A stretch of 64,000 nucleotides of DNA, taken from the NCBI RefSeq assembly GCF_964204645.1, contig NC_134036.1, positions 3,596,001-3,660,000 on the forward strand, written 5' to 3'. The translations under genes were made by a program, and so were the position numbers. The notes below the pieces were generated by a model. It made no database searches and was not told where the DNA came from. It saw only the letters and a program-made list of their open reading frames with translations. This DNA comes from Tubulanus polymorphus (lineage: Eukaryota > Animalia > Nemertea). Shown one piece after another: positions 1-64,000 of the stretch (position 1 is the first letter of the stretch; the number at the start of each line of letters is the position of its first letter).

Positions 1-1
1 A

Positions 2-196
2 GGCATTCCGATTCTCGTTCTCGGCAACAAGCGCGACCTGCCGAACGCGTTGGACGAGAAAGAGCTGATCGAACGCATGAACTTGTCGGCGATTCAAGAC
101 CGCGAGATCTGTTGCTACTCGATCTCGTGCAAGGAGAAGGACAACATCGATATAACGCTACAATGGTTGATCCAGCACTCGAAATCCGGACGATGA
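2..196 (+). CDS. ARL8: ADP-ribosylation factor-like 8, C-terminal coding segment (gene starts before the window)
   Basis: Frame from nt 2 reads [64 protein letters not shown] (TGA 194-196). It has the NKRD G4 motif and closely matches the ARL8A/B C-terminus as I recall it. Confidence 0.96.
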
Positions 197-1111
197 ACGC
201 CGAGTTTAGAGCGCGAAATTATATTTACGAACGAATAGGCTGTCGAACGATTTGAGAAGAATGATTCGTTACTACGCGATTAAAAACTGAGTGATTTTAG
301 TAAATTTGTTTCATATATTCCGTACGTATTTCTCTCTTTTTCTCTGTACATTCGACGAACGATCGAATTTCGAAACGCGCGAAAATACGTCGCTTTTTTT
401 TTCAGCGTAAATATCGTTCGCGTTGAGAAATTTATCGCGAACGCGTTCCGGCGCGATTTTCTCTTTAGGCAGGTTTCGATTGCGACCGTATTCCGATTTG
501 CGAATAGCTATTCCGGATTAAGAACTCTCTATCGGCCGCTTCTATCAGGTTTACGCAGATTACGCTTATCCGGAATAGGAAGAGCGTGTTCTGTTTGAAA
601 GAAGATAATTCAGGAATCGGTAGAGACTAATGGAAACCCGCCTGAGACTTTCTAAAAGACGGTCGCTGAAAATCGTATTTTTCGTGGGAACTGTGAATGT
701 CGAATTTCACGATAATCCAGATTAAGCGTCGATGATGATGATGATATCGACGATATATACTTTTTTACTCGCTTTGCCCGGCGTGCTTCGGTCATTACAC
801 TTCAAGAACTTAAATACATGTAGTTATATTAGATAGATAGAACATTGACAACTTGTTCGAAGAACTATTAACGTTTAAGCTTGTGTGCGCGCGTGTGAAT
901 TGCTTAAAATCGAAACCTCGAAAGATTATTTAAAGTAAGAAGATTAAGAAATGAGCGCGCGCGACCGACTCTAGTCAAAACTGGTTAAAAGCTTGCCCCT
1001 CATGTGAAAGCCTTGGTGGTTTATAACCATCGGATCTAAGTGTGTCTTCCTTCGCCTGGATTTGATGGCATCACAAGACTGTCAGTAGATGTATGAAACC
1101 TGCCATTCCCC

Positions 1112-1630
1112 AGGGCCCAGTAACACAGTCGTCACTTCAGTCGAAAAGTCGTCTTAGATATCAAGATTGGCTTTTTAGAACTAAGTTAGTATTAGACTCG
1201 TCTTAAATCTTAGCTATGACTGTGCAACTGGCCCCTGGCCTAGTTGTGCCGGCTTCGATTTAAGATCAGTCTTTGGCTATTTAATTGGAATGGCCTTATT
1301 TCCATTTTATTTCTATAGCCAATCTAAGAACTCGAGATCAGTCTTAAGATTGGGCTTAAACACTACTTTTGGACGTGCAATCGGGCCCTGGAGCCATTTT
1401 CATATTTTGCTAGATTTGATTCAAGAGATTGGCTTTTTGAAAATAACTAGTTTAACTCTCAGATCAAATCCAACCCAGATCTCTAAGTCTATTTAACCGG
1501 GTCCCAGTTTCACAGCTGTGAGTCATGAGTCATGGGCCAGTTGCATAGCTGTAACTCAAGTCCACAAGTGGTCTTGGATCTTAAGACAAGTTTTAGGTTT
1601 TTTAGATTGGCTATGTAGAGCTGAGTTGGT
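1112..1630. mobile_element. Cluster of short palindromic MITEs, family F1 (GGCCAGTTGCA...TGCAACTGGCC), Harbinger-like
   Basis: Three adjacent, partly decayed copies with terminal inverted repeats. Other F1 copies at ~2037-2152, 7936-8074, 21541-21686 and 59896-60116; flanks are often CAG/CTG. Confidence 0.7.
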
Positions 1631-2036
1631 CTTGGGCTGGGCTCTAAAGCCATTACTGCGGGATTTGTGTCGGGGTTTCATGTTGTGGCAAGGTCTCTCG
1701 AACGCTATCAGGTTCCTGTCTGTATTGAGGGAGTATGGATTGGTGCACCATCAGTACTGAACGGACATTAAAGACTTAAATGATAATAGTAATTATAATT
1801 AGTATTACAGTAAGATTGTATGTGGGTTTCTGTCGGGGCTCGTAAAAAAAATCGTTCCTCATAGTGAAATAATGACGACGGAAGCAATGATGACATGTAG
1901 TAATAATAGAGATTCTAAGTTCAAATATTTAAAGAGAATTAAAATATGTTTAAAATGCTATCGATAATGAAAAAAAAAGAATTGTCTCTTTCATTCGGGG
2001 CCAAATATGTCCGGTTCGAGAAATTCCAGGACCAAG

Positions 2037-2288
2037 GGCCGGTTCCATAGTCATTGCTTAGTCTTAAGACTATCTTAGTTCGATAGCCACTCTAATGAAT
2101 TTTAAGATCTATGACCACTTTTGGACATAAGTCTCGACTAATGGAACTGGTCCCAGTTGCTCAAAATTTGTTAAAGAGTTAACAGGTGGACAAAATACAA
2201 CGGTTCTAGTGGTAAAAATATAGTACTTGTAGTAATATCAGTTGTCACTTTCAGTTAACTATATAACCAACTTTTGAGCAACTGGCCT
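2037..2288. mobile_element. Back-to-back MITEs F1 + F3 (GGCCAGTTGCTCAAAA...TTTTGAGCAACTGGCC)
   Basis: TIRs visible. F3 also occurs at ~7091-7213, 7805-7933, 16834-16960 and 17101-17229. Confidence 0.7.
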
Positions 2289-3689
2289 TTGTTGAAAAAC
2301 TGTCAAGTAGAAATCTTTTTCTACATTTCCAAGCATAGATGGAATTCAGATGATGGAAGATCAAACTGTCGGACGGAATAATCTGATCGGGATCGTGAGA
2401 TGAAGCAATCTGCATCACTCCGATATTGTATACATTGATCAAAGCTGCATAATGTTAGCTCGTCGCTCGACGACGAGTTCATGACAAGTTATTCAAGTAA
2501 TTTTTGAGTCGAAAATCTGAACTGAAAAATGCGGTAGCTGAAATTTTATTATCGGCACGCTTTCCAAAAAGTGGCGTTCTTTCACACTACGATAGTGAAT
2601 ATGAGAAAGGGTGCAGATTGATTCCGAGCTTTTTATTTAAGCGAATGTTGTGTCGATACTTGTTCGATTAGCTATAAGTGATTCTTATTCGTAATGTCTA
2701 TAACTTATATATATATATATATATAATGTGTATAATATTGTAATAATGATTGGCTCAGTGTGTGTGTTAGGAGTTGAATAATATTTAATTTGATGAAATA
2801 TATGTACGTATTTGTTCTTTATCACGGCCACTTCGAAAAATAGAAATACTTATTATAAAATCAAGTCTTTTTGTAATTCACTGTGGTCGGGGGATTTCTC
2901 TAACATGGTAAATTCTTTTGTCGATTTTTTAGTACTTTGGAAATCATCAGCTGAAAAATTAGTTTTTTTTTTTTTCACGAATCCAATGGGTGTCTGGACT
3001 GGAGGTATTTGCTGATGTAGAACCCAACAATGCCGGTTCCGAGCAGCAGTAGAACAGCCTTAGAAAGCAGGATTCGAACCCACGAACCCATTCGAGTGTT
3101 GAAATGCCGTAGTCATAGAAAATATCCGTGTTAATTGTTGTATTATGTGAGATTTGTCAAAGAAATTTGTAAAAGAAAAACAATCAGGAAATTCGATTTG
3201 TCAAAGCAGCCAATAGAATCATGAAGAAACAAAAATATAATCAACCAGCAGATAAATTATTTTTCAGCCCAATTTCACCGTTCAAACATGAAAGGTAAGA
3301 CTTTGTTTTTCAAACGGTAGTAGTTCCAATAAGCCTAAAAAAGAAGTTATGACGAAACTCCCCAAAACGACGAGTACACCGTCGGGATTTGATCAGCACT
3401 AGCAGAGAAAAAATAAGCTGAAATTCAATCGATATTTGTTTTGAAAGTCCAACGTAATTTCTAATTGGTTGTTTCTGTAGTGTAGTAGTAACCCTATTAC
3501 AATTCTTTGGAATAATCTAACTTCGCGCCTGTAGTAAAAGAACACCGTCCAGTCTACTTACTAATAGTAAGTGAACTTTCTTTGTTTTTGTAGCCTAAAA
3601 TCTTAATTGTAAACTGTCCTGAGATGTGGTGTTGTAGTGCAGTCTATAAATCAGTTTTACTATAATGATTATAAGTCTGAATGTCTCGA

Positions 3690-3930
3690 ATTTTGAATCG
3701 ATTGCGATTGGTTGAATCCGGCGATCTCGCTGAATAAAGTACTAATTGAATTGCATTGGCTTGGATCTATTCGATCAGTTGCAACATTGACTAATTGTGT
3801 AATTCGGCCGCTGATTGGCTGAATCGTCGCTTTTGTTACCGCGACGTTCAAAAGTACATTTAGTGTGAAAACAGTAGAAGATTTTCCGTCGATCAAACTC
3901 TAAAAACAGCTCCAAATATTCGTTCGAAGA
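3690..3930 (+). promoter_or_regulatory. Putative KIF23 promoter with inverted CCAAT boxes and CHR-like hexamers
   Basis: ATTGG at 3707, 3755 and 3814; TTTGAA at 3692, TTCAAA at 3847 and TTCGAA at 3923; all within ~270 bp upstream of ATG 3961. Confidence 0.45.
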
Positions 3931-3960
3931 GGCTCGGAACAGCGTGACTGTGAAGCGATA

Positions 3961-6900
3961 ATGAAGCCTCCTCAACAGTATGTAATGATAGACGCAGGAA
4001 TAGACTTGACATCTCTCAAAGAGAGATAAATTAAAAAGAATTTCCCGATGATGCTTAATTTATTTTTAGTTTAGAGGCCACAACAATTCAAATGTCAATA
4101 CTTAAACCTGAACTTGAAGTTTTAGATGTTTGGGTCCTCTCGGGTCTGTTTATGATTCCGAATTTTGTAGCTTCACTTATTTTATGCGGCATGCGTGGCT
4201 CTAGGCCTAAATGTTAGTAAAAATGTTTTTAAATACCAATCAAATCATGCTAATCAATTTAGTAATTTTGAGAATTCTTGGCAAAAATCTTCAACATGAT
4301 GAAGTTGGCCAGTAAGGTAGAAACAAGAAACTAGAAATCTTTCTTATCAATCGACTTGAGTTAAGCCTAACTGCGCCGGCCAAGTTGGCGTGTATGATTG
4401 GTGCAAGGAGTGTGTGTCAGTTGACACTATGTTTTGTACTGGAATGGATATATGGATTGGTCGATATGTTGTTCTGTTCCAGAATCGTTAACCGTTTTTG
4501 GGAAGAAAGACTTCCTTCCTATCTCTTCGGTTGGCGTACTTTCCTTGTTCTGTTGCAGCAAATTAAAACGAATTCTAATGGTTCGTTAGATAGTCATGAA
4601 AGAAATTTACGAAGATTGACAAGTCTAAAAAGACTGTGTAAACGTGTTTTAGGCCTACTGTGAAAACTGACATGTTGATGCTACGTAGGCAACCGATTTT
4701 TTAAATAGTTCAGACTTATTATGTAAATTTTGACCGTGCGGCTTCTTGACCTACACCCCCATGCCCCAATTATGCTCTATTTTATTTGCTTTCTATCGAC
4801 CACCAACTGATAGGCTAAGCCTTACTATAATAATAGGATCTGAAATGGGTCCCGAGAAAGGGTTCTTCAAATGAAAGAGGGCTTGGGCCAATTATTGAAT
4901 TTTGAATTATTATTATCGCAGGTTTTCTTCATGATCACTTCTCTCTTTCGTCTCTAGGCGTGGTAAAACACCGAGGAAAACTCCAAGTAGAAAACAAACA
5001 TTCAAAGAAACAGATCCCGTCGAGGTAAGTTCAGATATTGTTGTGTAAGCCTACCATAGAAATCTGTCCAACTTGAGAGTGATATTTGAGTTGGATCATA
5101 CGGTAGACTCCGCTCAAGTCTGATCTGTGAGAATTCAATGTCTCTGTCGATATTTACTCGATATATACAACTACGTCTTTATAGTACGAGAACACCGTTT
5201 ATTCTGCCTAATCCTGCCAACCCCGGTGAGTGTTGGAGCATGGAAAATATATAAAAGTTAATCTACCGTTTCAATGACTAAATCATATCTCCAACAGTCT
5301 CTCTAAAATTACTCTAAATGTTATTTTTTGTTGATAAAACGCATAAATTTTGGTCAATTTTAACCTTAAAAATTTGTAAACAAGAATGATATCTGCATTG
5401 GCACCAAGTTTAAGTTCGAATCCGTAATTTACACTCCCATCATGCACCATGAAAAGCCGCCATATTTGTTATGTTGCTTCACTTCAACTGTTTTTTGAGG
5501 CGACTAGTCAAAAGTTTTGAGCTACTACGATAGTCAAAAGCTACTTAGGATTACAAATGTATGCACAATCAATAGTTAACTTCCATCTAATTACAGAACA
5601 GTCAGTTTGAGGTAAATTTATGGTGTTTTAAGGGGTGAAATAGCTCAAAGCCTCGTCCCTCAAAATGAGGGACGAAAATTAACCTTATATGAGCACTTTC
5701 GCCCTAGACGTTGTTTCAGGAACAACGGCTAGGTACTAGACTAGATGTTACAGAGACTCCGCTCAAGTCAGATCTTTTGACCTGAGAGTGATATCTGAGT
5801 TTGATGGGACTGTAGACTCTGCTCTAAAGTCAGATATTTTTTGCACTTTTCAGAAAGTACTTGAATTGAAATACGATCTTGATAATTAGTTTCTATATTT
5901 TGCAGGTATATTGTCGGATCCGCCCGTTGGACAGTTCTTCCGTAGAGAAATGCGTCCGGCCGATCAACGCCACTACGTTGCAAATCTCACCACCAGAGGT
6001 CAGTACAGTCTCTTCGAAACACAGGCTCATGCGGGAAGTGGTTCTATTAATTACTTTCCAGTACGGACTTTCGTTCGTCATTGAGCTTATCCTAGCATAA
6101 CCAAGCTTTCGCCTATGCTATAGCAAGATTCAAAATCTACCTTTTACGTTTCTGTTTTTCTGGCCTTTTGTTGTCCTTCTGTTTGCGGCTGTCCATCTCA
6201 TGTCTACGCACCCCCAGATGATACGCTGTCTGTTCTGTCCAAGTCGTCAATGAACTGAAACTGAGTTTTTACCTTACCCCTGCAAACTTGCGTCACATCT
6301 CATAGCATGGCTTCTTTCTTTCTAATTTAGTCGTCGGTGGGCTTCAGGAATGGAAATCTCAAACAGGTAATTGTTGTTAGAATTCATAATTCATAAAATT
6401 GAATGAGCCCCTCGTGCAGTGTAGTCACTCAGGCGGCCACCCCTTATTGTTTTTTGCATCTACCCCTCTGAAAATCAGCCACCTCTTATAAAATATCAAT
6501 CTACTGCCTCTACTTGTGGTGGATGTCAATATTCAATCAATGCTGATATTGCCTGGAAATATATTGAGCTGTCTGAAAAAGAAGATTTCACCTAAATTAA
6601 GCTTAAATTTCCATTTTTTTGGGGGGGAATCGAAAGCCTAGTTGCTAGTTCAGCAGCCACGATTTCATACACTCCAGCATATGGAGAACACTTACCTAGT
6701 AGTAGTAGTTAAGGGTGTGTGTCATATTAATTCATGTGTTGTTTCAGGTGCAATACACGTTCAAACTATTGTTCGACGAAGACACATCTCAGAAAGCTGT
6801 ATTCGATCAGATCGCTTATCCGCTCGTATCGGACCTGTTGCACAATCGAAATGGTGAGAAATTCAGCAACAATCTGCCTTTACCATTAACCCTGCTTTAC

Positions 6901-9900
6901 TCAGTAACGGCATATTTGGGGGGGTAGATATTTCTGAGTTGACCAATCTTTCTTAGAGTAGTACTGTCTGTTAAGTCTAATTTGGGGTTCAGGACCCAGT
7001 TCAACAGTTGTGAGTTAGAGTTAAAATTAGTTCATTTTCAATGAGTTACCACGGGGTCAAATTTTAACTCAGAACTGTGGAACTGGACCCAGGTGCTCAA
7101 AAGTCCGTTGAAGATAACTGGCAGATAATGTCATAGTAACGGCGAACTTTTAATTGTGACTATGTCAACTATCCACTGGTTAACTCTACTCAACTTTTAA
7201 GCAACTGGTCCCAGGGATATCAGGGTATTTTGTCGGGGAATTGACTTTGTGGTGTCTATCTAGATGTTGTTCTTGCTGGTGAAGAGTAGCACGAAGAACC
7301 TCTTTAGAAGACACCGCCCTCACTAGGGGCATCATATATTTCAATTCAATCAGGGAATTTTAGACTCCTCCGATCTGTAAGAATCCCGCGAATTCGATCT
7401 AGATTTTTTGTACATATTCTTTCTGTCATTTCTTTAGGGTTGTTATTTGCGTACGGTATCACGTCGTCTGGTAAAACCCATACGATGACCGGCACGCCGC
7501 TTGAACAGGGAATACTGCCGCGTACGTTAGATGTGATATTCAACAGTATCGGCGACGTCCTCGCCAAGAAATACGTGAGTAATGAATTTATTCATCTTTA
7601 TAAATGAGCTTTGAACTCTCCTTTTTTTGACCCCAGGACCCAGTTCCACAGTTGAGAGTTTGAGTTAACTCTGAGTTAATACTAGTTCATTTTGAATGAG
7701 TTATCTCTGAGTTTAATCTTAACTCAGAACTGTGGAACTGGACCCAGAATCCTTGCTTTATGCTTCAAAAATGTGGATAAAGATTTCTACTACTGTCTTT
7801 CTAAGGCCAGTTGCTCAAAAATTGGTCGGTTAACTACGACAATTGAAATCACTACAAGAACCATATTGTTATCACTGGAACCATTGTATTTTGTCCAACT
7901 GTTAAGTGTTACAAATTTTGAGCAACTGTGTCCAGGGGTCAGTTGCATAGTCATGGCTTAGACTTAAGACCAGTCTAAGACCAAATTAGTTCTATGGTCA
8001 ATCTAATAACTTGAGACCAGTCTTAAGATTTAAGACCACTTTTGGACTTAAGTCATGACTGTGCAACTGGCCCCAGTTCCATAGTAATTCCTGTCAATTA
8101 CCGGTATGATGTCAGCTCGTTGGTTTTTCGGTTGAATTACAAGTATCATTTTTGTTGTTGCTTTCGTTTCGCAGGTTTTCAAACCGGACAAAATGAATTC
8201 GTTCGACATCCAAGCCGAAGCCGACGCGATGATCGAACGCCAGCGTAAAGACCTCATGCCGAAATTGATGACTCCGAAAACGCCGGGAGGAAACACGAGG
8301 TGATTGGGCTGGTTCGTGGGGTGTGGTCCCTACGACTCCTTGATTCCTTTTAAACAGAAAATGCATTTGAAGGGCTTTGAAACTCCTTTGATTTGAATGA
8401 AATACCTGAAACACCTTTAAGACTCCTTTAATTTTGAGAAAGTGGTGATTAGATACTTTAAAAGATATACATAGGCTACGCCTTAATCAGTAAAGTTGGA
8501 AGCAGGATCTTTTTTTTTTACCTTAATTAGACGGTAACCAAATTAGAAACCAAGTTTAGTGTGCCGAGGATAGAAATTTGCTTTTAAATCCACCAGATTA
8601 CCGGTTGAATGACTCAACGGTACCGATTTAGGAGTGTACAGTAATTGGGATATGAAAGTGATGATGCAGACACTTCCTCAAAATTTGAAACTCCTTATAT
8701 CCAGGGGAATTACTGACCTGTAGGGACCCTGTTGGTGCAGATTTGCTAATTTCTAAATGGGTTTTCAATATGTTTCTTTATTCGAACAGGGGTGATTTCC
8801 TGGACGGCGAGCGAGTTCGTGAGACGGCGTTCGTCGACGGTATCGATGAAGACAGCAGCTACGCGGTGTTTGTTTCCTACGTCGAGATTTACAACGACTA
8901 CGCGTTTGATTTATTAGAAGATTTGCCGTACGATCCGATCACCGGATACAAGTAAGTGCACAGCGATTTATTGGAAGATTTACTGTAGTTTGGTTTCATG
9001 CCAAAAATAGCCAAATTGATTCGTTTTAAGACGGATAATCTTGAGATGCTTCATTGTGAAAGTAGAGGGGCGGGTCTAGGACTGTTTTTGAAGGCAGGGG
9101 AGGCACAACTTGAAATCATGAGCATGGTCGCTGAAGATATGCGCCGTTAGAAGGAATTTGGAAAAAAGAAAATTGCTTCATCAGAAAATTAAGGACGGGT
9201 CTAGGTCTTTTCTAGGACAGGTGGTCAATCCTCTAGAAGGCAGAAGAAAGACGTGAAGAGTTTCCCAAAAGGGGATATGCTCTTGTTTAGTGGGAGAATT
9301 TTTCTGCAAGATACAAATGTTTTTTTTTTTAAATTTTGAAACTTTGATAATTGTCTTGTCATTCGAATAGAGCGCCGCAGTCGAGGAATCTGAGAGAAGA
9401 TCGCAGCGGAAACATGTTCGTGCACTGTTGTACGGAAGTGGAAGTTCGCAGTACGGAAGAGGCGTACGAGGTGTTGCTGAAAGGTCAGTTGAACTTCGCG
9501 ACAAGCTTTGGTAGCAATGCCGACAAAAACTCGGAAAAGTGCTTGATACACCCGGCTGGGTCCTTACAATTCCTTGAAAACTCCTGCTAGATTGAAGATG
9601 CTTTTAAAGGTGCTCAGAACTCCTGGAATTCGAGTTAAACACCTAAATCTCCATTGAAACTCCTTTATTTTGAGAAATAAGCTAAAGATATATTTGTAGT
9701 TGTACATTAGACTACGCCTAAAGCTGAACAGTTGGGACCTGGATTAGTCTTTTCCTAATCAGGCGGTTACCGAATTAGAAAACAAGATTACATAGTGTTA
9801 ATGATAAAAATTTGCTTACAAAACACCAAATTGACGTTTACCGAGACAAACAGTACTGATTTAGGAGGCGTCTAACGTAATTGGGATATGAAAGTGATGC

Positions 9901-12900
9901 AGACGCTTCCTCGAAATTTAAAATTTTGTTCTATAAAACTCCTTGACGTGTCCTTATATCTAGAGGAATGACTGATCTGTAGGACCCCACCCTGCTGTGG
10001 CTCGGCTGCATCGACATTCATTCTAACCGTTGTTGTGATTTCTCTTTCGAAGGTCAGAAGCGTCGTAAAGTAGCGCACACGGCGTTGAACGCCGAATCTA
10101 GTCGTTCGCACAGCGTTTTCAATATACGCATCGTACAAGCTCCGCTCGATCCGCTCGGTGAAGAAGTCTTACAGGTAAATACCACGCTGTTGTATTTTAT
10201 GCTCTTTTTAGGGGTTGGCTGGGGTTTATCATCTACAGAGCTGCCAGAACTGTTATTGATTTTCAGTATTTGTTACTATTCTATAACGAGAAATACTGTT
10301 TGATGCATACAAAAATATGAAAGATGTTACTCAGGGTCTTACTGTTGATTACTGATTAATTTGAACAGAAATATGAAAGATGTTACTGAGGGTTTTACTG
10401 TTGATTACTGATTAATTTGAACAGAAATATGTAAGATGTTACTGAGGGTCTTTCTGTTGATTACTGATTAATTTGAACAGAAATATGAAAGATGTTACTG
10501 AGGGTCTTACTGTTGATTACTGATTAATTTGAACATTTTCTTTCATCATATTTCATTGAAATGATTTCAACACCTGCACTTACCGGTATTTATATTTTGA
10601 TTTTTTTGTGTTGTAGGATAAAGATCGCGTGTACGTCAGTCAGTTGTCGCTGGTCGATCTGGCCGGCAGCGAGCGTAGCTCCCGAACGAAGAGCGCCGGC
10701 GACCGACTGAAAGAGGCCGGTAACATTAACAAGTCGTTGATGTCGCTGCGAACGTGCATCGAGATTCTACGCGAGAACCAAACGACCGGTTCGAACAAGG
10801 TATTGTCGATATTACACCCCTCGTTAATTGCTTTGTTTCGAGCAAAATGCTAGAAAATCCTTAAAACTCTTTCAATATTGAGAAAATTGTAATTTTTATA
10901 GTTGTACACTAAATAGAGTATACCGAAATAGATACAGTTAGGACCCAGTTTTGTCGCCTAATCAAATAGGCGGTTATTGAATTAGAAAACCGATTGAGGT
11001 GGTGTAAAGGATGAAAATTTAATTGAAAATCTCGGAATTAATGGTTTACTGAGGTAGATAGTACCGATTTAGGGACAGTTTACAGTAATTGGGATATAAT
11101 ATGAAAGTGATGCGTAAAAATAGATTTGAAAATTTCTCCTTTGAAACTCCTTGAAAAGTCATATCTGGGGTTGACTGATGTGTTGGGACTCTGGTCTTAT
11201 TCTGCAAAATGTTTGACGATCAGGAAAGTCTATTTGAACATCTGTTCGTTTACATTTAGGGGAGAGCATTTGTATAATACTTTATCGAGGGTCGGGATAT
11301 TTAAGATCGCTGATTCTTTAATAAACCAGAGAAGAAACGGCCCCCGCTGAGGATTGATATGTTATGATCTCATTGGGAAATTTCTTTTATGTCTCTACAA
11401 GGGAGGATGAATACAATGTTGTTGCGTGTTTATTTTCAGATGGTGCCGTACAGAGACAGCAAGATCACGCATTTGTTCAAGAACTATTTCGACGGCGAGG
11501 GTAAAGTACGAATGATCGTTTGCGTGAACCCGAAGGCCGACGAATTCGACGAAACTCTGGTGAGTGTTCGAAAAAGGATGAAATGATCGTTTCAGCGCTG
11601 ACTAGATATTAGCCCAAAGTGCTGGAGATGATATGAAAATTTTCAAACCCCTGTGCGCTGTATAACAGGCATACCGTGATAGTGCAGCTACACCGTGGTG
11701 CAGTGTATGATTAGTTATTGATATTTCACAATGTTCGATAGGTGCAGCCATCTTTCAATAAAGATATAAGCTAACTACGGTACCTGTTAATTACATCAAT
11801 ACACCGCGGTGCCGTGCACTAGCTAAGTCCATCACCGATTTATACACCGCACTGCAGTGTAGATGCACTGAAAAGGTTAAGGCATATTCTAGACCCGATG
11901 AATGTTTGACCTTTCACGTTGAATATGAAGATTCTGACATTCGACCTTGAAATTGACCTGTCTTTATTCCGCAGCACGTGATGCGTTTCGCCGAGATGAC
12001 GCAGGAGGTCCAGGTCGCTCGTCCGCAGAACGTACGCTTCGACATCGGACTGACGCCCGGTCGACGTCGCTTCAACGATGATTACAAAAACGCGGTGAAA
12101 CGCTGCGAGGACGAAGGAGGTAAATCAAGCGAGTGTTTACACACAGCAGGCTGATAGCTGCGGTATTTTTAATTCTTGCAGGGTCTCTACGACTCCTTGC
12201 AAAGTCCTAAACCTTAAAAGTTTTTTCACGGTCCTTGAAAAACCTTGAATTTTAGCGAAATGCCCGAAAATCCTTGAAATTTCCTTGAATTTTGAGAAAT
12301 TTGCGATTAGAGAATTTTAAGGTTTTAGGCCTAGTTATTATACGCACTGATTCCACCTAATTAAATGATTAACTAAGATAAACAGTACTGATTTAGGAGG
12401 AGACGACAGTTATTGGGATATGAAAGCGATGCAAACACTCCTCGAAATTTGAAATTTTAACCCTGAAAAGTCGTTGAATTCTGGAATGACTAATCTGTAC
12501 GACCCTGAGTTGGCTTTCGTCGAAGAATCATTTCTTTATGCCCATTGTATAACATTTATTTTCAGTTGATCCAGCCGTGGTACTCGCGCCGAGCAGGTTG
12601 TACGATATAGGACCGCCCTTCCCAATCCTCGAGGTAATAAATAAAACCTTCATCGAGTTGTCAATCGATTGAGGCCACTTCTTATTCTCGATATGAATTG
12701 CTATAGTTTCGATTTGTTTTCGTTTGTTCGTTCGCGCGTTTAGTTGTTCCACGCCGATGATACGATCACGTTGACTCATCTGATGCAGTATTTACACGTT
12801 CGCCAAATGAGACGACACGATCTGCTGACTGATTTCACGCATCGACGTAAGTTTTAACTATTGACCACATGATCATATATTAAACCTGCGCGACTGTTGA

Positions 12901-15900
12901 ACTGGAGCCAGAGTTGGATTAAACCCATACAAATATGGATCTGGATTCAGGGTTAAATTAAACCCGCACAACTGTGGAACTGGGTCTAGTTTCACAAAAC
13001 TCAAATGGTTGTTGTAATTGCTATTGGGTACTTCATGTTTCCAATGAGGCCAACAATTCGAACTTAACTGATTTAAGCTTGGACTTTTTCATGAAACCAG
13101 ATGCTGGGGCACAGTTAAAGTAATCCCACACAACTGTGCAACTTGGTACAGATTCAAATAAATCCCACCAAACTGTAGAGCTGGAGTCAAATTGAACTCA
13201 CATTTCTTTGGAACTGGAGTCAAATTGAAAACCTTTACAAAGTTCTGTGGATCTGGAGTCAAATTGAATACCATACAACTTTGGAACTGGGGTCGAATCG
13301 ACGACATTTACAACTGAAAACCGACGATCGCAGTTGAGTTGTAGTAACAGTATTTCTTCTTTATTCTGTTCAGAGGACACGCTGCGCACGTATCTAGTCG
13401 AAATGGAAAATGACAATCAACACCTGCGACAACGAGTCACCGAATTGGAGGCGTACCTCGGCACGCACAATTCGGAACGAGGCAAAATGGACAAACGCTT
13501 GCGCAACGTCGAAGAACAAAGTCGTAAACTGCAGACGAAGTGTCAGAATTACGAACTGGAAATTCAAGAGTTAAACAGACAGGTAAGCGCAAATCGAGTG
13601 ACAACTTTACCCTATAGATGGCGACCCTGAATGAAAGAAAGATTGTCCACTATTTCCAATAGATGGCCAAATCGTCAGCAACCTTCTCCATTGATATCTT
13701 TACCCTAGATGGCAACACCACGCTTCCCACTAGTTTATTGATACTTCCCTATAGTTGGCAGCACTGTGTTTATTGCTAGATTGTCAAAATTTTGCCATAT
13801 GGATTGCGACACATTGTCTACGTTAATGTACCGTTGTTTGTTGATTGTAGTTGGAAGAGCAGGGAATTCAGATAAAACGAGCGAACAGCGAGAAAAACCG
13901 CATCAAGAATGACTACGAGAACAAATTAGTTGCCAATAATAAACAATGGGAACAAAACCTGGTAAGAGTCAGGATGAGAAATGTCTTATAATTACAACGG
14001 TCTCAGGTGGAGTGCCAAACACATGAAACGTGGATGGTCAGTTTTTGAAAGTGTGCGGATAAAATGTCTAATATCTGGTGTTTGTAGTTCTATTTCTATT
14101 AGAAATATCTCAGGTGAAGCACTTAACACGTGTGAAGTGTGGACGATCAGTTTTTGAAAGCGCGCTGATAAAATGTCTGGTGTTTGTAGTTCATTTTCAA
14201 TTGAAAATGTCTCAGGTGAAGCACTTAACACATGTGAAGTGTGGACGATCAGTTTTTGAAAGCGCGCTGATAAAATGTCTAATGTCTGCTGTTTGTAGTT
14301 CATTTTCAATTGATAATGTCTCAGGTGAAACACTGAACACATTTGAAGTGTGGACGATCAGTTTTTGAAAGCGCGCTGATAAAATGTCTAATGTCTGCTG
14401 TTTGTAGTTCATTTTCAATTGATAATGTCTCAGGTGAAACACTGAACACATTTGAAGTGTGGACGATCAGTTTTTGAAAGCGCGCTGATAAAATGTCTAA
14501 TATCTGGTGTTTGTAGTTCATTTTCAATTTAAAATGTCTCAGGTGAAGCACTTAACACATGTGAAGTGTGGACGATCAGTTTTTGAAAGAGTGCTGATAA
14601 AATGTCTAATATCTGGTGTTTGTAGTTCATTTTCAATAACGTCTTAATAATTTTTTATAACGTTTTAAATTTTTCTGTAAATTGTAGGATGTAGAATTAC
14701 AAAGAATGGAAGAGGAATGTGGATCTCAGATCATGTCTCGTGAACACAAACTGCAATTATTGCGTAACGTACTTGATGTCGGCGCGGTCAGCAGCAGCAG
14801 CGCGACAACAACCCGCTCCGGGCTGATATCAGCGCCGCGGACTCCCCGCGTGCCTCCGCCGGTCGCTCCGAAACCGCACTACACCGGCGGCTCGCGCGGC
14901 GTGACGCCGGCGAAATCGGAGACCGACTTGACGCCGCGTAGTTCGCTGTATTCGCACGGTCGTTTCAGAACGGGCGCGGCGGCGGTGGCGCAGCAACGTA
15001 CGAATACGCCGTACGGCAGTAAACTACGCGCCAAATCTCCACCAGCCAGATCGGTAAGCTTAAAAACCCGAGATAAACATAGTCTTATCGCTTATCTGCT
15101 CTCTCATTCTCTCATGGATAAAATTCAATTGAACCAAATAGTTACAAATTCGTCGATGGAACCACTCCCTGATTTGGCCTTGTGGTTACCATGAATTTCT
15201 AAATACGATGTGTTGTAGGAAGTGCTTTTTATCTAAGGGTTTATTAGCAATAGCTAGCTTTTTGTGTGAGGGTCAGTGTCCTATGCGGCTTTAACTCAGA
15301 CATAAGGTTTAGTTGAGGCTTTCATCCCAGGGAATGCAAACACCTGATAAAGGCGTAATTCATTGGCCGAGACACAAGCTCCTGATTGAATGGGAGATTT
15401 CATTGTTTTCTATTGTATTAGTTCGATTGGTTTTTTCTTCAAATGAATTTTGAAATGTTTCAATGATCGTAAGATAAAAACCCACTATTTACAAATTAAA
15501 AGAAATCGAAAATTTATTAATAAAACAATCTAAAATATAAGAACCTGACGAGTGAACTGTTTCAATGATTGATATTGTATATTTCATGGTAATCTCAGAC
15601 GGCCGCAGCTGTACCGTCACACAATACACGACGCCATCGCAGATCGAGATCGACCGGTGATAATCTCTGGTTGGATCATCGACCTATGGGTACCGTCGAT
15701 ACAGGTATGTACATCCGAAATTGTGAAGCTGGATCGAAAATTTTCGCCTGGAATCCTCCTCTGGTGGTGATCTTCCCTGCAGGAATCGTCAATCCGATCA
15801 GGCAGGATCGTTATAACTCCTTCTAAACTCGTTCTAAACAGAAAATGCTTTTAAAGGTGCTCGAAACTTCTTGAATTTGCGCGAAATGCCCAAAACTCAT

Positions 15901-17312
15901 TTCCAATTTTGAGAAATAGGCAATTGAAAATGTGTGTAGTTCTACAGTAAAATAGGCGTAAATGGGTATAATCGGGACCAGGATTTCTCTTTTACCCAAT
16001 TAGGCGGTTACCGAAATATAAACTGAGTTTAGGTAGTGTATAGGATGAAAACTTTTCTTAAATCCGCTGAATTTATGGTTTACCGAGATGAACAGTACCG
16101 ATTTAGGAGTGGTCTACAATAATTGGGATACGAAAGTGATGCAGACATTTCATCAAAATTTGCTCCTTTAAAACTACTTGAAAATTCAATATAGCCAGGA
16201 ATGACTGATTGGTGGGGACACTGCGGGGAAGATAACCCAAATTAACGCCTCCTGTCTCGTTTCGCGTCTAGGAACGATTTTGAAGCCGAACATTCGCAAG
16301 AAGAAATCCGTGTCGAAACTCGAGATGAAAGACACGAAAACAGCGAACAAATATCTGTTGACGACGAATCGCATCGACTCGGAGGGCGAAGTCGAAACGC
16401 GCATGTATAAAGGCGACGTTCTGTCGACCGCGGGCGGCGGCGCCGCTGTCGTCTTCAACGACGTGGAAACCGTCAAATCGAAATCTCCCGGCGATAGGTA
16501 CGTAGAACACGGCGACGGCAGAATGCTCGCTTGCCAGAGTAGTTTTACTCCGCGAACTAATTTCGACTCTGGAAGTCAAACTTTATAAACTTTTTATTGG
16601 TAGGAAACGGCGTACGCCGGATTTGAGGCCCGAAGATTTCAGCGGTGAATGGACCGATACGGAGGACCGGTGTAACATCGCGATTGAGGGACACGGACTT
16701 AAAAAGTGAGTCAGTTTTAATCGATCAACAATGATTGCGATCATATATCGAAATTCGTCTCGGGTGAAGTTTGGAATGCATATGAAGTGTGGACAAGCAC
16801 TTATCGAAAACAAGCTGATAAAATAAATATCTGGGGCCAGTTGCTCAAAAGTTGGTTAAAGATAACCGGTCGTTAAATACCATAGTAACAATGAGATTTC
16901 AATTGTCACCATATCAACTATCCACTGGTTAACTCTAACCAACTTCTGAGCAACCGGCCCGTGGTGTTTGTAGTTCATTTTCAATTAAAAATGTCTCAGG
17001 TGAAGCACTGAACACAAACGAAGCTTGAACCATCAGTTTTTGAAAGTTGTCTGATAAGATTTCTAACGTTTGGTGTTTGTACTTCAAATGAGAAATGTCT
17101 GGGGTGAGTTGCTTAAAAGTTTGTTAGAGTTAACAAGTAGATAGTTGACGAAGTGGCGATTAAACTTTCATCGTAACTATGGTATTTATCCGCCGGTTAT
17201 CTTTAACTAACTGTTGAGCTACTGCAGCCTGTGGTGTTTTTGTTTGTGGTGCTAATAGATTTTTTGCCTCTTTTGCAGACGACCGAGATCCAGTCGCGAA
17301 TCGCGTGTATAG
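3961..17312 (+). CDS. KIF23: Kinesin-6 family KIF23/MKLP1 (pavarotti/ZEN-4 orthologue), 22 coding exons
   Basis: In-frame GT-AG exons: 3961-3977, 4958-5024, 5906-5998, 6331-6366, 6748-6853, 7438-7574, 8175-8299, 8790-8951, 9371-9483, 10053-10174, 10617-10799, 11440-11559, 11975-12119, 12566-12633, 12744-12846, 13374-13582, 13851-13961, 14688-15053, 15599-15704, 16272-16497, 16604-16705, 17279-17312. Motifs: DPVEVYCRIRP, P-loop GITSSGKT, switch I NAESSRSH, switch [21 protein letters not shown], coiled coil, RHRRSRS..WLDH, tail [26 protein letters not shown] at 18868. Confidence 0.95.
6993..7213. mobile_element. Back-to-back MITEs F2 (GACCCAGTTCCACAG...CTGTGGAACTGGACC) + F3
   Basis: F2 is flanked by CAG/CAG. 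F2 also occurs at ~7637-7746, 24251-24359, 34801-34910, 37070-37180 and 50105-50185. Confidence 0.7.
7637..8074. mobile_element. Chain of three MITEs (F2, F3, F1) in a KIF23 intron
   Basis: Three families with shared GG.CCAGTT/AACTGG.CC termini in series. Confidence 0.7.
8325..8730. mobile_element. ~400-bp hAT-like non-autonomous element; further copies at ~9555-9990, 10850-11190, 12178-12507, 15815-16220
   Basis: TIR-like ends (CAG)GGTCCCTAC...GTAGGGACCCTG, subterminal CCTTGAA repeats, and shared core AGTAC(C/T)GATTTAGG...TTGGGATA..GAAAG(T/C)GATGC in all five copies. Confidence 0.65.
10312..10535. repeat. Tandem repeat, 56-bp unit x4, within a MITE-like element related to 17819-17962
   Basis: Unit AATATGAAAGATGTTACTGAGGGTCTTACTGTTGATTACTGATTAATTTGAACAGA; unit starts near 10315, 10371, 10427 and 10483. 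Confidence 0.9.
12890..13300. repeat. Degenerate ~38-bp tandem array resembling MITE termini (ACTGTGGAACTGG), interrupted by MITE family F4
   Basis: Repeated (ACTG/CTT)TGGA(A/T)CTGGAGTCAAATTGAA-like units. The F4 copy at ~12983-13100 is related to 19243-19378 and, reversed, to 32196-32310. Confidence 0.6.
14000..14640. repeat. Intronic tandem repeat, ~109-bp unit x6
   Basis: CTCAGGTG at 14002, 14109, 14211, 14320, 14429 and 14538. Decayed relatives at ~16760-17105. It accounts for the repetitive ORFs 13992-14551. Confidence 0.92.
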
Positions 17313-19752
17313 ATGACCGGTCAATATTCAAGCAGCTTTCGACCTGCATTCAAGTGAATGGCGCTGAGAGTGACGCGCAGTTCATCAGAGAAATTGTGAA
17401 AATCGCTCGAGCAATCATCATACAAAAAAAATCAATCGCTCTAATTATATTTACAGTAGACTCCGCCTAACTCTGTGTGCGCTGGTGTCGTAAATCGCTG
17501 CCCTCAAGTCTGCGGTGAATTTTAGTCAAATCTACTTAGAAAAGCCTTCAGCAATTTCTTAACGCTCGCTGAAATATTTACAGTGCCACCAAACCGCTGA
17601 CCAATAAAGGCGCCCTTTAGTGTTATATGTAGTTTCTGAAATCTGTAATCAATCCACGCGGAATGTTGATATCACACCAGATGCTGCGACTATGATTAGC
17701 GAGTAGTGATTAGTGAGTAGTGATTAGTGAGTAGTTTCTACTGATTTTAAGAGTTCAGCTACTATCAAAAATACTCCTCAATCAGAATCGTTTCAGCTAG
17801 TTCATTTTCAATAAATACTAGAGCTGCCAACACTGCTTTCCTGATTTTCAGTATTTGTTGTCGATCCTATAACGACAATTACTGATTTAATTTGGTTTGA
17901 CGCGTACAGAAATATGAATGCTTTAATATGTTGCTGATGGCCCTTTTCAGAGGTTGGCAGCCCCCTGAAATACACAATCTTTAATGTCGAATTACTCTTT
18001 ATTTTCTGGCGAAAACAGCTACGATTATATAGATATCTGGTAGTCTGGTGTGATAAACAGTCAGTGGTGTGTTAATTCTGCCATTGCTTATACAGTACAA
18101 GCTGTTCCACGCTTAATTTAAAATCAAATTTTGTCCATTTACGCCGCAATTAAAATGCTTTCATGATGATATTGGGTGCATGGCGGCTGATTCGGGTCAT
18201 AGAAGGAAATTTTCTCTACCACTTAAGGCATGATAGAAACGAATTTTTACATTGGTCCTTCTTTGTTTCTTGAAACGTGAGAATTAAAAAAAAACTTTGG
18301 TTTTCTCGTGCGAAAAAAAAAAACAAACAAAATTTTTTCGAATTCTCAAGAACGATCAAAACAAAAAAAAATGTGCTGATGTAAAAAGATTCTATAATGC
18401 CTCTAGATGTTTAGTTTGGCCCGAATCAGGTACATGCGCACGTGTCTCTGAAGGGGTGGGTCCGGGGGAAAGTGCGAAGGGTACGCTCCCCCTTTCCCTA
18501 AAAAATGTCAAAAATATTGAAATCATAACTGTAAAGTTATCCATTTCCAAAAATGAGTTAATATTTTCCGATGAGCTTTCTTTTTCCGAGTGCCCTTGTA
18601 ATTATATGATATGATATACCGCTATTGTGGGGGTGCTCACCTCCCTGAATCAGACCCTAAATCCACTCCACCCTATCCCACCCGCTCTGTTTCGTAATTG
18701 TAAATAATGTACATGTATATATTTTGTATGTTTGTTCGATCTTGTCTCAGTGTAACTGCGCGTGTTACTACAGGTCTATCTGGTAGTCGCTGCCGCTTTG
18801 CTAGCATTTAATATTGTAATTATACTATATTTTCATCATATTTATAACTATTTTATTTACATTCGCGAATAAAGGCAAGAAATGCAAATTCAAGTTTTAA
18901 AAAGGCGTCCGTTCGTCGGTACAGGTGTTTTTATAGTCGCAATTGGGATTTCGTTACTTTCGCTGAATAGGTTTTCGACTCTGTTGCACCCGTATTGGTG
19001 GTCACATGCACACAAGTGATCTCCATGGCAGACGGACCCTCTGAAGTCAATCCCTTACGTCTGGCTAGTCTTCAGCATAATTGGTTGACGTTGACGTCTC
19101 GTGCAGGATTTGGTTTCGTAGAAGAAAAACTTAAATGTATGACCTTTCGGGCAAACGAAATCTATCGCAATCCAATCCCCTGAAGGACATGACGTACCCG
19201 ACATTAGAACATGGATCTACTACCGTTTAGGAATCAATACACCCGGGTCAAGTTTTACGAAAAATCTAAACTCAAAATTTGGTGTCATCGCTTGCTATTG
19301 GTTACTTCACATTGTCAATGAAGACAACAATTCAAACTTAACTGATTTAAACTTTAAACTTGTTCATGAAACCGGACCTTGACATTCGATAATGGTACAT
19401 TTGAGACAACCGAGGAAATGGCTGCGGATTGATTCCTACGAATTTCTCGGCAGCCTTTCGATTCCCATCGATTCCATTTGCCAATATAGCGTCAAGAGGA
19501 ACGGTGTGAATGGAAAACTAACGACAACATTCAGGGTTCTAACGGATCAGGGGATCTCAGATATGTCGGGAATTTGAATTTTTGCTTTCTCGTTTTTGTT
19601 GGCGTCGAGCGGGACAAGAAACCTCTCGATAAGAAGCGGCCACTGAAAGGACATCTTATAAAGTAATTGGGAGAATATTTGGTCAAAGCTCCGTGGAAAA
19701 TGGAAATTTTCGATTACCCTTATCAGCAGGACCCCCGAGTATTGAAGCAACA

Positions 19753-22700
19753 ATGCGAGGGTGAGTTCTTTTGTATATTATGTTTTACTTAAGATCGTAT
19801 ATATACACCTATATGGTGCATTGATAAGAAAGTATATATAAGGGGTTAACTCCTTCCGTTTCAACGAGTGTTCGACAAGCATACGGTTAAGCTGTTCAGA
19901 TGCAGCAGGTCAAAATGACAGTTCAGTTGACCGGTGATAGCTCTTTTGTCGCCAACTGTAGATGCGCAACATCTGGGCCGCGTCAATCATTGAAATGAAG
20001 TCATTCGGTCGGACGTAATCTCGCGCGGGCCGGTTGTTGACAATCTACCCTTTACAAATAGCGCCATAAACGCTGTTAAGAGCGTATACGAAAGGATTCC
20101 TACCGAACACCCCGAACCATGAAAACGATAGCGAGGTAAGCGTTAGGCCATGAATTACTAAAAAGAATATATATAAGGATCGACGGTTAGAAAGAAGGGA
20201 GATAATACTGAATGACCGGTAGAGATTGATATCAATGTAAATTATTTCATCAGTCATAATGCCATCCTGTTTAACGCCAACATTTTTCAGGAAATAAGTT
20301 TGCCCATTCTAACTAAAATTCGATGAAAATACCATTCTTAATAACGTCATGTTATCCATTGGTCCGAGCAGCGGTATTATACAGACACAATAAGAAAGCT
20401 GTTCACATAAGATATTTATTTCTAAAAGTTCTGTGGTGATCAGTATTCCTTGAGTATACTTGAATATCAGGACCGAAACGTCACTCAATAATTCATCAAC
20501 TGCCACCTTCACTGTTCGTCTTTCCGGAATTCTTCTTACGCGTTCATCTTATACAGAAATTGTCTATCATCGCGGCCTAACACTAATATTAATTCATACT
20601 ATTGATAGTCATGTACGTAGCTTACAAAATACAGAACAACCAATTTAAGAATTAGACCACCTCCTTAGAATTAGACCACCTCCTTTTTGAATTGCACTGG
20701 CTACCTCTGTACACAAACGAGTGAGTTCAAGGCAGTTTTATTGGTTTTTAAAGCATTAAATGGTCTTTCCCCTCTGTGTATTAAAGAAATGCTGTCTCTT
20801 CATAGACCTAGTCGATGTCTTAGATCTACAAATCAAGTTATTCTGTCTCATGTACCTTTTAATACAATTTTTTACGGTGAAAGAGCTTTTGCTTGGGCTG
20901 CTACAATTTTATGGAAATATCTGCCCTCTTATTTGCGCAGTTGCACAGATATTGATGAATTTAAATCGGGTGTGAAAACCTACCTTTTTAAACAAAATTT
21001 ATTGAAATGTAATATGATTATGTGTATATCTTAAGTAAACCGCTCTAAGACGCAGTGGAGAGCGGTATAGAAATAAATGTTATTATTATTATTATTATTA
21101 GTCGGTAAAACATCTATTTTCGAGGAAAACCCTTCAAAGGACTTGCCGAAAACATGTATTCAAATTTCAGAAGGTTCTCTAAGTAATTTAAGTTGGGATT
21201 GGCATATACTAAAAGCGAAATAAGGTCAAATAAAAACGTTGAACTCACAATAGAAAATGAGAAGAAATTTACCGCAGTTCTGGTAATTTGGAAAATGTTT
21301 GAATAGCGAAGCGATTGTAAAAAAACCTCGACGATCGAATCCCATCCGTTTCCGAAGCTACACGCCAGTCTTTCGGTGCCATCGTTTTGCAGCTAGGCCT
21401 ACGACTTGTTTTCTAAAAGCCAGTTATGTTTTTGATAATTTGTGGTATAGGTTTATTATCGCTATGTTGGTGATCGAAGCCACGATCAGAAATCTGAAAA
21501 CATTCGCAGACATTAACGAAGGTGAGTCTTGTATACCTCAGGGGCCTGTTGCGCAGTCATGACATGAATCTAAGACCATTGTCTAAGACAAGCTTTATAG
21601 GTTTATAGCCAAACTGATAACTGAAGACCAGTTTTGAGATTTAAGATCACTTTTGGACTTAAGTCACGACTGCGCAATTGGGCCCAGGATAATGATAACG
21701 GTATATAAACTCCTCAAAATTTCATTTCGATCTCGGTATCAACCGAATGATTAAGTTAAAGGAAACATGATATATTCAAAAAAGTCCCCGATAATCTTTT
21801 GATGTTTGTTCGCCTCTGTTTTTGTGAATGTACAGAAGTACGAACGCAAGTGATGCACGTTAAACTTAGCCTCGACGAAGAGTTTGATCCCGATTTAAAA
21901 AACAGCGCATCGGTCGCGTACACGAATATGCAGAGAGAAATGGAATCGGCTGTAAGTGTTTCTCGACAACTCGTCAAAAATGCCTCTGTCAAGGGTATCT
22001 TTCCGGGGGCGGATCTAAGGGTTGCGCACCCCCACTAGTATTATGATTTGCCGTGATATGCAAATTAGATAAGCAAAGAACCGCGTGTAAAAATCCACAA
22101 AATTTGTTTATCCATTCATCAATTTATTCCTTCAATTTACTTCTCGCCAATTTACAATTATAGTTCGAAACACGATTTAGTAAAGAGTTCGCCCTGATCA
22201 GGAAAAAGAACTACTTGATTGCTCTTATTTCTAGCTCGACGAATTGATAGAAACGAAGAACTTTCAATGGTACATTGGAGTTAGAATCACAGGCTTTAGG
22301 TATTCGAATATCTAGATAGTTTTTATTTTACTAAACATTAGGCTAAAATGTAATGATTACTTTGTTTCTCCTAATCGGCCGGGTTGCCTTTTGTAAACTG
22401 CAATGACATTTGTAATCAGTTCATTTCTATATAACTGCCAGGTCTGTTATTGTTTGATTTTTAAATTAAGTAATGTACAAGGTAGATAGACGGCCGCCCT
22501 GGTTAACTTTTAAGCTCAGCTGAAATGAGAAACAAAGTATCAAGGTATTTTAGCCCTATTAGTTGCATTGATAATCGGCGTCGTTCCGTTTTTTTTTGTC
22601 AGTGAAGGCAGTACCATAGTCAATTTCGTAACGATCGTCAATTTAAGAATCTTGGAAAACAACCCGAACATGAACCCGGCTAGCGACTTTATTGACGACG

Positions 22701-25700
22701 TTATAAAGCCTGAATTCGGAGACGCGACGAAAAATATTGCAGGTCACGCCCTCAACGGGCAGTATAACGTACAGGAAAATACGTGTAAGTTCCACGGATA
22801 TCGGCCTTCGAAGAACAACTATAAGAGAGCATCGAGGTTTCTAATCGATGCTCGTGAAAATGGTTCGAAAGTTAAATGTTTTCTCCTTTTATCCCCTTTA
22901 CTTACTTATTTTACCCGCACGATATTTTCCAGTGGAGAAATTAGAGTTGAAGGACGAGAACGGTCTGTATAGAACGCAAGAAGAAGTTTGGCTCGAGAAT
23001 CCGGAAGAATTTCGAAAACACGAAGAAAGTATCTTAGGTAAAAATAAACGATAGAAAGAACTGACGTAATAAAAAGATTGTCACCATCGAACCAGGAAAG
23101 CTTTCACTCGCTATTCAAGCTTCGAATGATATTTGATGCTAATTTCTTCTCCCGTTTCAGAATCTCATAAATGCGATGTAAGTCTGAAGGCGATACAAAT
23201 TATTTTATCATTTCATTTTCGACCCCCAATTAACCTAATCATTTGCGGTACGTTATGTTACATTCTGATCATGCAGGAAGGGAATACCGAATGCGACGTC
23301 GAACCGAGGAGAAATTGGTGCATCGATTTAGCAGGAACGACGAGATGTGTTTACCCACCAGGTAGATATCCGAATATCTGAATATGCGATTTCATCCCAA
23401 ATTTCTGGTCCGTGTGCTCGTCTGCCCAGGAATAGTAAGGCTAGAAATTTCAGTTGCACAGTCACGACATAAAAATAAGTTTGGTCTTACTGGTCGTAAG
23501 TCTAAGCCATGACTATTCAACCGGCCCCTGATTCTAAGGATGACTAATCTTGCAAAATACATGCATCATTCATTTCCTATAAAGAAATTATGATTTTTCC
23601 AAGATGCACGCATATAATTTCCAATATCTACGTGTATATTTAAGTTAAGACTTCTGTTTTTCGTTCACACCCGACGATGATCTCTAGGGTGAGATCGAAA
23701 CGTCGTGTCTTATTTTTTGAATAAATAAATTCTCGATTTTAAAATTCTTTTAAATCGTGCACAGAGGTTTTTATCTTATTACCCGTTCTCCACGTTTGAG
23801 TGTGGTTATTTATTGTACTATTTTGTTTGTTTTTTTCAGGTGTAACTATCTGCAGCGTAAGTAAATTTGTTACGGTATGAATAGTGTTGAATGTCCGAGG
23901 GGGTGCAGGCTCCAGGCTGTAGCAGATTGATACCTGCAATTATAGCTGGGACCCTTTTCGATTTTCTCCGATACGAGGCCTATCACCGAACACGGAACAT
24001 TTTCCATATAACATCATAGTTACGATAAACTAACATTATTTAGTTAATCGTGTATTGCAACACACACGATCTGTCTTTATGCTTTTCAGTTCGATCCTTG
24101 TTTGCTCGATCGACACGACTGTAAAGTGCACGATCATGACAGATATAAAGCTCAATGCGTGGATAGTGGCAACAGTAAGAATATTGTTCAAAGTGGCCAA
24201 CGATTTCTTTCGAGAGTCTCTTTAAAAATCTACCCTTCCCGGAGAAACTTGGTCCAGTTCCGCAGTTCCGAGTTAAGATTTAACTCTGAGAGTTAACTCA
24301 TTGAAAATGAACTCTAACTTTAACTTTAACTCTAACTCAGAGCTGTGGAACTGGACCCAGAAACTGGCTTTTAGTTACAGTAACAGGGAAATCGAGTCGA
24401 AGTCGAGAACGACCTTCTGTCTAGAAATAAATGCAGCAATCAATCATTTAGAAAGATTTTAGAAAGGAATTTCGGTGGTCATTAATCTTGAAATGGGTTA
24501 CGAACATTTTGCTTTGTATATCAGACGTCCTGACATCCTCGAAATTGTCTGTTATTTTGAATTTTTACCGCAGAAGCCGAGATTATCACCATCGCATATC
24601 ATGGGATTCACGCTAGTAAAGGTAAAGCATATATACGTGGCTATAGTGTAAAGGATTCTTAAAATCGTTTCGACTGAAATTCGTGAAATCTAAAACGAAC
24701 GCAGCCAAATATTCATTAAATATCAATATATACGATCTAAGTTCTGTCCATCATTCTTCAGAAAATGGTAAATAATTGCAATCTATAATTTCTATTTCAG
24801 GGCAACCTTCATGCGACGTAAGTACATACCACGGTCGATCTGTTCGGTTTTGTCGAAACGAGTACAAACTGCGGAATACTTGAACTTTTGAATTATACGC
24901 GCATTTCAGGATGACCCGGATCCGTGTTTGGCCTTCGCGCCGCAAGTTTGCATCCCTACCGACGACGGTATCAAGTGTGGCTTCAGAGAAGGTGAGCGTG
25001 ATTATGCGTACACGAAATCGACTGAAAAAGGGTCTAGGATCATGAGCGCTGAAAGTGCATTTGGGGGTCCGCACATCAAATTGAAAATTTAATTCATGTT
25101 CCGTCTTTTACTTTGCAGGGGAAACGATCTGCGATGTAAGTTGCATGACGCGTGGAGTGATCATTCTGGACTCCATTCTATCAGAACATTCAATCTGCTT
25201 GTAGAATTCTACTAAAATTATCAAATTAAAAAGAAAATTCCTTATAGTCCTTATACTGCGTGTTGTCATGCACATCTCGATTTGCAGTAACTTTTGTAAA
25301 GGTTGTGTTTATCTTAATTTTCAATCTCATGATTTGCAAAGAATTTTTTCCATTTCTCCCATCTTCATCACAATTTTCATTCCATTTTATTATTTTTTTT
25401 CCGCACTCCTTCCAAGCCTTTGTGTAAAATACTCGCACAATAAAAAAAATTCTACAAACTTCTATTCTTATTTTTCCCTCGTCCATTTTGAAATACATAT
25501 TATAAGAAAAATTAGTTCTACTTTTCCCGTAACCCTCCAATTTTTTTCTTGAAAGAATCCGTGCTCCAAGTAATTAGAATAAAGGCCTTAGACAGAATAT
25601 CTGAAGCTATATTTTGTTTGCAGCACCATATTTGCGATGCAGGCCTCGAATGTAGACTAGTCAACGGTAGCACGAACCAAGCCCAGTGCTATGACGTAAA

Positions 25701-28700
25701 GCGTAAGTTGTCTTTATCACTTTGCTAAGTCGTTCCCGTATATGTTCATGCTTCATCAAATAGTTCAATTATACGAACGATTTTGTTTTTGTTTCGTTTA
25801 GATCCCAATGACACTCGCAATTTGCGACAGAATGGTAGGTACCGCGTACTAGAAAACAAATATTATTTGTCGTCTGAAGTTCGATGCAGGTCTTTCGTAA
25901 ACAATAAACCTCGACACACACTTTCATCGTCTGAAAATCCGATTCTTTTTCATTTTTCAGTTGGAGTCATTGACGTTGGTAAGCTCTACATTCCGTTGAA
26001 GTTAATGTACCGTTAAAATCGATGAGATACAAACGTTTTCAGGCCGCAACGAAATGAACATACATTCTAAAGATAGGCCTAAAGTTTATTTTACTTTTTC
26101 TATCATTTTCATATTTCATAATCGCTAACTTTGTTTTCAGTCGTGCCGTCCTGTAAGGTAAGACCAATTTAAAAAAGAAATCCCGTTGAGCAAATCGTTG
26201 TACATGTACATGTATACGATGCGTCACCATTTTCATTTGTAATCTTGTACAAAGCTTTGTGACTAGACCGATACACAAATACGCATGTTCGGCTAAGATT
26301 ATAGAGAATATTTAGGTCGAAAAATACTTAAAAAAGAGATGATTGGTGAACGCAAAATTCCATTCAGTGAATACGCATTTTGATAAAAATGTTCTTGAAA
26401 AAGAAGTCACAAATTTTAAGAATGTTCATAAGTAATGTGTCAAGATAGAGGCTTAGATCGGGCAGTTAGTCATCTAAAATGTAATGAAAAATAAAGGATT
26501 TATCGCGCGCTTCGTTATTTAGGACAAACCTGATCCATGCGAGAATGAAAAACCCCTTTCCTGTATACAAGAAATAGATGGCTACAGATGTGATTTTCTA
26601 GAAGGTGTGTTATTTCTTCCGCATCTCATCTACGTCGTTTCACCGGATTTTTTCTTCGTCTCTGCTCCGTTGGAAGTTTTCAAAAAAGTTTCAGTTCTCC
26701 TCTTCTTTGCGGCAGTCATGGATATCATTTTTCTATTCATCAACCGCATGTTCCCCCCAGTCCTCAAGTGTGGGTCGTGCGTTTTCTTCGTAATAATCTC
26801 ATTCGCCTAGAACACCTGTGGTAAATCAGACACTAAGGTTCTCGGCGAACAACCGAGAAGTCGAATATCCCAATGTTTGTTTAGGTGTCGGTGTTTTTTC
26901 CACTTCGTCATCATCATTTTGAGGCGTTCATTGCAGCCCTCATATAGCACTGGAGTTTTATGCTGCAATTCCATTTATTTCCACGAGTTTGTATAAAATA
27001 ACGCGATGATTACTAATAAACTATGTCCATAATATGAAGTGGCTCGGGTAAAATTGAAGGGAGGCAAATATAAAAAAAGAATTTCATACGTCCTATGATA
27101 TTGTTTTGGATTCAGTAGTCTACAAGTTGGCTGAAAAAAATTATTCGTGGAGTTTTGATGGTGGTTTTGATATAATTCTTTTTTTCTTCATTATGTATAG
27201 GAGAAAACATGTGTACTGTAAGTAGCCTCGTAAATTATGAAGATATTTTGTCTCGATTATTATCACGATTAACCTGCAATGAGAAAGAAATTAAAACATG
27301 TTGATAATTACAACAAATGATAATCTTGAGAGTTTAAGACCAAACTGATTATGGTTCCTGCCGAGTCTTCGAGGTTTAATGGGATTTGGGTAGTGTACCG
27401 AATAACGAGGCATGAGTTGGACGAAGAGTAGAAATAGTTAAATTCGTATGCTTATCATGTTTTCGAACCGCGTGAAACTAGCTTATCTGCCACTACCTTA
27501 CTTACCGCTGGAACTACCGATACATAAAACCTTGATCGAAGTTTTGCCTGTATGTCCAGATTAAGGGGAAAAAGTTTTTCTTAGTTTTTGAAATGCAACG
27601 AAGAGGCAGGAGAGGTGTGCCAACTGTTGAATGGAAATGCCCACGACGGTATGTGTGGACTACCGAGAGGTAAGTTGTTTGTAAGTTCCGAATGATCAAC
27701 AGTATTCAATTCAAACTGCATAGGCTTTCGAAATCTGGATCCATTTCCATCGATAAAATCAGCCGATATATTTCCTAAGAGTGTTATTTGACCGGTAACT
27801 ATGGAATTTGAGCCTTGCTTTATCCTACGAATTATTGGACATCTTTTTTTGTTTGTCGTCATCAAAATACCGTTTACAGAATTCTATTTTCTAATTCAAA
27901 TTGGAAACCGTTGATTGCTAAGTATATAAGAATCATAGCCACCCAGTGGCTTCTAGTATTCTCTGCAATTTGCACACGCTTCTTAATTGCCGAAATATTT
28001 CCAAACAAATTTTGCATATTGTAGATTCCGCCAACCTTACGTATATACTGAACGATTCTGATGAAAGTAAGTAAAATTGAACACGTTGTTCAGGCTAGAA
28101 AAATTGATACCTTGTTTCTCCTTCCTGCTGAGCTTTTAAAAAAGCTTTCAAGAGTCTATCTACCCTGTATATTACTATTTTATAACAAAATCAGGATCAT
28201 GCTAAGCACAACAGACCCGGGAGCTATAGAAATGAATTGATTACAAATTTTATTGCGATTTACTAGAATGACCCGGCCGATCAGGAGCAACAAGGTATCA
28301 TGTTTTAGTCTTATGTTTACATATTTCTTTTTTCCTTTTTTTCACATCTCTTTACGCCACTTCCTGTCTCGATTATCGTATTCTTAATTGCAGTTATGAC
28401 CTTGGAAATGGATCTCGAGAAAGAGGAAGAAGGTCAGTGCTAGCTCTGATTTGATTTTATTTCGATCCGAGGTTTGCCACCTGTATCTCAGTACACCATC
28501 GCTTATAATTCTTGTAGTCATTGTCTTCATTATTTTCATATTTTCAGTAAAGGATTGTAATGTGAGTATTGTAATGTGAGTATCCTCACCTTTGTACGGG
28601 GACGAACGCGAAAAAACCCATCGGAAACATCAAGCAGAAAAAGTTCCACGAAAAAGAAGTTATCCCAAAATAGGCTGTATGGAAAAATAATGGAAACTAA

Positions 28701-31700
28701 GGCAGCTTCGGTTTTATTCGCATTTATTCCGATTTTCTAGACCCCTTCGAATTCGTCTTCCTTTAAGCTTCGCTTCTTATGGAAAATTTAGAAGTACTTA
28801 TTTCTGTATGAGTTAATAGAGATTAAAGTACCGTTTCATTTTCTACTAGAAATTACTCTTCACAATACGCAAGAAATTGTATAGCTTTCTTTTTTAAACG
28901 ATTTTTGAGAAAATACATGATAAATTTGTTAGAAAATTTTATCAATTTGCAAAAAACCATTGATGACGTAAATAAACATGAATTAACCTTGCTATATCTG
29001 GACGTGCGGTCGAAGCGACAATTGATTTGAAGTGACGATTCTCGAATTTTACGATTGATTTCAGGATGATCCAACCATATGCAACACGCCTTTATCTTGT
29101 GTTCGGGTAAGGGGTAAATACACGTGCGGATTTAGACCAGGTAAATATAAGTATTTGTTTAGGCATAGGCAATAAATGTACATCGGCAGTGAATGCAGTT
29201 TCTAGCCTGACGTTACTTAAAAGTAAACAGCGCAGAATCAACTGCAATTCGATGTAAATATTCTTGCGAATATATCTGAAATTAGTTTTTCACATTTTCC
29301 TTTTTCAGGAGAGAATATTTGCAGCGTAGGTGAACACGGGGAAATTTCCTTCATCGCAAAACAAGAGAAAAAGAAATCTAAGTTCATTTAACTCATCACC
29401 GTTTGTCTCAGATTATTTATTGAATTTCATTTTTTTCCAGACACAATTTACTAACTGTAAACCCCCATCTATATGCGTGCTTATCAATCACGACCCGTAC
29501 AGAGCGTTGTGCCAGGCACCAGTAGGTAAGGTGGATTACGTTGCAGATCTCAATAATAGGATCTTAATTTTCTGTATATCGTTCATGGCATTTTTATATC
29601 TAATCTATAACCTGTAAAATGTGTCGTCACAAATCCCACGATAAGAATAGAACAGAATAGTCCAAAATGCATCGACGAGCTAGGCGTTCATTCAAAGTTA
29701 TCCTTCCCGAAGGATTACCTGGAAAAAGTCGAAATAAACCAGCAGCTCAAGGGCCAAACATTTTCGGACTCAAACTTTCCATAACATCCAATTTTCCGTC
29801 TATTCCTACTATTGCTACAACGCGGACATTGTTTCTTCAATGTTTAAAACCCCGTACCATTCGTATTTCAGTTGAAAAAGGCCCAGTGAGCATCATCATC
29901 GAAGATGGCGATGACGGTAAGTAGTTCCCTCGTGAAATCGAGTCACGTCACTAAGCGGTGCGTCTATGTTTGAGTTCAAAATTGTATACGTATTTCCAAT
30001 TCAATTAAGTCGCCATTTGGATACGTCGTCGACATAATGATTGTCACGAATACGCCGACTTAAGAAGCAAGTTTGACCGTAGCAAATGACAGTGACTGTT
30101 AGACACCTCCGTGTTGAGTCACTATATAGGGTCATCAATTATAGAACGTCAAATCAGCAAATTGTTATATATATATATATACATTGTGATTTACAGGTGA
30201 AATCATGCACTTCCAAATTCACTCGCCAAACGGTAAGCAGTAGATATTTTTCTAATGTAAAACGTGAATAGAAAATACTCAAATGTAAAAAAAAATAAAA
30301 TAACGTCTATACATTGTATCATCGTCAATTTCAGGAAGCGAAAGCTGTGAGGTAATGTATAGTGCAGATCACTTTTTAATTTGTGATGATATCCACGACG
30401 GTCGCATCTAGATAGACGAATCAAAATCTCGTCCTTTTTCAGAACAACGAAAGCATTTGTCCATCCCCGCTGTCCTGCGTACAAGACGTTAATGGGAACT
30501 ACAGTTGCGATCTGAAAGAAGGTAAGTTCCTGCCCTGGATGACTATGCCTTAAAGTATGAAACCGAGACATAGACTCATCCTCCCTCGCAGGATATACGT
30601 AGGCCTTTTAGCACCGTGAGATGAAACCTTAAGCTTGAATGCATGCTTTACTACGCTTGGCAGAATCATAATTCATGTTGATGACATACTTGTCATGTAG
30701 AACTCGATTCTCCACAGTCTATACCGCCATATGTTCCTCTACTTTTAGGTGAAGACATGTGCAAAGTACGTAGAAGGTCAGGGTGATACTGATCGACACA
30801 TGAGACTCGAGTTGGTTTTCGTAACATCTGTTCGATGGCCACGCGCCACATTCGGATTCTAATCCATCGCCTATCATTTCAGTTGGGGTACACCGAATGC
30901 GAGCCACCACACGTTTGTAAACTGATTGATGATGATCCACTGAAAGCGGTTTGTGAACCTGGCGACGTCGATCTAGGTAATGCTAAATTTGAAATATGAA
31001 CACATTACTGAGGTCCCCGCACAAGCTCATACCGAGTACAATCTGAATAAATATAATATTCCTGGATTATTGGAAAGTATATGTTCCTTACGGTTCGGGA
31101 ATACTAAATCGAATTGGGCATTGTGGATTTATTGAACGAAGAATTCAAGAGTCAGGTTCAAATTAATGGTAGCCCAACCTTTTACTCTGGTGCTGTGCAT
31201 ATTAATGATTCAACTACAATGCAGAACTTTGTTTTAATGGCCTCATACATTGCCTAAAACTTTACGAGCGCTACAAGTAAATTATGTATAAACATGTCTG
31301 AAATGTCTCTAATTCATCGTCATCGTTTGACAGATACGCAGAGTGATCTACCGACGAGTGACGACTACTGTAACGGAGTAAGTATAGGGTTAAAAGCCAG
31401 TCCACTCCTTACTTATGGCTCATGATGAGTCCAGAAGACAAAGATGAATCTAAAGATGAGTCTAAAGATGAATATGAAAGAAATCCCATAATAATACAGC
31501 CAAAGATGTTAACACTGGTGATGGCTATTATAGTTTATACCCGAAAGCCCCGAATATTGTATATACACTTTTACTCAAGACTACATCTTTGGCTGAATCA
31601 TCGTGGAATTTCTGTCGTATTATGGCACATATGCTAAGAGTCTACTGAGCGACTGATGAGCGAATATGAAATTTCGTAATTGTTTATTTTCAGAAAGACG

Positions 31701-32066
31701 TTTGTCCACCGCATTACCAATGCGAACCGGCCGATCCGTTCCATTCCAACTGTTCGATGACCTGGACGTGAGCAATAACGAACTAGCGCTTAACTCTCTA
31801 TCCATTTCTTTTTTTCTTAGTTTAGCTTTGGCTACGCTGTCACGATATCCTTTTTACATTTAAGGCCGACCGGGAAGACTCTGTTATTGGTGAGATGGAT
31901 GGAAGACGCGATACTGCAAAAGAAAATCGGCCGCGACGCGTTCGTAGCCGAAAGATTCGCCCAGCTTTTTGGTGATGACAACGCCGATTCGGATGACGTT
32001 CCCACGTCCACCAACGGGAACGATATTGCTAGCAAGTTGGAAAGCGAAGCAGTAAGGGACAAATAA
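19753..32066 (+). CDS. Probable secreted protein: signal-like N-terminus + SEA domain + 11 four-Cys (follistatin-N/EGF-like) modules; 36 exons, ~708 aa
   Basis: In-frame GT-AG exons: 19753-19760, 21451-21521, 21836-21951, 22235-22299, 22603-22784, 22933-23037, 23161-23177, 23277-23361, 23840-23856, 24090-24174, 24574-24621, 24801-24817, 24910-24991, 25119-25135, 25624-25702, 25802-25834, 25961-25978, 26141-26157, 26523-26604, 27201-27217, 27585-27669, 28025-28066, 28394-28432, 28548-28561, 29065-29140, 29309-29325, 29441-29525, 29872-29916, 30197-30232, 30335-30351, 30443-30521, 30749-30765, 30883-30976, 31334-31377, 31694-31767, 31865-32066 (sum 2127 nt, no internal stop). N-terminus MRGFIIAMLVIEATI; SEA hallmarks FDPDLKNSASVAYTNMQREMESAL and ITGFSEGSTIVNF. 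TATAAA at 19657, AATAAA at 32181. Confidence 0.85.
20665..21100 (+). mobile_element. 5'-truncated L2/CR1-group LINE 3' end
   Basis: Reads LHWLP then, after a frameshift, FKAVLLVFKALNGLSP...RPSRCLRS...YGERAFAWAATILWKYLP..LR.....EFKSGVKTYLF, the typical L2 ORF2 C-terminus. It is followed by a stem-loop (21039-21066), AATAAA and a (TTA)n tail. Confidence 0.85.
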
Positions 32067-33382
32067 ATTTGGCGTAACGTGATGACTACTGCTCTGTTGA
32101 CTACTATTATTCTTCATTGTATTAGAATATTCTATTTTTGCTTCTTAAGCCGAGTCATACATATTGTGATATGATGTAGAAATAAAATTACGTTCTAGTT
32201 TCATGGAAAAGTTTAAGCTTTAAATGGTTAGGTTGGAATTGTTTGCCTACAATTGGAAATGTGAAGCAACCAATTGTATTTATACCAAAGTTTGCGTGTA
32301 ACTTTTTCTCATCGAATATACATATATGCTATGTGCTGTATTCGTGCTTATAACTATAATGTTAAAATCCCACAATACAAAAGAGAGTGTTACTACGAGT
32401 CAAAGGTTTCTTTAATTAAGGTATGAATAATATTTGATTCGATGTTTCCACTCGATCAGTTATCGTTACACTCTTATAAATAACAGTGACCGGGGCGGTT
32501 TTATCAGAACCACGAAAGCAGCTCGGCTGTATTGCAAATCTGCCACCCTTCGTATCGACAGCTATTGTTCTTCATCGTTTTTCGGCTTTTTTCCATTGTA
32601 TTATCGCATGGACCCATTGTTTTAGCGCGGTTTGATCGTTGAAATTGTATACTCCTCATCGGGTTCGAAAAACGGCATATCGTATTAATGATTACCGATG
32701 ATATAACATTGGTATCGTCTTTTCTTGGGAACTTCTTTGTTTAAATCGAATATCCGCTTGATATTGGAAATTATATTTCAGAGTATTTTCTTCGACTTAA
32801 AAGTAGGATCCGCCCTTGAACGGATGCGGTAACACCCGACGTACGGGAAATCTAAACGTATTGTCTTGTGTACGATATAAGATCGAACCACATATTCTTT
32901 TCAATTATTCTTTACCAAATTCGTAAATTAGACACATTTGGATGAGTTAAACAGAAAAGATAAATCAAAACCAGACGCAAAGTTAGTGAATCGGCTTCAT
33001 AAACGAATGTCCAGGTTTTTTTTGAAGTTGGTAACTACTTTCCCAGTACTCTTATGCTATAACATAGATGCATCATTCTGCGCATGGATAGCGTGCATTT
33101 CTCACATATTGATTCGGATCTGGTTTACAGATATAAAGATATGAAATATTGTACGTTATGGAATATTGTAATGGTAGGGTAGATTTCGCTTCACCGAAAT
33201 TGCAGGATTGGAAACTATTCATCAACTCAGTCTTCAAGTTCTCGGCGTCAGTTTGACTCAGTAATGCAGTTGGCGTCTGATCAACCGCTATATAGTATCT
33301 TGAGGATTTATCAATACTTGGAACGCATGTTGCTTTAAGTTCTGCTGCGTTCCTCGACCAAGCAGTGGTGCAACCTGAATTG

Positions 33383-34498
33383 ATGACTTCACTAAATGCG
33401 TCGGTCGGTACTGAAATACTTTACTCCAACCATTCGGGCATAGCAACCACCACTGAGAAGGCATGGTTTAAACCTCATTCGCGGTGTAAATACATCCATC
33501 ACGCCGATTACAATCCGTTTCACGTGAATCTGTATATACAGATCACTACTTACGTCGTTTTCAGCATCGCCATCTTCGGTTTGATGGCGAATTCATTGTC
33601 TTTTATCATCCTCAGTAAAGAACGTTCGAACAACACCAGTATATTCTATTTGAGATGTTTGGCTGTTGCGGACATGTTTATTTGTTTGTCTTATATTGTA
33701 TTTGACTTTCAGTATCGGCTCTACATGCACACGCTGTTACTGGACATGACTGCTGAAATAAACCACGCTATGAAGCGCATGTATTCATACACTCAAGACA
33801 TTCGATTTTTGTTTTCAAGTATCAGTGACCTGATAACATTGTTAATAGCAATAGACAGATATATCGTTGTTTGTTGGCCTCTGAAAGCTGTCAGAATTAT
33901 AACCATGAGAAAGAGTTGTATCTTGGTCACTTTTTGTGTGATAATTTCTGCCTGTAATCATTGTAAGAGTGTTTTCAAGTATTATAACTATCGTTCCCGT
34001 AATCCGTGCACTGGACACGAAAGATGGAATCAGAAATTCACTCCATTTGCTAAAAATATTTATTTGAAATACTACGACGTATTTGTCCGCGCTCCTATAT
34101 TTACTATAATCCCGACAGTGATAGTAGTTCTAATAACTATCCGATTGATTTTCACGTTGAGACGCGCAGGAGCAGCGAGAAAAACGATGTCTACAAATCA
34201 TCAAACTTCTAACAGCAGCAGCAGCAGCAGTGACCGTAGTTTAACTCTGACGTTAGTTCTCATCTCTAGTTTGTATTTATTGAAGAATGCATTGTCTGTC
34301 CGAGCCTCCATCGTCAACTTGATAAAAACTTTAGGTGGTTCACTCGGTAAAGGCATTTCTCACGTTTATATGAACCCAGTTGGGGCCATCGGAAGAATGA
34401 TTGTATCATCTTGTAATTTCGTCGTTTATTGCGCTTCGAGGCGTCGCTTTCGAAATCAACTGAAAGCGATGTTTTCGGTTAAGAAGTGTCAAATCTGA
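33383..34498 (+). CDS. Rhodopsin-class peptide-receptor-like GPCR (FMRFamide receptor/Srw-like), array copy 1
   Basis: Seven hydrophobic segments, GLMAN, LAVAD, IDRY, NFVVY, helix-8 FRNQL; N-terminal sequons; ATG 33383. Confidence 0.9.
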   Translation: MTSLNASVGTEILYSNHSGIATTTEKAWFKPHSRCKYIHHADYNPFHVNLYIQITTYVVFSIAIFGLMANSLSFIILSKERSNNTSIFYLRCLAVADMFICLSYIVFDFQYRLYMHTLLLDMTAEINHAMKRMYSYTQDIRFLFSSISDLITLLIAIDRYIVVCWPLKAVRIITMRKSCILVTFCVIISACNHCKSVFKYYNYRSRNPCTGHERWNQKFTPFAKNIYLKYYDVFVRAPIFTIIPTVIVVLITIRLIFTLRRAGAARKTMSTNHQTSNSSSSSSDRSLTLTLVLISSLYLLKNALSVRASIVNLIKTLGGSLGKGISHVYMNPVGAIGRMIVSSCNFVVYCASRRRFRNQLKAMFSVKKCQI

Positions 34499-35622
34499 TA
34501 CATTCAATTCTTACAAGCTTTCGATATTTCTTATTTTCAATAATCACATTTCAATGGTTACTTCTATTCATGAACATTCGCCTCTTACAGTTCATTAGAT
34601 GTTTATCTTAAAGCGAAATAAGAAGAAAAGAACTGCTTATTTATTAATTACGATATTGAAATATCGAAACATAATCTACTGTCATAGATAAAATACTCGT
34701 TGCTTAATCCCTAAATATAGACAAAATGCCTAGTCCACATTTCATATGAGCCAGTTCCACAATCAACCGCAACCAACTACAGAAGACTAACTACAGATCT
34801 GGACCCAGTTCCACAGTTGTCAGTTAGAGTTAACTGTGAGTTAAAGTTAGTTCATTTTCAATGTTTTAACCCAGAGTCAAATCTTAACTCAGAACTGTGG
34901 ATTTGGACCCTGCTTTAAAACTACATTCGTAAACACTATACAACGTTTTTTTCATCAATTTCTATATAAACTCGAATCAAATTTCCGAGTCTTAAGAATT
35001 CCGAATAATGACTTCAGATTATGATTCAAACCTAACGATTTTATTCACTGACGTTGTGATCAACGCTGGCGCTATATGACGTCATATCGGTGGTTATTTT
35101 ATCGGTTCTTGAGACGTGACGTCCAAATACGCCGTATACCTATTATCACGTGACTACAGCCGGCACAAATACTACGAGACCAGTATATAATATGCATACT
35201 GTATCATTACACGCGTGTCTTCCTGGATTGTTCTAAATTTCACGTAATATAACATCATTTTCATTTTTCATTGATGCGATTAAAAAGCTATTACTTTTTA
35301 GGTGAAATGCGTATATTTTTGCTATTGGAATTTTGTCATCAATGCGACTAACTCCGTATAGTAAAAAACTCACCAACAAACATTGATTGATTTCGTTAAT
35401 GTATAAACATCTCCCTGAGGCATATTAGGTTTTGAAGGACTGCAATTCATAGATTTCTCATCTCTCAGACTCAGTGTTCATTTGACTCAGCAGTTTGGCT
35501 GTCTGGTGGGTCGTTCTATAGCGAGCAATATTCTTAATCGCTCATAACTAAAATGCGACTGTTTGCAATGTTTGGAAGTTTAAGTCCTCGATTTCAAAAA
35601 GAAGATTCTTCAAACTGAATTG

Positions 35623-36768
35623 ATGGCCGCGCAAAATGTATCGGTTGGTGCAGGGAACTTTACCGCCAACACCACAGGAGTGACAACCACAACTGAGAAG
35701 GCATTGTTTAAACCTCATTCGCGGTGTAAATACATCCATCACGCCGATTATAAACCGTTTCACGTAAATCTGTTTCTGCAGATAACTACTTACGTCGTTT
35801 TCAGCATCGCCATCTTCGGTTTGATGGCGAATTCATTGTCTTTTATAATTCTCAGCAAAGAACGTTCGAACAACACTAGTATATTCTATTTGAGATGTTT
35901 GACCGTTGCGGACATGTTTATTTGTTTGTCTTGTGTCGTATTTGACTTCCAGTATGGGCTCTACAGTCACACGCTGTTACTGGACATGACTGCTGAAATA
36001 AACCACGTTATGAAGCGCATGCATATATATACTCAACACATTCGAAAAGTTTTTTCAAGTATCAGTGACCTGATAACATTGTTAATAGCAATAGACAGAT
36101 ATGTAGTTGTTTGTTGGCCTCTGAAAGCTATCAGAATCATAAGCATCAAGAAAAGCCATATCAACGTCACTATTGTTGTAATAATTTCTCTTTGCAACCA
36201 GTCTAGAGAATTTTTCTTGTACTATAACCATCGTTCCCGTAATCCGTGCACTGGACACGAAAGATGGAATCGGAAATTCACTCCATTTGCTAAAAACATT
36301 TATTTGAAATACTATGGCGTGTTTGTCCGGGCTCCTATATTTACTATAATCCCGACAGTGATAGTGGTTCTGATAACTATCCGATTGATTTTCACGTTGA
36401 GACGCGCAGGAGCAGCGAGAAAAACTATGTCTACAAATAATCAAACTTCTAACAGCAGCAGTAGTAGCAGCAGCGGCAGCAGCAGCAGCAGCAGCAGCAG
36501 TGACCGTAGTTTAACTCTGACGTTAATTCTCATTTCATGTTTCTATTTATTGAAGAATGCATTGTCTGTTCGAGCTTCCATCGTCAACTTGATACAAACT
36601 CTCGGCGGTTCACTCGGTAAAGGTATTTCTCATGTTTATATGAACCCAGTTGTGGACATCGTAAGAATGATTGTATCATCTTGTAATTTCGTCATTTATT
36701 GCGCTTCGAGGTGTCGCTTTCGAAATCAACTGAAAGCGATGTTTTCGATTAAGAAGTGTCAAATCTGA
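35623..36768 (+). CDS. GPCR array copy 2
   Basis: Intact ORF with the same motifs; ICL3 tract S7-G-S8. Confidence 0.9.
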   Translation: MAAQNVSVGAGNFTANTTGVTTTTEKALFKPHSRCKYIHHADYKPFHVNLFLQITTYVVFSIAIFGLMANSLSFIILSKERSNNTSIFYLRCLTVADMFICLSCVVFDFQYGLYSHTLLLDMTAEINHVMKRMHIYTQHIRKVFSSISDLITLLIAIDRYVVVCWPLKAIRIISIKKSHINVTIVVIISLCNQSREFFLYYNHRSRNPCTGHERWNRKFTPFAKNIYLKYYGVFVRAPIFTIIPTVIVVLITIRLIFTLRRAGAARKTMSTNNQTSNSSSSSSSGSSSSSSSSDRSLTLTLILISCFYLLKNALSVRASIVNLIQTLGGSLGKGISHVYMNPVVDIVRMIVSSCNFVIYCASRCRFRNQLKAMFSIKKCQI

Positions 36769-37901
36769 TACGTTCAGTTCTAACAAGCTTTCGATATTTC
36801 TTATCTTCAAGAATCACATTTCAATGGTTACTTCTATTCATGAACATTCGCCTCTTACAGTTCATTAGAGGTTTATCTTAAAGCGAAATAAGAAGAAAAG
36901 AACTGCTTATTTATTAATTACGATATTGAAATATCGAAACATAATCTACTGTCATAGATAAAATACTCGTTTTTAATCCCTAAATATAGACAAAATGCCT
37001 AGTCCACATTTCATATGAGCCAGTTCCACAATCAACCGCAACCAACTACAGAAGACTAACTACAGATCTGGACCCAGTTCCACAGTTGTCAGTTAGAGTT
37101 AACTGTGAGTTAAAGTTAGTTCATTTACAATATTTTAACCCAGAGTCAAATCTTAACTCAGAACTGTGGATTTGGACCCTGCTTTAAAACTACATTCGTA
37201 AACACTATACAACGTTTTTTTTCATCAATTTCTATATAAACTCGAATCAAATTTCCGAATCTTAAGAATTCCGAATAATGACTTCAGATTATGATTCAAA
37301 CCTAACGATTTTATTCACTGACGTTGTGATCAACGCTGGCACGATACGACGTCATATCGGTGGTTATTTTATCGGTTCTTGAGACGTTACGTCCAAATAC
37401 GCCGTATACCTATTATCACGTGACTACAGCCGGCACAAATACTACGAGACCAGTATATAATATGCATACTGTATCATTACACGCGTGTCTTCCTGGATCG
37501 TTCTAAATTTCACGTAATATAACATTATTTTCATTTTTCATTGATGCGATTAAAAAGTCTATTACTTTTTAGGTGAAATGCGTATATTTTTGCTATTGGA
37601 ATTTTGTCATCAATGCGACTAACTCCGTATAGTAAAAAACTCACCAACAAACATTGATTGATTTCGTTAATGTATAAACATCTCCCTGAGGCATATTAGG
37701 TTTTGAAGGACTGCAATTCATAGATTTCTCATCTCTCAGACTCAGTGTTCATTTGACTCAGCAATTTGGCTGTCTGGTGGGTCGTTCTATAGCGAGCAAT
37801 ATTCTTAATCGCTCATAACTAAAATGCGACTGTTTGCAATGTTTGAAAGTTTGGAAGTTTGAGTCCTCGATTTCAAAAAGTAGATTCTTCAAACTGAATT
37901 G

Positions 37902-39014
37902 ATGGCCGCGCAAAATGTATCGGTTGGTGCAGGGAACTTTACCGCCAACACCACAGGAGTGACAACCACAACTGAGAAGGCATTGTTTAAACCTCATTCG
38001 CGGTGTAAATACATCCATCACGCCGATTATAAACCGTTTCACGTAAATCTGTTTCTACAGATCACTACTTACGTCGTTTTCAGCATCGCCATCTTCGGTT
38101 TGATGGCGAATTCATTGTCTTTTATAATTCTCAGCAAAGAACGTTCGAACAACACTAGTATATTCTATTTGAGAGGTTTGGCCGTTGCGGACATGTTTAT
38201 TTGTTTGTCTTGTGTCGTATTTGACTTCCAGTATGGGCTCTACAGTCACACGCTGTTACTGGACATGACTGCTGAAATAAACCACGTTATGAAGCGCATG
38301 CATATATATACTCAACACATTCGAAAAGTTTTTTCAAGTATCAGTGACCTGATAACATTGTTAATAGCAATAGACAGATATGTAGTTGTTTGTTGGCCTC
38401 TGAAAGCTATCAGAATCATAAGCATCAAGAAAAGCCATATCAACGTCACTATTGTTGTAATAATTTCTCTTTGCAACCAGTCTAGAGAATTTTTCTTGTA
38501 CTATAACCATCGTTCCCGTAATCCGTGCACTGGACACGAAAGATGGAATCGGAAATTCACTCCATTTGCTAAAAACATTTATTTGAAATACTATGGCGTG
38601 TTTGTCCGCGCTCCTATATTTACTATAATCCCGACAGTGATAGTAGTTCTGATAACTATCCGATTGATTTTCACGTTGAGACGCGCAGGAGCAGCGAGAA
38701 AAACAATGTCTACAAATAATCAAACTTCTAACAGCAGCAGCAGCAGTGACCGTAGTTTAACTCTGACATTAATTCTAATTTCATGTTTCTATTTATTGAA
38801 GAATGCATTGTCTGTTCGAGCCTCCATCGTCAACTTGATAAAAACTCTCGGCGGTTCACTCGGTAAAGGCATTTCTCACGTTTATATGAACCCAGTTATG
38901 GACATCGTAAGAATGATTGTATCATCTTGTAATTTCGTCATTTATTGCGCTTCGAGGCGTCGCTTTCGAAATCAACTGAAAGCGATGTTTTCGATTAAGA
39001 AATACCAAATCTGA
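37902..39014 (+). CDS. GPCR array copy 3
   Basis: Intact ORF, nearly identical to copy 2, including the upstream spacer. Confidence 0.9.
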   Translation: MAAQNVSVGAGNFTANTTGVTTTTEKALFKPHSRCKYIHHADYKPFHVNLFLQITTYVVFSIAIFGLMANSLSFIILSKERSNNTSIFYLRGLAVADMFICLSCVVFDFQYGLYSHTLLLDMTAEINHVMKRMHIYTQHIRKVFSSISDLITLLIAIDRYVVVCWPLKAIRIISIKKSHINVTIVVIISLCNQSREFFLYYNHRSRNPCTGHERWNRKFTPFAKNIYLKYYGVFVRAPIFTIIPTVIVVLITIRLIFTLRRAGAARKTMSTNNQTSNSSSSSDRSLTLTLILISCFYLLKNALSVRASIVNLIKTLGGSLGKGISHVYMNPVMDIVRMIVSSCNFVIYCASRRRFRNQLKAMFSIKKYQI

Positions 39015-41016
39015 TACGTTCAATTCTCACAAGCTTTCGATATTTCTTATTTTCAAGAATCGAATTTCAGTGGTTTCTTTTATCCATGCACAATCGCCTC
39101 TTATAGTTCATACTTATACAATTACACTATAAACTAAAGCAATCGCTATTGAGATCGCGAGGCTTATCTGTAAGCGAAATAAAAAACAAAACAATTGCTT
39201 ATCCATAGATATAGACAGAAAGCATAGCCCACAGTTCATATGAGCCAGTTCCACAAAACCGTAATCAACCGTAATATCTAATACAGAACAGAAGACTTAC
39301 TGTAGATCTTCTTTTAAACTACAAAACTTATTTGTAAACACCACACACCGTGTTTTCAATAATTTCTATATAAACTGTCGAATCGAATTTCAGCATCTTA
39401 AGAATTCCGAATTTTGACTTGAAATTATGATTTAAACTTGATGATTTTGTTCACTGACGCTGCGATCAACGCCGACAATATTGCGTCATATATGTATACG
39501 ATCATTGTATAGGGTTCGAACTCACGAGACGTGACGTCAATACACGCCCTATACAAATGGACTCGTTATTATGTGACTAACAGCCACGGATACTACTAGA
39601 CGAGTATATACCGCTGGATTTAAGGGGAAACCCCATTAGGAACAAAATCCGAGGACAATATCGGATGTGATTGAACGCTATCGTCTCGGTTCGGAAATGT
39701 ACGATTTAGATTGAACTCATTCGTCAACGGTTCGGACGAAACGATGTGTATATATGACGGTCGAATTTTGAATTGGACTTGCTTCTCGACCCTAGGAAAC
39801 CCTTAACCTGACGCAAAGGTAAACTTCGATTATTCTATTCCGCTTGTCTTATGTGCATCTGATTTTCGTATTAGAAGGTCGATCGTCGCATTTGTTCAAG
39901 TGTTTCGGGGCTTCGCATTCAAGGCGAGTACAACCATAGACTGTAGAGGACTACTACCAGAAACCAGTAGTATATTCAGTAAATTATCTGAAGTAAAGCA
40001 TCTTCAAATTGGCAAAGTCAAAGTCAGTATTCCGCTTTAAATATAATTTGCAGACTCAAAATAGAAACAATAAAGAAGTTTCCAGTTTCTAGGCGCCATT
40101 TTGTCGCGGTCCCTCGAGGTCCCCATTGTTGCGATAATTTGCGCTCATTTTTGAAGCAGAAGTTTAGATTGAATATCATATAGTTCTGCAGTCCCTTGCT
40201 TGATTAACTTAATTAATACACCATTTCAAAGGAAATGAAATGCAGGAATTTGCCGGTGGTTATTGGATTTTTTAACGCAACAATTGAGAGCAGTGACGAT
40301 TAGATTAAATTGAATTTATCGTTCATCGATTGTAAACTAAAAAGTATAAAGTACCTTTTCTTTTGAAATTGCTATTCGCTGAAAGGCGATGTTATCGGCA
40401 TATGTAATTACGTGAATTTTCATGCTGTCCATTCCGTACATTTCCATATTTCGTGAATTCATCCTTTTTTTATGGCCTATGACATATTTTTCATATAGTA
40501 AATATATTTCTCCATTTAAACGTATTCAATTTCTCCTCAACCGAATTCGTAAACTAAACTGAACTTGAATTAGTTAAACCGAGGCGAAAACCAGATCATA
40601 AAGTTAGTAAATCGGCTTCATAATCGAATATAGCTTGTAAGTTGTTTAATAGATGGTTACTATTTTTCCAGTTCACTAACGCTATATATGATTCTGCACA
40701 CGAGAAGCCTACATTTTTCACTAATTGATTCGGATCTGATTTCCTAAAATCTCTCACGTTACAAAATAATGTATGTGATGGCATGGAAGAACATCGCTTC
40801 ACCGAAATCGCAAGATTGAAAACTAATCATTAGCAGTTCCTGTCGCCCAGCGTCAGTTTAACTCTGATGCAGTTGGTGACGTCTCAACCACAGTTTACAG
40901 TATGTTCAAAATTCGTTAGTAATTGAGACGCTTCTTGTTGTAGCGAGTTCGACTGCGTTGGGAGTTTAATTAAACTGATCGTTCCTCGATCTAGCAGTGG
41001 TGCACAAATTGAATTG

Positions 41017-42147
41017 ATGGCTTCTGAAAATGTATCGATTAGTGCTGGAATTCGTTACTCCAACCAGTCAGAAGTGACAACCGCCACTGAGAAGGCTGGG
41101 TTTAAACCTCATCCGCGGTGTAAATACATCCATCACGCGGATTACAAACCGTTTCACGTGAATCTATTTCTGCAGATCACGACTTATGATATATTCAGCT
41201 TTGCCATCTTCGGCTTCGGCGCAAATCTACTGTCTTTTATTATTCTCAGCAAAGAACGCTCAAACAACACCAGTATATTCTATTTGAGATGTTTGGCTGT
41301 TGCGGACATGTTTATTTGTTTGTCTTATATTGTATTCGCCTTTCAGTATCGACTCTACAGTCACACACTGTTACTGGACATGACTGCTGAAATAAACCAC
41401 GCTATGAAGCGCATGTATTCATACACTCAAAACATTCGCATTGTGTTTTCAGGTATCAGCGATCTGATAACATTGTTAATAGCTTTAGACAGATATATCG
41501 TGGTTTGTTGGCCTCTGAAAGCTGTAAGAATCAATAGCAGGAAGAAAAGTTATGTATTGGTCACTTTTTGTGTGATAATTTCCGTTTGCGATCAGACTAA
41601 GAATTTTTTCAAGTTTAAAGCTACTAATTATACCCGTAATCCGTGCACTGGTCACGAGAGGTGGACTCAGAAGTTGACTCCATTTGCTAAAAACATATAT
41701 TTGAAATACTACGGGGTTTTCGTCCGCGCTCCTTTATTTATCATAATCCCAACAGTGATAGTAATTCTGATAACTATCCGATTGATTTTCACGTTGAGAC
41801 GCGCAGGAGCAGCGAGAAAAACCATGTCTACAAATAATCAAACTTCTAACAGCAGCAGCAGCAGCAGTAGCAGTGACCGTAGTTTAACTCTGACGTTAGT
41901 TCTCATTTCGTGTTTCTATTTAGTGAAAAAATCATTTAATGCCCAAGCCTCTATCACGAACTTGATAGAAACTTTAAATGGTAAAATTGGTAAAGGTATT
42001 TCACACGTTTACTTAAACCCGGTTCAGGATATCATAAAGATGATTGTAGCGTCCAGCAATTTCGTCATTTATTGCGCTTCGAGGCGTCGCTTTAGGAATC
42101 AACTGAAAGCGATGTTTACGATTAAAAGATTCCACGTAAAACCATAG
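41017..42147 (+). CDS. GPCR array copy 4
   Basis: Intact ORF; LDRY, NFVIY. Confidence 0.9.
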   Translation: MASENVSISAGIRYSNQSEVTTATEKAGFKPHPRCKYIHHADYKPFHVNLFLQITTYDIFSFAIFGFGANLLSFIILSKERSNNTSIFYLRCLAVADMFICLSYIVFAFQYRLYSHTLLLDMTAEINHAMKRMYSYTQNIRIVFSGISDLITLLIALDRYIVVCWPLKAVRINSRKKSYVLVTFCVIISVCDQTKNFFKFKATNYTRNPCTGHERWTQKLTPFAKNIYLKYYGVFVRAPLFIIIPTVIVILITIRLIFTLRRAGAARKTMSTNNQTSNSSSSSSSSDRSLTLTLVLISCFYLVKKSFNAQASITNLIETLNGKIGKGISHVYLNPVQDIIKMIVASSNFVIYCASRRRFRNQLKAMFTIKRFHVKP

Positions 42148-43229
42148 AAGTGTAAGCGAACACTTCTATGGTAAAACTCACTACAGCGGCACCCTGAGTT
42201 GTACAGCTGAAAGACCAATACACAAGACCTGAAAATCTGGCCCATGATGTCAGTCGCTTCGTTTGACTTCATTTGTATCTAAAATGACGATATTTGTTTA
42301 CATTGATTCCATGGCTTAACATTTACCAAAAAAAAAACAGCAAATATAAATCTCGCCAAGCCACGATCTTTTATTTTTTCATCCAGTAGAACCCAAACTG
42401 TAACAAAATCATAAACTATTCTTAAACTAATTTTCAAAACTGTTCATATTCTTCTAACTCCTGATGGCTGTGATCGACCGACCAGTATTCCGGTAAAAAC
42501 CGCGGCTTCGTCGTGTCGATAAAATGTTGCCTTTCGACCGCGTTCGAATCGTATCAAACCTTCGTTTCTGGCGACGAATTCCATGAAATCCCCGTTTGTC
42601 TCGTTCGACTCGAGCTTCAGGACTGCTTCGAGACAACCACCCGAGGCGGCAGGTTTAAAACCACGTTCGCGATGCAAATACACCAACCGCGCTGATTACA
42701 AATCATTCTAGGTATCTACTGATCACTTGAATAAATTAAACAGAAAAGAATAAACCAGACAGAAAATTTGTTAATCGGTTTCATATAAGCAATGTTAGCA
42801 ATGTTGCAAGTTTTTGAAAGTTGGTTACTACTTTCCCAGTACTCTTTATGTTATAACATAGATATATTATTCTTCACACGAGAAGCGTACATTTTACATT
42901 TTTCACATATCGATTCGGATCTGGTTTCTAAAGTCTCTCTCTCACATTTAAAAGTAGTATAATGGCCGGGTAGAATATCGCTACACCGAAATTGCAGGTT
43001 CTCGAAATACTCGCCAACTCAAGAACTGCAATATACGGGTTCCTGTCGATCAGCGTCAGTTTGACTGTGGTGCTGTTGGTGACGTATCACTGGCTGGTTT
43101 ACTATAGTTACCGCTATAGTATGTTCACAATTCGTTAATATTTGAGACGTTTCTTGTTGTTGCAAGTTCTGCTTTGGAAGTTTAAGCTGATCGTTCCTTG
43201 TTCACGCTGTGGATGCATAAACCGAATTG

Positions 43230-44339
43230 ATGGAAAATGTAACGGTTGGTGCTGGATACTCCAACCAGTCGGGGGTGACAACCACCACTGAGAAGGCAGG
43301 GTTTAAACCTCATCCGCGGTGTAAATACATCCATCACGCCGATTACAAACCGTTTCACGTGAATCTGTTTCTGCAGATCACGCTTTATGATATATTCAGC
43401 TTTGCCATCTTCGGCTTCGGCGCAAATCTACTGTCTTTTATTATTCTCAGCAAAGAACGCTCAAACAACACCAGTATATTCTATTTGAGATGTTTGGCCG
43501 TTGCGGACATGTTTATTTGTTTGTCTTATGTCGTATTTGACTTTCAGTATCGACTCTACAGTCACACACTGTTACTAGACATGACTGCTGAAATAAACCA
43601 CGCTATGAAGCGCATGTATTCATACACTCAAGACATTCGCATTGTGTTTTCAGGTATCAGTGACCTGATAACATTGTTAATAGCTATAGACAGATATATC
43701 GTTGTTTGTTGGCCTCTGAAAGCTGTAAGAATCAATAGCAGGAAGAAAAGTTATGTGTTGGTCACTTTTTGTGTGATAATTTCCGTTTGCGATCAGACTA
43801 AGAATTTTTTCAAGTTTAAAGCTACTAATTATACCCGTAATCCGTGCACTGGACACGAGAGGTGGACTCGGAAGTTGACTCCATTTGCTAAAAACATCTA
43901 TTTGAGATACTACGAGGTTATTGTCCGCGCTCCTTTATTTATCATAATCCCAACAGTGATAGTAGTTCTGATAACTATCCGATTGATTTTCACGTTGAGA
44001 CGCGCAGGATCAGCGAGAAAAACCATGTCTACAAATAATCAAACTTCTAACAACAACAGCAGCAGTGACCGTAGTTTAACTCTGACGTTAGTTCTCATTT
44101 CGTGTTTCTATTTAGTGAAAAAATCATTTAATGCCCAAGCCTCTATCACGAACTTGATAGAAACTTTAAATGGTAAAATTGGTAAAGGTATTTCACACGT
44201 TTACTTAAACCCGGTTCAGGATATCATAAAGATGATTGTAGCGTCCAGCAATTTCGTCATTTATTGCGCTTCGAGGCGTCGCTTTAGGAATCAACTGAAA
44301 GCGATGTTTACGATTAAAAGATTCCACGTAAAACCATAG
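43230..44339 (+). CDS. GPCR array copy 5
   Basis: Intact ORF, close to copy 4, including the 3' flank. Confidence 0.9.
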   Translation: MENVTVGAGYSNQSGVTTTTEKAGFKPHPRCKYIHHADYKPFHVNLFLQITLYDIFSFAIFGFGANLLSFIILSKERSNNTSIFYLRCLAVADMFICLSYVVFDFQYRLYSHTLLLDMTAEINHAMKRMYSYTQDIRIVFSGISDLITLLIAIDRYIVVCWPLKAVRINSRKKSYVLVTFCVIISVCDQTKNFFKFKATNYTRNPCTGHERWTRKLTPFAKNIYLRYYEVIVRAPLFIIIPTVIVVLITIRLIFTLRRAGSARKTMSTNNQTSNNNSSSDRSLTLTLVLISCFYLVKKSFNAQASITNLIETLNGKIGKGISHVYLNPVQDIIKMIVASSNFVIYCASRRRFRNQLKAMFTIKRFHVKP

Positions 44340-45417
44340 AAGTGTAAGCGAACACTTCTATGGTAAAACTCACTACAGCGGGACCCTGAGTTGTACAGCT
44401 GAAAGACCAATACACAAGACCTGAAAATCTGGCCCATGATTTCAGTCGCTTCGTTTGACTTCATTTGTATCTAAAATGACGATATTTGTTTACATTGATT
44501 CCATGGCTTAACATTTACCAAAAAAAAAAAACAGCAAATATAAATCTCGTCAAGCCACGATCTTTTATTTTTTCATCCAGTAGAACCCAAACTGTAACAA
44601 AATCATAAACTATTCTTAAACTAATTTTCAAAACTGTTCATATTCTTCTAGCTCCTGATGGCTGTGATCGACCGACCAGTATTCCGGTAAAAACCGCGGC
44701 TTCGTCGTGTCGATAAAATGTTGCCTTTCGACCGCGTTCGAATCGTATCAAACCTTCGTTCCTGGCGACGAATTCCATGAAATCCCCCGTTTGTCTCGTT
44801 CGACTCGAGCTTCAGGACTGCTTCGAGACAACCACCCGAGGCAGCAGGTTTAAAACCACGTTCGCGATGCAAATACACCAACCACGCTGATTACAAATCA
44901 TTCCAGGTACCTAATGATTACTTAAATAAATTAAACAGAAAAAATAGAAGTAAAACCAGACAGAAAATTAGTAAATCGGTTTCATACAAGCAGTGTTAGC
45001 AATGTTGTAAGTTTTTTGGTAACTACTTTTTCCAGTACTCTTTATGTTATAACATAGATATATTATTCTTCACACGAGAAGCGTACATTTTACATTTTTC
45101 ACATATCGATTCGGATCTGGTTTCTAAAGTCTCTCACGTTAAAAAGTAGTATAATGGCCGGGTAGAATATCGCTTCACCGAAATTATAGGTTCTCGAAAT
45201 ATTCGCCAACTCAAGAACTGCAATATACGGGTTCCTGTCGATCAGCGTCAGTTTGACTGTGGTGCTGTTGGTGACGTATCACTGGCTGGTTTACTATAGT
45301 TACCGAGTATGTTCAGAATTCGTTAATATTTGAGACGTTTCTTGTTGTTGCAAGTTCTGCTTTGGAAGTTTAAACTGATCGTTCCTTGTTTAAGCTGTGG
45401 ATGCATAAACTGAATTG

Positions 45418-46239
45418 ATGGCTTCTGAAAATGTAACGGTTGGTGCTGGATACTCCAACCAGTCAGAAGTGACAACCAGCACTGAGAAGGCAGGGTTTAA
45501 ACCGCATTCGCGGTGTAAATACATCCATCACGCCGATTACAAACCGTTTCACGTGAATCTGTTTCTGCAGATCACGACTTATGTTATCTTCAGCTTTGCC
45601 ATCTTCGGCTTCGGAGCAAATCTACTGTCTTTTATAATTCTCAGCAAAGAACGTTCGAAAAACACCAGTATATTCTATTTGAGATATTTGGCCGTTGCGG
45701 ACATGTTTATTTGTTTGTGTTATATCGTATTTGACTTTCAGTACCGGCTCTACATGCACACACTGTTACTGGACATGACTGTTGAAATAAACCACGCTAT
45801 GAAGCGCATGTATTCGTACACCAAATACATGCGATCAATATCGTCTTCAATCAGTGATCTGATTACAGTGTTAATAGCTATAGACAGATATATCGCTGTT
45901 TGTTGGCCTTTGAAAGCTGTCAGAATTATAGGCATGAAAAAGAGTTATATCAACGTCACTATTGTCGTTATAATTAGTCTTTGCAACCAGTCTAGGAATT
46001 TTTTCAAGTATACTAACTATCGTTCCCGTAATCCGTGCACTGGACACGAGAGATGGAATCGGATATTTACTCCATTTGCTAAAAACATTTATTTGAAATA
46101 CTACGACGTATTTGTTCGCGCTCCTATATTCACTATAATCCCGACAGTGATAGTAGTTCTGATAACTATCCGATTGATTTTCACGTTGAGACGCGCAGGA
46201 GCAGCGAGAAAAACCATGTCTACAAATAATCAAACTTCT

Positions 46240-46275
<36 letters not shown>

Positions 46276-46551
46276 GACCGTAGTTTAACTTTGACGTTAA
46301 TTCTCATTTCATGTTTCTATTTATTGAAGAATGCATTGTCTGTTCGAGCCTCCATCGTAAATTTAATAAAAACTTTAGGCGGTACACTCGGTAAAGGTAA
46401 TGCACATGTTTACATGAACCCAGTTTTTGATACCTTAAGAATGATCGTAGCCTCTACTAATTTCGTCATCTATTGCGCTTCGAGGCGTCGCTTTCGAAAT
46501 CAACTGAAAGCGATGTTTTCGATTAAGAAATACCAAATTCAATTCAATTGA
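45418..46551 (+). CDS. GPCR array copy 6 (mosaic)
   Basis: Intact ORF; ICL3 tract S11. Confidence 0.9.
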
Positions 46552-46796
46552 ATTTCAATGATCAACTCTATTCCTGCACATTCGCCATTGTAAGGCCGAT
46601 TTCGAAGCGAAATTGAAAATAGGAGAATTGTTGATCGCAAAATCTACTCGATTTCTTTCAATATTACATGTACAACACTGTTTTTCTTCTATACAGTATC
46701 CGCAGTTATCTCTCCTAGCGATTGTGTGGAGGATTATGATCGTGACGTCATGGTCCTTGGTCGGCCAATATGTTCGAATGTTTACCGGTCACAATC

Positions 46797-47070
46797 GGGC
46801 GGACCGGATGGCTTAGTCGGTCGGCGACTAGCGTGTCACCGCTGTGGCCCAGGTTCGAGTCTCGGAGGAGGCGGGTCAGGATGTGGCAATTGATCTCCGG
46901 TAAGCGGGCGAGTCGAGAGTACTGTCCTCCCTGGAATGAGGTTGCTAATGCGTGAGTCCTACAGAATATCTGGCGTGGGGTAAATTATGTTTAATTCAGT
47001 CGTTTCTGGCTGAATTATTTATTTATCCCACAATGCCGGTCCAGGTTGCGGAGTAATTCCCCCAGGGACC
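46797..47070 (+). mobile_element. tRNA-derived SINE (or SINE head)
   Basis: Pol III A box TGGCTTAGTCGG (~46809) and B box GGTTCGAGTC (~46852) at tRNA spacing, no closing acceptor stem, followed by a non-tRNA body. Confidence 0.6.
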
Positions 47071-48314
47071 TTCGACTTTTTTACAATATTAGTTTGTTAT
47101 TTCAAGTTTAGTGGTGAGGGTCTGAGAAATCTTTCTTTTATTCTTCGAAGAAATTGAAGAAAATCGCAACAGGAATTCCGCAGATCTTCCTGCTCATTTC
47201 TCAAGTGATGGAAAAACTTCAGTTTTTTTATTCTAAGCTTTGCCAGATTCCAGTCAGAGTAGATGTGCACGCGGCGATGTCTGGTGAACGTGTGTATAAA
47301 TTCAGCCTCAAAACGACTATCCAATAGAGAATGACTCACTGGAGACCTGCCATACGCTCTACTACACAATAGTGCCGCGTGACTGCACAAACCCTACAGC
47401 AAAATTCAAAATTCCTAAATCAACATTCTTAAATCGTAGGATTTAATTCGTATCATAATTCAGAAATTGACAAATCGACACTAAAGTTTGTTGGATAGTT
47501 TAGATATAATTTCAGTATGAAACTTTAAGCTAAAATCGTCGCATTCGATATTTTATCTTTTTCGATATGTATTTCTATGAATAGTCGGATTAAACTCGAC
47601 GACCTGTAATCTCCATAGAAAATGCGTGGCACGAATTGAATGGTTCTCGAGGATTAGCGTCACGGACTCGGGTCTGTCACAGGAATGCGCGGTCGAGCCT
47701 TCTGATTGATCCATTCCGGTCGCCTCGATGATGCACCGTCGCTGATTGGTCGACGTAGGTATTAGAAGCGCGGTTCGAGCCACCCGATGCCAGTCCGAGT
47801 ACTGCTATCCTGATGTGAAAGTCGAGCCATAAGAACTCTCCAACAAGGCGTGAAGAACATGTGGCTCCAAGCGAACAACTTTGCTGGTCCTGGTCCTGGT
47901 CCTGATGATAGCGGAGGAGTTCCGAGACACCTGACATAAACTGCTGATGCCTCTGCAGCTGGTACTGATGTAGTTCTCCAGACATGTATGAATTTGCTGA
48001 TGAGGATCAGTTATATCACAACGACACGCGTTTTGATCTGGTTTGTATTTTACTAGACTTTTTCAAAATTAAGCCTTGAACCAGTTTTAACCAACTTTGA
48101 CGTGACTTTGAAAAACTTATCCGAAATTCTACTGGAAATAGTACTAATTCTGATTTTATTGGAATCTTATTCTTCGTTTTGAATGTTCCAATTTGTCTGT
48201 TGCTTTATTCGGTTTGAAAATATCTCTACCTCGTCGGTCTTGATTGACATTCAGTTTATTCTAACTTCAGAGGCAGTTAGCGGATCAAACCAGAAGACTT
48301 GCAGCTTCGAAACA

Positions 48315-49250
48315 CTCGACTACCATCTTCAAACCTCGTGACCAGGCTCTACTCCGACTACCATCTTCAAACCTCGAGACGCAGACTCCATTTCGACTAC
48401 CATCTTCAAACCTCGAGACGTAGACTCTACTCCGACTACCATCTTCAAACCTCGAGACGCAGACTCTACTCCGACTACAGCGCCAAACCTCGAGACGCAG
48501 ACTCTACTCCGACTACCATCTTCCAAACCTCGAGACGCAGACTCTACTCCGACTACAGCGCCAAACCTCGAGACGCAGACTCTACTCCGACTACAGCGCC
48601 AAACCTCGAGACGCAGACTCTACTCCGACTACCATCTTCCAAACCTCGAGACGCAGACTCTACTCCGACTACAGCACCAAACCTCGAGACGCACACTCTA
48701 CTCTGACTACCTTCTTCAAACCTCGAGATTCTTCAAACCTCGAGACGCAGACTCTACTCCGACTACAGCGCCAAACCTCGAGACGCAGACTCTACTCCGA
48801 CTACCATCTTCCAAACCTCGAGACGCAGACTCTACTCCGACTACAGCACCAAACCTCGAGACGCACACTCTACTCTGACTACCTTCTTCAAACCTCGAGA
48901 TTCTTCAAACCTCGAGACGCAGACTCTACTCCGACTACAGCGCCAAACCTCGAGACGCAGACTCTACTCCGACTACCATCTTCCAAACCTCGAGACGCAG
49001 ACTCTACTCCGACTACAGCACCAAACCTCGAGACGCACACTCTACTCTGACTACCTTCTTCAAACCTCGAGATTCTTCAAACCTCGAGACGCAGACTCTA
49101 CTCCGACTACAGCGCCAAACCTCGAGACGCAGACTCTACTCCGACTACCATCTTCCAAACCTCGAGACGCAGACTCTACTCCGACTACAGCACCAAACCT
49201 CGAGACGCAGACTCTACTCTGACTACCTTCTTCAAACCTCGAGACGCAAA
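48315..49250. repeat. Minisatellite (38-40 bp monomer AAACCTCGAGACGCAGACTCTACTCCGACTAC+tail) with a 172-bp higher-order repeat
   Basis: More than 20 monomers. The diagnostic truncated monomer (GAGATTCTTC) recurs at 48725, 48897 and 49069, i.e. 172-bp spacing. Confidence 0.95.
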
Positions 49251-49609
49251 CTTCAACTTCCTGTTCGTTTTGCCGCATGTTATAAAAGCAACGTAAATAA
49301 ATAAGCGTAAAATTAAATTGCTCGACTTTATTGAAATCATTTTGCCCGGAAAGGACTCTTCCGCTCACTCTCTTTTGTCTCGGGCCTTTTGCCCCGAAAA
49401 GGACTCTTCCGCTCTCAACTTCACACTCGTTCAAAGGAGAAAGGACAAAGTCAAAGGAAAGGGACAAACGCAAAGAAAATACAAATCAAGACTTTTATTG
49501 AGGAAGAAACATCCGAAATTCACAAATTCAATTAATGATTTGTTTCAGTTTGTTTGCAAAAGTTAAATTCAACATTTTATTGAATCGTCTAAAATTAATA
49601 AATAAAATT

Positions 49610-49677
49610 TTCGGGATTTGAACTACCAACCTTTCAGCTAGCAGCACAGCACCCTACCAACTACGCTATAGCGGCAC
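49610..49677 (-). mobile_element. tRNA-like SINE head / pseudo-tRNA
   Basis: Minus strand GCCGCTATAGCGTAGTTGGTAG...GTTCAAATCCC contains A- and B-box-like sequences; the acceptor stem does not close. Confidence 0.5.
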
Positions 49678-50199
49678 ACACCCAACCTGCAGGGGAACTC
49701 CTATTCATCCATTGCTTAAGCACATTTTGGTTAAAAAAAAATGGTGCCATCTACCGGGCGAGACAGGAACTAGTCCCATCTCAACCCGGTAGATGGCAGA
49801 ACTAAGAGAGGGGATTGGGGTTTTCGCCCAACATGGCGAACAGACGTTCCGTGCTTACTCATGCGTGACGACCAGCATCCTATCATATTTCTAGCATTCG
49901 CCGTGCCAACGCACCGTTCGTAGAAATTAACAGACACATTGATGCGTGGAAATTTACAGTCGTCGCATTCCGTCACATTGATGATAAACATCCTAAAAAT
50001 ATAGATAAGATTTAATAGTTTTGAGGCCACAAACAAGTTAAGTCCAGGTCTCAATCGAGGTACCCCCAAAAATAAGAAGAGGAGTCTCCGATTCCACACG
50101 TATTCTGGCCTCCGCAGTTGTGAGTTAAGGTTCAAAAATGAACTAATTTCAACTGTAGGCCTAGTTCACAACTGTGGAACTGGATCTTGGTGCTAACAT

Positions 50200-51150
50200 G
50201 ATCTGAGGCTTTAACCATGAGATTTTGAATGACCGCAACTTTTCTTTTCAAAATCTGATTGCAGATTCGGAATCAAGCGACCTAAATTTCGAGCAAATAG
50301 AGGAGGTTCGATTTTTGGCCAAAAATGGCAAACAGGAGTTTTTAGGGCAAAAAATGTATTTCAATTTGTACCCCAGAGTTTTTGAGATTATTCAATTCTG
50401 ATTTGAATCAGCACCCCTGAAAAGCAAATCGAAGAGGTCCGAATTTCTGGCCAATAATGATGGCTAAAGTCCAAAATGAGGGTCGGGGTCAAATATTTTT
50501 TGTCTCCGATTTCGATGTAATTTAGTATAGACATGTATTCTGGGGTGCTGATCACAGATCTGAAAGAATTTTTAGGATCCGAGGCCCCAAAAATGAGAAA
50601 TTCGAATTTTTGGGGGGACCCCTAAATTTTCAAAAGGCCTTGGACCCCAGACTTTTCGAGATATTCAAAATCTGTTTGCAGATATGGAATCAGCACCCCT
50701 GAAAATAGTAAGGACTAAAATTTTAAGCAAATCGAAGAGATTCGATTTTTTGACCAAAAATGGCAAAAATCCTAGGTGTAAGTCCAGGAGTTTTTTTTCG
50801 GCGAAAAATTTTTTTTCTCTGATTCCTTCGAAACTTGGTAGGTAAATGTATTTTTGGGTGTAGATTCGGGATCTGCAATCAGATTTTGAATCGGAATTCA
50901 TCTTCATGACCAATTCAGGGTTTTAATGGCCAAAATATGCACCCCAAAAATGGGGTACGAAGTCGAAAATTGTTTTTAGCCCTATTTTATTAAAATTCAA
51001 TACAGACATGTTTTTTGGTGTGCTGATCACGAATATGAAGTTAGTTTTTGGATCCAATGCCCCCAAAATGAGATATTCAGGATTTCGAGTTTTGACCCCT
51101 AATAAATTACGTCTCTAATTTTGTTGAAATTCGGTCCAGAAATACGATTT
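50200..51150. repeat. Complex repeat with alternating direct and inverted subrepeats (probable non-autonomous DNA transposon remnant)
   Basis: GAATCAGCACCCC-type motifs (~50270, 50405, 50687) alternate with reverse GGTG(TG)CTGATCAC motifs (~50544, 51017); AGCAAAT.GA.GAG.T.CGA.TT blocks occur three times. Confidence 0.6.
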
Positions 51151-52510
51151 TTCATTTAATGATGCCAAGTATTCAATTAATTTTTAAGGTAGAAATTTAT
51201 ACTCTTACTAGAACCCTGAATTACAATTCCTGCAAAGCAATTACGCCGCTGCAAAAAACTCAATTGACGATTCTAAAAAAATTCAGTGTAAACAGTATGT
51301 TTACATATAGATAAACTGCTTTCTCGGTAATTGTTTTTGCAACTTAACGAAATTCAGTATTACGTGGTTTTAAATCGAAGACGAGCCGGACTATCGATAT
51401 CTCTCGATTGAAATGGAATGTTTATGAAATAAGTCTTTACAAAAGAAACCGGTGAATTTTGTACGAATCGATTATTGAGCCGAACTCGAGCCCTTTCACC
51501 GAACATAACGCATTCGGACCGATTATCGATAGCAAATTCTATTGACGCGCACGGTGCGATTTGGGTTCGAGTCCCGTTTATCCACACGCGCAGCGGGTAA
51601 GCAGTTTGCGTAGGTATCACGGGCACGATGATTTGGGTTCGAGTCCCAATTTTATAAGAAACGCAATTGTATCATCGTTTAAGAAAGGTTAACATCATTG
51701 GAATTTACCGTCAAGAACATAGCAGAGAATAAATACCTATGACCTAGTAATTTCATCGATAATTTGATCCGTTGAATTAGTTCGCAAACCCTGGTTTGAA
51801 ATCCATAGAAAAGAATATTTTGCATAAGAGCACGTTCTAACGAATTCCGCCATATCTTTAACATTGTTTGACAGTTCAAATGAAATTTCATATTCACCTA
51901 CGACGCAAAAATCACATCCATTATTAAAATGGCTTTTAACTCGTCGAATCGACCATCATCAAAACGTCAACAATACAATTTCACAGTTTACAATTGAAAT
52001 AATAGTTACCTTTTGACTTTGTCCCTGTTCAAATCCGGCCTGAATGGTGGAAATGGTCCAGTAATCCCGGTCTAGAGTATCCTTACTAAATAGTTTGAGC
52101 ACTTTGTTAAACGGATCGCCAGCAGTGAAATCCACAAAACTTGTAATCATTGATCGGCGCATAAGAAGTGGAGCCCTCGAGGAGAATCGTGAAGGTAAGC
52201 GCTGCGCGTATGGACGTCCGAGGAGGCGCTAACAACGATATTCCGAAGATCGAAGGTTTTCCCGATCGATGGTACGCGTCATTGCTAAAATAATATCGAT
52301 ATGTTGAAACCTCCCCGCCATCTATAATTTGGTTCGGATGGTCGGTCGTCAGGAAAACGGTTTCACACAAGCCATCTAGCCACACGCGTACGCCATCTAG
52401 CGGATTTCTGAAAATTATAAGATGAAATGGATCTCGATAGAAATAGAGACTTAGTACAGGATCTATCGAAGATGTAAATCGACGGGTTAACTTACTATTA
52501 GTTACGCGCA

Positions 52511-55500
52511 TCAAACCAACATCCACTGCATGATACATGTGTCCACACCGCCCACTGTTATGATGTATCGGCTATCACGAGTGAAACAGGAATTCTGCAG
52601 GAAGCAAGGACCTTTATACGTGTGACAAAACACCTGTAAAAAACAATAGATACTTAACGTTAAATTTCGAGTCGAAAAGATAAGTGTATCGCACTCAATT
52701 TGTGAGCGATGCTATTGATGAATATACGAGAGATAGGGGGGGGGGGATCGGGAGTAGTAAGGTGTTGATTGACTTGATACAAGTTTCGAGAAAAAATCGT
52801 TGAATCCCCGTCGATGATACCAACACTCTGTCCGTGTTGAAACGATGAACGATTAGAAATACCGCACTCGGAAAGTAATTAAAAGAATCCGAAATAATGT
52901 TCCCTGGGGCCAATGGATTTTTCTCAATAGTTTCGACTCTGATGCTGATAATAGTCATTTTCAGGAATACTATACTCCTGAAGATGACTAGGATATAGTC
53001 GAAATGTCGCGAGAAAAAAATCATCAGCAGGAGGAAAACCTCGTCCTTTTCTCTTTAATTCTGAGCGTGGAATTTTCGATTTCATTTTCGCTTCTGGCAA
53101 CTGATCTATGATGTAGATGTACGCCCGGACTCGCTCGCAGGTGAAAACGCTAGGTTCACAGAGGCCATCAAACCCGGCTGATTCACACGGGAATTCGCGA
53201 CTCGTAAACTCCGAACTAGATTCTCCGACCCACGATTAAACGACCACGCTAAACCGTATAGATATTTTATTTCTGGAAATTTTATTCATTTATGCCCGAC
53301 GACCGTGATCTTCATCGACGACGTCACAGTTGGCGCGTTTTTTTACGTCACTAGATTTAAATACCAATCAAAATCTATTAGAATTAGAATTCAGTTTAGT
53401 AGGCCTACCTTGTCAAATTAGATTTGATTTCACTAATCACAATTTGCTAGTCACGTGTAATCTAATCAAATAAGATTTGCACAACAAGATGAATTTGACG
53501 CCTTGTTCCAAACGGCTGACAAGAAAATACTGTCCCACTTTTCAAAATATATTTCCTATAATTGAGTTTCAGGTTTCTCTTTCAGTTTTGCCATTTATAT
53601 CAGTTTTTCGAAAAAGATTTGTGAGTCTACCATCTTCAAATCGTATCAAATCACCTTTGGAGGTGATTTGATTATTTCACAAATCGATTTGAATTTGATG
53701 CCGTGTTCAATTCAAAAATGAGACCGAATCAAATTTGATTATGACAAGATAAAAACGATTTTACTTAAAAGCAAATTTAATTTGACGTGATAAATTCCAG
53801 GCAGGGAAATATCAAAGAAAGGTGATAAAGGGAATGAATTGCCATCTCAGCTTTGATTATTTTCCTTGAGTGGTCCGGTCTTAAGAGGGTTTGATAATCA
53901 TTCCGTTTTATATCATTGACGTGGCATACAATTTTTAGGATTTAAGAATTTATAGTTTAGTGTTGATTCAGTATCGGCATCCCTGTTGCTATCAGAAAGA
54001 CATCTAAATAACTCTGACAATCTATAATTCTTTTTCATATTTCAAATTAAAGTTCATGTTATTTTATATTCATAGTCTTACAGTTCATTTTTGCTTTGAT
54101 GTTGTTATAAATGGTTTGAAAAATCTCTTGAAATCTTGAATAAGTGAATGGCTACTGATCCGGAAAACTGCTGTGACCTAAAACGTCCACCATTGACTGC
54201 ACTGCCTGCAGAAAAGACGGCTTCACCCGCGGCCGAATCGAGCAAAAAATAGAATTTCCTTTTCAAAATTATCTCGATTTCCAAGTGAACAACTTAATAA
54301 ACTGCTTTCGGAAAACTCGCATCGTCGCGATGTAAATGAAAAAGTTGATACAGTAAATGAATTGGCGAAGAATAGCACACAACCTTTCAAAATCCGACCA
54401 TAGCATTCCAAAAAAATAGTTAAAAAATTTGATATCTGGTTTATGACCAGTGTATCGATAATACAATTTCTGTACAAAACTGTTGAATGAACTTAAGAAG
54501 TTAAAAATTGCGTGGGGCAAAACTAGTACAATATAAACAATAACTACGACTAGCAGAGTTTTACTGGCTGAAGATTTCTGAGTACGATCAGTTTTAGTTC
54601 TGAGCGGATACGCGGATTTCTTAGCGCGCCATACAGCAGTTAGAACTGACGCGATAACAATAACCACACCGGCAAATATATCTTCAATAAATACACTGAT
54701 AAATGGACGTGTTTCCCTCATTAGGGCAATGTTGCTTCGGGTAAAGTGACGGGTTAATGTTTTCGAAATAGAACACGACCACCGATAATAGGTTACGTTG
54801 GAACGGCGGCTGAAATATTCTATACGGCGAACATCGCTATACCAAATATTGAAAACCATTTGTACGGCGTACGACCACAAGACGACAACAACCACCGCTA
54901 TTTTACACCAAGTGGCGCTAAAATTTTTCATGTGAAAGAAAGGAAAACGAATCGAAACAAATCTTTCGATAGCGATCACCAGCACTATGTAGTTACATAT
55001 CATTACAGCTTCTTCTACGAAAAGTATATTCAGAAAACAGTAGGGAATCCATTGTTCGAGAATATGGTGAAAATAGTAATAAACATAGTAAATATTTGGA
55101 CATTGATCTATGAGTTTTGCGAATGACATGAGATACGTATTGCACCGGGTCAATCTAACCCGCGTGAGGAAGGCTACCAGGTTTGCGGCGAAATGTTCAG
55201 TCACATTATATAGCACGACAATCTGATCGCAGACGGCTAGAGTTATGAGATAGGGGAACGTGTAACGAACCGACTGATACCTTCTACATTTGATCAGTAA
55301 AATAATCGTCAGAAAGTTAAACACGCTGCCCAGCGGATACATGAACACCGACCTGGCCAGAGTGTTCCAATCGCTGTAGAATCGCACTTTTATGGCGAAT
55401 ACTTTCCAAGGCGGGTGGGTCCTGTAGGTGTAGCTCCGTCGAGTCGTCGCGATGGCGATACCGGTGAAGTTATCCATCACGACGTGAGACTGTCCTGTGA

Positions 55501-58500
55501 GCTGTAGCAGAGATACAGAACGAAAAGTGATTTCTACTTCTCCAGCTGCTGCTGCTGCTGCTTCTGAACGACAAACCGCAGGGCACGACTCACACACCTA
55601 TACTTATTTCCATAGGCAGTCTACGTTACGCGTGAATAGCGAGTATGCGATATTTTCATATGTACAGATCTAAAAATGTCCGCTTCCACGAACCTACATA
55701 AGCACTGCGTGATACACTTATACAAAACTGTCGCCTTCTGCAAGCAACTTCAGCACATGATGTGGGGTACTGAATCGCGAAACCAATCCTTATCGTTATT
55801 GCGCCGTCGATTTCGACAACTCAGACACCAGATCAGTGATGTACGCCCGGACTCGCTCGCAGGTGAAAACGATACGTTCAGAGATGCCATCAAACCCTGC
55901 TGATTCACACGGGAATTCGGGACTCGCGATCTCCGTAATAGATTCTCCGACCCTTCGATTAAACGACCACGCTGAACCGTATAGACATTGTATATCTGAA
56001 CGTGGCTAGGCTGTTCTCGATATTTCGCACGAGCCGAATAGGCAAATTAGCTGAGAAATCGAACTTTGATCTTTTGAATGAAATCCTTTGAAGCCAAACG
56101 AAATATATACCTTGTTTCTCATCACGGCCCGCATCGAAAACGAAAAAAATTACGTTTAAAAACGTTAAAAAAACTAAAATCAAATAAAGTGACGAATAAA
56201 ATCTACTACAAAATAGAATCCGCACGACCGCGTGTGTTATGAGTTGATTCTTGCTCGTTTTGGTTTGTTTTTTGCACTTTTTTATCGGTTTTTCTGACTT
56301 TGAGTTACAGTCGGTATTGATAATGAAAGAGAGATACTCGCAAACGCTTGTGTAACATTTCTTAGTAACAACCACCGGTCGTTAAGCCCGGCGACGGTAC
56401 AGCAGTGGAGTTGGAAGTTCGTGAAATCGAATCGTAAGCCCGAGCTTGAATGAAAGAGGGTGAGCTGCTCTATCCGTCGTAGCTTGAAGCCTCGGTAATG
56501 CCCGACGATCATAGCAATTCACAGTTGGTGCTCCTTTTCTTGACTAAATCCAAAAATCTATCAAAATCTACTAGAATCAGAATTTAGTTTAGTACTCTCG
56601 CCGTTGTCCCCCGAAAAAGGGGTCCGTAACGTCTGGTGTTAAGACTAAATTAGAATGGTGCCCATTCCAGGCAGGGAAGTATCGAAGACTGGTTATTTAT
56701 CTTGAGTGGTCTGGTCTTAAGAGGGTTTGATAATCATTCCGTCTTATATCATTGACGCAGCATAAAATTTGTATCAGTATACCAGGGATTCACAAATTTA
56801 TAGTTTAGTGTTGATTCAGCTATCAGAAAGACCTCTAAATAACTCTGACAATAAAAGAAAGTAACTTCATTCCTACAATGTATATAATTATTTTCAGATT
56901 AAACATTAAAGGTCATTCCCTTTTATATTCATAGCCTTGCAATTCATTTTTGCTTTGATGTTGCTAAAAATGGTTTGAAAAATCTCTTGAAAACAATAAG
57001 TGAATCGCTACTGATCCGGAAAACTGCTGTGACCAAAAACGTCCACCATTGACCGCACCGCCTGCAGAAAAGATGGCTTCACCCGCGGCCGAATAGAGCA
57101 AAAATAGAATTTCATTTTCAAAATTATCTCGATTTTCAAGTGAACAACTTAATGAACTGCTTTCTGAAAACTCTCATTGTCGCGATGTAAATGAAAAAGT
57201 TGATACAGTAAATGAATTGGTGAAGAATAACACACAACCTTTCAAAATCCGACCATAGCATTCGAAAAAAATACTTAAAGAATTTGATATCTGGTTTATG
57301 ACCAGTGTATCGATAATAAAATTTGTCTACAACCAAGTTGAATGAACTTAAGAAGCTAAAAAACGCGTGCGGCAAAACCAGTACAATATAAACTATAACT
57401 ACGAATAGCAGAGTTTTACTGGCTGAAGATTTCTGAGTACGATCAGTTTTAGTTCTGAGCGGATACGCGGATTTCTTAGCGCGCCATACAGCAGTTAGAA
57501 CTGACACGATCACAATAACCACACCGGCAAATATATCTACAATAATTACACAGACAAATTGAAGTGTTTCTCGCATTGGGAACAAGTTGCTTTGGGAAAA
57601 GTGACGGGATAATATTTTCGGAATAGAACATGACCACCGATAATAGGTTACGTTGGAACGTAAGAATAAGTTGACGTTCTATGCGGCGAACATCGCTATA
57701 CCAAATATTGAAAACCATTTGTACGGCGTACGACCACAAGACGACAACAACCACCGCTATTTTACACCAAGTGGCGCTAAAATGTTTCATATGAAAGAAA
57801 GGAAAACGAATCGAAACAAATCTTTCGATAGCGATCACCAGCACTATGTAGTTACATATCATTACAGCTTCTTCTACGAAAATTATATTCAGAAAACAGT
57901 CTGGAATCCATTGTTTGGGAATATGGTGAAAATAGTAATAAACATTGTAAATATTTGGACATTGTTTTTTGAGTTTTGCGAATGACATGAAATACGTATT
58001 GCACCGGGTCAATCTAACCCACGTGAGGAAGGTTACCAGGTTTGCGGCGAAAAGATTAATCACATAATGCAGCACGACAATCTGATCGCAGACGGCTAGA
58101 GTTATGAGATAGGGGAACGTGGAACGAACCGACTGATACTTTCTACATTTGATCAGTAAAATAATCGTCAGAAAGTTAAACACGCTGCCCAGCGGATACA
58201 TGAACACCAACCTGGCCAGATTGTTCCAATCACTGTAGAATCGCACTTTTATGGCGAATATTTTCCAAGGCGGTTGGGTCCCGTAGGTGTAGCTCCGTCG
58301 AGTCGTCGCGATGGCGATACCGGTGAAATTATCCATCACGACGTGAGACTGTCCTGTGAGCTGTAGCAGAGATACAGAACGAAAAGTGATTTCTACTTCT
58401 CCAGCTACGGCTGCTTCTGAACGACAAACCGCAGGGCACGACTCACACACCTATACTTATTTCCATAGGCAGTCTACGTTACGCGTGAATAGCGAGTATG

Positions 58501-61500
58501 CGATTTCATATGTACAGATCTAAAAATGTCCGCTTCCACGAACCTACATAAGCACTGCGTGATACGCTTATACAAAACTGTCGCCTTCTGTAAGCAACTT
58601 CAGCACATGATGTGAGGCACTGAATCGCGAAACCGATCCCTATCGTTATTGCGCCGTCGATTTCGACAACTCAGGCACCAGGACAACATCTGGATGATTA
58701 GCGTTTAGAAATGTTACCATGTCAGGTTCCGCGTGAACGCGTATTCTAATCGTCTTTGCTTCACTTTCCGTGTTAACCAGCTCGGTGCGATGCGCTGAAT
58801 CTAAGATGGCGGATGCAAAAGCGGGAGTGCGGGCAGAAGGGAGAATGGGTGAGGTTGTGATGTAATTGGTGAGAATTAAAAAAGCATTTTTCTAGCCTAT
58901 GACCAATGCATAATTCAACCTCAAATGATGCCGGAAAGACGTACTAAGCATTCTATTTCATAGTAAAAATTGAAGAACTTACCCCTTTTCCTACGCAAGG
59001 ATGTTTGTATAAACTGACGTAACCGTTTGAATTGCCCATCGCTATCAGCTTATTGTTGTGACTGACCGACAGTGTGGTCACATCGCCTTCCTTCGCCGGT
59101 TTACTGCTCCAGATACCTGCAAGAAGAGAAAATGCGGATATGACAGAAATGAAATGGTGAAATGGCTATCGAATGTAACTGAGCATGTGGCGGATAAATT
59201 AAAGAAAATCACCTCAAAATGATGATATCTTAAGTTCGAGAAACTTAAAGTAAAGTAACGTTTAAATAAAGTAACTGTTTCTGTGAAGGTGGGATTTAGA
59301 TAAATCACGAAATTATCAGAAATACACTTTAGATGGCATCAATAGTGCATTTCATTTCATTAGATTTTTTTTTGTAATTTCTGTCGTTTACATTGTTCTT
59401 CAACGTATATTACAACCAATTATTGCAGAAAACTATATTCAAGCCTTCTTTCGTAATAGAGCTCATTGATAATATCTGTTGAGACCTAATTGGAAAATTT
59501 GTCAATTCTATGTTGTATTTCTATTTTTCTACAATAAAGACTTCAATAGGGCATTTGCTGAGAACATATCTACTGAAGAAAATATTGCATTGTACGTGAT
59601 ATGAACGAATATACAAAGACGATAATTTATTATAGAAATACCGGTACCATTTTTCAACGGTATCAAATTTGCGACAATCATACCTGATACGTTATAAGCC
59701 AATCTGCAATTATTTGAAGCCCATTTCGTATTCTTACTACCTTCGAGTTTCACCAGTTCACACGTATCCGTACGATCTAGAATTAGGCAAAATAATCCAG
59801 GTCACTCAGCGGTGTAGTGTAGAACTTACCGGTAAAATACCTACATCAATATTAGGGCCCGTTGATAGGACATGCTTGAGATTCGTTTTAAGACCAGGGG
59901 CCAGTTGCACAGTCGTGACTTCAGTCCAAAAGTGGACTTAAATCTTAAGACTGGTCTTAAGTTAATAGAATAGCTATAGAACTAAGTTGGTCTTAGACTG
60001 GTCTTAAGTCTAAGCCATGACTATGCAACCGGCCCCTGGCTCTTAACACAATCCAAGACCAGTCCCAAGATTTCAGGCCACTTTCGGACCCTAGTCACGA
60101 CTGTGCAACTGGGCCTTGGTATTTGAAATTTAACAGGCGATTTGTGGCAGTTTCGGATGGCGGTGATGCAGGAAATTATGATGAAAAGCGCAGGGGCTCG
60201 TATCAGAGTTGAAGTTAGTGTTAAAACCGTACCAGTTGATCATGCATCTAAGACATGCTAGAATGTCGTCTTATATCATCAAAGACACAGATTAACAGAT
60301 TATCGTTTCGACAGTACCCACAACTCTGAATGAAACGAGCTCCTGTGATAAAAATAATTGACAATCACAGTTGTTTTTGGGGAAGTCGTTACACTAAAAT
60401 CGTATTAAGGTAAAATTTCGTAAATGATTTTACACTTACAGACATTGAGTTCCATACTGTACGAGCTTGTTCGTATAAGCCACGCGCCATTGCGTTCGTC
60501 TATACGCTCAGACCAGTCGATTGCGTTGATATACCCTGTTGCGCCCTGTTCAAATATCAACGAGATTATTCATGACAAGTAGCGGGTGGTGGTTGGTACG
60601 GTAATTCACCTATAGATGTCGTACGTGTGCGTGCACTTCTTGTAACTAATTCAAGGTCAAAATAAACTTCACTTTCTTAAAAAAAGAAGTTATGCTTCAT
60701 GCAATCCGTAAAAACCGTCTGAATTTTGATAGGCTACCTTTGGTAACCTAATTTCATATTACAAAAGATCCAACAACCCAATTAGCTAAATTCACCAAAA
60801 TAGGCTTAGGTATCCCTCAAATAGTTGATATATCATGAATAGCGATCGTATGTTTTGTTAATAACTTTGTCATATTTTATCAAGAATAGTTTATATTTTC
60901 TGTTGTTTTGTAAATATTGTATATCGTTTAATAATCTGCCACCATATACCATGGAAATGGTTGAAGTGTAAATAAATCCATAATTCCTAATGTTTGTGGT
61001 CAAGGGCAAAACAAAAATACGCGTCTCATTCACGATAACGAAAATAACTTTTTAAAACTGTTTTGAAAATGGCTCATACTAATTCGTCGAAACCTCACAT
61101 TCTCACAGTTTTTCTGAAATCGTGGGTTTGTCAATGGCAGATTCTAGTGGCGTGTATTCCACTTACCGTACATGTACCCGTGGCTTGCCACGCTAATACT
61201 GTTTCGAGATCCCCACTGGGTGTCTCCTGCTGCATCTCGACCAGAGAAGCGATGCACACCGTATTGTTGAAGAACCCCATCGCAACTTGTTGCGTGTCTG
61301 GTGAGATTCTCACGACGCTCGGTTTCTGTAAATGTAATAAATTCGATCGTTCGCCGAAACCTTTTTTTCGCGATATCCCTTAGAACACGACGTCCCGAAC
61401 GTGGACGAAATGCTGGGTAGAATTCGTAATCTCACCCGCGGCCCGCGCGAAGCGTTCCCCGCACATATCAGTGATTTAGAAATTTTCAGAGGTTCGTTTT

Positions 61501-63735
61501 CACTAATTTCAATACAAAATACAATGTCCCCTTCTTAGAAAAACTTAGCGTTATCGAAATAAAACGCGCGGGCTGAAGCCAAACTTACTATTACCTCTTT
61601 GGGAAACGAAACTCGCGCTATCTCAACCAATGTCGTAGTGAAGGACGCGGTAGGTTGCGCGTCGGGTGCGTCACTATCGTCAGCTTCGACTTCATTCTTA
61701 ACGTTGGTCAAGGAAAACAAAACCAGCCTGAATAAATGATAAAATAGGCGATATATATGGCATTGACATTATCAGATTTCGACGTATATTCTATGAATAA
61801 CAGAAGGCGATGATTTTCTAGATTATGCTAGAGCTTACTTGCCATCCTTGGTACCGACCGCTATCAATGAACCAGTACTAGTCGCATCCACGCACAAAGC
61901 CGGGGCTCCCTGCGCAAAGAATACAAAAGATGTACAAATGAACAGTTGCCCATCAGTATTTTTTGCGACGGAAAATGAAGTCATTCTCCCGGCAGGAAAC
62001 ATAGCACCAGCCGGTGGCGCCGCTCCCGCTTAAAGCCAAGCAGCCAATCAACTCGAAGTAAACACGTTCCTTTCAGTTCCGGAACTCAGGCGTAAAGGTG
62101 TATTTTCGTGATCCAACGCATCATCGATATTGACGGTTTTGACGAAAACACGTATAATTCGGTGGTCGCTCGTGGCGAGGGGGCTTTACTTTGAGCACGA
62201 TCGCTTAACTCAACAGAGATGACGGTGCCCCATCCGCCGATCGAAGTAAGCTCAATCCAAAAGGTTATTCAAAGATCATTCTCAACGGAACTGGGAGAAT
62301 TGTATCGGAAAAACGTACACCCACGAAGAGAAATTAAATTAATAATGACGCTTTCACTCAATTCGAATTTCTCATAGATTTTAAGTCGAAACTTCTGAAT
62401 AACTGTCGGGATTTTTATCAAACACAGTCGCTCGCCTATAGAAACCGACAGGGCATGCGGGGTCTACCGTTGGCTTCAGAATTTGGTACGGGCACAGATA
62501 ACCGTAGGTAGATACACCTTGGAGTATGATACACTTACCGTCATCACGTGTTTCCAAAGGGCTACGTGTCGCGACGCATCGAACAGACACAGCGAACTGT
62601 CGTATCCGGCCGTCAGGAACAGCGAGGTATTCGAGTCGAGTTGAATACTAGTCAAACCGCGCAAATCATCGTAATGGCTCTAAATATATGGTTGTGGAGA
62701 AATTGACAAAAACGAATGAACGCGGATATTTTCGAGACATTGGGGTTGAAGGCAACAATAATACAATATTGCAATAAGTGATGCAAAAATGCCAAAAGGC
62801 AAACATACCTCTCATTTTGGGGGGAAAAGAAATTTCGAACCCGTTAAAATTATGTAAATTCTACTTTCCAACTAGGATGTATCTGTACTCCAACTATAAG
62901 AGATTTCAAAATCGAACCCGCTCGTACCATTTCCCGGCAAGTGTGGTGAATGAATGAACACTTAATTTTTCAAATATAATTTACAGCATATTGTACAGAG
63001 CATAATACAAAATACAGTAAATTAGACTTGGAGGGGCCTGTAGAAACTAAGAAATAGTTTACATAAAACAGGTCCCTCAAAAGAGAAAAGTGGTGGGGCA
63101 ATGATCGAATGTGGTTCGCATGCAAAGATGACCAAAGCTTCTTTGACCGAACACTGATTTCCTGGAGGGAAGTATAAACATTTGTGATTTACCTGCGTCA
63201 GCGAGCCTGGGTTGAGCTGCACGTCCTGTAACGGGAAGTATTGAGTGTTGATGTTGGCGGTCAAGATACTGTTGGTGGTAGTGCCCATTAGTAGCATGTC
63301 TTTGTAAAGTTTGAGCATTCGAACACCGCCTTCGTGAGCTGGAATCTGAAGAGTATTCAGTTGATGCTAATGAGTTGCAGGAACAAAATAGACGATATGC
63401 AAATAAGGCAATGGGTACCGTTGGCCATCGGTGGAGTTGGCGTCTTATAAGGCAACAGGTTGGGAGCTCGGTTTTGAAATTAAGAAACCCCCTGATTTGT
63501 GTCCGGCAGGTGTGGTGGACTCGTAAGGGATACAAAAAATAACAACATAGAAATTGCATCAATCAAGACGGCCAAAAAATCAATATTTCGAGTTTCCAAA
63601 TGACGTCTTCGTAATACGTACTTTCAGTATACCGACCGAGTCCATGTACCGATCCCAAATCCAACTGCGCACTTTGTTATCACGGCCACCAGTGAGCAGA
63701 ACATTCTTAATCAACAGTAGCGAAAATACCGGACC
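52511..63735 (-). CDS. Echinoderm microtubule-associated protein-like (EML/EMAP) WD40 protein, divergent; last 10 exons, 5' part outside window
   Basis: Minus-strand in-frame exons: 63735-63622 (GPVFSLLLIKNVLLTGGRDNKVRSW), 63345-63193 (IPAHEGGVR..LLMGTTTNSIL), 62679-62539 (SHYDDLRGL..FLTAGYDSSLCLFD), 61909-61839 (ALCVDATSTGSLIAVGTKDG), 61727-61595, 61325-61167, 60545-60440 (GYINAIDWS), 59776-59684 (WASNNCRLAYNVS), 59116-58983 (GIW..SHNNKLIAMGNSNGYVSLYKHPC), 52633-52511 (CFTRDSRYIITVGGVDTCIMQWMLV*). Collinear with the EML1-4 C-terminal propeller as I recall it. Confidence 0.85.
54269..55477 (-). CDS. Rhodopsin-class orphan GPCR nested in the last EML intron, intact copy
   Basis: 7TM with LAVCD, IERF, LPHA and INFFIY. 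Likely start MDNFT (ATG 55477). Probable 5'UTR intron with GTGAGT donor ~55593 and acceptor at 55502. Confidence 0.88.
   Translation of the reverse strand: MDNFTGIAIATTRRSYTYRTHPPWKVFAIKVRFYSDWNTLARSVFMYPLGSVFNFLTIILLIKCRRYQSVRYTFPYLITLAVCDQIVVLYNVTEHFAANLVAFLTRVRLTRCNTYLMSFAKLIDQCPNIYYVYYYFHHILEQWIPYCFLNILFVEEAVMICNYIVLVIAIERFVSIRFPFFHMKNFSATWCKIAVVVVVLWSYAVQMVFNIWYSDVRRIEYFSRRSNVTYYRWSCSISKTLTRHFTRSNIALMRETRPFISVFIEDIFAGVVIVIASVLTAVWRAKKSAYPLRTKTDRTQKSSASKTLLVVVIVYIVLVLPHAIFNFLSSFNSFVQKLYYRYTGHKPDIKFFNYFFGMLWSDFERLCAILRQFIYCINFFIYIATMRVFRKQFIKLFTWKSR
57136..58336 (-). pseudogene. Duplicate of the nested GPCR with a frameshift in ECL2
   Basis: 16 nt replace 12 nt at ~57661-57676, splitting the gene into ORFs 57476-58450 and 57136-57585. 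A terminal TGG>TGA change also removes 4 residues. Confidence 0.75.
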
Positions 63736-64000
63736 CTTGAAAAAAAAACCAGAAATATATGAACATAGATTTTGCGATAGACCTGGCTACATCACCAGGT
63801 ACGCACGTGTGCAAATCATGCATTGTATTGTTTATTTCTTCTTGGGACCAAAAGCTTTGCTGTCTTCGTGCCAATAGTAGACAAAAATGACGAAGTTACG
63901 AGCTATAAGAACTCGTTATGATAATGAAATACACACGAGCTCTACGTGCAGTAAAGACGCCGTTTGTAAAACTAACATCCTATAATCTCCGGTCAATGTT

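Follow-up and report, generated by a model that had tools for sequence, protein, structure and literature searches.

We found that the 64-kb window (the whole stretch of DNA analysed) quite probably contains an animal gene, intact and present in a single copy, whose mucin-related extracellular product would comprise, in this order, an N-terminus, a divergent SEA domain, five A-B-linker super-repeats of Cys-rich modules, an 11th module and an acidic tail. Joined by their coordinates, the 29 exons at 23161-31767 (+) give 459 codons with 44 Cys and no stop, and all 29 have AG/GT borders and consistent phases (Table 1). By codon score, the coding frame came first in nearly all exon pieces examined as well as in the joined chain, and the opposite-strand open reading frames within the gene had no family match.

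Table 1. Exons of the SEA and micro-exon gene; super-repeats are defined by borders, phases and translations.
Feature	Position	Strand	Content
Candidate exon S0, N-terminal to SEA	21422-21521	+	Phase ?->1; open frame and donor
Exon S1	21836-21951	+	First part of putative SEA, phase 1->0
Exon S2	22235-22299	+	Middle of putative SEA, phase 0->2; frame and splice sites
Exon S3	22603-22784	+	Second half of putative SEA, phase 2->1
Exon S4	22933-23037	+	Putative SEA end and link to first module, phase 1->1
Super-repeat 1	23161-24621	+	Micro-exon 23161-77, A exon 23277-361; micro-exon 23840-56, B exon 24090-174, linker 24574-621
Super-repeat 2	24801-25978	+	Micro-exon 24801-17, A exon 24910-91; micro-exon 25119-35, B exon 25624-702, linkers 25802-34 and 25961-78
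Super-repeat 3	26141-28432	+	Micro-exon 26141-57, A exon 26523-604; micro-exon 27201-17, B exon 27585-669, linkers 28025-66 and 28394-432
Super-repeat 4	28548-30232	+	14-nt micro-exon 28548-61, A exon 29065-140; micro-exon 29309-25, B exon 29441-525, linkers 29872-916 and 30197-232
Super-repeat 5	30335-30976	+	Micro-exon 30335-51, A exon 30443-521; micro-exon 30749-65, B exon 30883-976
Module 11	31334-31767	+	44-nt exon 31334-77, then exon 31694-767
Probable last coding exon	31865-32066	+	66-codon acidic tail, stop TAA 32064-66

The 11th module and the acidic tail proposed in the first-pass annotation are both present. Left unused, the donor at 31767 would let the frame end at a TGA (31769-71); in the frame that this donor sets, the tail exon, open and coding-like over 31865-32063, has a codon score of +13.7 bits, above the 99th percentile of intron pieces. 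One synonymous variant in another sample was seen in the tail exon (31871), and a hydrophobic stretch (32067-32171) falls behind its stop codon. A further exon (28267-28294) was rejected, as it would introduce a stop and sits in a high-copy repeat; this repeat lies inside the intron separating the two linkers of super-repeat 3. The total of 2127 nt originally given for the coding sequence was not exactly reproduced because the 5' end is not fixed.

The chain contains ten micro-exons, nine of 17 nt and one of 14 nt, all found with splice signals where the first-pass annotation had placed them. Every one is phase 1->0 with Cys as its second-to-last codon, and is preceded by a pyrimidine tract and AG and followed by a GT donor, in most cases GTAAGT or something close to it. 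The exon after each micro-exon is phase 0->1, is 76-94 nt long and encodes exactly three Cys, again as had been described. The residues are type-specific: B-type micro-exons encode Gly, then Glu (the first has Val instead), a residue that varies, Ile or Met, and Cys. Scanning for a pyrimidine tract-AG followed by 17 nt in open frame, with Cys at the right codon, and GTR gave nine matches in the gene and none elsewhere on both strands of the window (128 kb of strand). When the region was shuffled 500 times, the mean was 0.078 matches and the maximum 2, and a chance origin of the pattern is excluded.

Skipping any one of the ten micro-exons leads to a stop within 1-45 codons when the exons are joined by coordinates, and since their lengths are not multiples of three, constitutive inclusion of each is required. 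The introns retain no mutual similarity, while neither the splice signals nor the Cys codon vary, which argues that the exon layout is old and maintained. With introns of only 91-596 nt, each splice could be recognised across the intron.

Each of the 11 modules has four Cys (44 in total) with the spacing Cx4-6, Cx5-8, Cx8-11. As anticipated, types A and B alternate and Cys-free linkers follow the pairs; the loop from the third to the fourth Cys is longer in B (11 residues) than in A (8-9). One linker exon follows the first pair, and two follow each of pairs two to four; the fifth pair has its linker residues in the 44-nt exon of module 11, which also carries that module's first Cys, the other three being encoded by 31694-767. 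In every pair, the final Cys of A lies exactly 8 residues from the first Cys of B, with a conserved Gly in between; the B-to-A spacing is long and variable. An intron in phase 0 splits each module one codon after Cys1 (two codons after in module 11), and therefore ten exons of 14-17 nt hold only the Gly-x-x-x-Cys-x loop. Every module and every super-repeat taken whole is phase 1->1 and can therefore be duplicated or skipped with the frame kept. The A and B types would have arisen first and the five A-B-linker units by later duplication, and the module-splitting intron would predate the duplications that gave A and B.

With four Cys per module, the six Cys, three disulfides and Cys-x-Cys of a canonical EGF domain are absent, and the exons, searched one by one, had no match to Pfam EGF families. 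In Cys number, module size and tandem order the modules agree with the truncated-EGF class and, judged by these features, they appear to fit the known two-disulfide truncated-EGF/FOLN-like class; by analogy, Cys1 likely pairs with Cys3 and Cys2 with Cys4 in each. A profile of the eleven three-Cys exons detected only its own locus in the 268-Mb genome, with no module copy elsewhere.

Upstream of the first module, exons S1-S4 (21836-23037) appear to encode a divergent form of the SEA domain that the first-pass annotation had proposed, on the strength of three weak but agreeing tests. In searches against SEA, FOLN and EGF families with exons used singly as queries, all matches fell below the curated thresholds; S1 matched Pfam SEA (PF01390) over profile positions 4-35 of 106 with 15.7 bits (E=0.016), where the cut-off is 26.4. 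S3 had no Pfam match; among the named ESM Atlas clusters, the three closest to it are all SEA families, which at a score of 0.80 is no more than a lead. Using profiles of the SEA halves of a giant mucin on contig 9 of the same genome, we found S1 (E=0.21) at the top of 1200 open segments for the first half and S3 (E=0.022) at the top for the second half. S3 also has a weak paralogue on contig 9 (HMMER E=0.09); BLASTP against the contig-9 SEA piece was empty. Genome-wide SEA scoring gave 13 candidates, the present locus not among them. SEA domains self-cleave at a Gly-Ser motif where the second strand turns into the third. S3 starts with such a motif, Gly-Ser-Thr-Ile-Val, at which the protein might be cleaved. 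That the first micro-exon begins with Glu is due to a base contributed by S4.

The suggestion that the protein is lineage-specific agrees with the searches for homologues. Phmmer with S3 against 1.84 billion representative proteins returned two spurious repeat proteins and no true homologue, and the modules, as noted, have no copy elsewhere in the genome. A metagenome scan for homologues, PDB searches with S1 and S3, and an Atlas search with one B exon gave nothing, no match and no usable match, respectively. Among the sequencing runs found (three DNA-like, one small possible RNA), the small possible RNA run of the species had no reads on 26200-32199, which is no evidence either way.

N-terminal to the SEA exons, candidate exon S0 has a codon score of +7.3 bits in its assigned frame and in no other, and an in-frame ATG at 21464. 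No signal peptide in phase was found in the S0 frame or in upstream candidates; the only stretch that looks like a good signal, with its ATG at 21426, is shifted by one base relative to the S0 frame. Three upstream candidates were rejected: a poly-Leu ATG at 21077, which comes from a retroelement-like fragment, being its (ATT)n tail; an ATG at 19700, which has no hydrophobic part; and a signal-anchor-like ORF (18882-18989), which has phase-2 donors only. The unfixed 5' end leaves some room, on balance unlikely to be needed, for the chain to be part of a larger or different gene, either with more 5' exons (which might encode a mucin region, a signal anchor or further domains) or with phase 1->1 cassettes alternatively spliced into length variants. 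The shared phase of all modules and super-repeats is in keeping with this, as is the signal-anchor-like ORF, though its phase is wrong, and the relative on contig 9 is a membrane mucin of huge size. Yet the stretch from the upstream coiled-coil gene to S0 showed no Ser/Thr-rich or in-phase hydrophobic exon, and downstream, the sequence ahead of the next gene gave no membrane segment. The Pro/Thr/Ser-rich or membrane exon of a membrane-tethered SEA mucin is likewise absent within 19000-33400 (+). The gene had been described as having neither Kazal domains nor a transmembrane segment, and this holds: no Kazal part was detected either.

The fixed distance of 8 residues with its conserved Gly from A to B, set beside the long and variable stretch from B to A, could also mean that A and the following B form one eight-Cys domain, like a laminin-type EGF or a larger Cys-rich fold. 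We consider this improbable, as neither type has the Cys-x-Cys of EGF or laminin-EGF, module 11 stands alone, and the module profiles match, weakly, single hairpins in mucin and CREMP (see below). It is more improbable still that the locus is silent, being a relic or a pattern that merely resembles a gene. The small RNA run without reads would agree with a silent locus, as would the lack of an annotated protein or homologue in the 1.84-billion protein set and of a start codon with a signal peptide; but frame, splice sites and all 44 Cys codons are preserved through more than 33 exons in a row, between introns that are no longer recognisably similar, and the shuffles exclude a chance origin. 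Equally doubtful is the reading in which non-3n micro-exons 'lock' the modules and regulated pairwise splicing gives graded rod lengths of a lineage-restricted extracellular protein; if true, structural variants would be made in a way unlike the symmetric-exon skipping of schistosome micro-exon genes.

The intact, single-copy, mucin-related gene that we favour would be expressed and its product secreted, serving as an extended matrix or surface protein. If transcribed as modelled, it would be a clean case of ten obligatory non-3n micro-exons, each with a structurally essential Cys. It could serve as a test case for annotation, as the protein would come out truncated or frame-shifted from gene finders and spliced aligners that overlook exons of 17 nt, and as an evolutionary example of an intron within a shuffled phase 1-1 module that was copied along through two duplication rounds. 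The novelty of the protein itself is modest: SEA domains and two-disulfide EGF-like hairpins are known, and the same pairing occurs in the contig-9 mucin.

SEA domains beside EGF-like Cys modules are a theme of the vertebrate mucins MUC3/12/13/17 and agrin, and also of IMPG1/2. Unlike SEA-type mucins, the present gene has no Ser/Thr-rich mucin region or membrane segment that we could find, and has eleven modules in A/B alternation. The giant SEA mucin of the same genome (G000:C9:2504000-2532500, minus strand) resembles it in having SEA domains with a Gly-Ser motif beside small, Cys-rich modules of EGF-like kind: behind every SEA comes a Cx5Cx5Cx11C module, which resembles type B here, and the last SEA has the same Gly-Ser-Thr-Ile-Val motif. 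The contig-9 modules are unsplit in large exons, whereas those of the present gene are split by micro-exons.

Tandem two-disulfide modules are a described class that includes avian CREMP, Drosophila Dumpy DPY and Chironomus Sp185, with about 25-30 residues and Cys1-Cys3/Cys2-Cys4 pairing around a beta hairpin (bioRxiv 10.1101/2025.09.16.676614). The present gene shares with them tandem four-Cys modules of about 25-30 residues that resemble an EGF minus its last disulfide, and spacers of two alternating lengths. The CREMP spacing is a strict Cx4Cx5Cx8C whereas that found here is variable, and the partner domains are VWD/C8 in CREMP and SEA here. A CREMP module (9pgb) was the best, non-significant match of our module profile in PDB (E=1.2). 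CREMP modules are sometimes annotated as FOLN (bioRxiv 10.1101/2025.09.16.676614), and the first-pass annotation had likewise called the present spacing FOLN-like. The Cys spacing is indeed of the FOLN/truncated-EGF kind, the Cx4Cx5C start and long hairpin loop of FOLN (PF09289) being clearest in B2, but the fifth Cys (Cys-x-Cys) and the Kazal half are absent and Pfam FOLN misses the exons when searched singly. It had no match at E<=10 to the eleven three-Cys exons, queries that lack the first Cys encoded in a separate exon, and genome-wide it matched other loci and none of the present exons.

Schistosoma micro-exon genes (MEGs) are composed mostly of very short exons that code for putatively secreted proteins, and they are prone to mis-annotation; their exons are symmetric (multiples of three), and skipping yields variants (bioRxiv 10.1101/2023.06.21.545858). 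The present gene resembles them in its putatively secreted product and many very short exons, but is not made of mostly symmetric micro-exons: those of 17 or 14 nt are phase 1->0, cannot be skipped alone, alternate with exons of about 80 nt and encode structural Cys. The initial impression of an unrecognised architecture is thus weakened by the mucin/agrin theme, the contig-9 SEA mucin and the described two-disulfide class; the gene layout is unusual and the protein parts familiar, and the gene is probably a variant on known kinds, notable for how its micro-exons are arranged.

The first-pass annotation had described a hidden gene in which each four-cysteine module is split between a micro-exon and a longer exon, and this description was borne out by a pattern scan and coordinate-based translation. 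There are ten micro-exons, 17 nt long in nine cases and 14 nt in one. Every one is preceded by a pyrimidine tract and AG, is followed by a GT donor (in most cases GTAAGT or close to it), runs from phase 1 to phase 0 and carries a Cys one codon before its end. An intron of 91-503 nt then leads to an exon of 76-94 nt (phase 0 to 1) with exactly three Cys. The modules alternate between types A (Cys spacing Cx6, Cx5-8, Cx8-9) and B (Cx4 or Cx6, then Cx5-7, then Cx11), and a constant eight residues separate the last Cys of A from the first Cys of B. Cys-free linker exons (phase 1 to 1) stand behind the A-B pairs, one for pair 1 and two each for pairs 2-4; for pair 5, the linker residues lie within the 44-nt first exon of module 11, where the intron follows two codons past the Cys. 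The super-repeats measure 84, 82, 94, 91 and about 78 codons, and phase 1 to 1 is kept by every module and every super-repeat. B-type micro-exons encode Gly, Glu (Val in the first), one variable residue, Ile or Met, and Cys; such type-specific residues would fit selection on the micro-exons.

Features of the micro-exon gene, its surroundings and the contig-9 mucin (window positions unless a contig is named)
Feature	Position	Strand	Remarks
Coiled-coil protein gene, exons	13334-15194	+	Upstream; many coiled-coil Pfam matches; apparently unrelated to the micro-exon gene
Retroelement-like ORF fragment	20675-21100	+	(ATT)n tail at its end; no Pfam match; presumed first intron or upstream region
S0, candidate exon	21422-21521	+	
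Good signal-peptide look-alike	21426-21470	+	ATG 21426 and 13 hydrophobic codons; one base out of the S0 frame; just past a T5 run
S1-S4, putative SEA exons	21836-21951, 22235-22299, 22603-22784, 22933-23037	+	
Module exon chain	23161-31767	+	Five A-B-linker units, then module 11
High-copy repeat	28100-28300		Lies in unit 3, in the intron that separates its two linker exons; 50-70x the contig depth of the surroundings, many loose ends
Perfect 14-nt tandem duplication	28554-28581	+	Includes the 3' end of the 14-nt micro-exon together with its donor; gives rise to an additional donor 14 nt farther on, and splicing there would break the frame
Module 11	31334-31377, 31694-31767	+	
Acidic tail exon	31865-32063	+	66 codons; stop at 32064-32066
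Open stretch past the TAA	32067-32171	+	35 codons, directly adjoining and in frame; hydrophobic run like a membrane segment
Rhodopsin-family receptor genes	33365-46551	+	Six near-identical single-exon copies in tandem; Pfam 7tm_1
Rhodopsin-family receptor genes	54269-58450	-	Two, single-exon; one apparently split into two ORFs
Giant membrane mucin	G000:C9:2504000-2532500	-	Loci L015-L018

For frame, stop, Cys and codon-score counts the exon chain was joined from its coordinates, and similarity searches used single exons. Between the start of the first micro-exon and 31767, the chain comprises 459 codons with 44 Cys and no stop. The 17-nt pattern was found nine times in the gene and at no other place in the 64 kb, both strands included; 500 shuffles of the region averaged 0.078 occurrences and never exceeded 2. 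Omission of any single micro-exon (10 of 10) led to a stop within 1-45 codons, and read-through from a micro-exon into its intron to a stop within 9-72 codons. By a codon-usage score for which the neighbouring receptor genes were the training set, the proposed frame was better than the other two in the chain as a whole and in almost all exon pieces tested. Where introns are short, recognition of a 17-nt exon is plausible without special factors.

We detected no similarity among the introns of the gene, and the micro-exon flanks have only the splice signals and the Cys codon in common; the five units are thus old duplicates that have kept their layout. The intron past the first Cys was probably already present in the ancestral module, and would have been copied first in the doubling that gave A and B and then with the multiplication of the A-B-linker unit.

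Exons S1-S4 are continuous in phase with the first micro-exon, and the best reading of them is a divergent SEA domain. S1 matched positions 4-35 of the Pfam SEA profile below the cut-off (E=0.016). S3 has a Gly-Ser motif at its start, and among named ESM Atlas clusters those closest to it are SEA families (score 0.80), which is no more than a lead. When profiles made from the two halves of SEA domains of the contig-9 gene were compared with all 1200 open segments of the window, S3 (E=0.022) and S1 (E=0.21) ranked first. Each of these tests is weak, but they are of different kinds and place the exons along the domain in the order expected.

At the 5' end, S0 has coding character, and no signal-peptide exon in phase with the gene was found. 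The look-alike overlapping S0 could be explained as an upstream ORF or by chance, or it may point to an error or variant that changes the length by one base. Use of the 31767 donor at the 3' end brings in the acidic tail exon, which has a codon score above the 99th percentile of intron pieces; with this donor unused, the frame ends at TGA 31769-31771. Those DNA runs that span the TAA stop show it without change. The open stretch beyond is probably T-rich 3' UTR, and no membrane segment was found between the stop and the next gene.

The window corresponds to positions 3596001-3660000 of contig 12 in a 268-Mb assembly, and is animal DNA judging from its G+C content (about 38-40%), short GT-AG introns and the tandem single-exon receptor genes nearby. 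Three DNA-like runs confirmed the assembly over 26200-32199, a region to which the sole candidate RNA run, a small one, contributed no coverage. Variants from another sample were a double change at 31339 and 31341, replacing a Gln with an Asp codon among the linker residues of the 44-nt exon, and a synonymous change at 31871 in the tail exon.

Taken on its sequence, the gene is most likely intact and codes for an extracellular mucin-related protein, in which a SEA domain would be followed by eleven disulfide-locked hairpins that form an extended chain with short strand-like linkers. Judging only by its kinds of domain, the protein may belong to a matrix or surface coat or act as an adhesive component. 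Elsewhere in the genome the module exons have no copies, and a SEA exon retrieved spurious repeat proteins only from 1.84 billion representative proteins and nothing from metagenomes; since these searches found none, there was no annotated self-protein or orthologue for comparison. The first-pass interpretation, which saw in SEA plus eleven FOLN-like modules an unrecognised architecture, is supported in part: the micro-exon structure is confirmed, and the protein is a variation on known kinds. What is noteworthy is the regular array of ten obligatory micro-exons whose lengths are not multiples of three.

Tandem two-disulfide modules resembling an EGF domain minus its last disulfide, with Cys1-Cys3 and Cys2-Cys4 pairing, are described from CREMP, from Dumpy as the DPY module and from Chironomus Sp185, and CREMP modules are occasionally annotated as FOLN (bioRxiv 10.1101/2025.09.16.676614). 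A four-module piece of avian CREMP was the best, non-significant match of our module profile in PDB (E=1.2). Within the genome, a weak SEA paralogue on contig 9 pointed to a giant membrane mucin. In its repeated units, a SEA domain (Gly-Ser-Val motif) precedes a Cx5Cx5Cx11C module and then a Ser/Thr-rich exon 770-3300 codons long; the mucin closes with a SEA domain containing Gly-Ser-Thr-Ile-Val, followed by EGF-like modules, a membrane segment and, last, a short tail. The Cys modules of this mucin were the top, though weak, matches of the module profile in a 40-kb contig-9 region. Its final SEA domain shares the Gly-Ser-Thr-Ile-Val motif with the gene studied here, whereas its Cys modules are undivided within large exons and those of the present gene are split by micro-exons.
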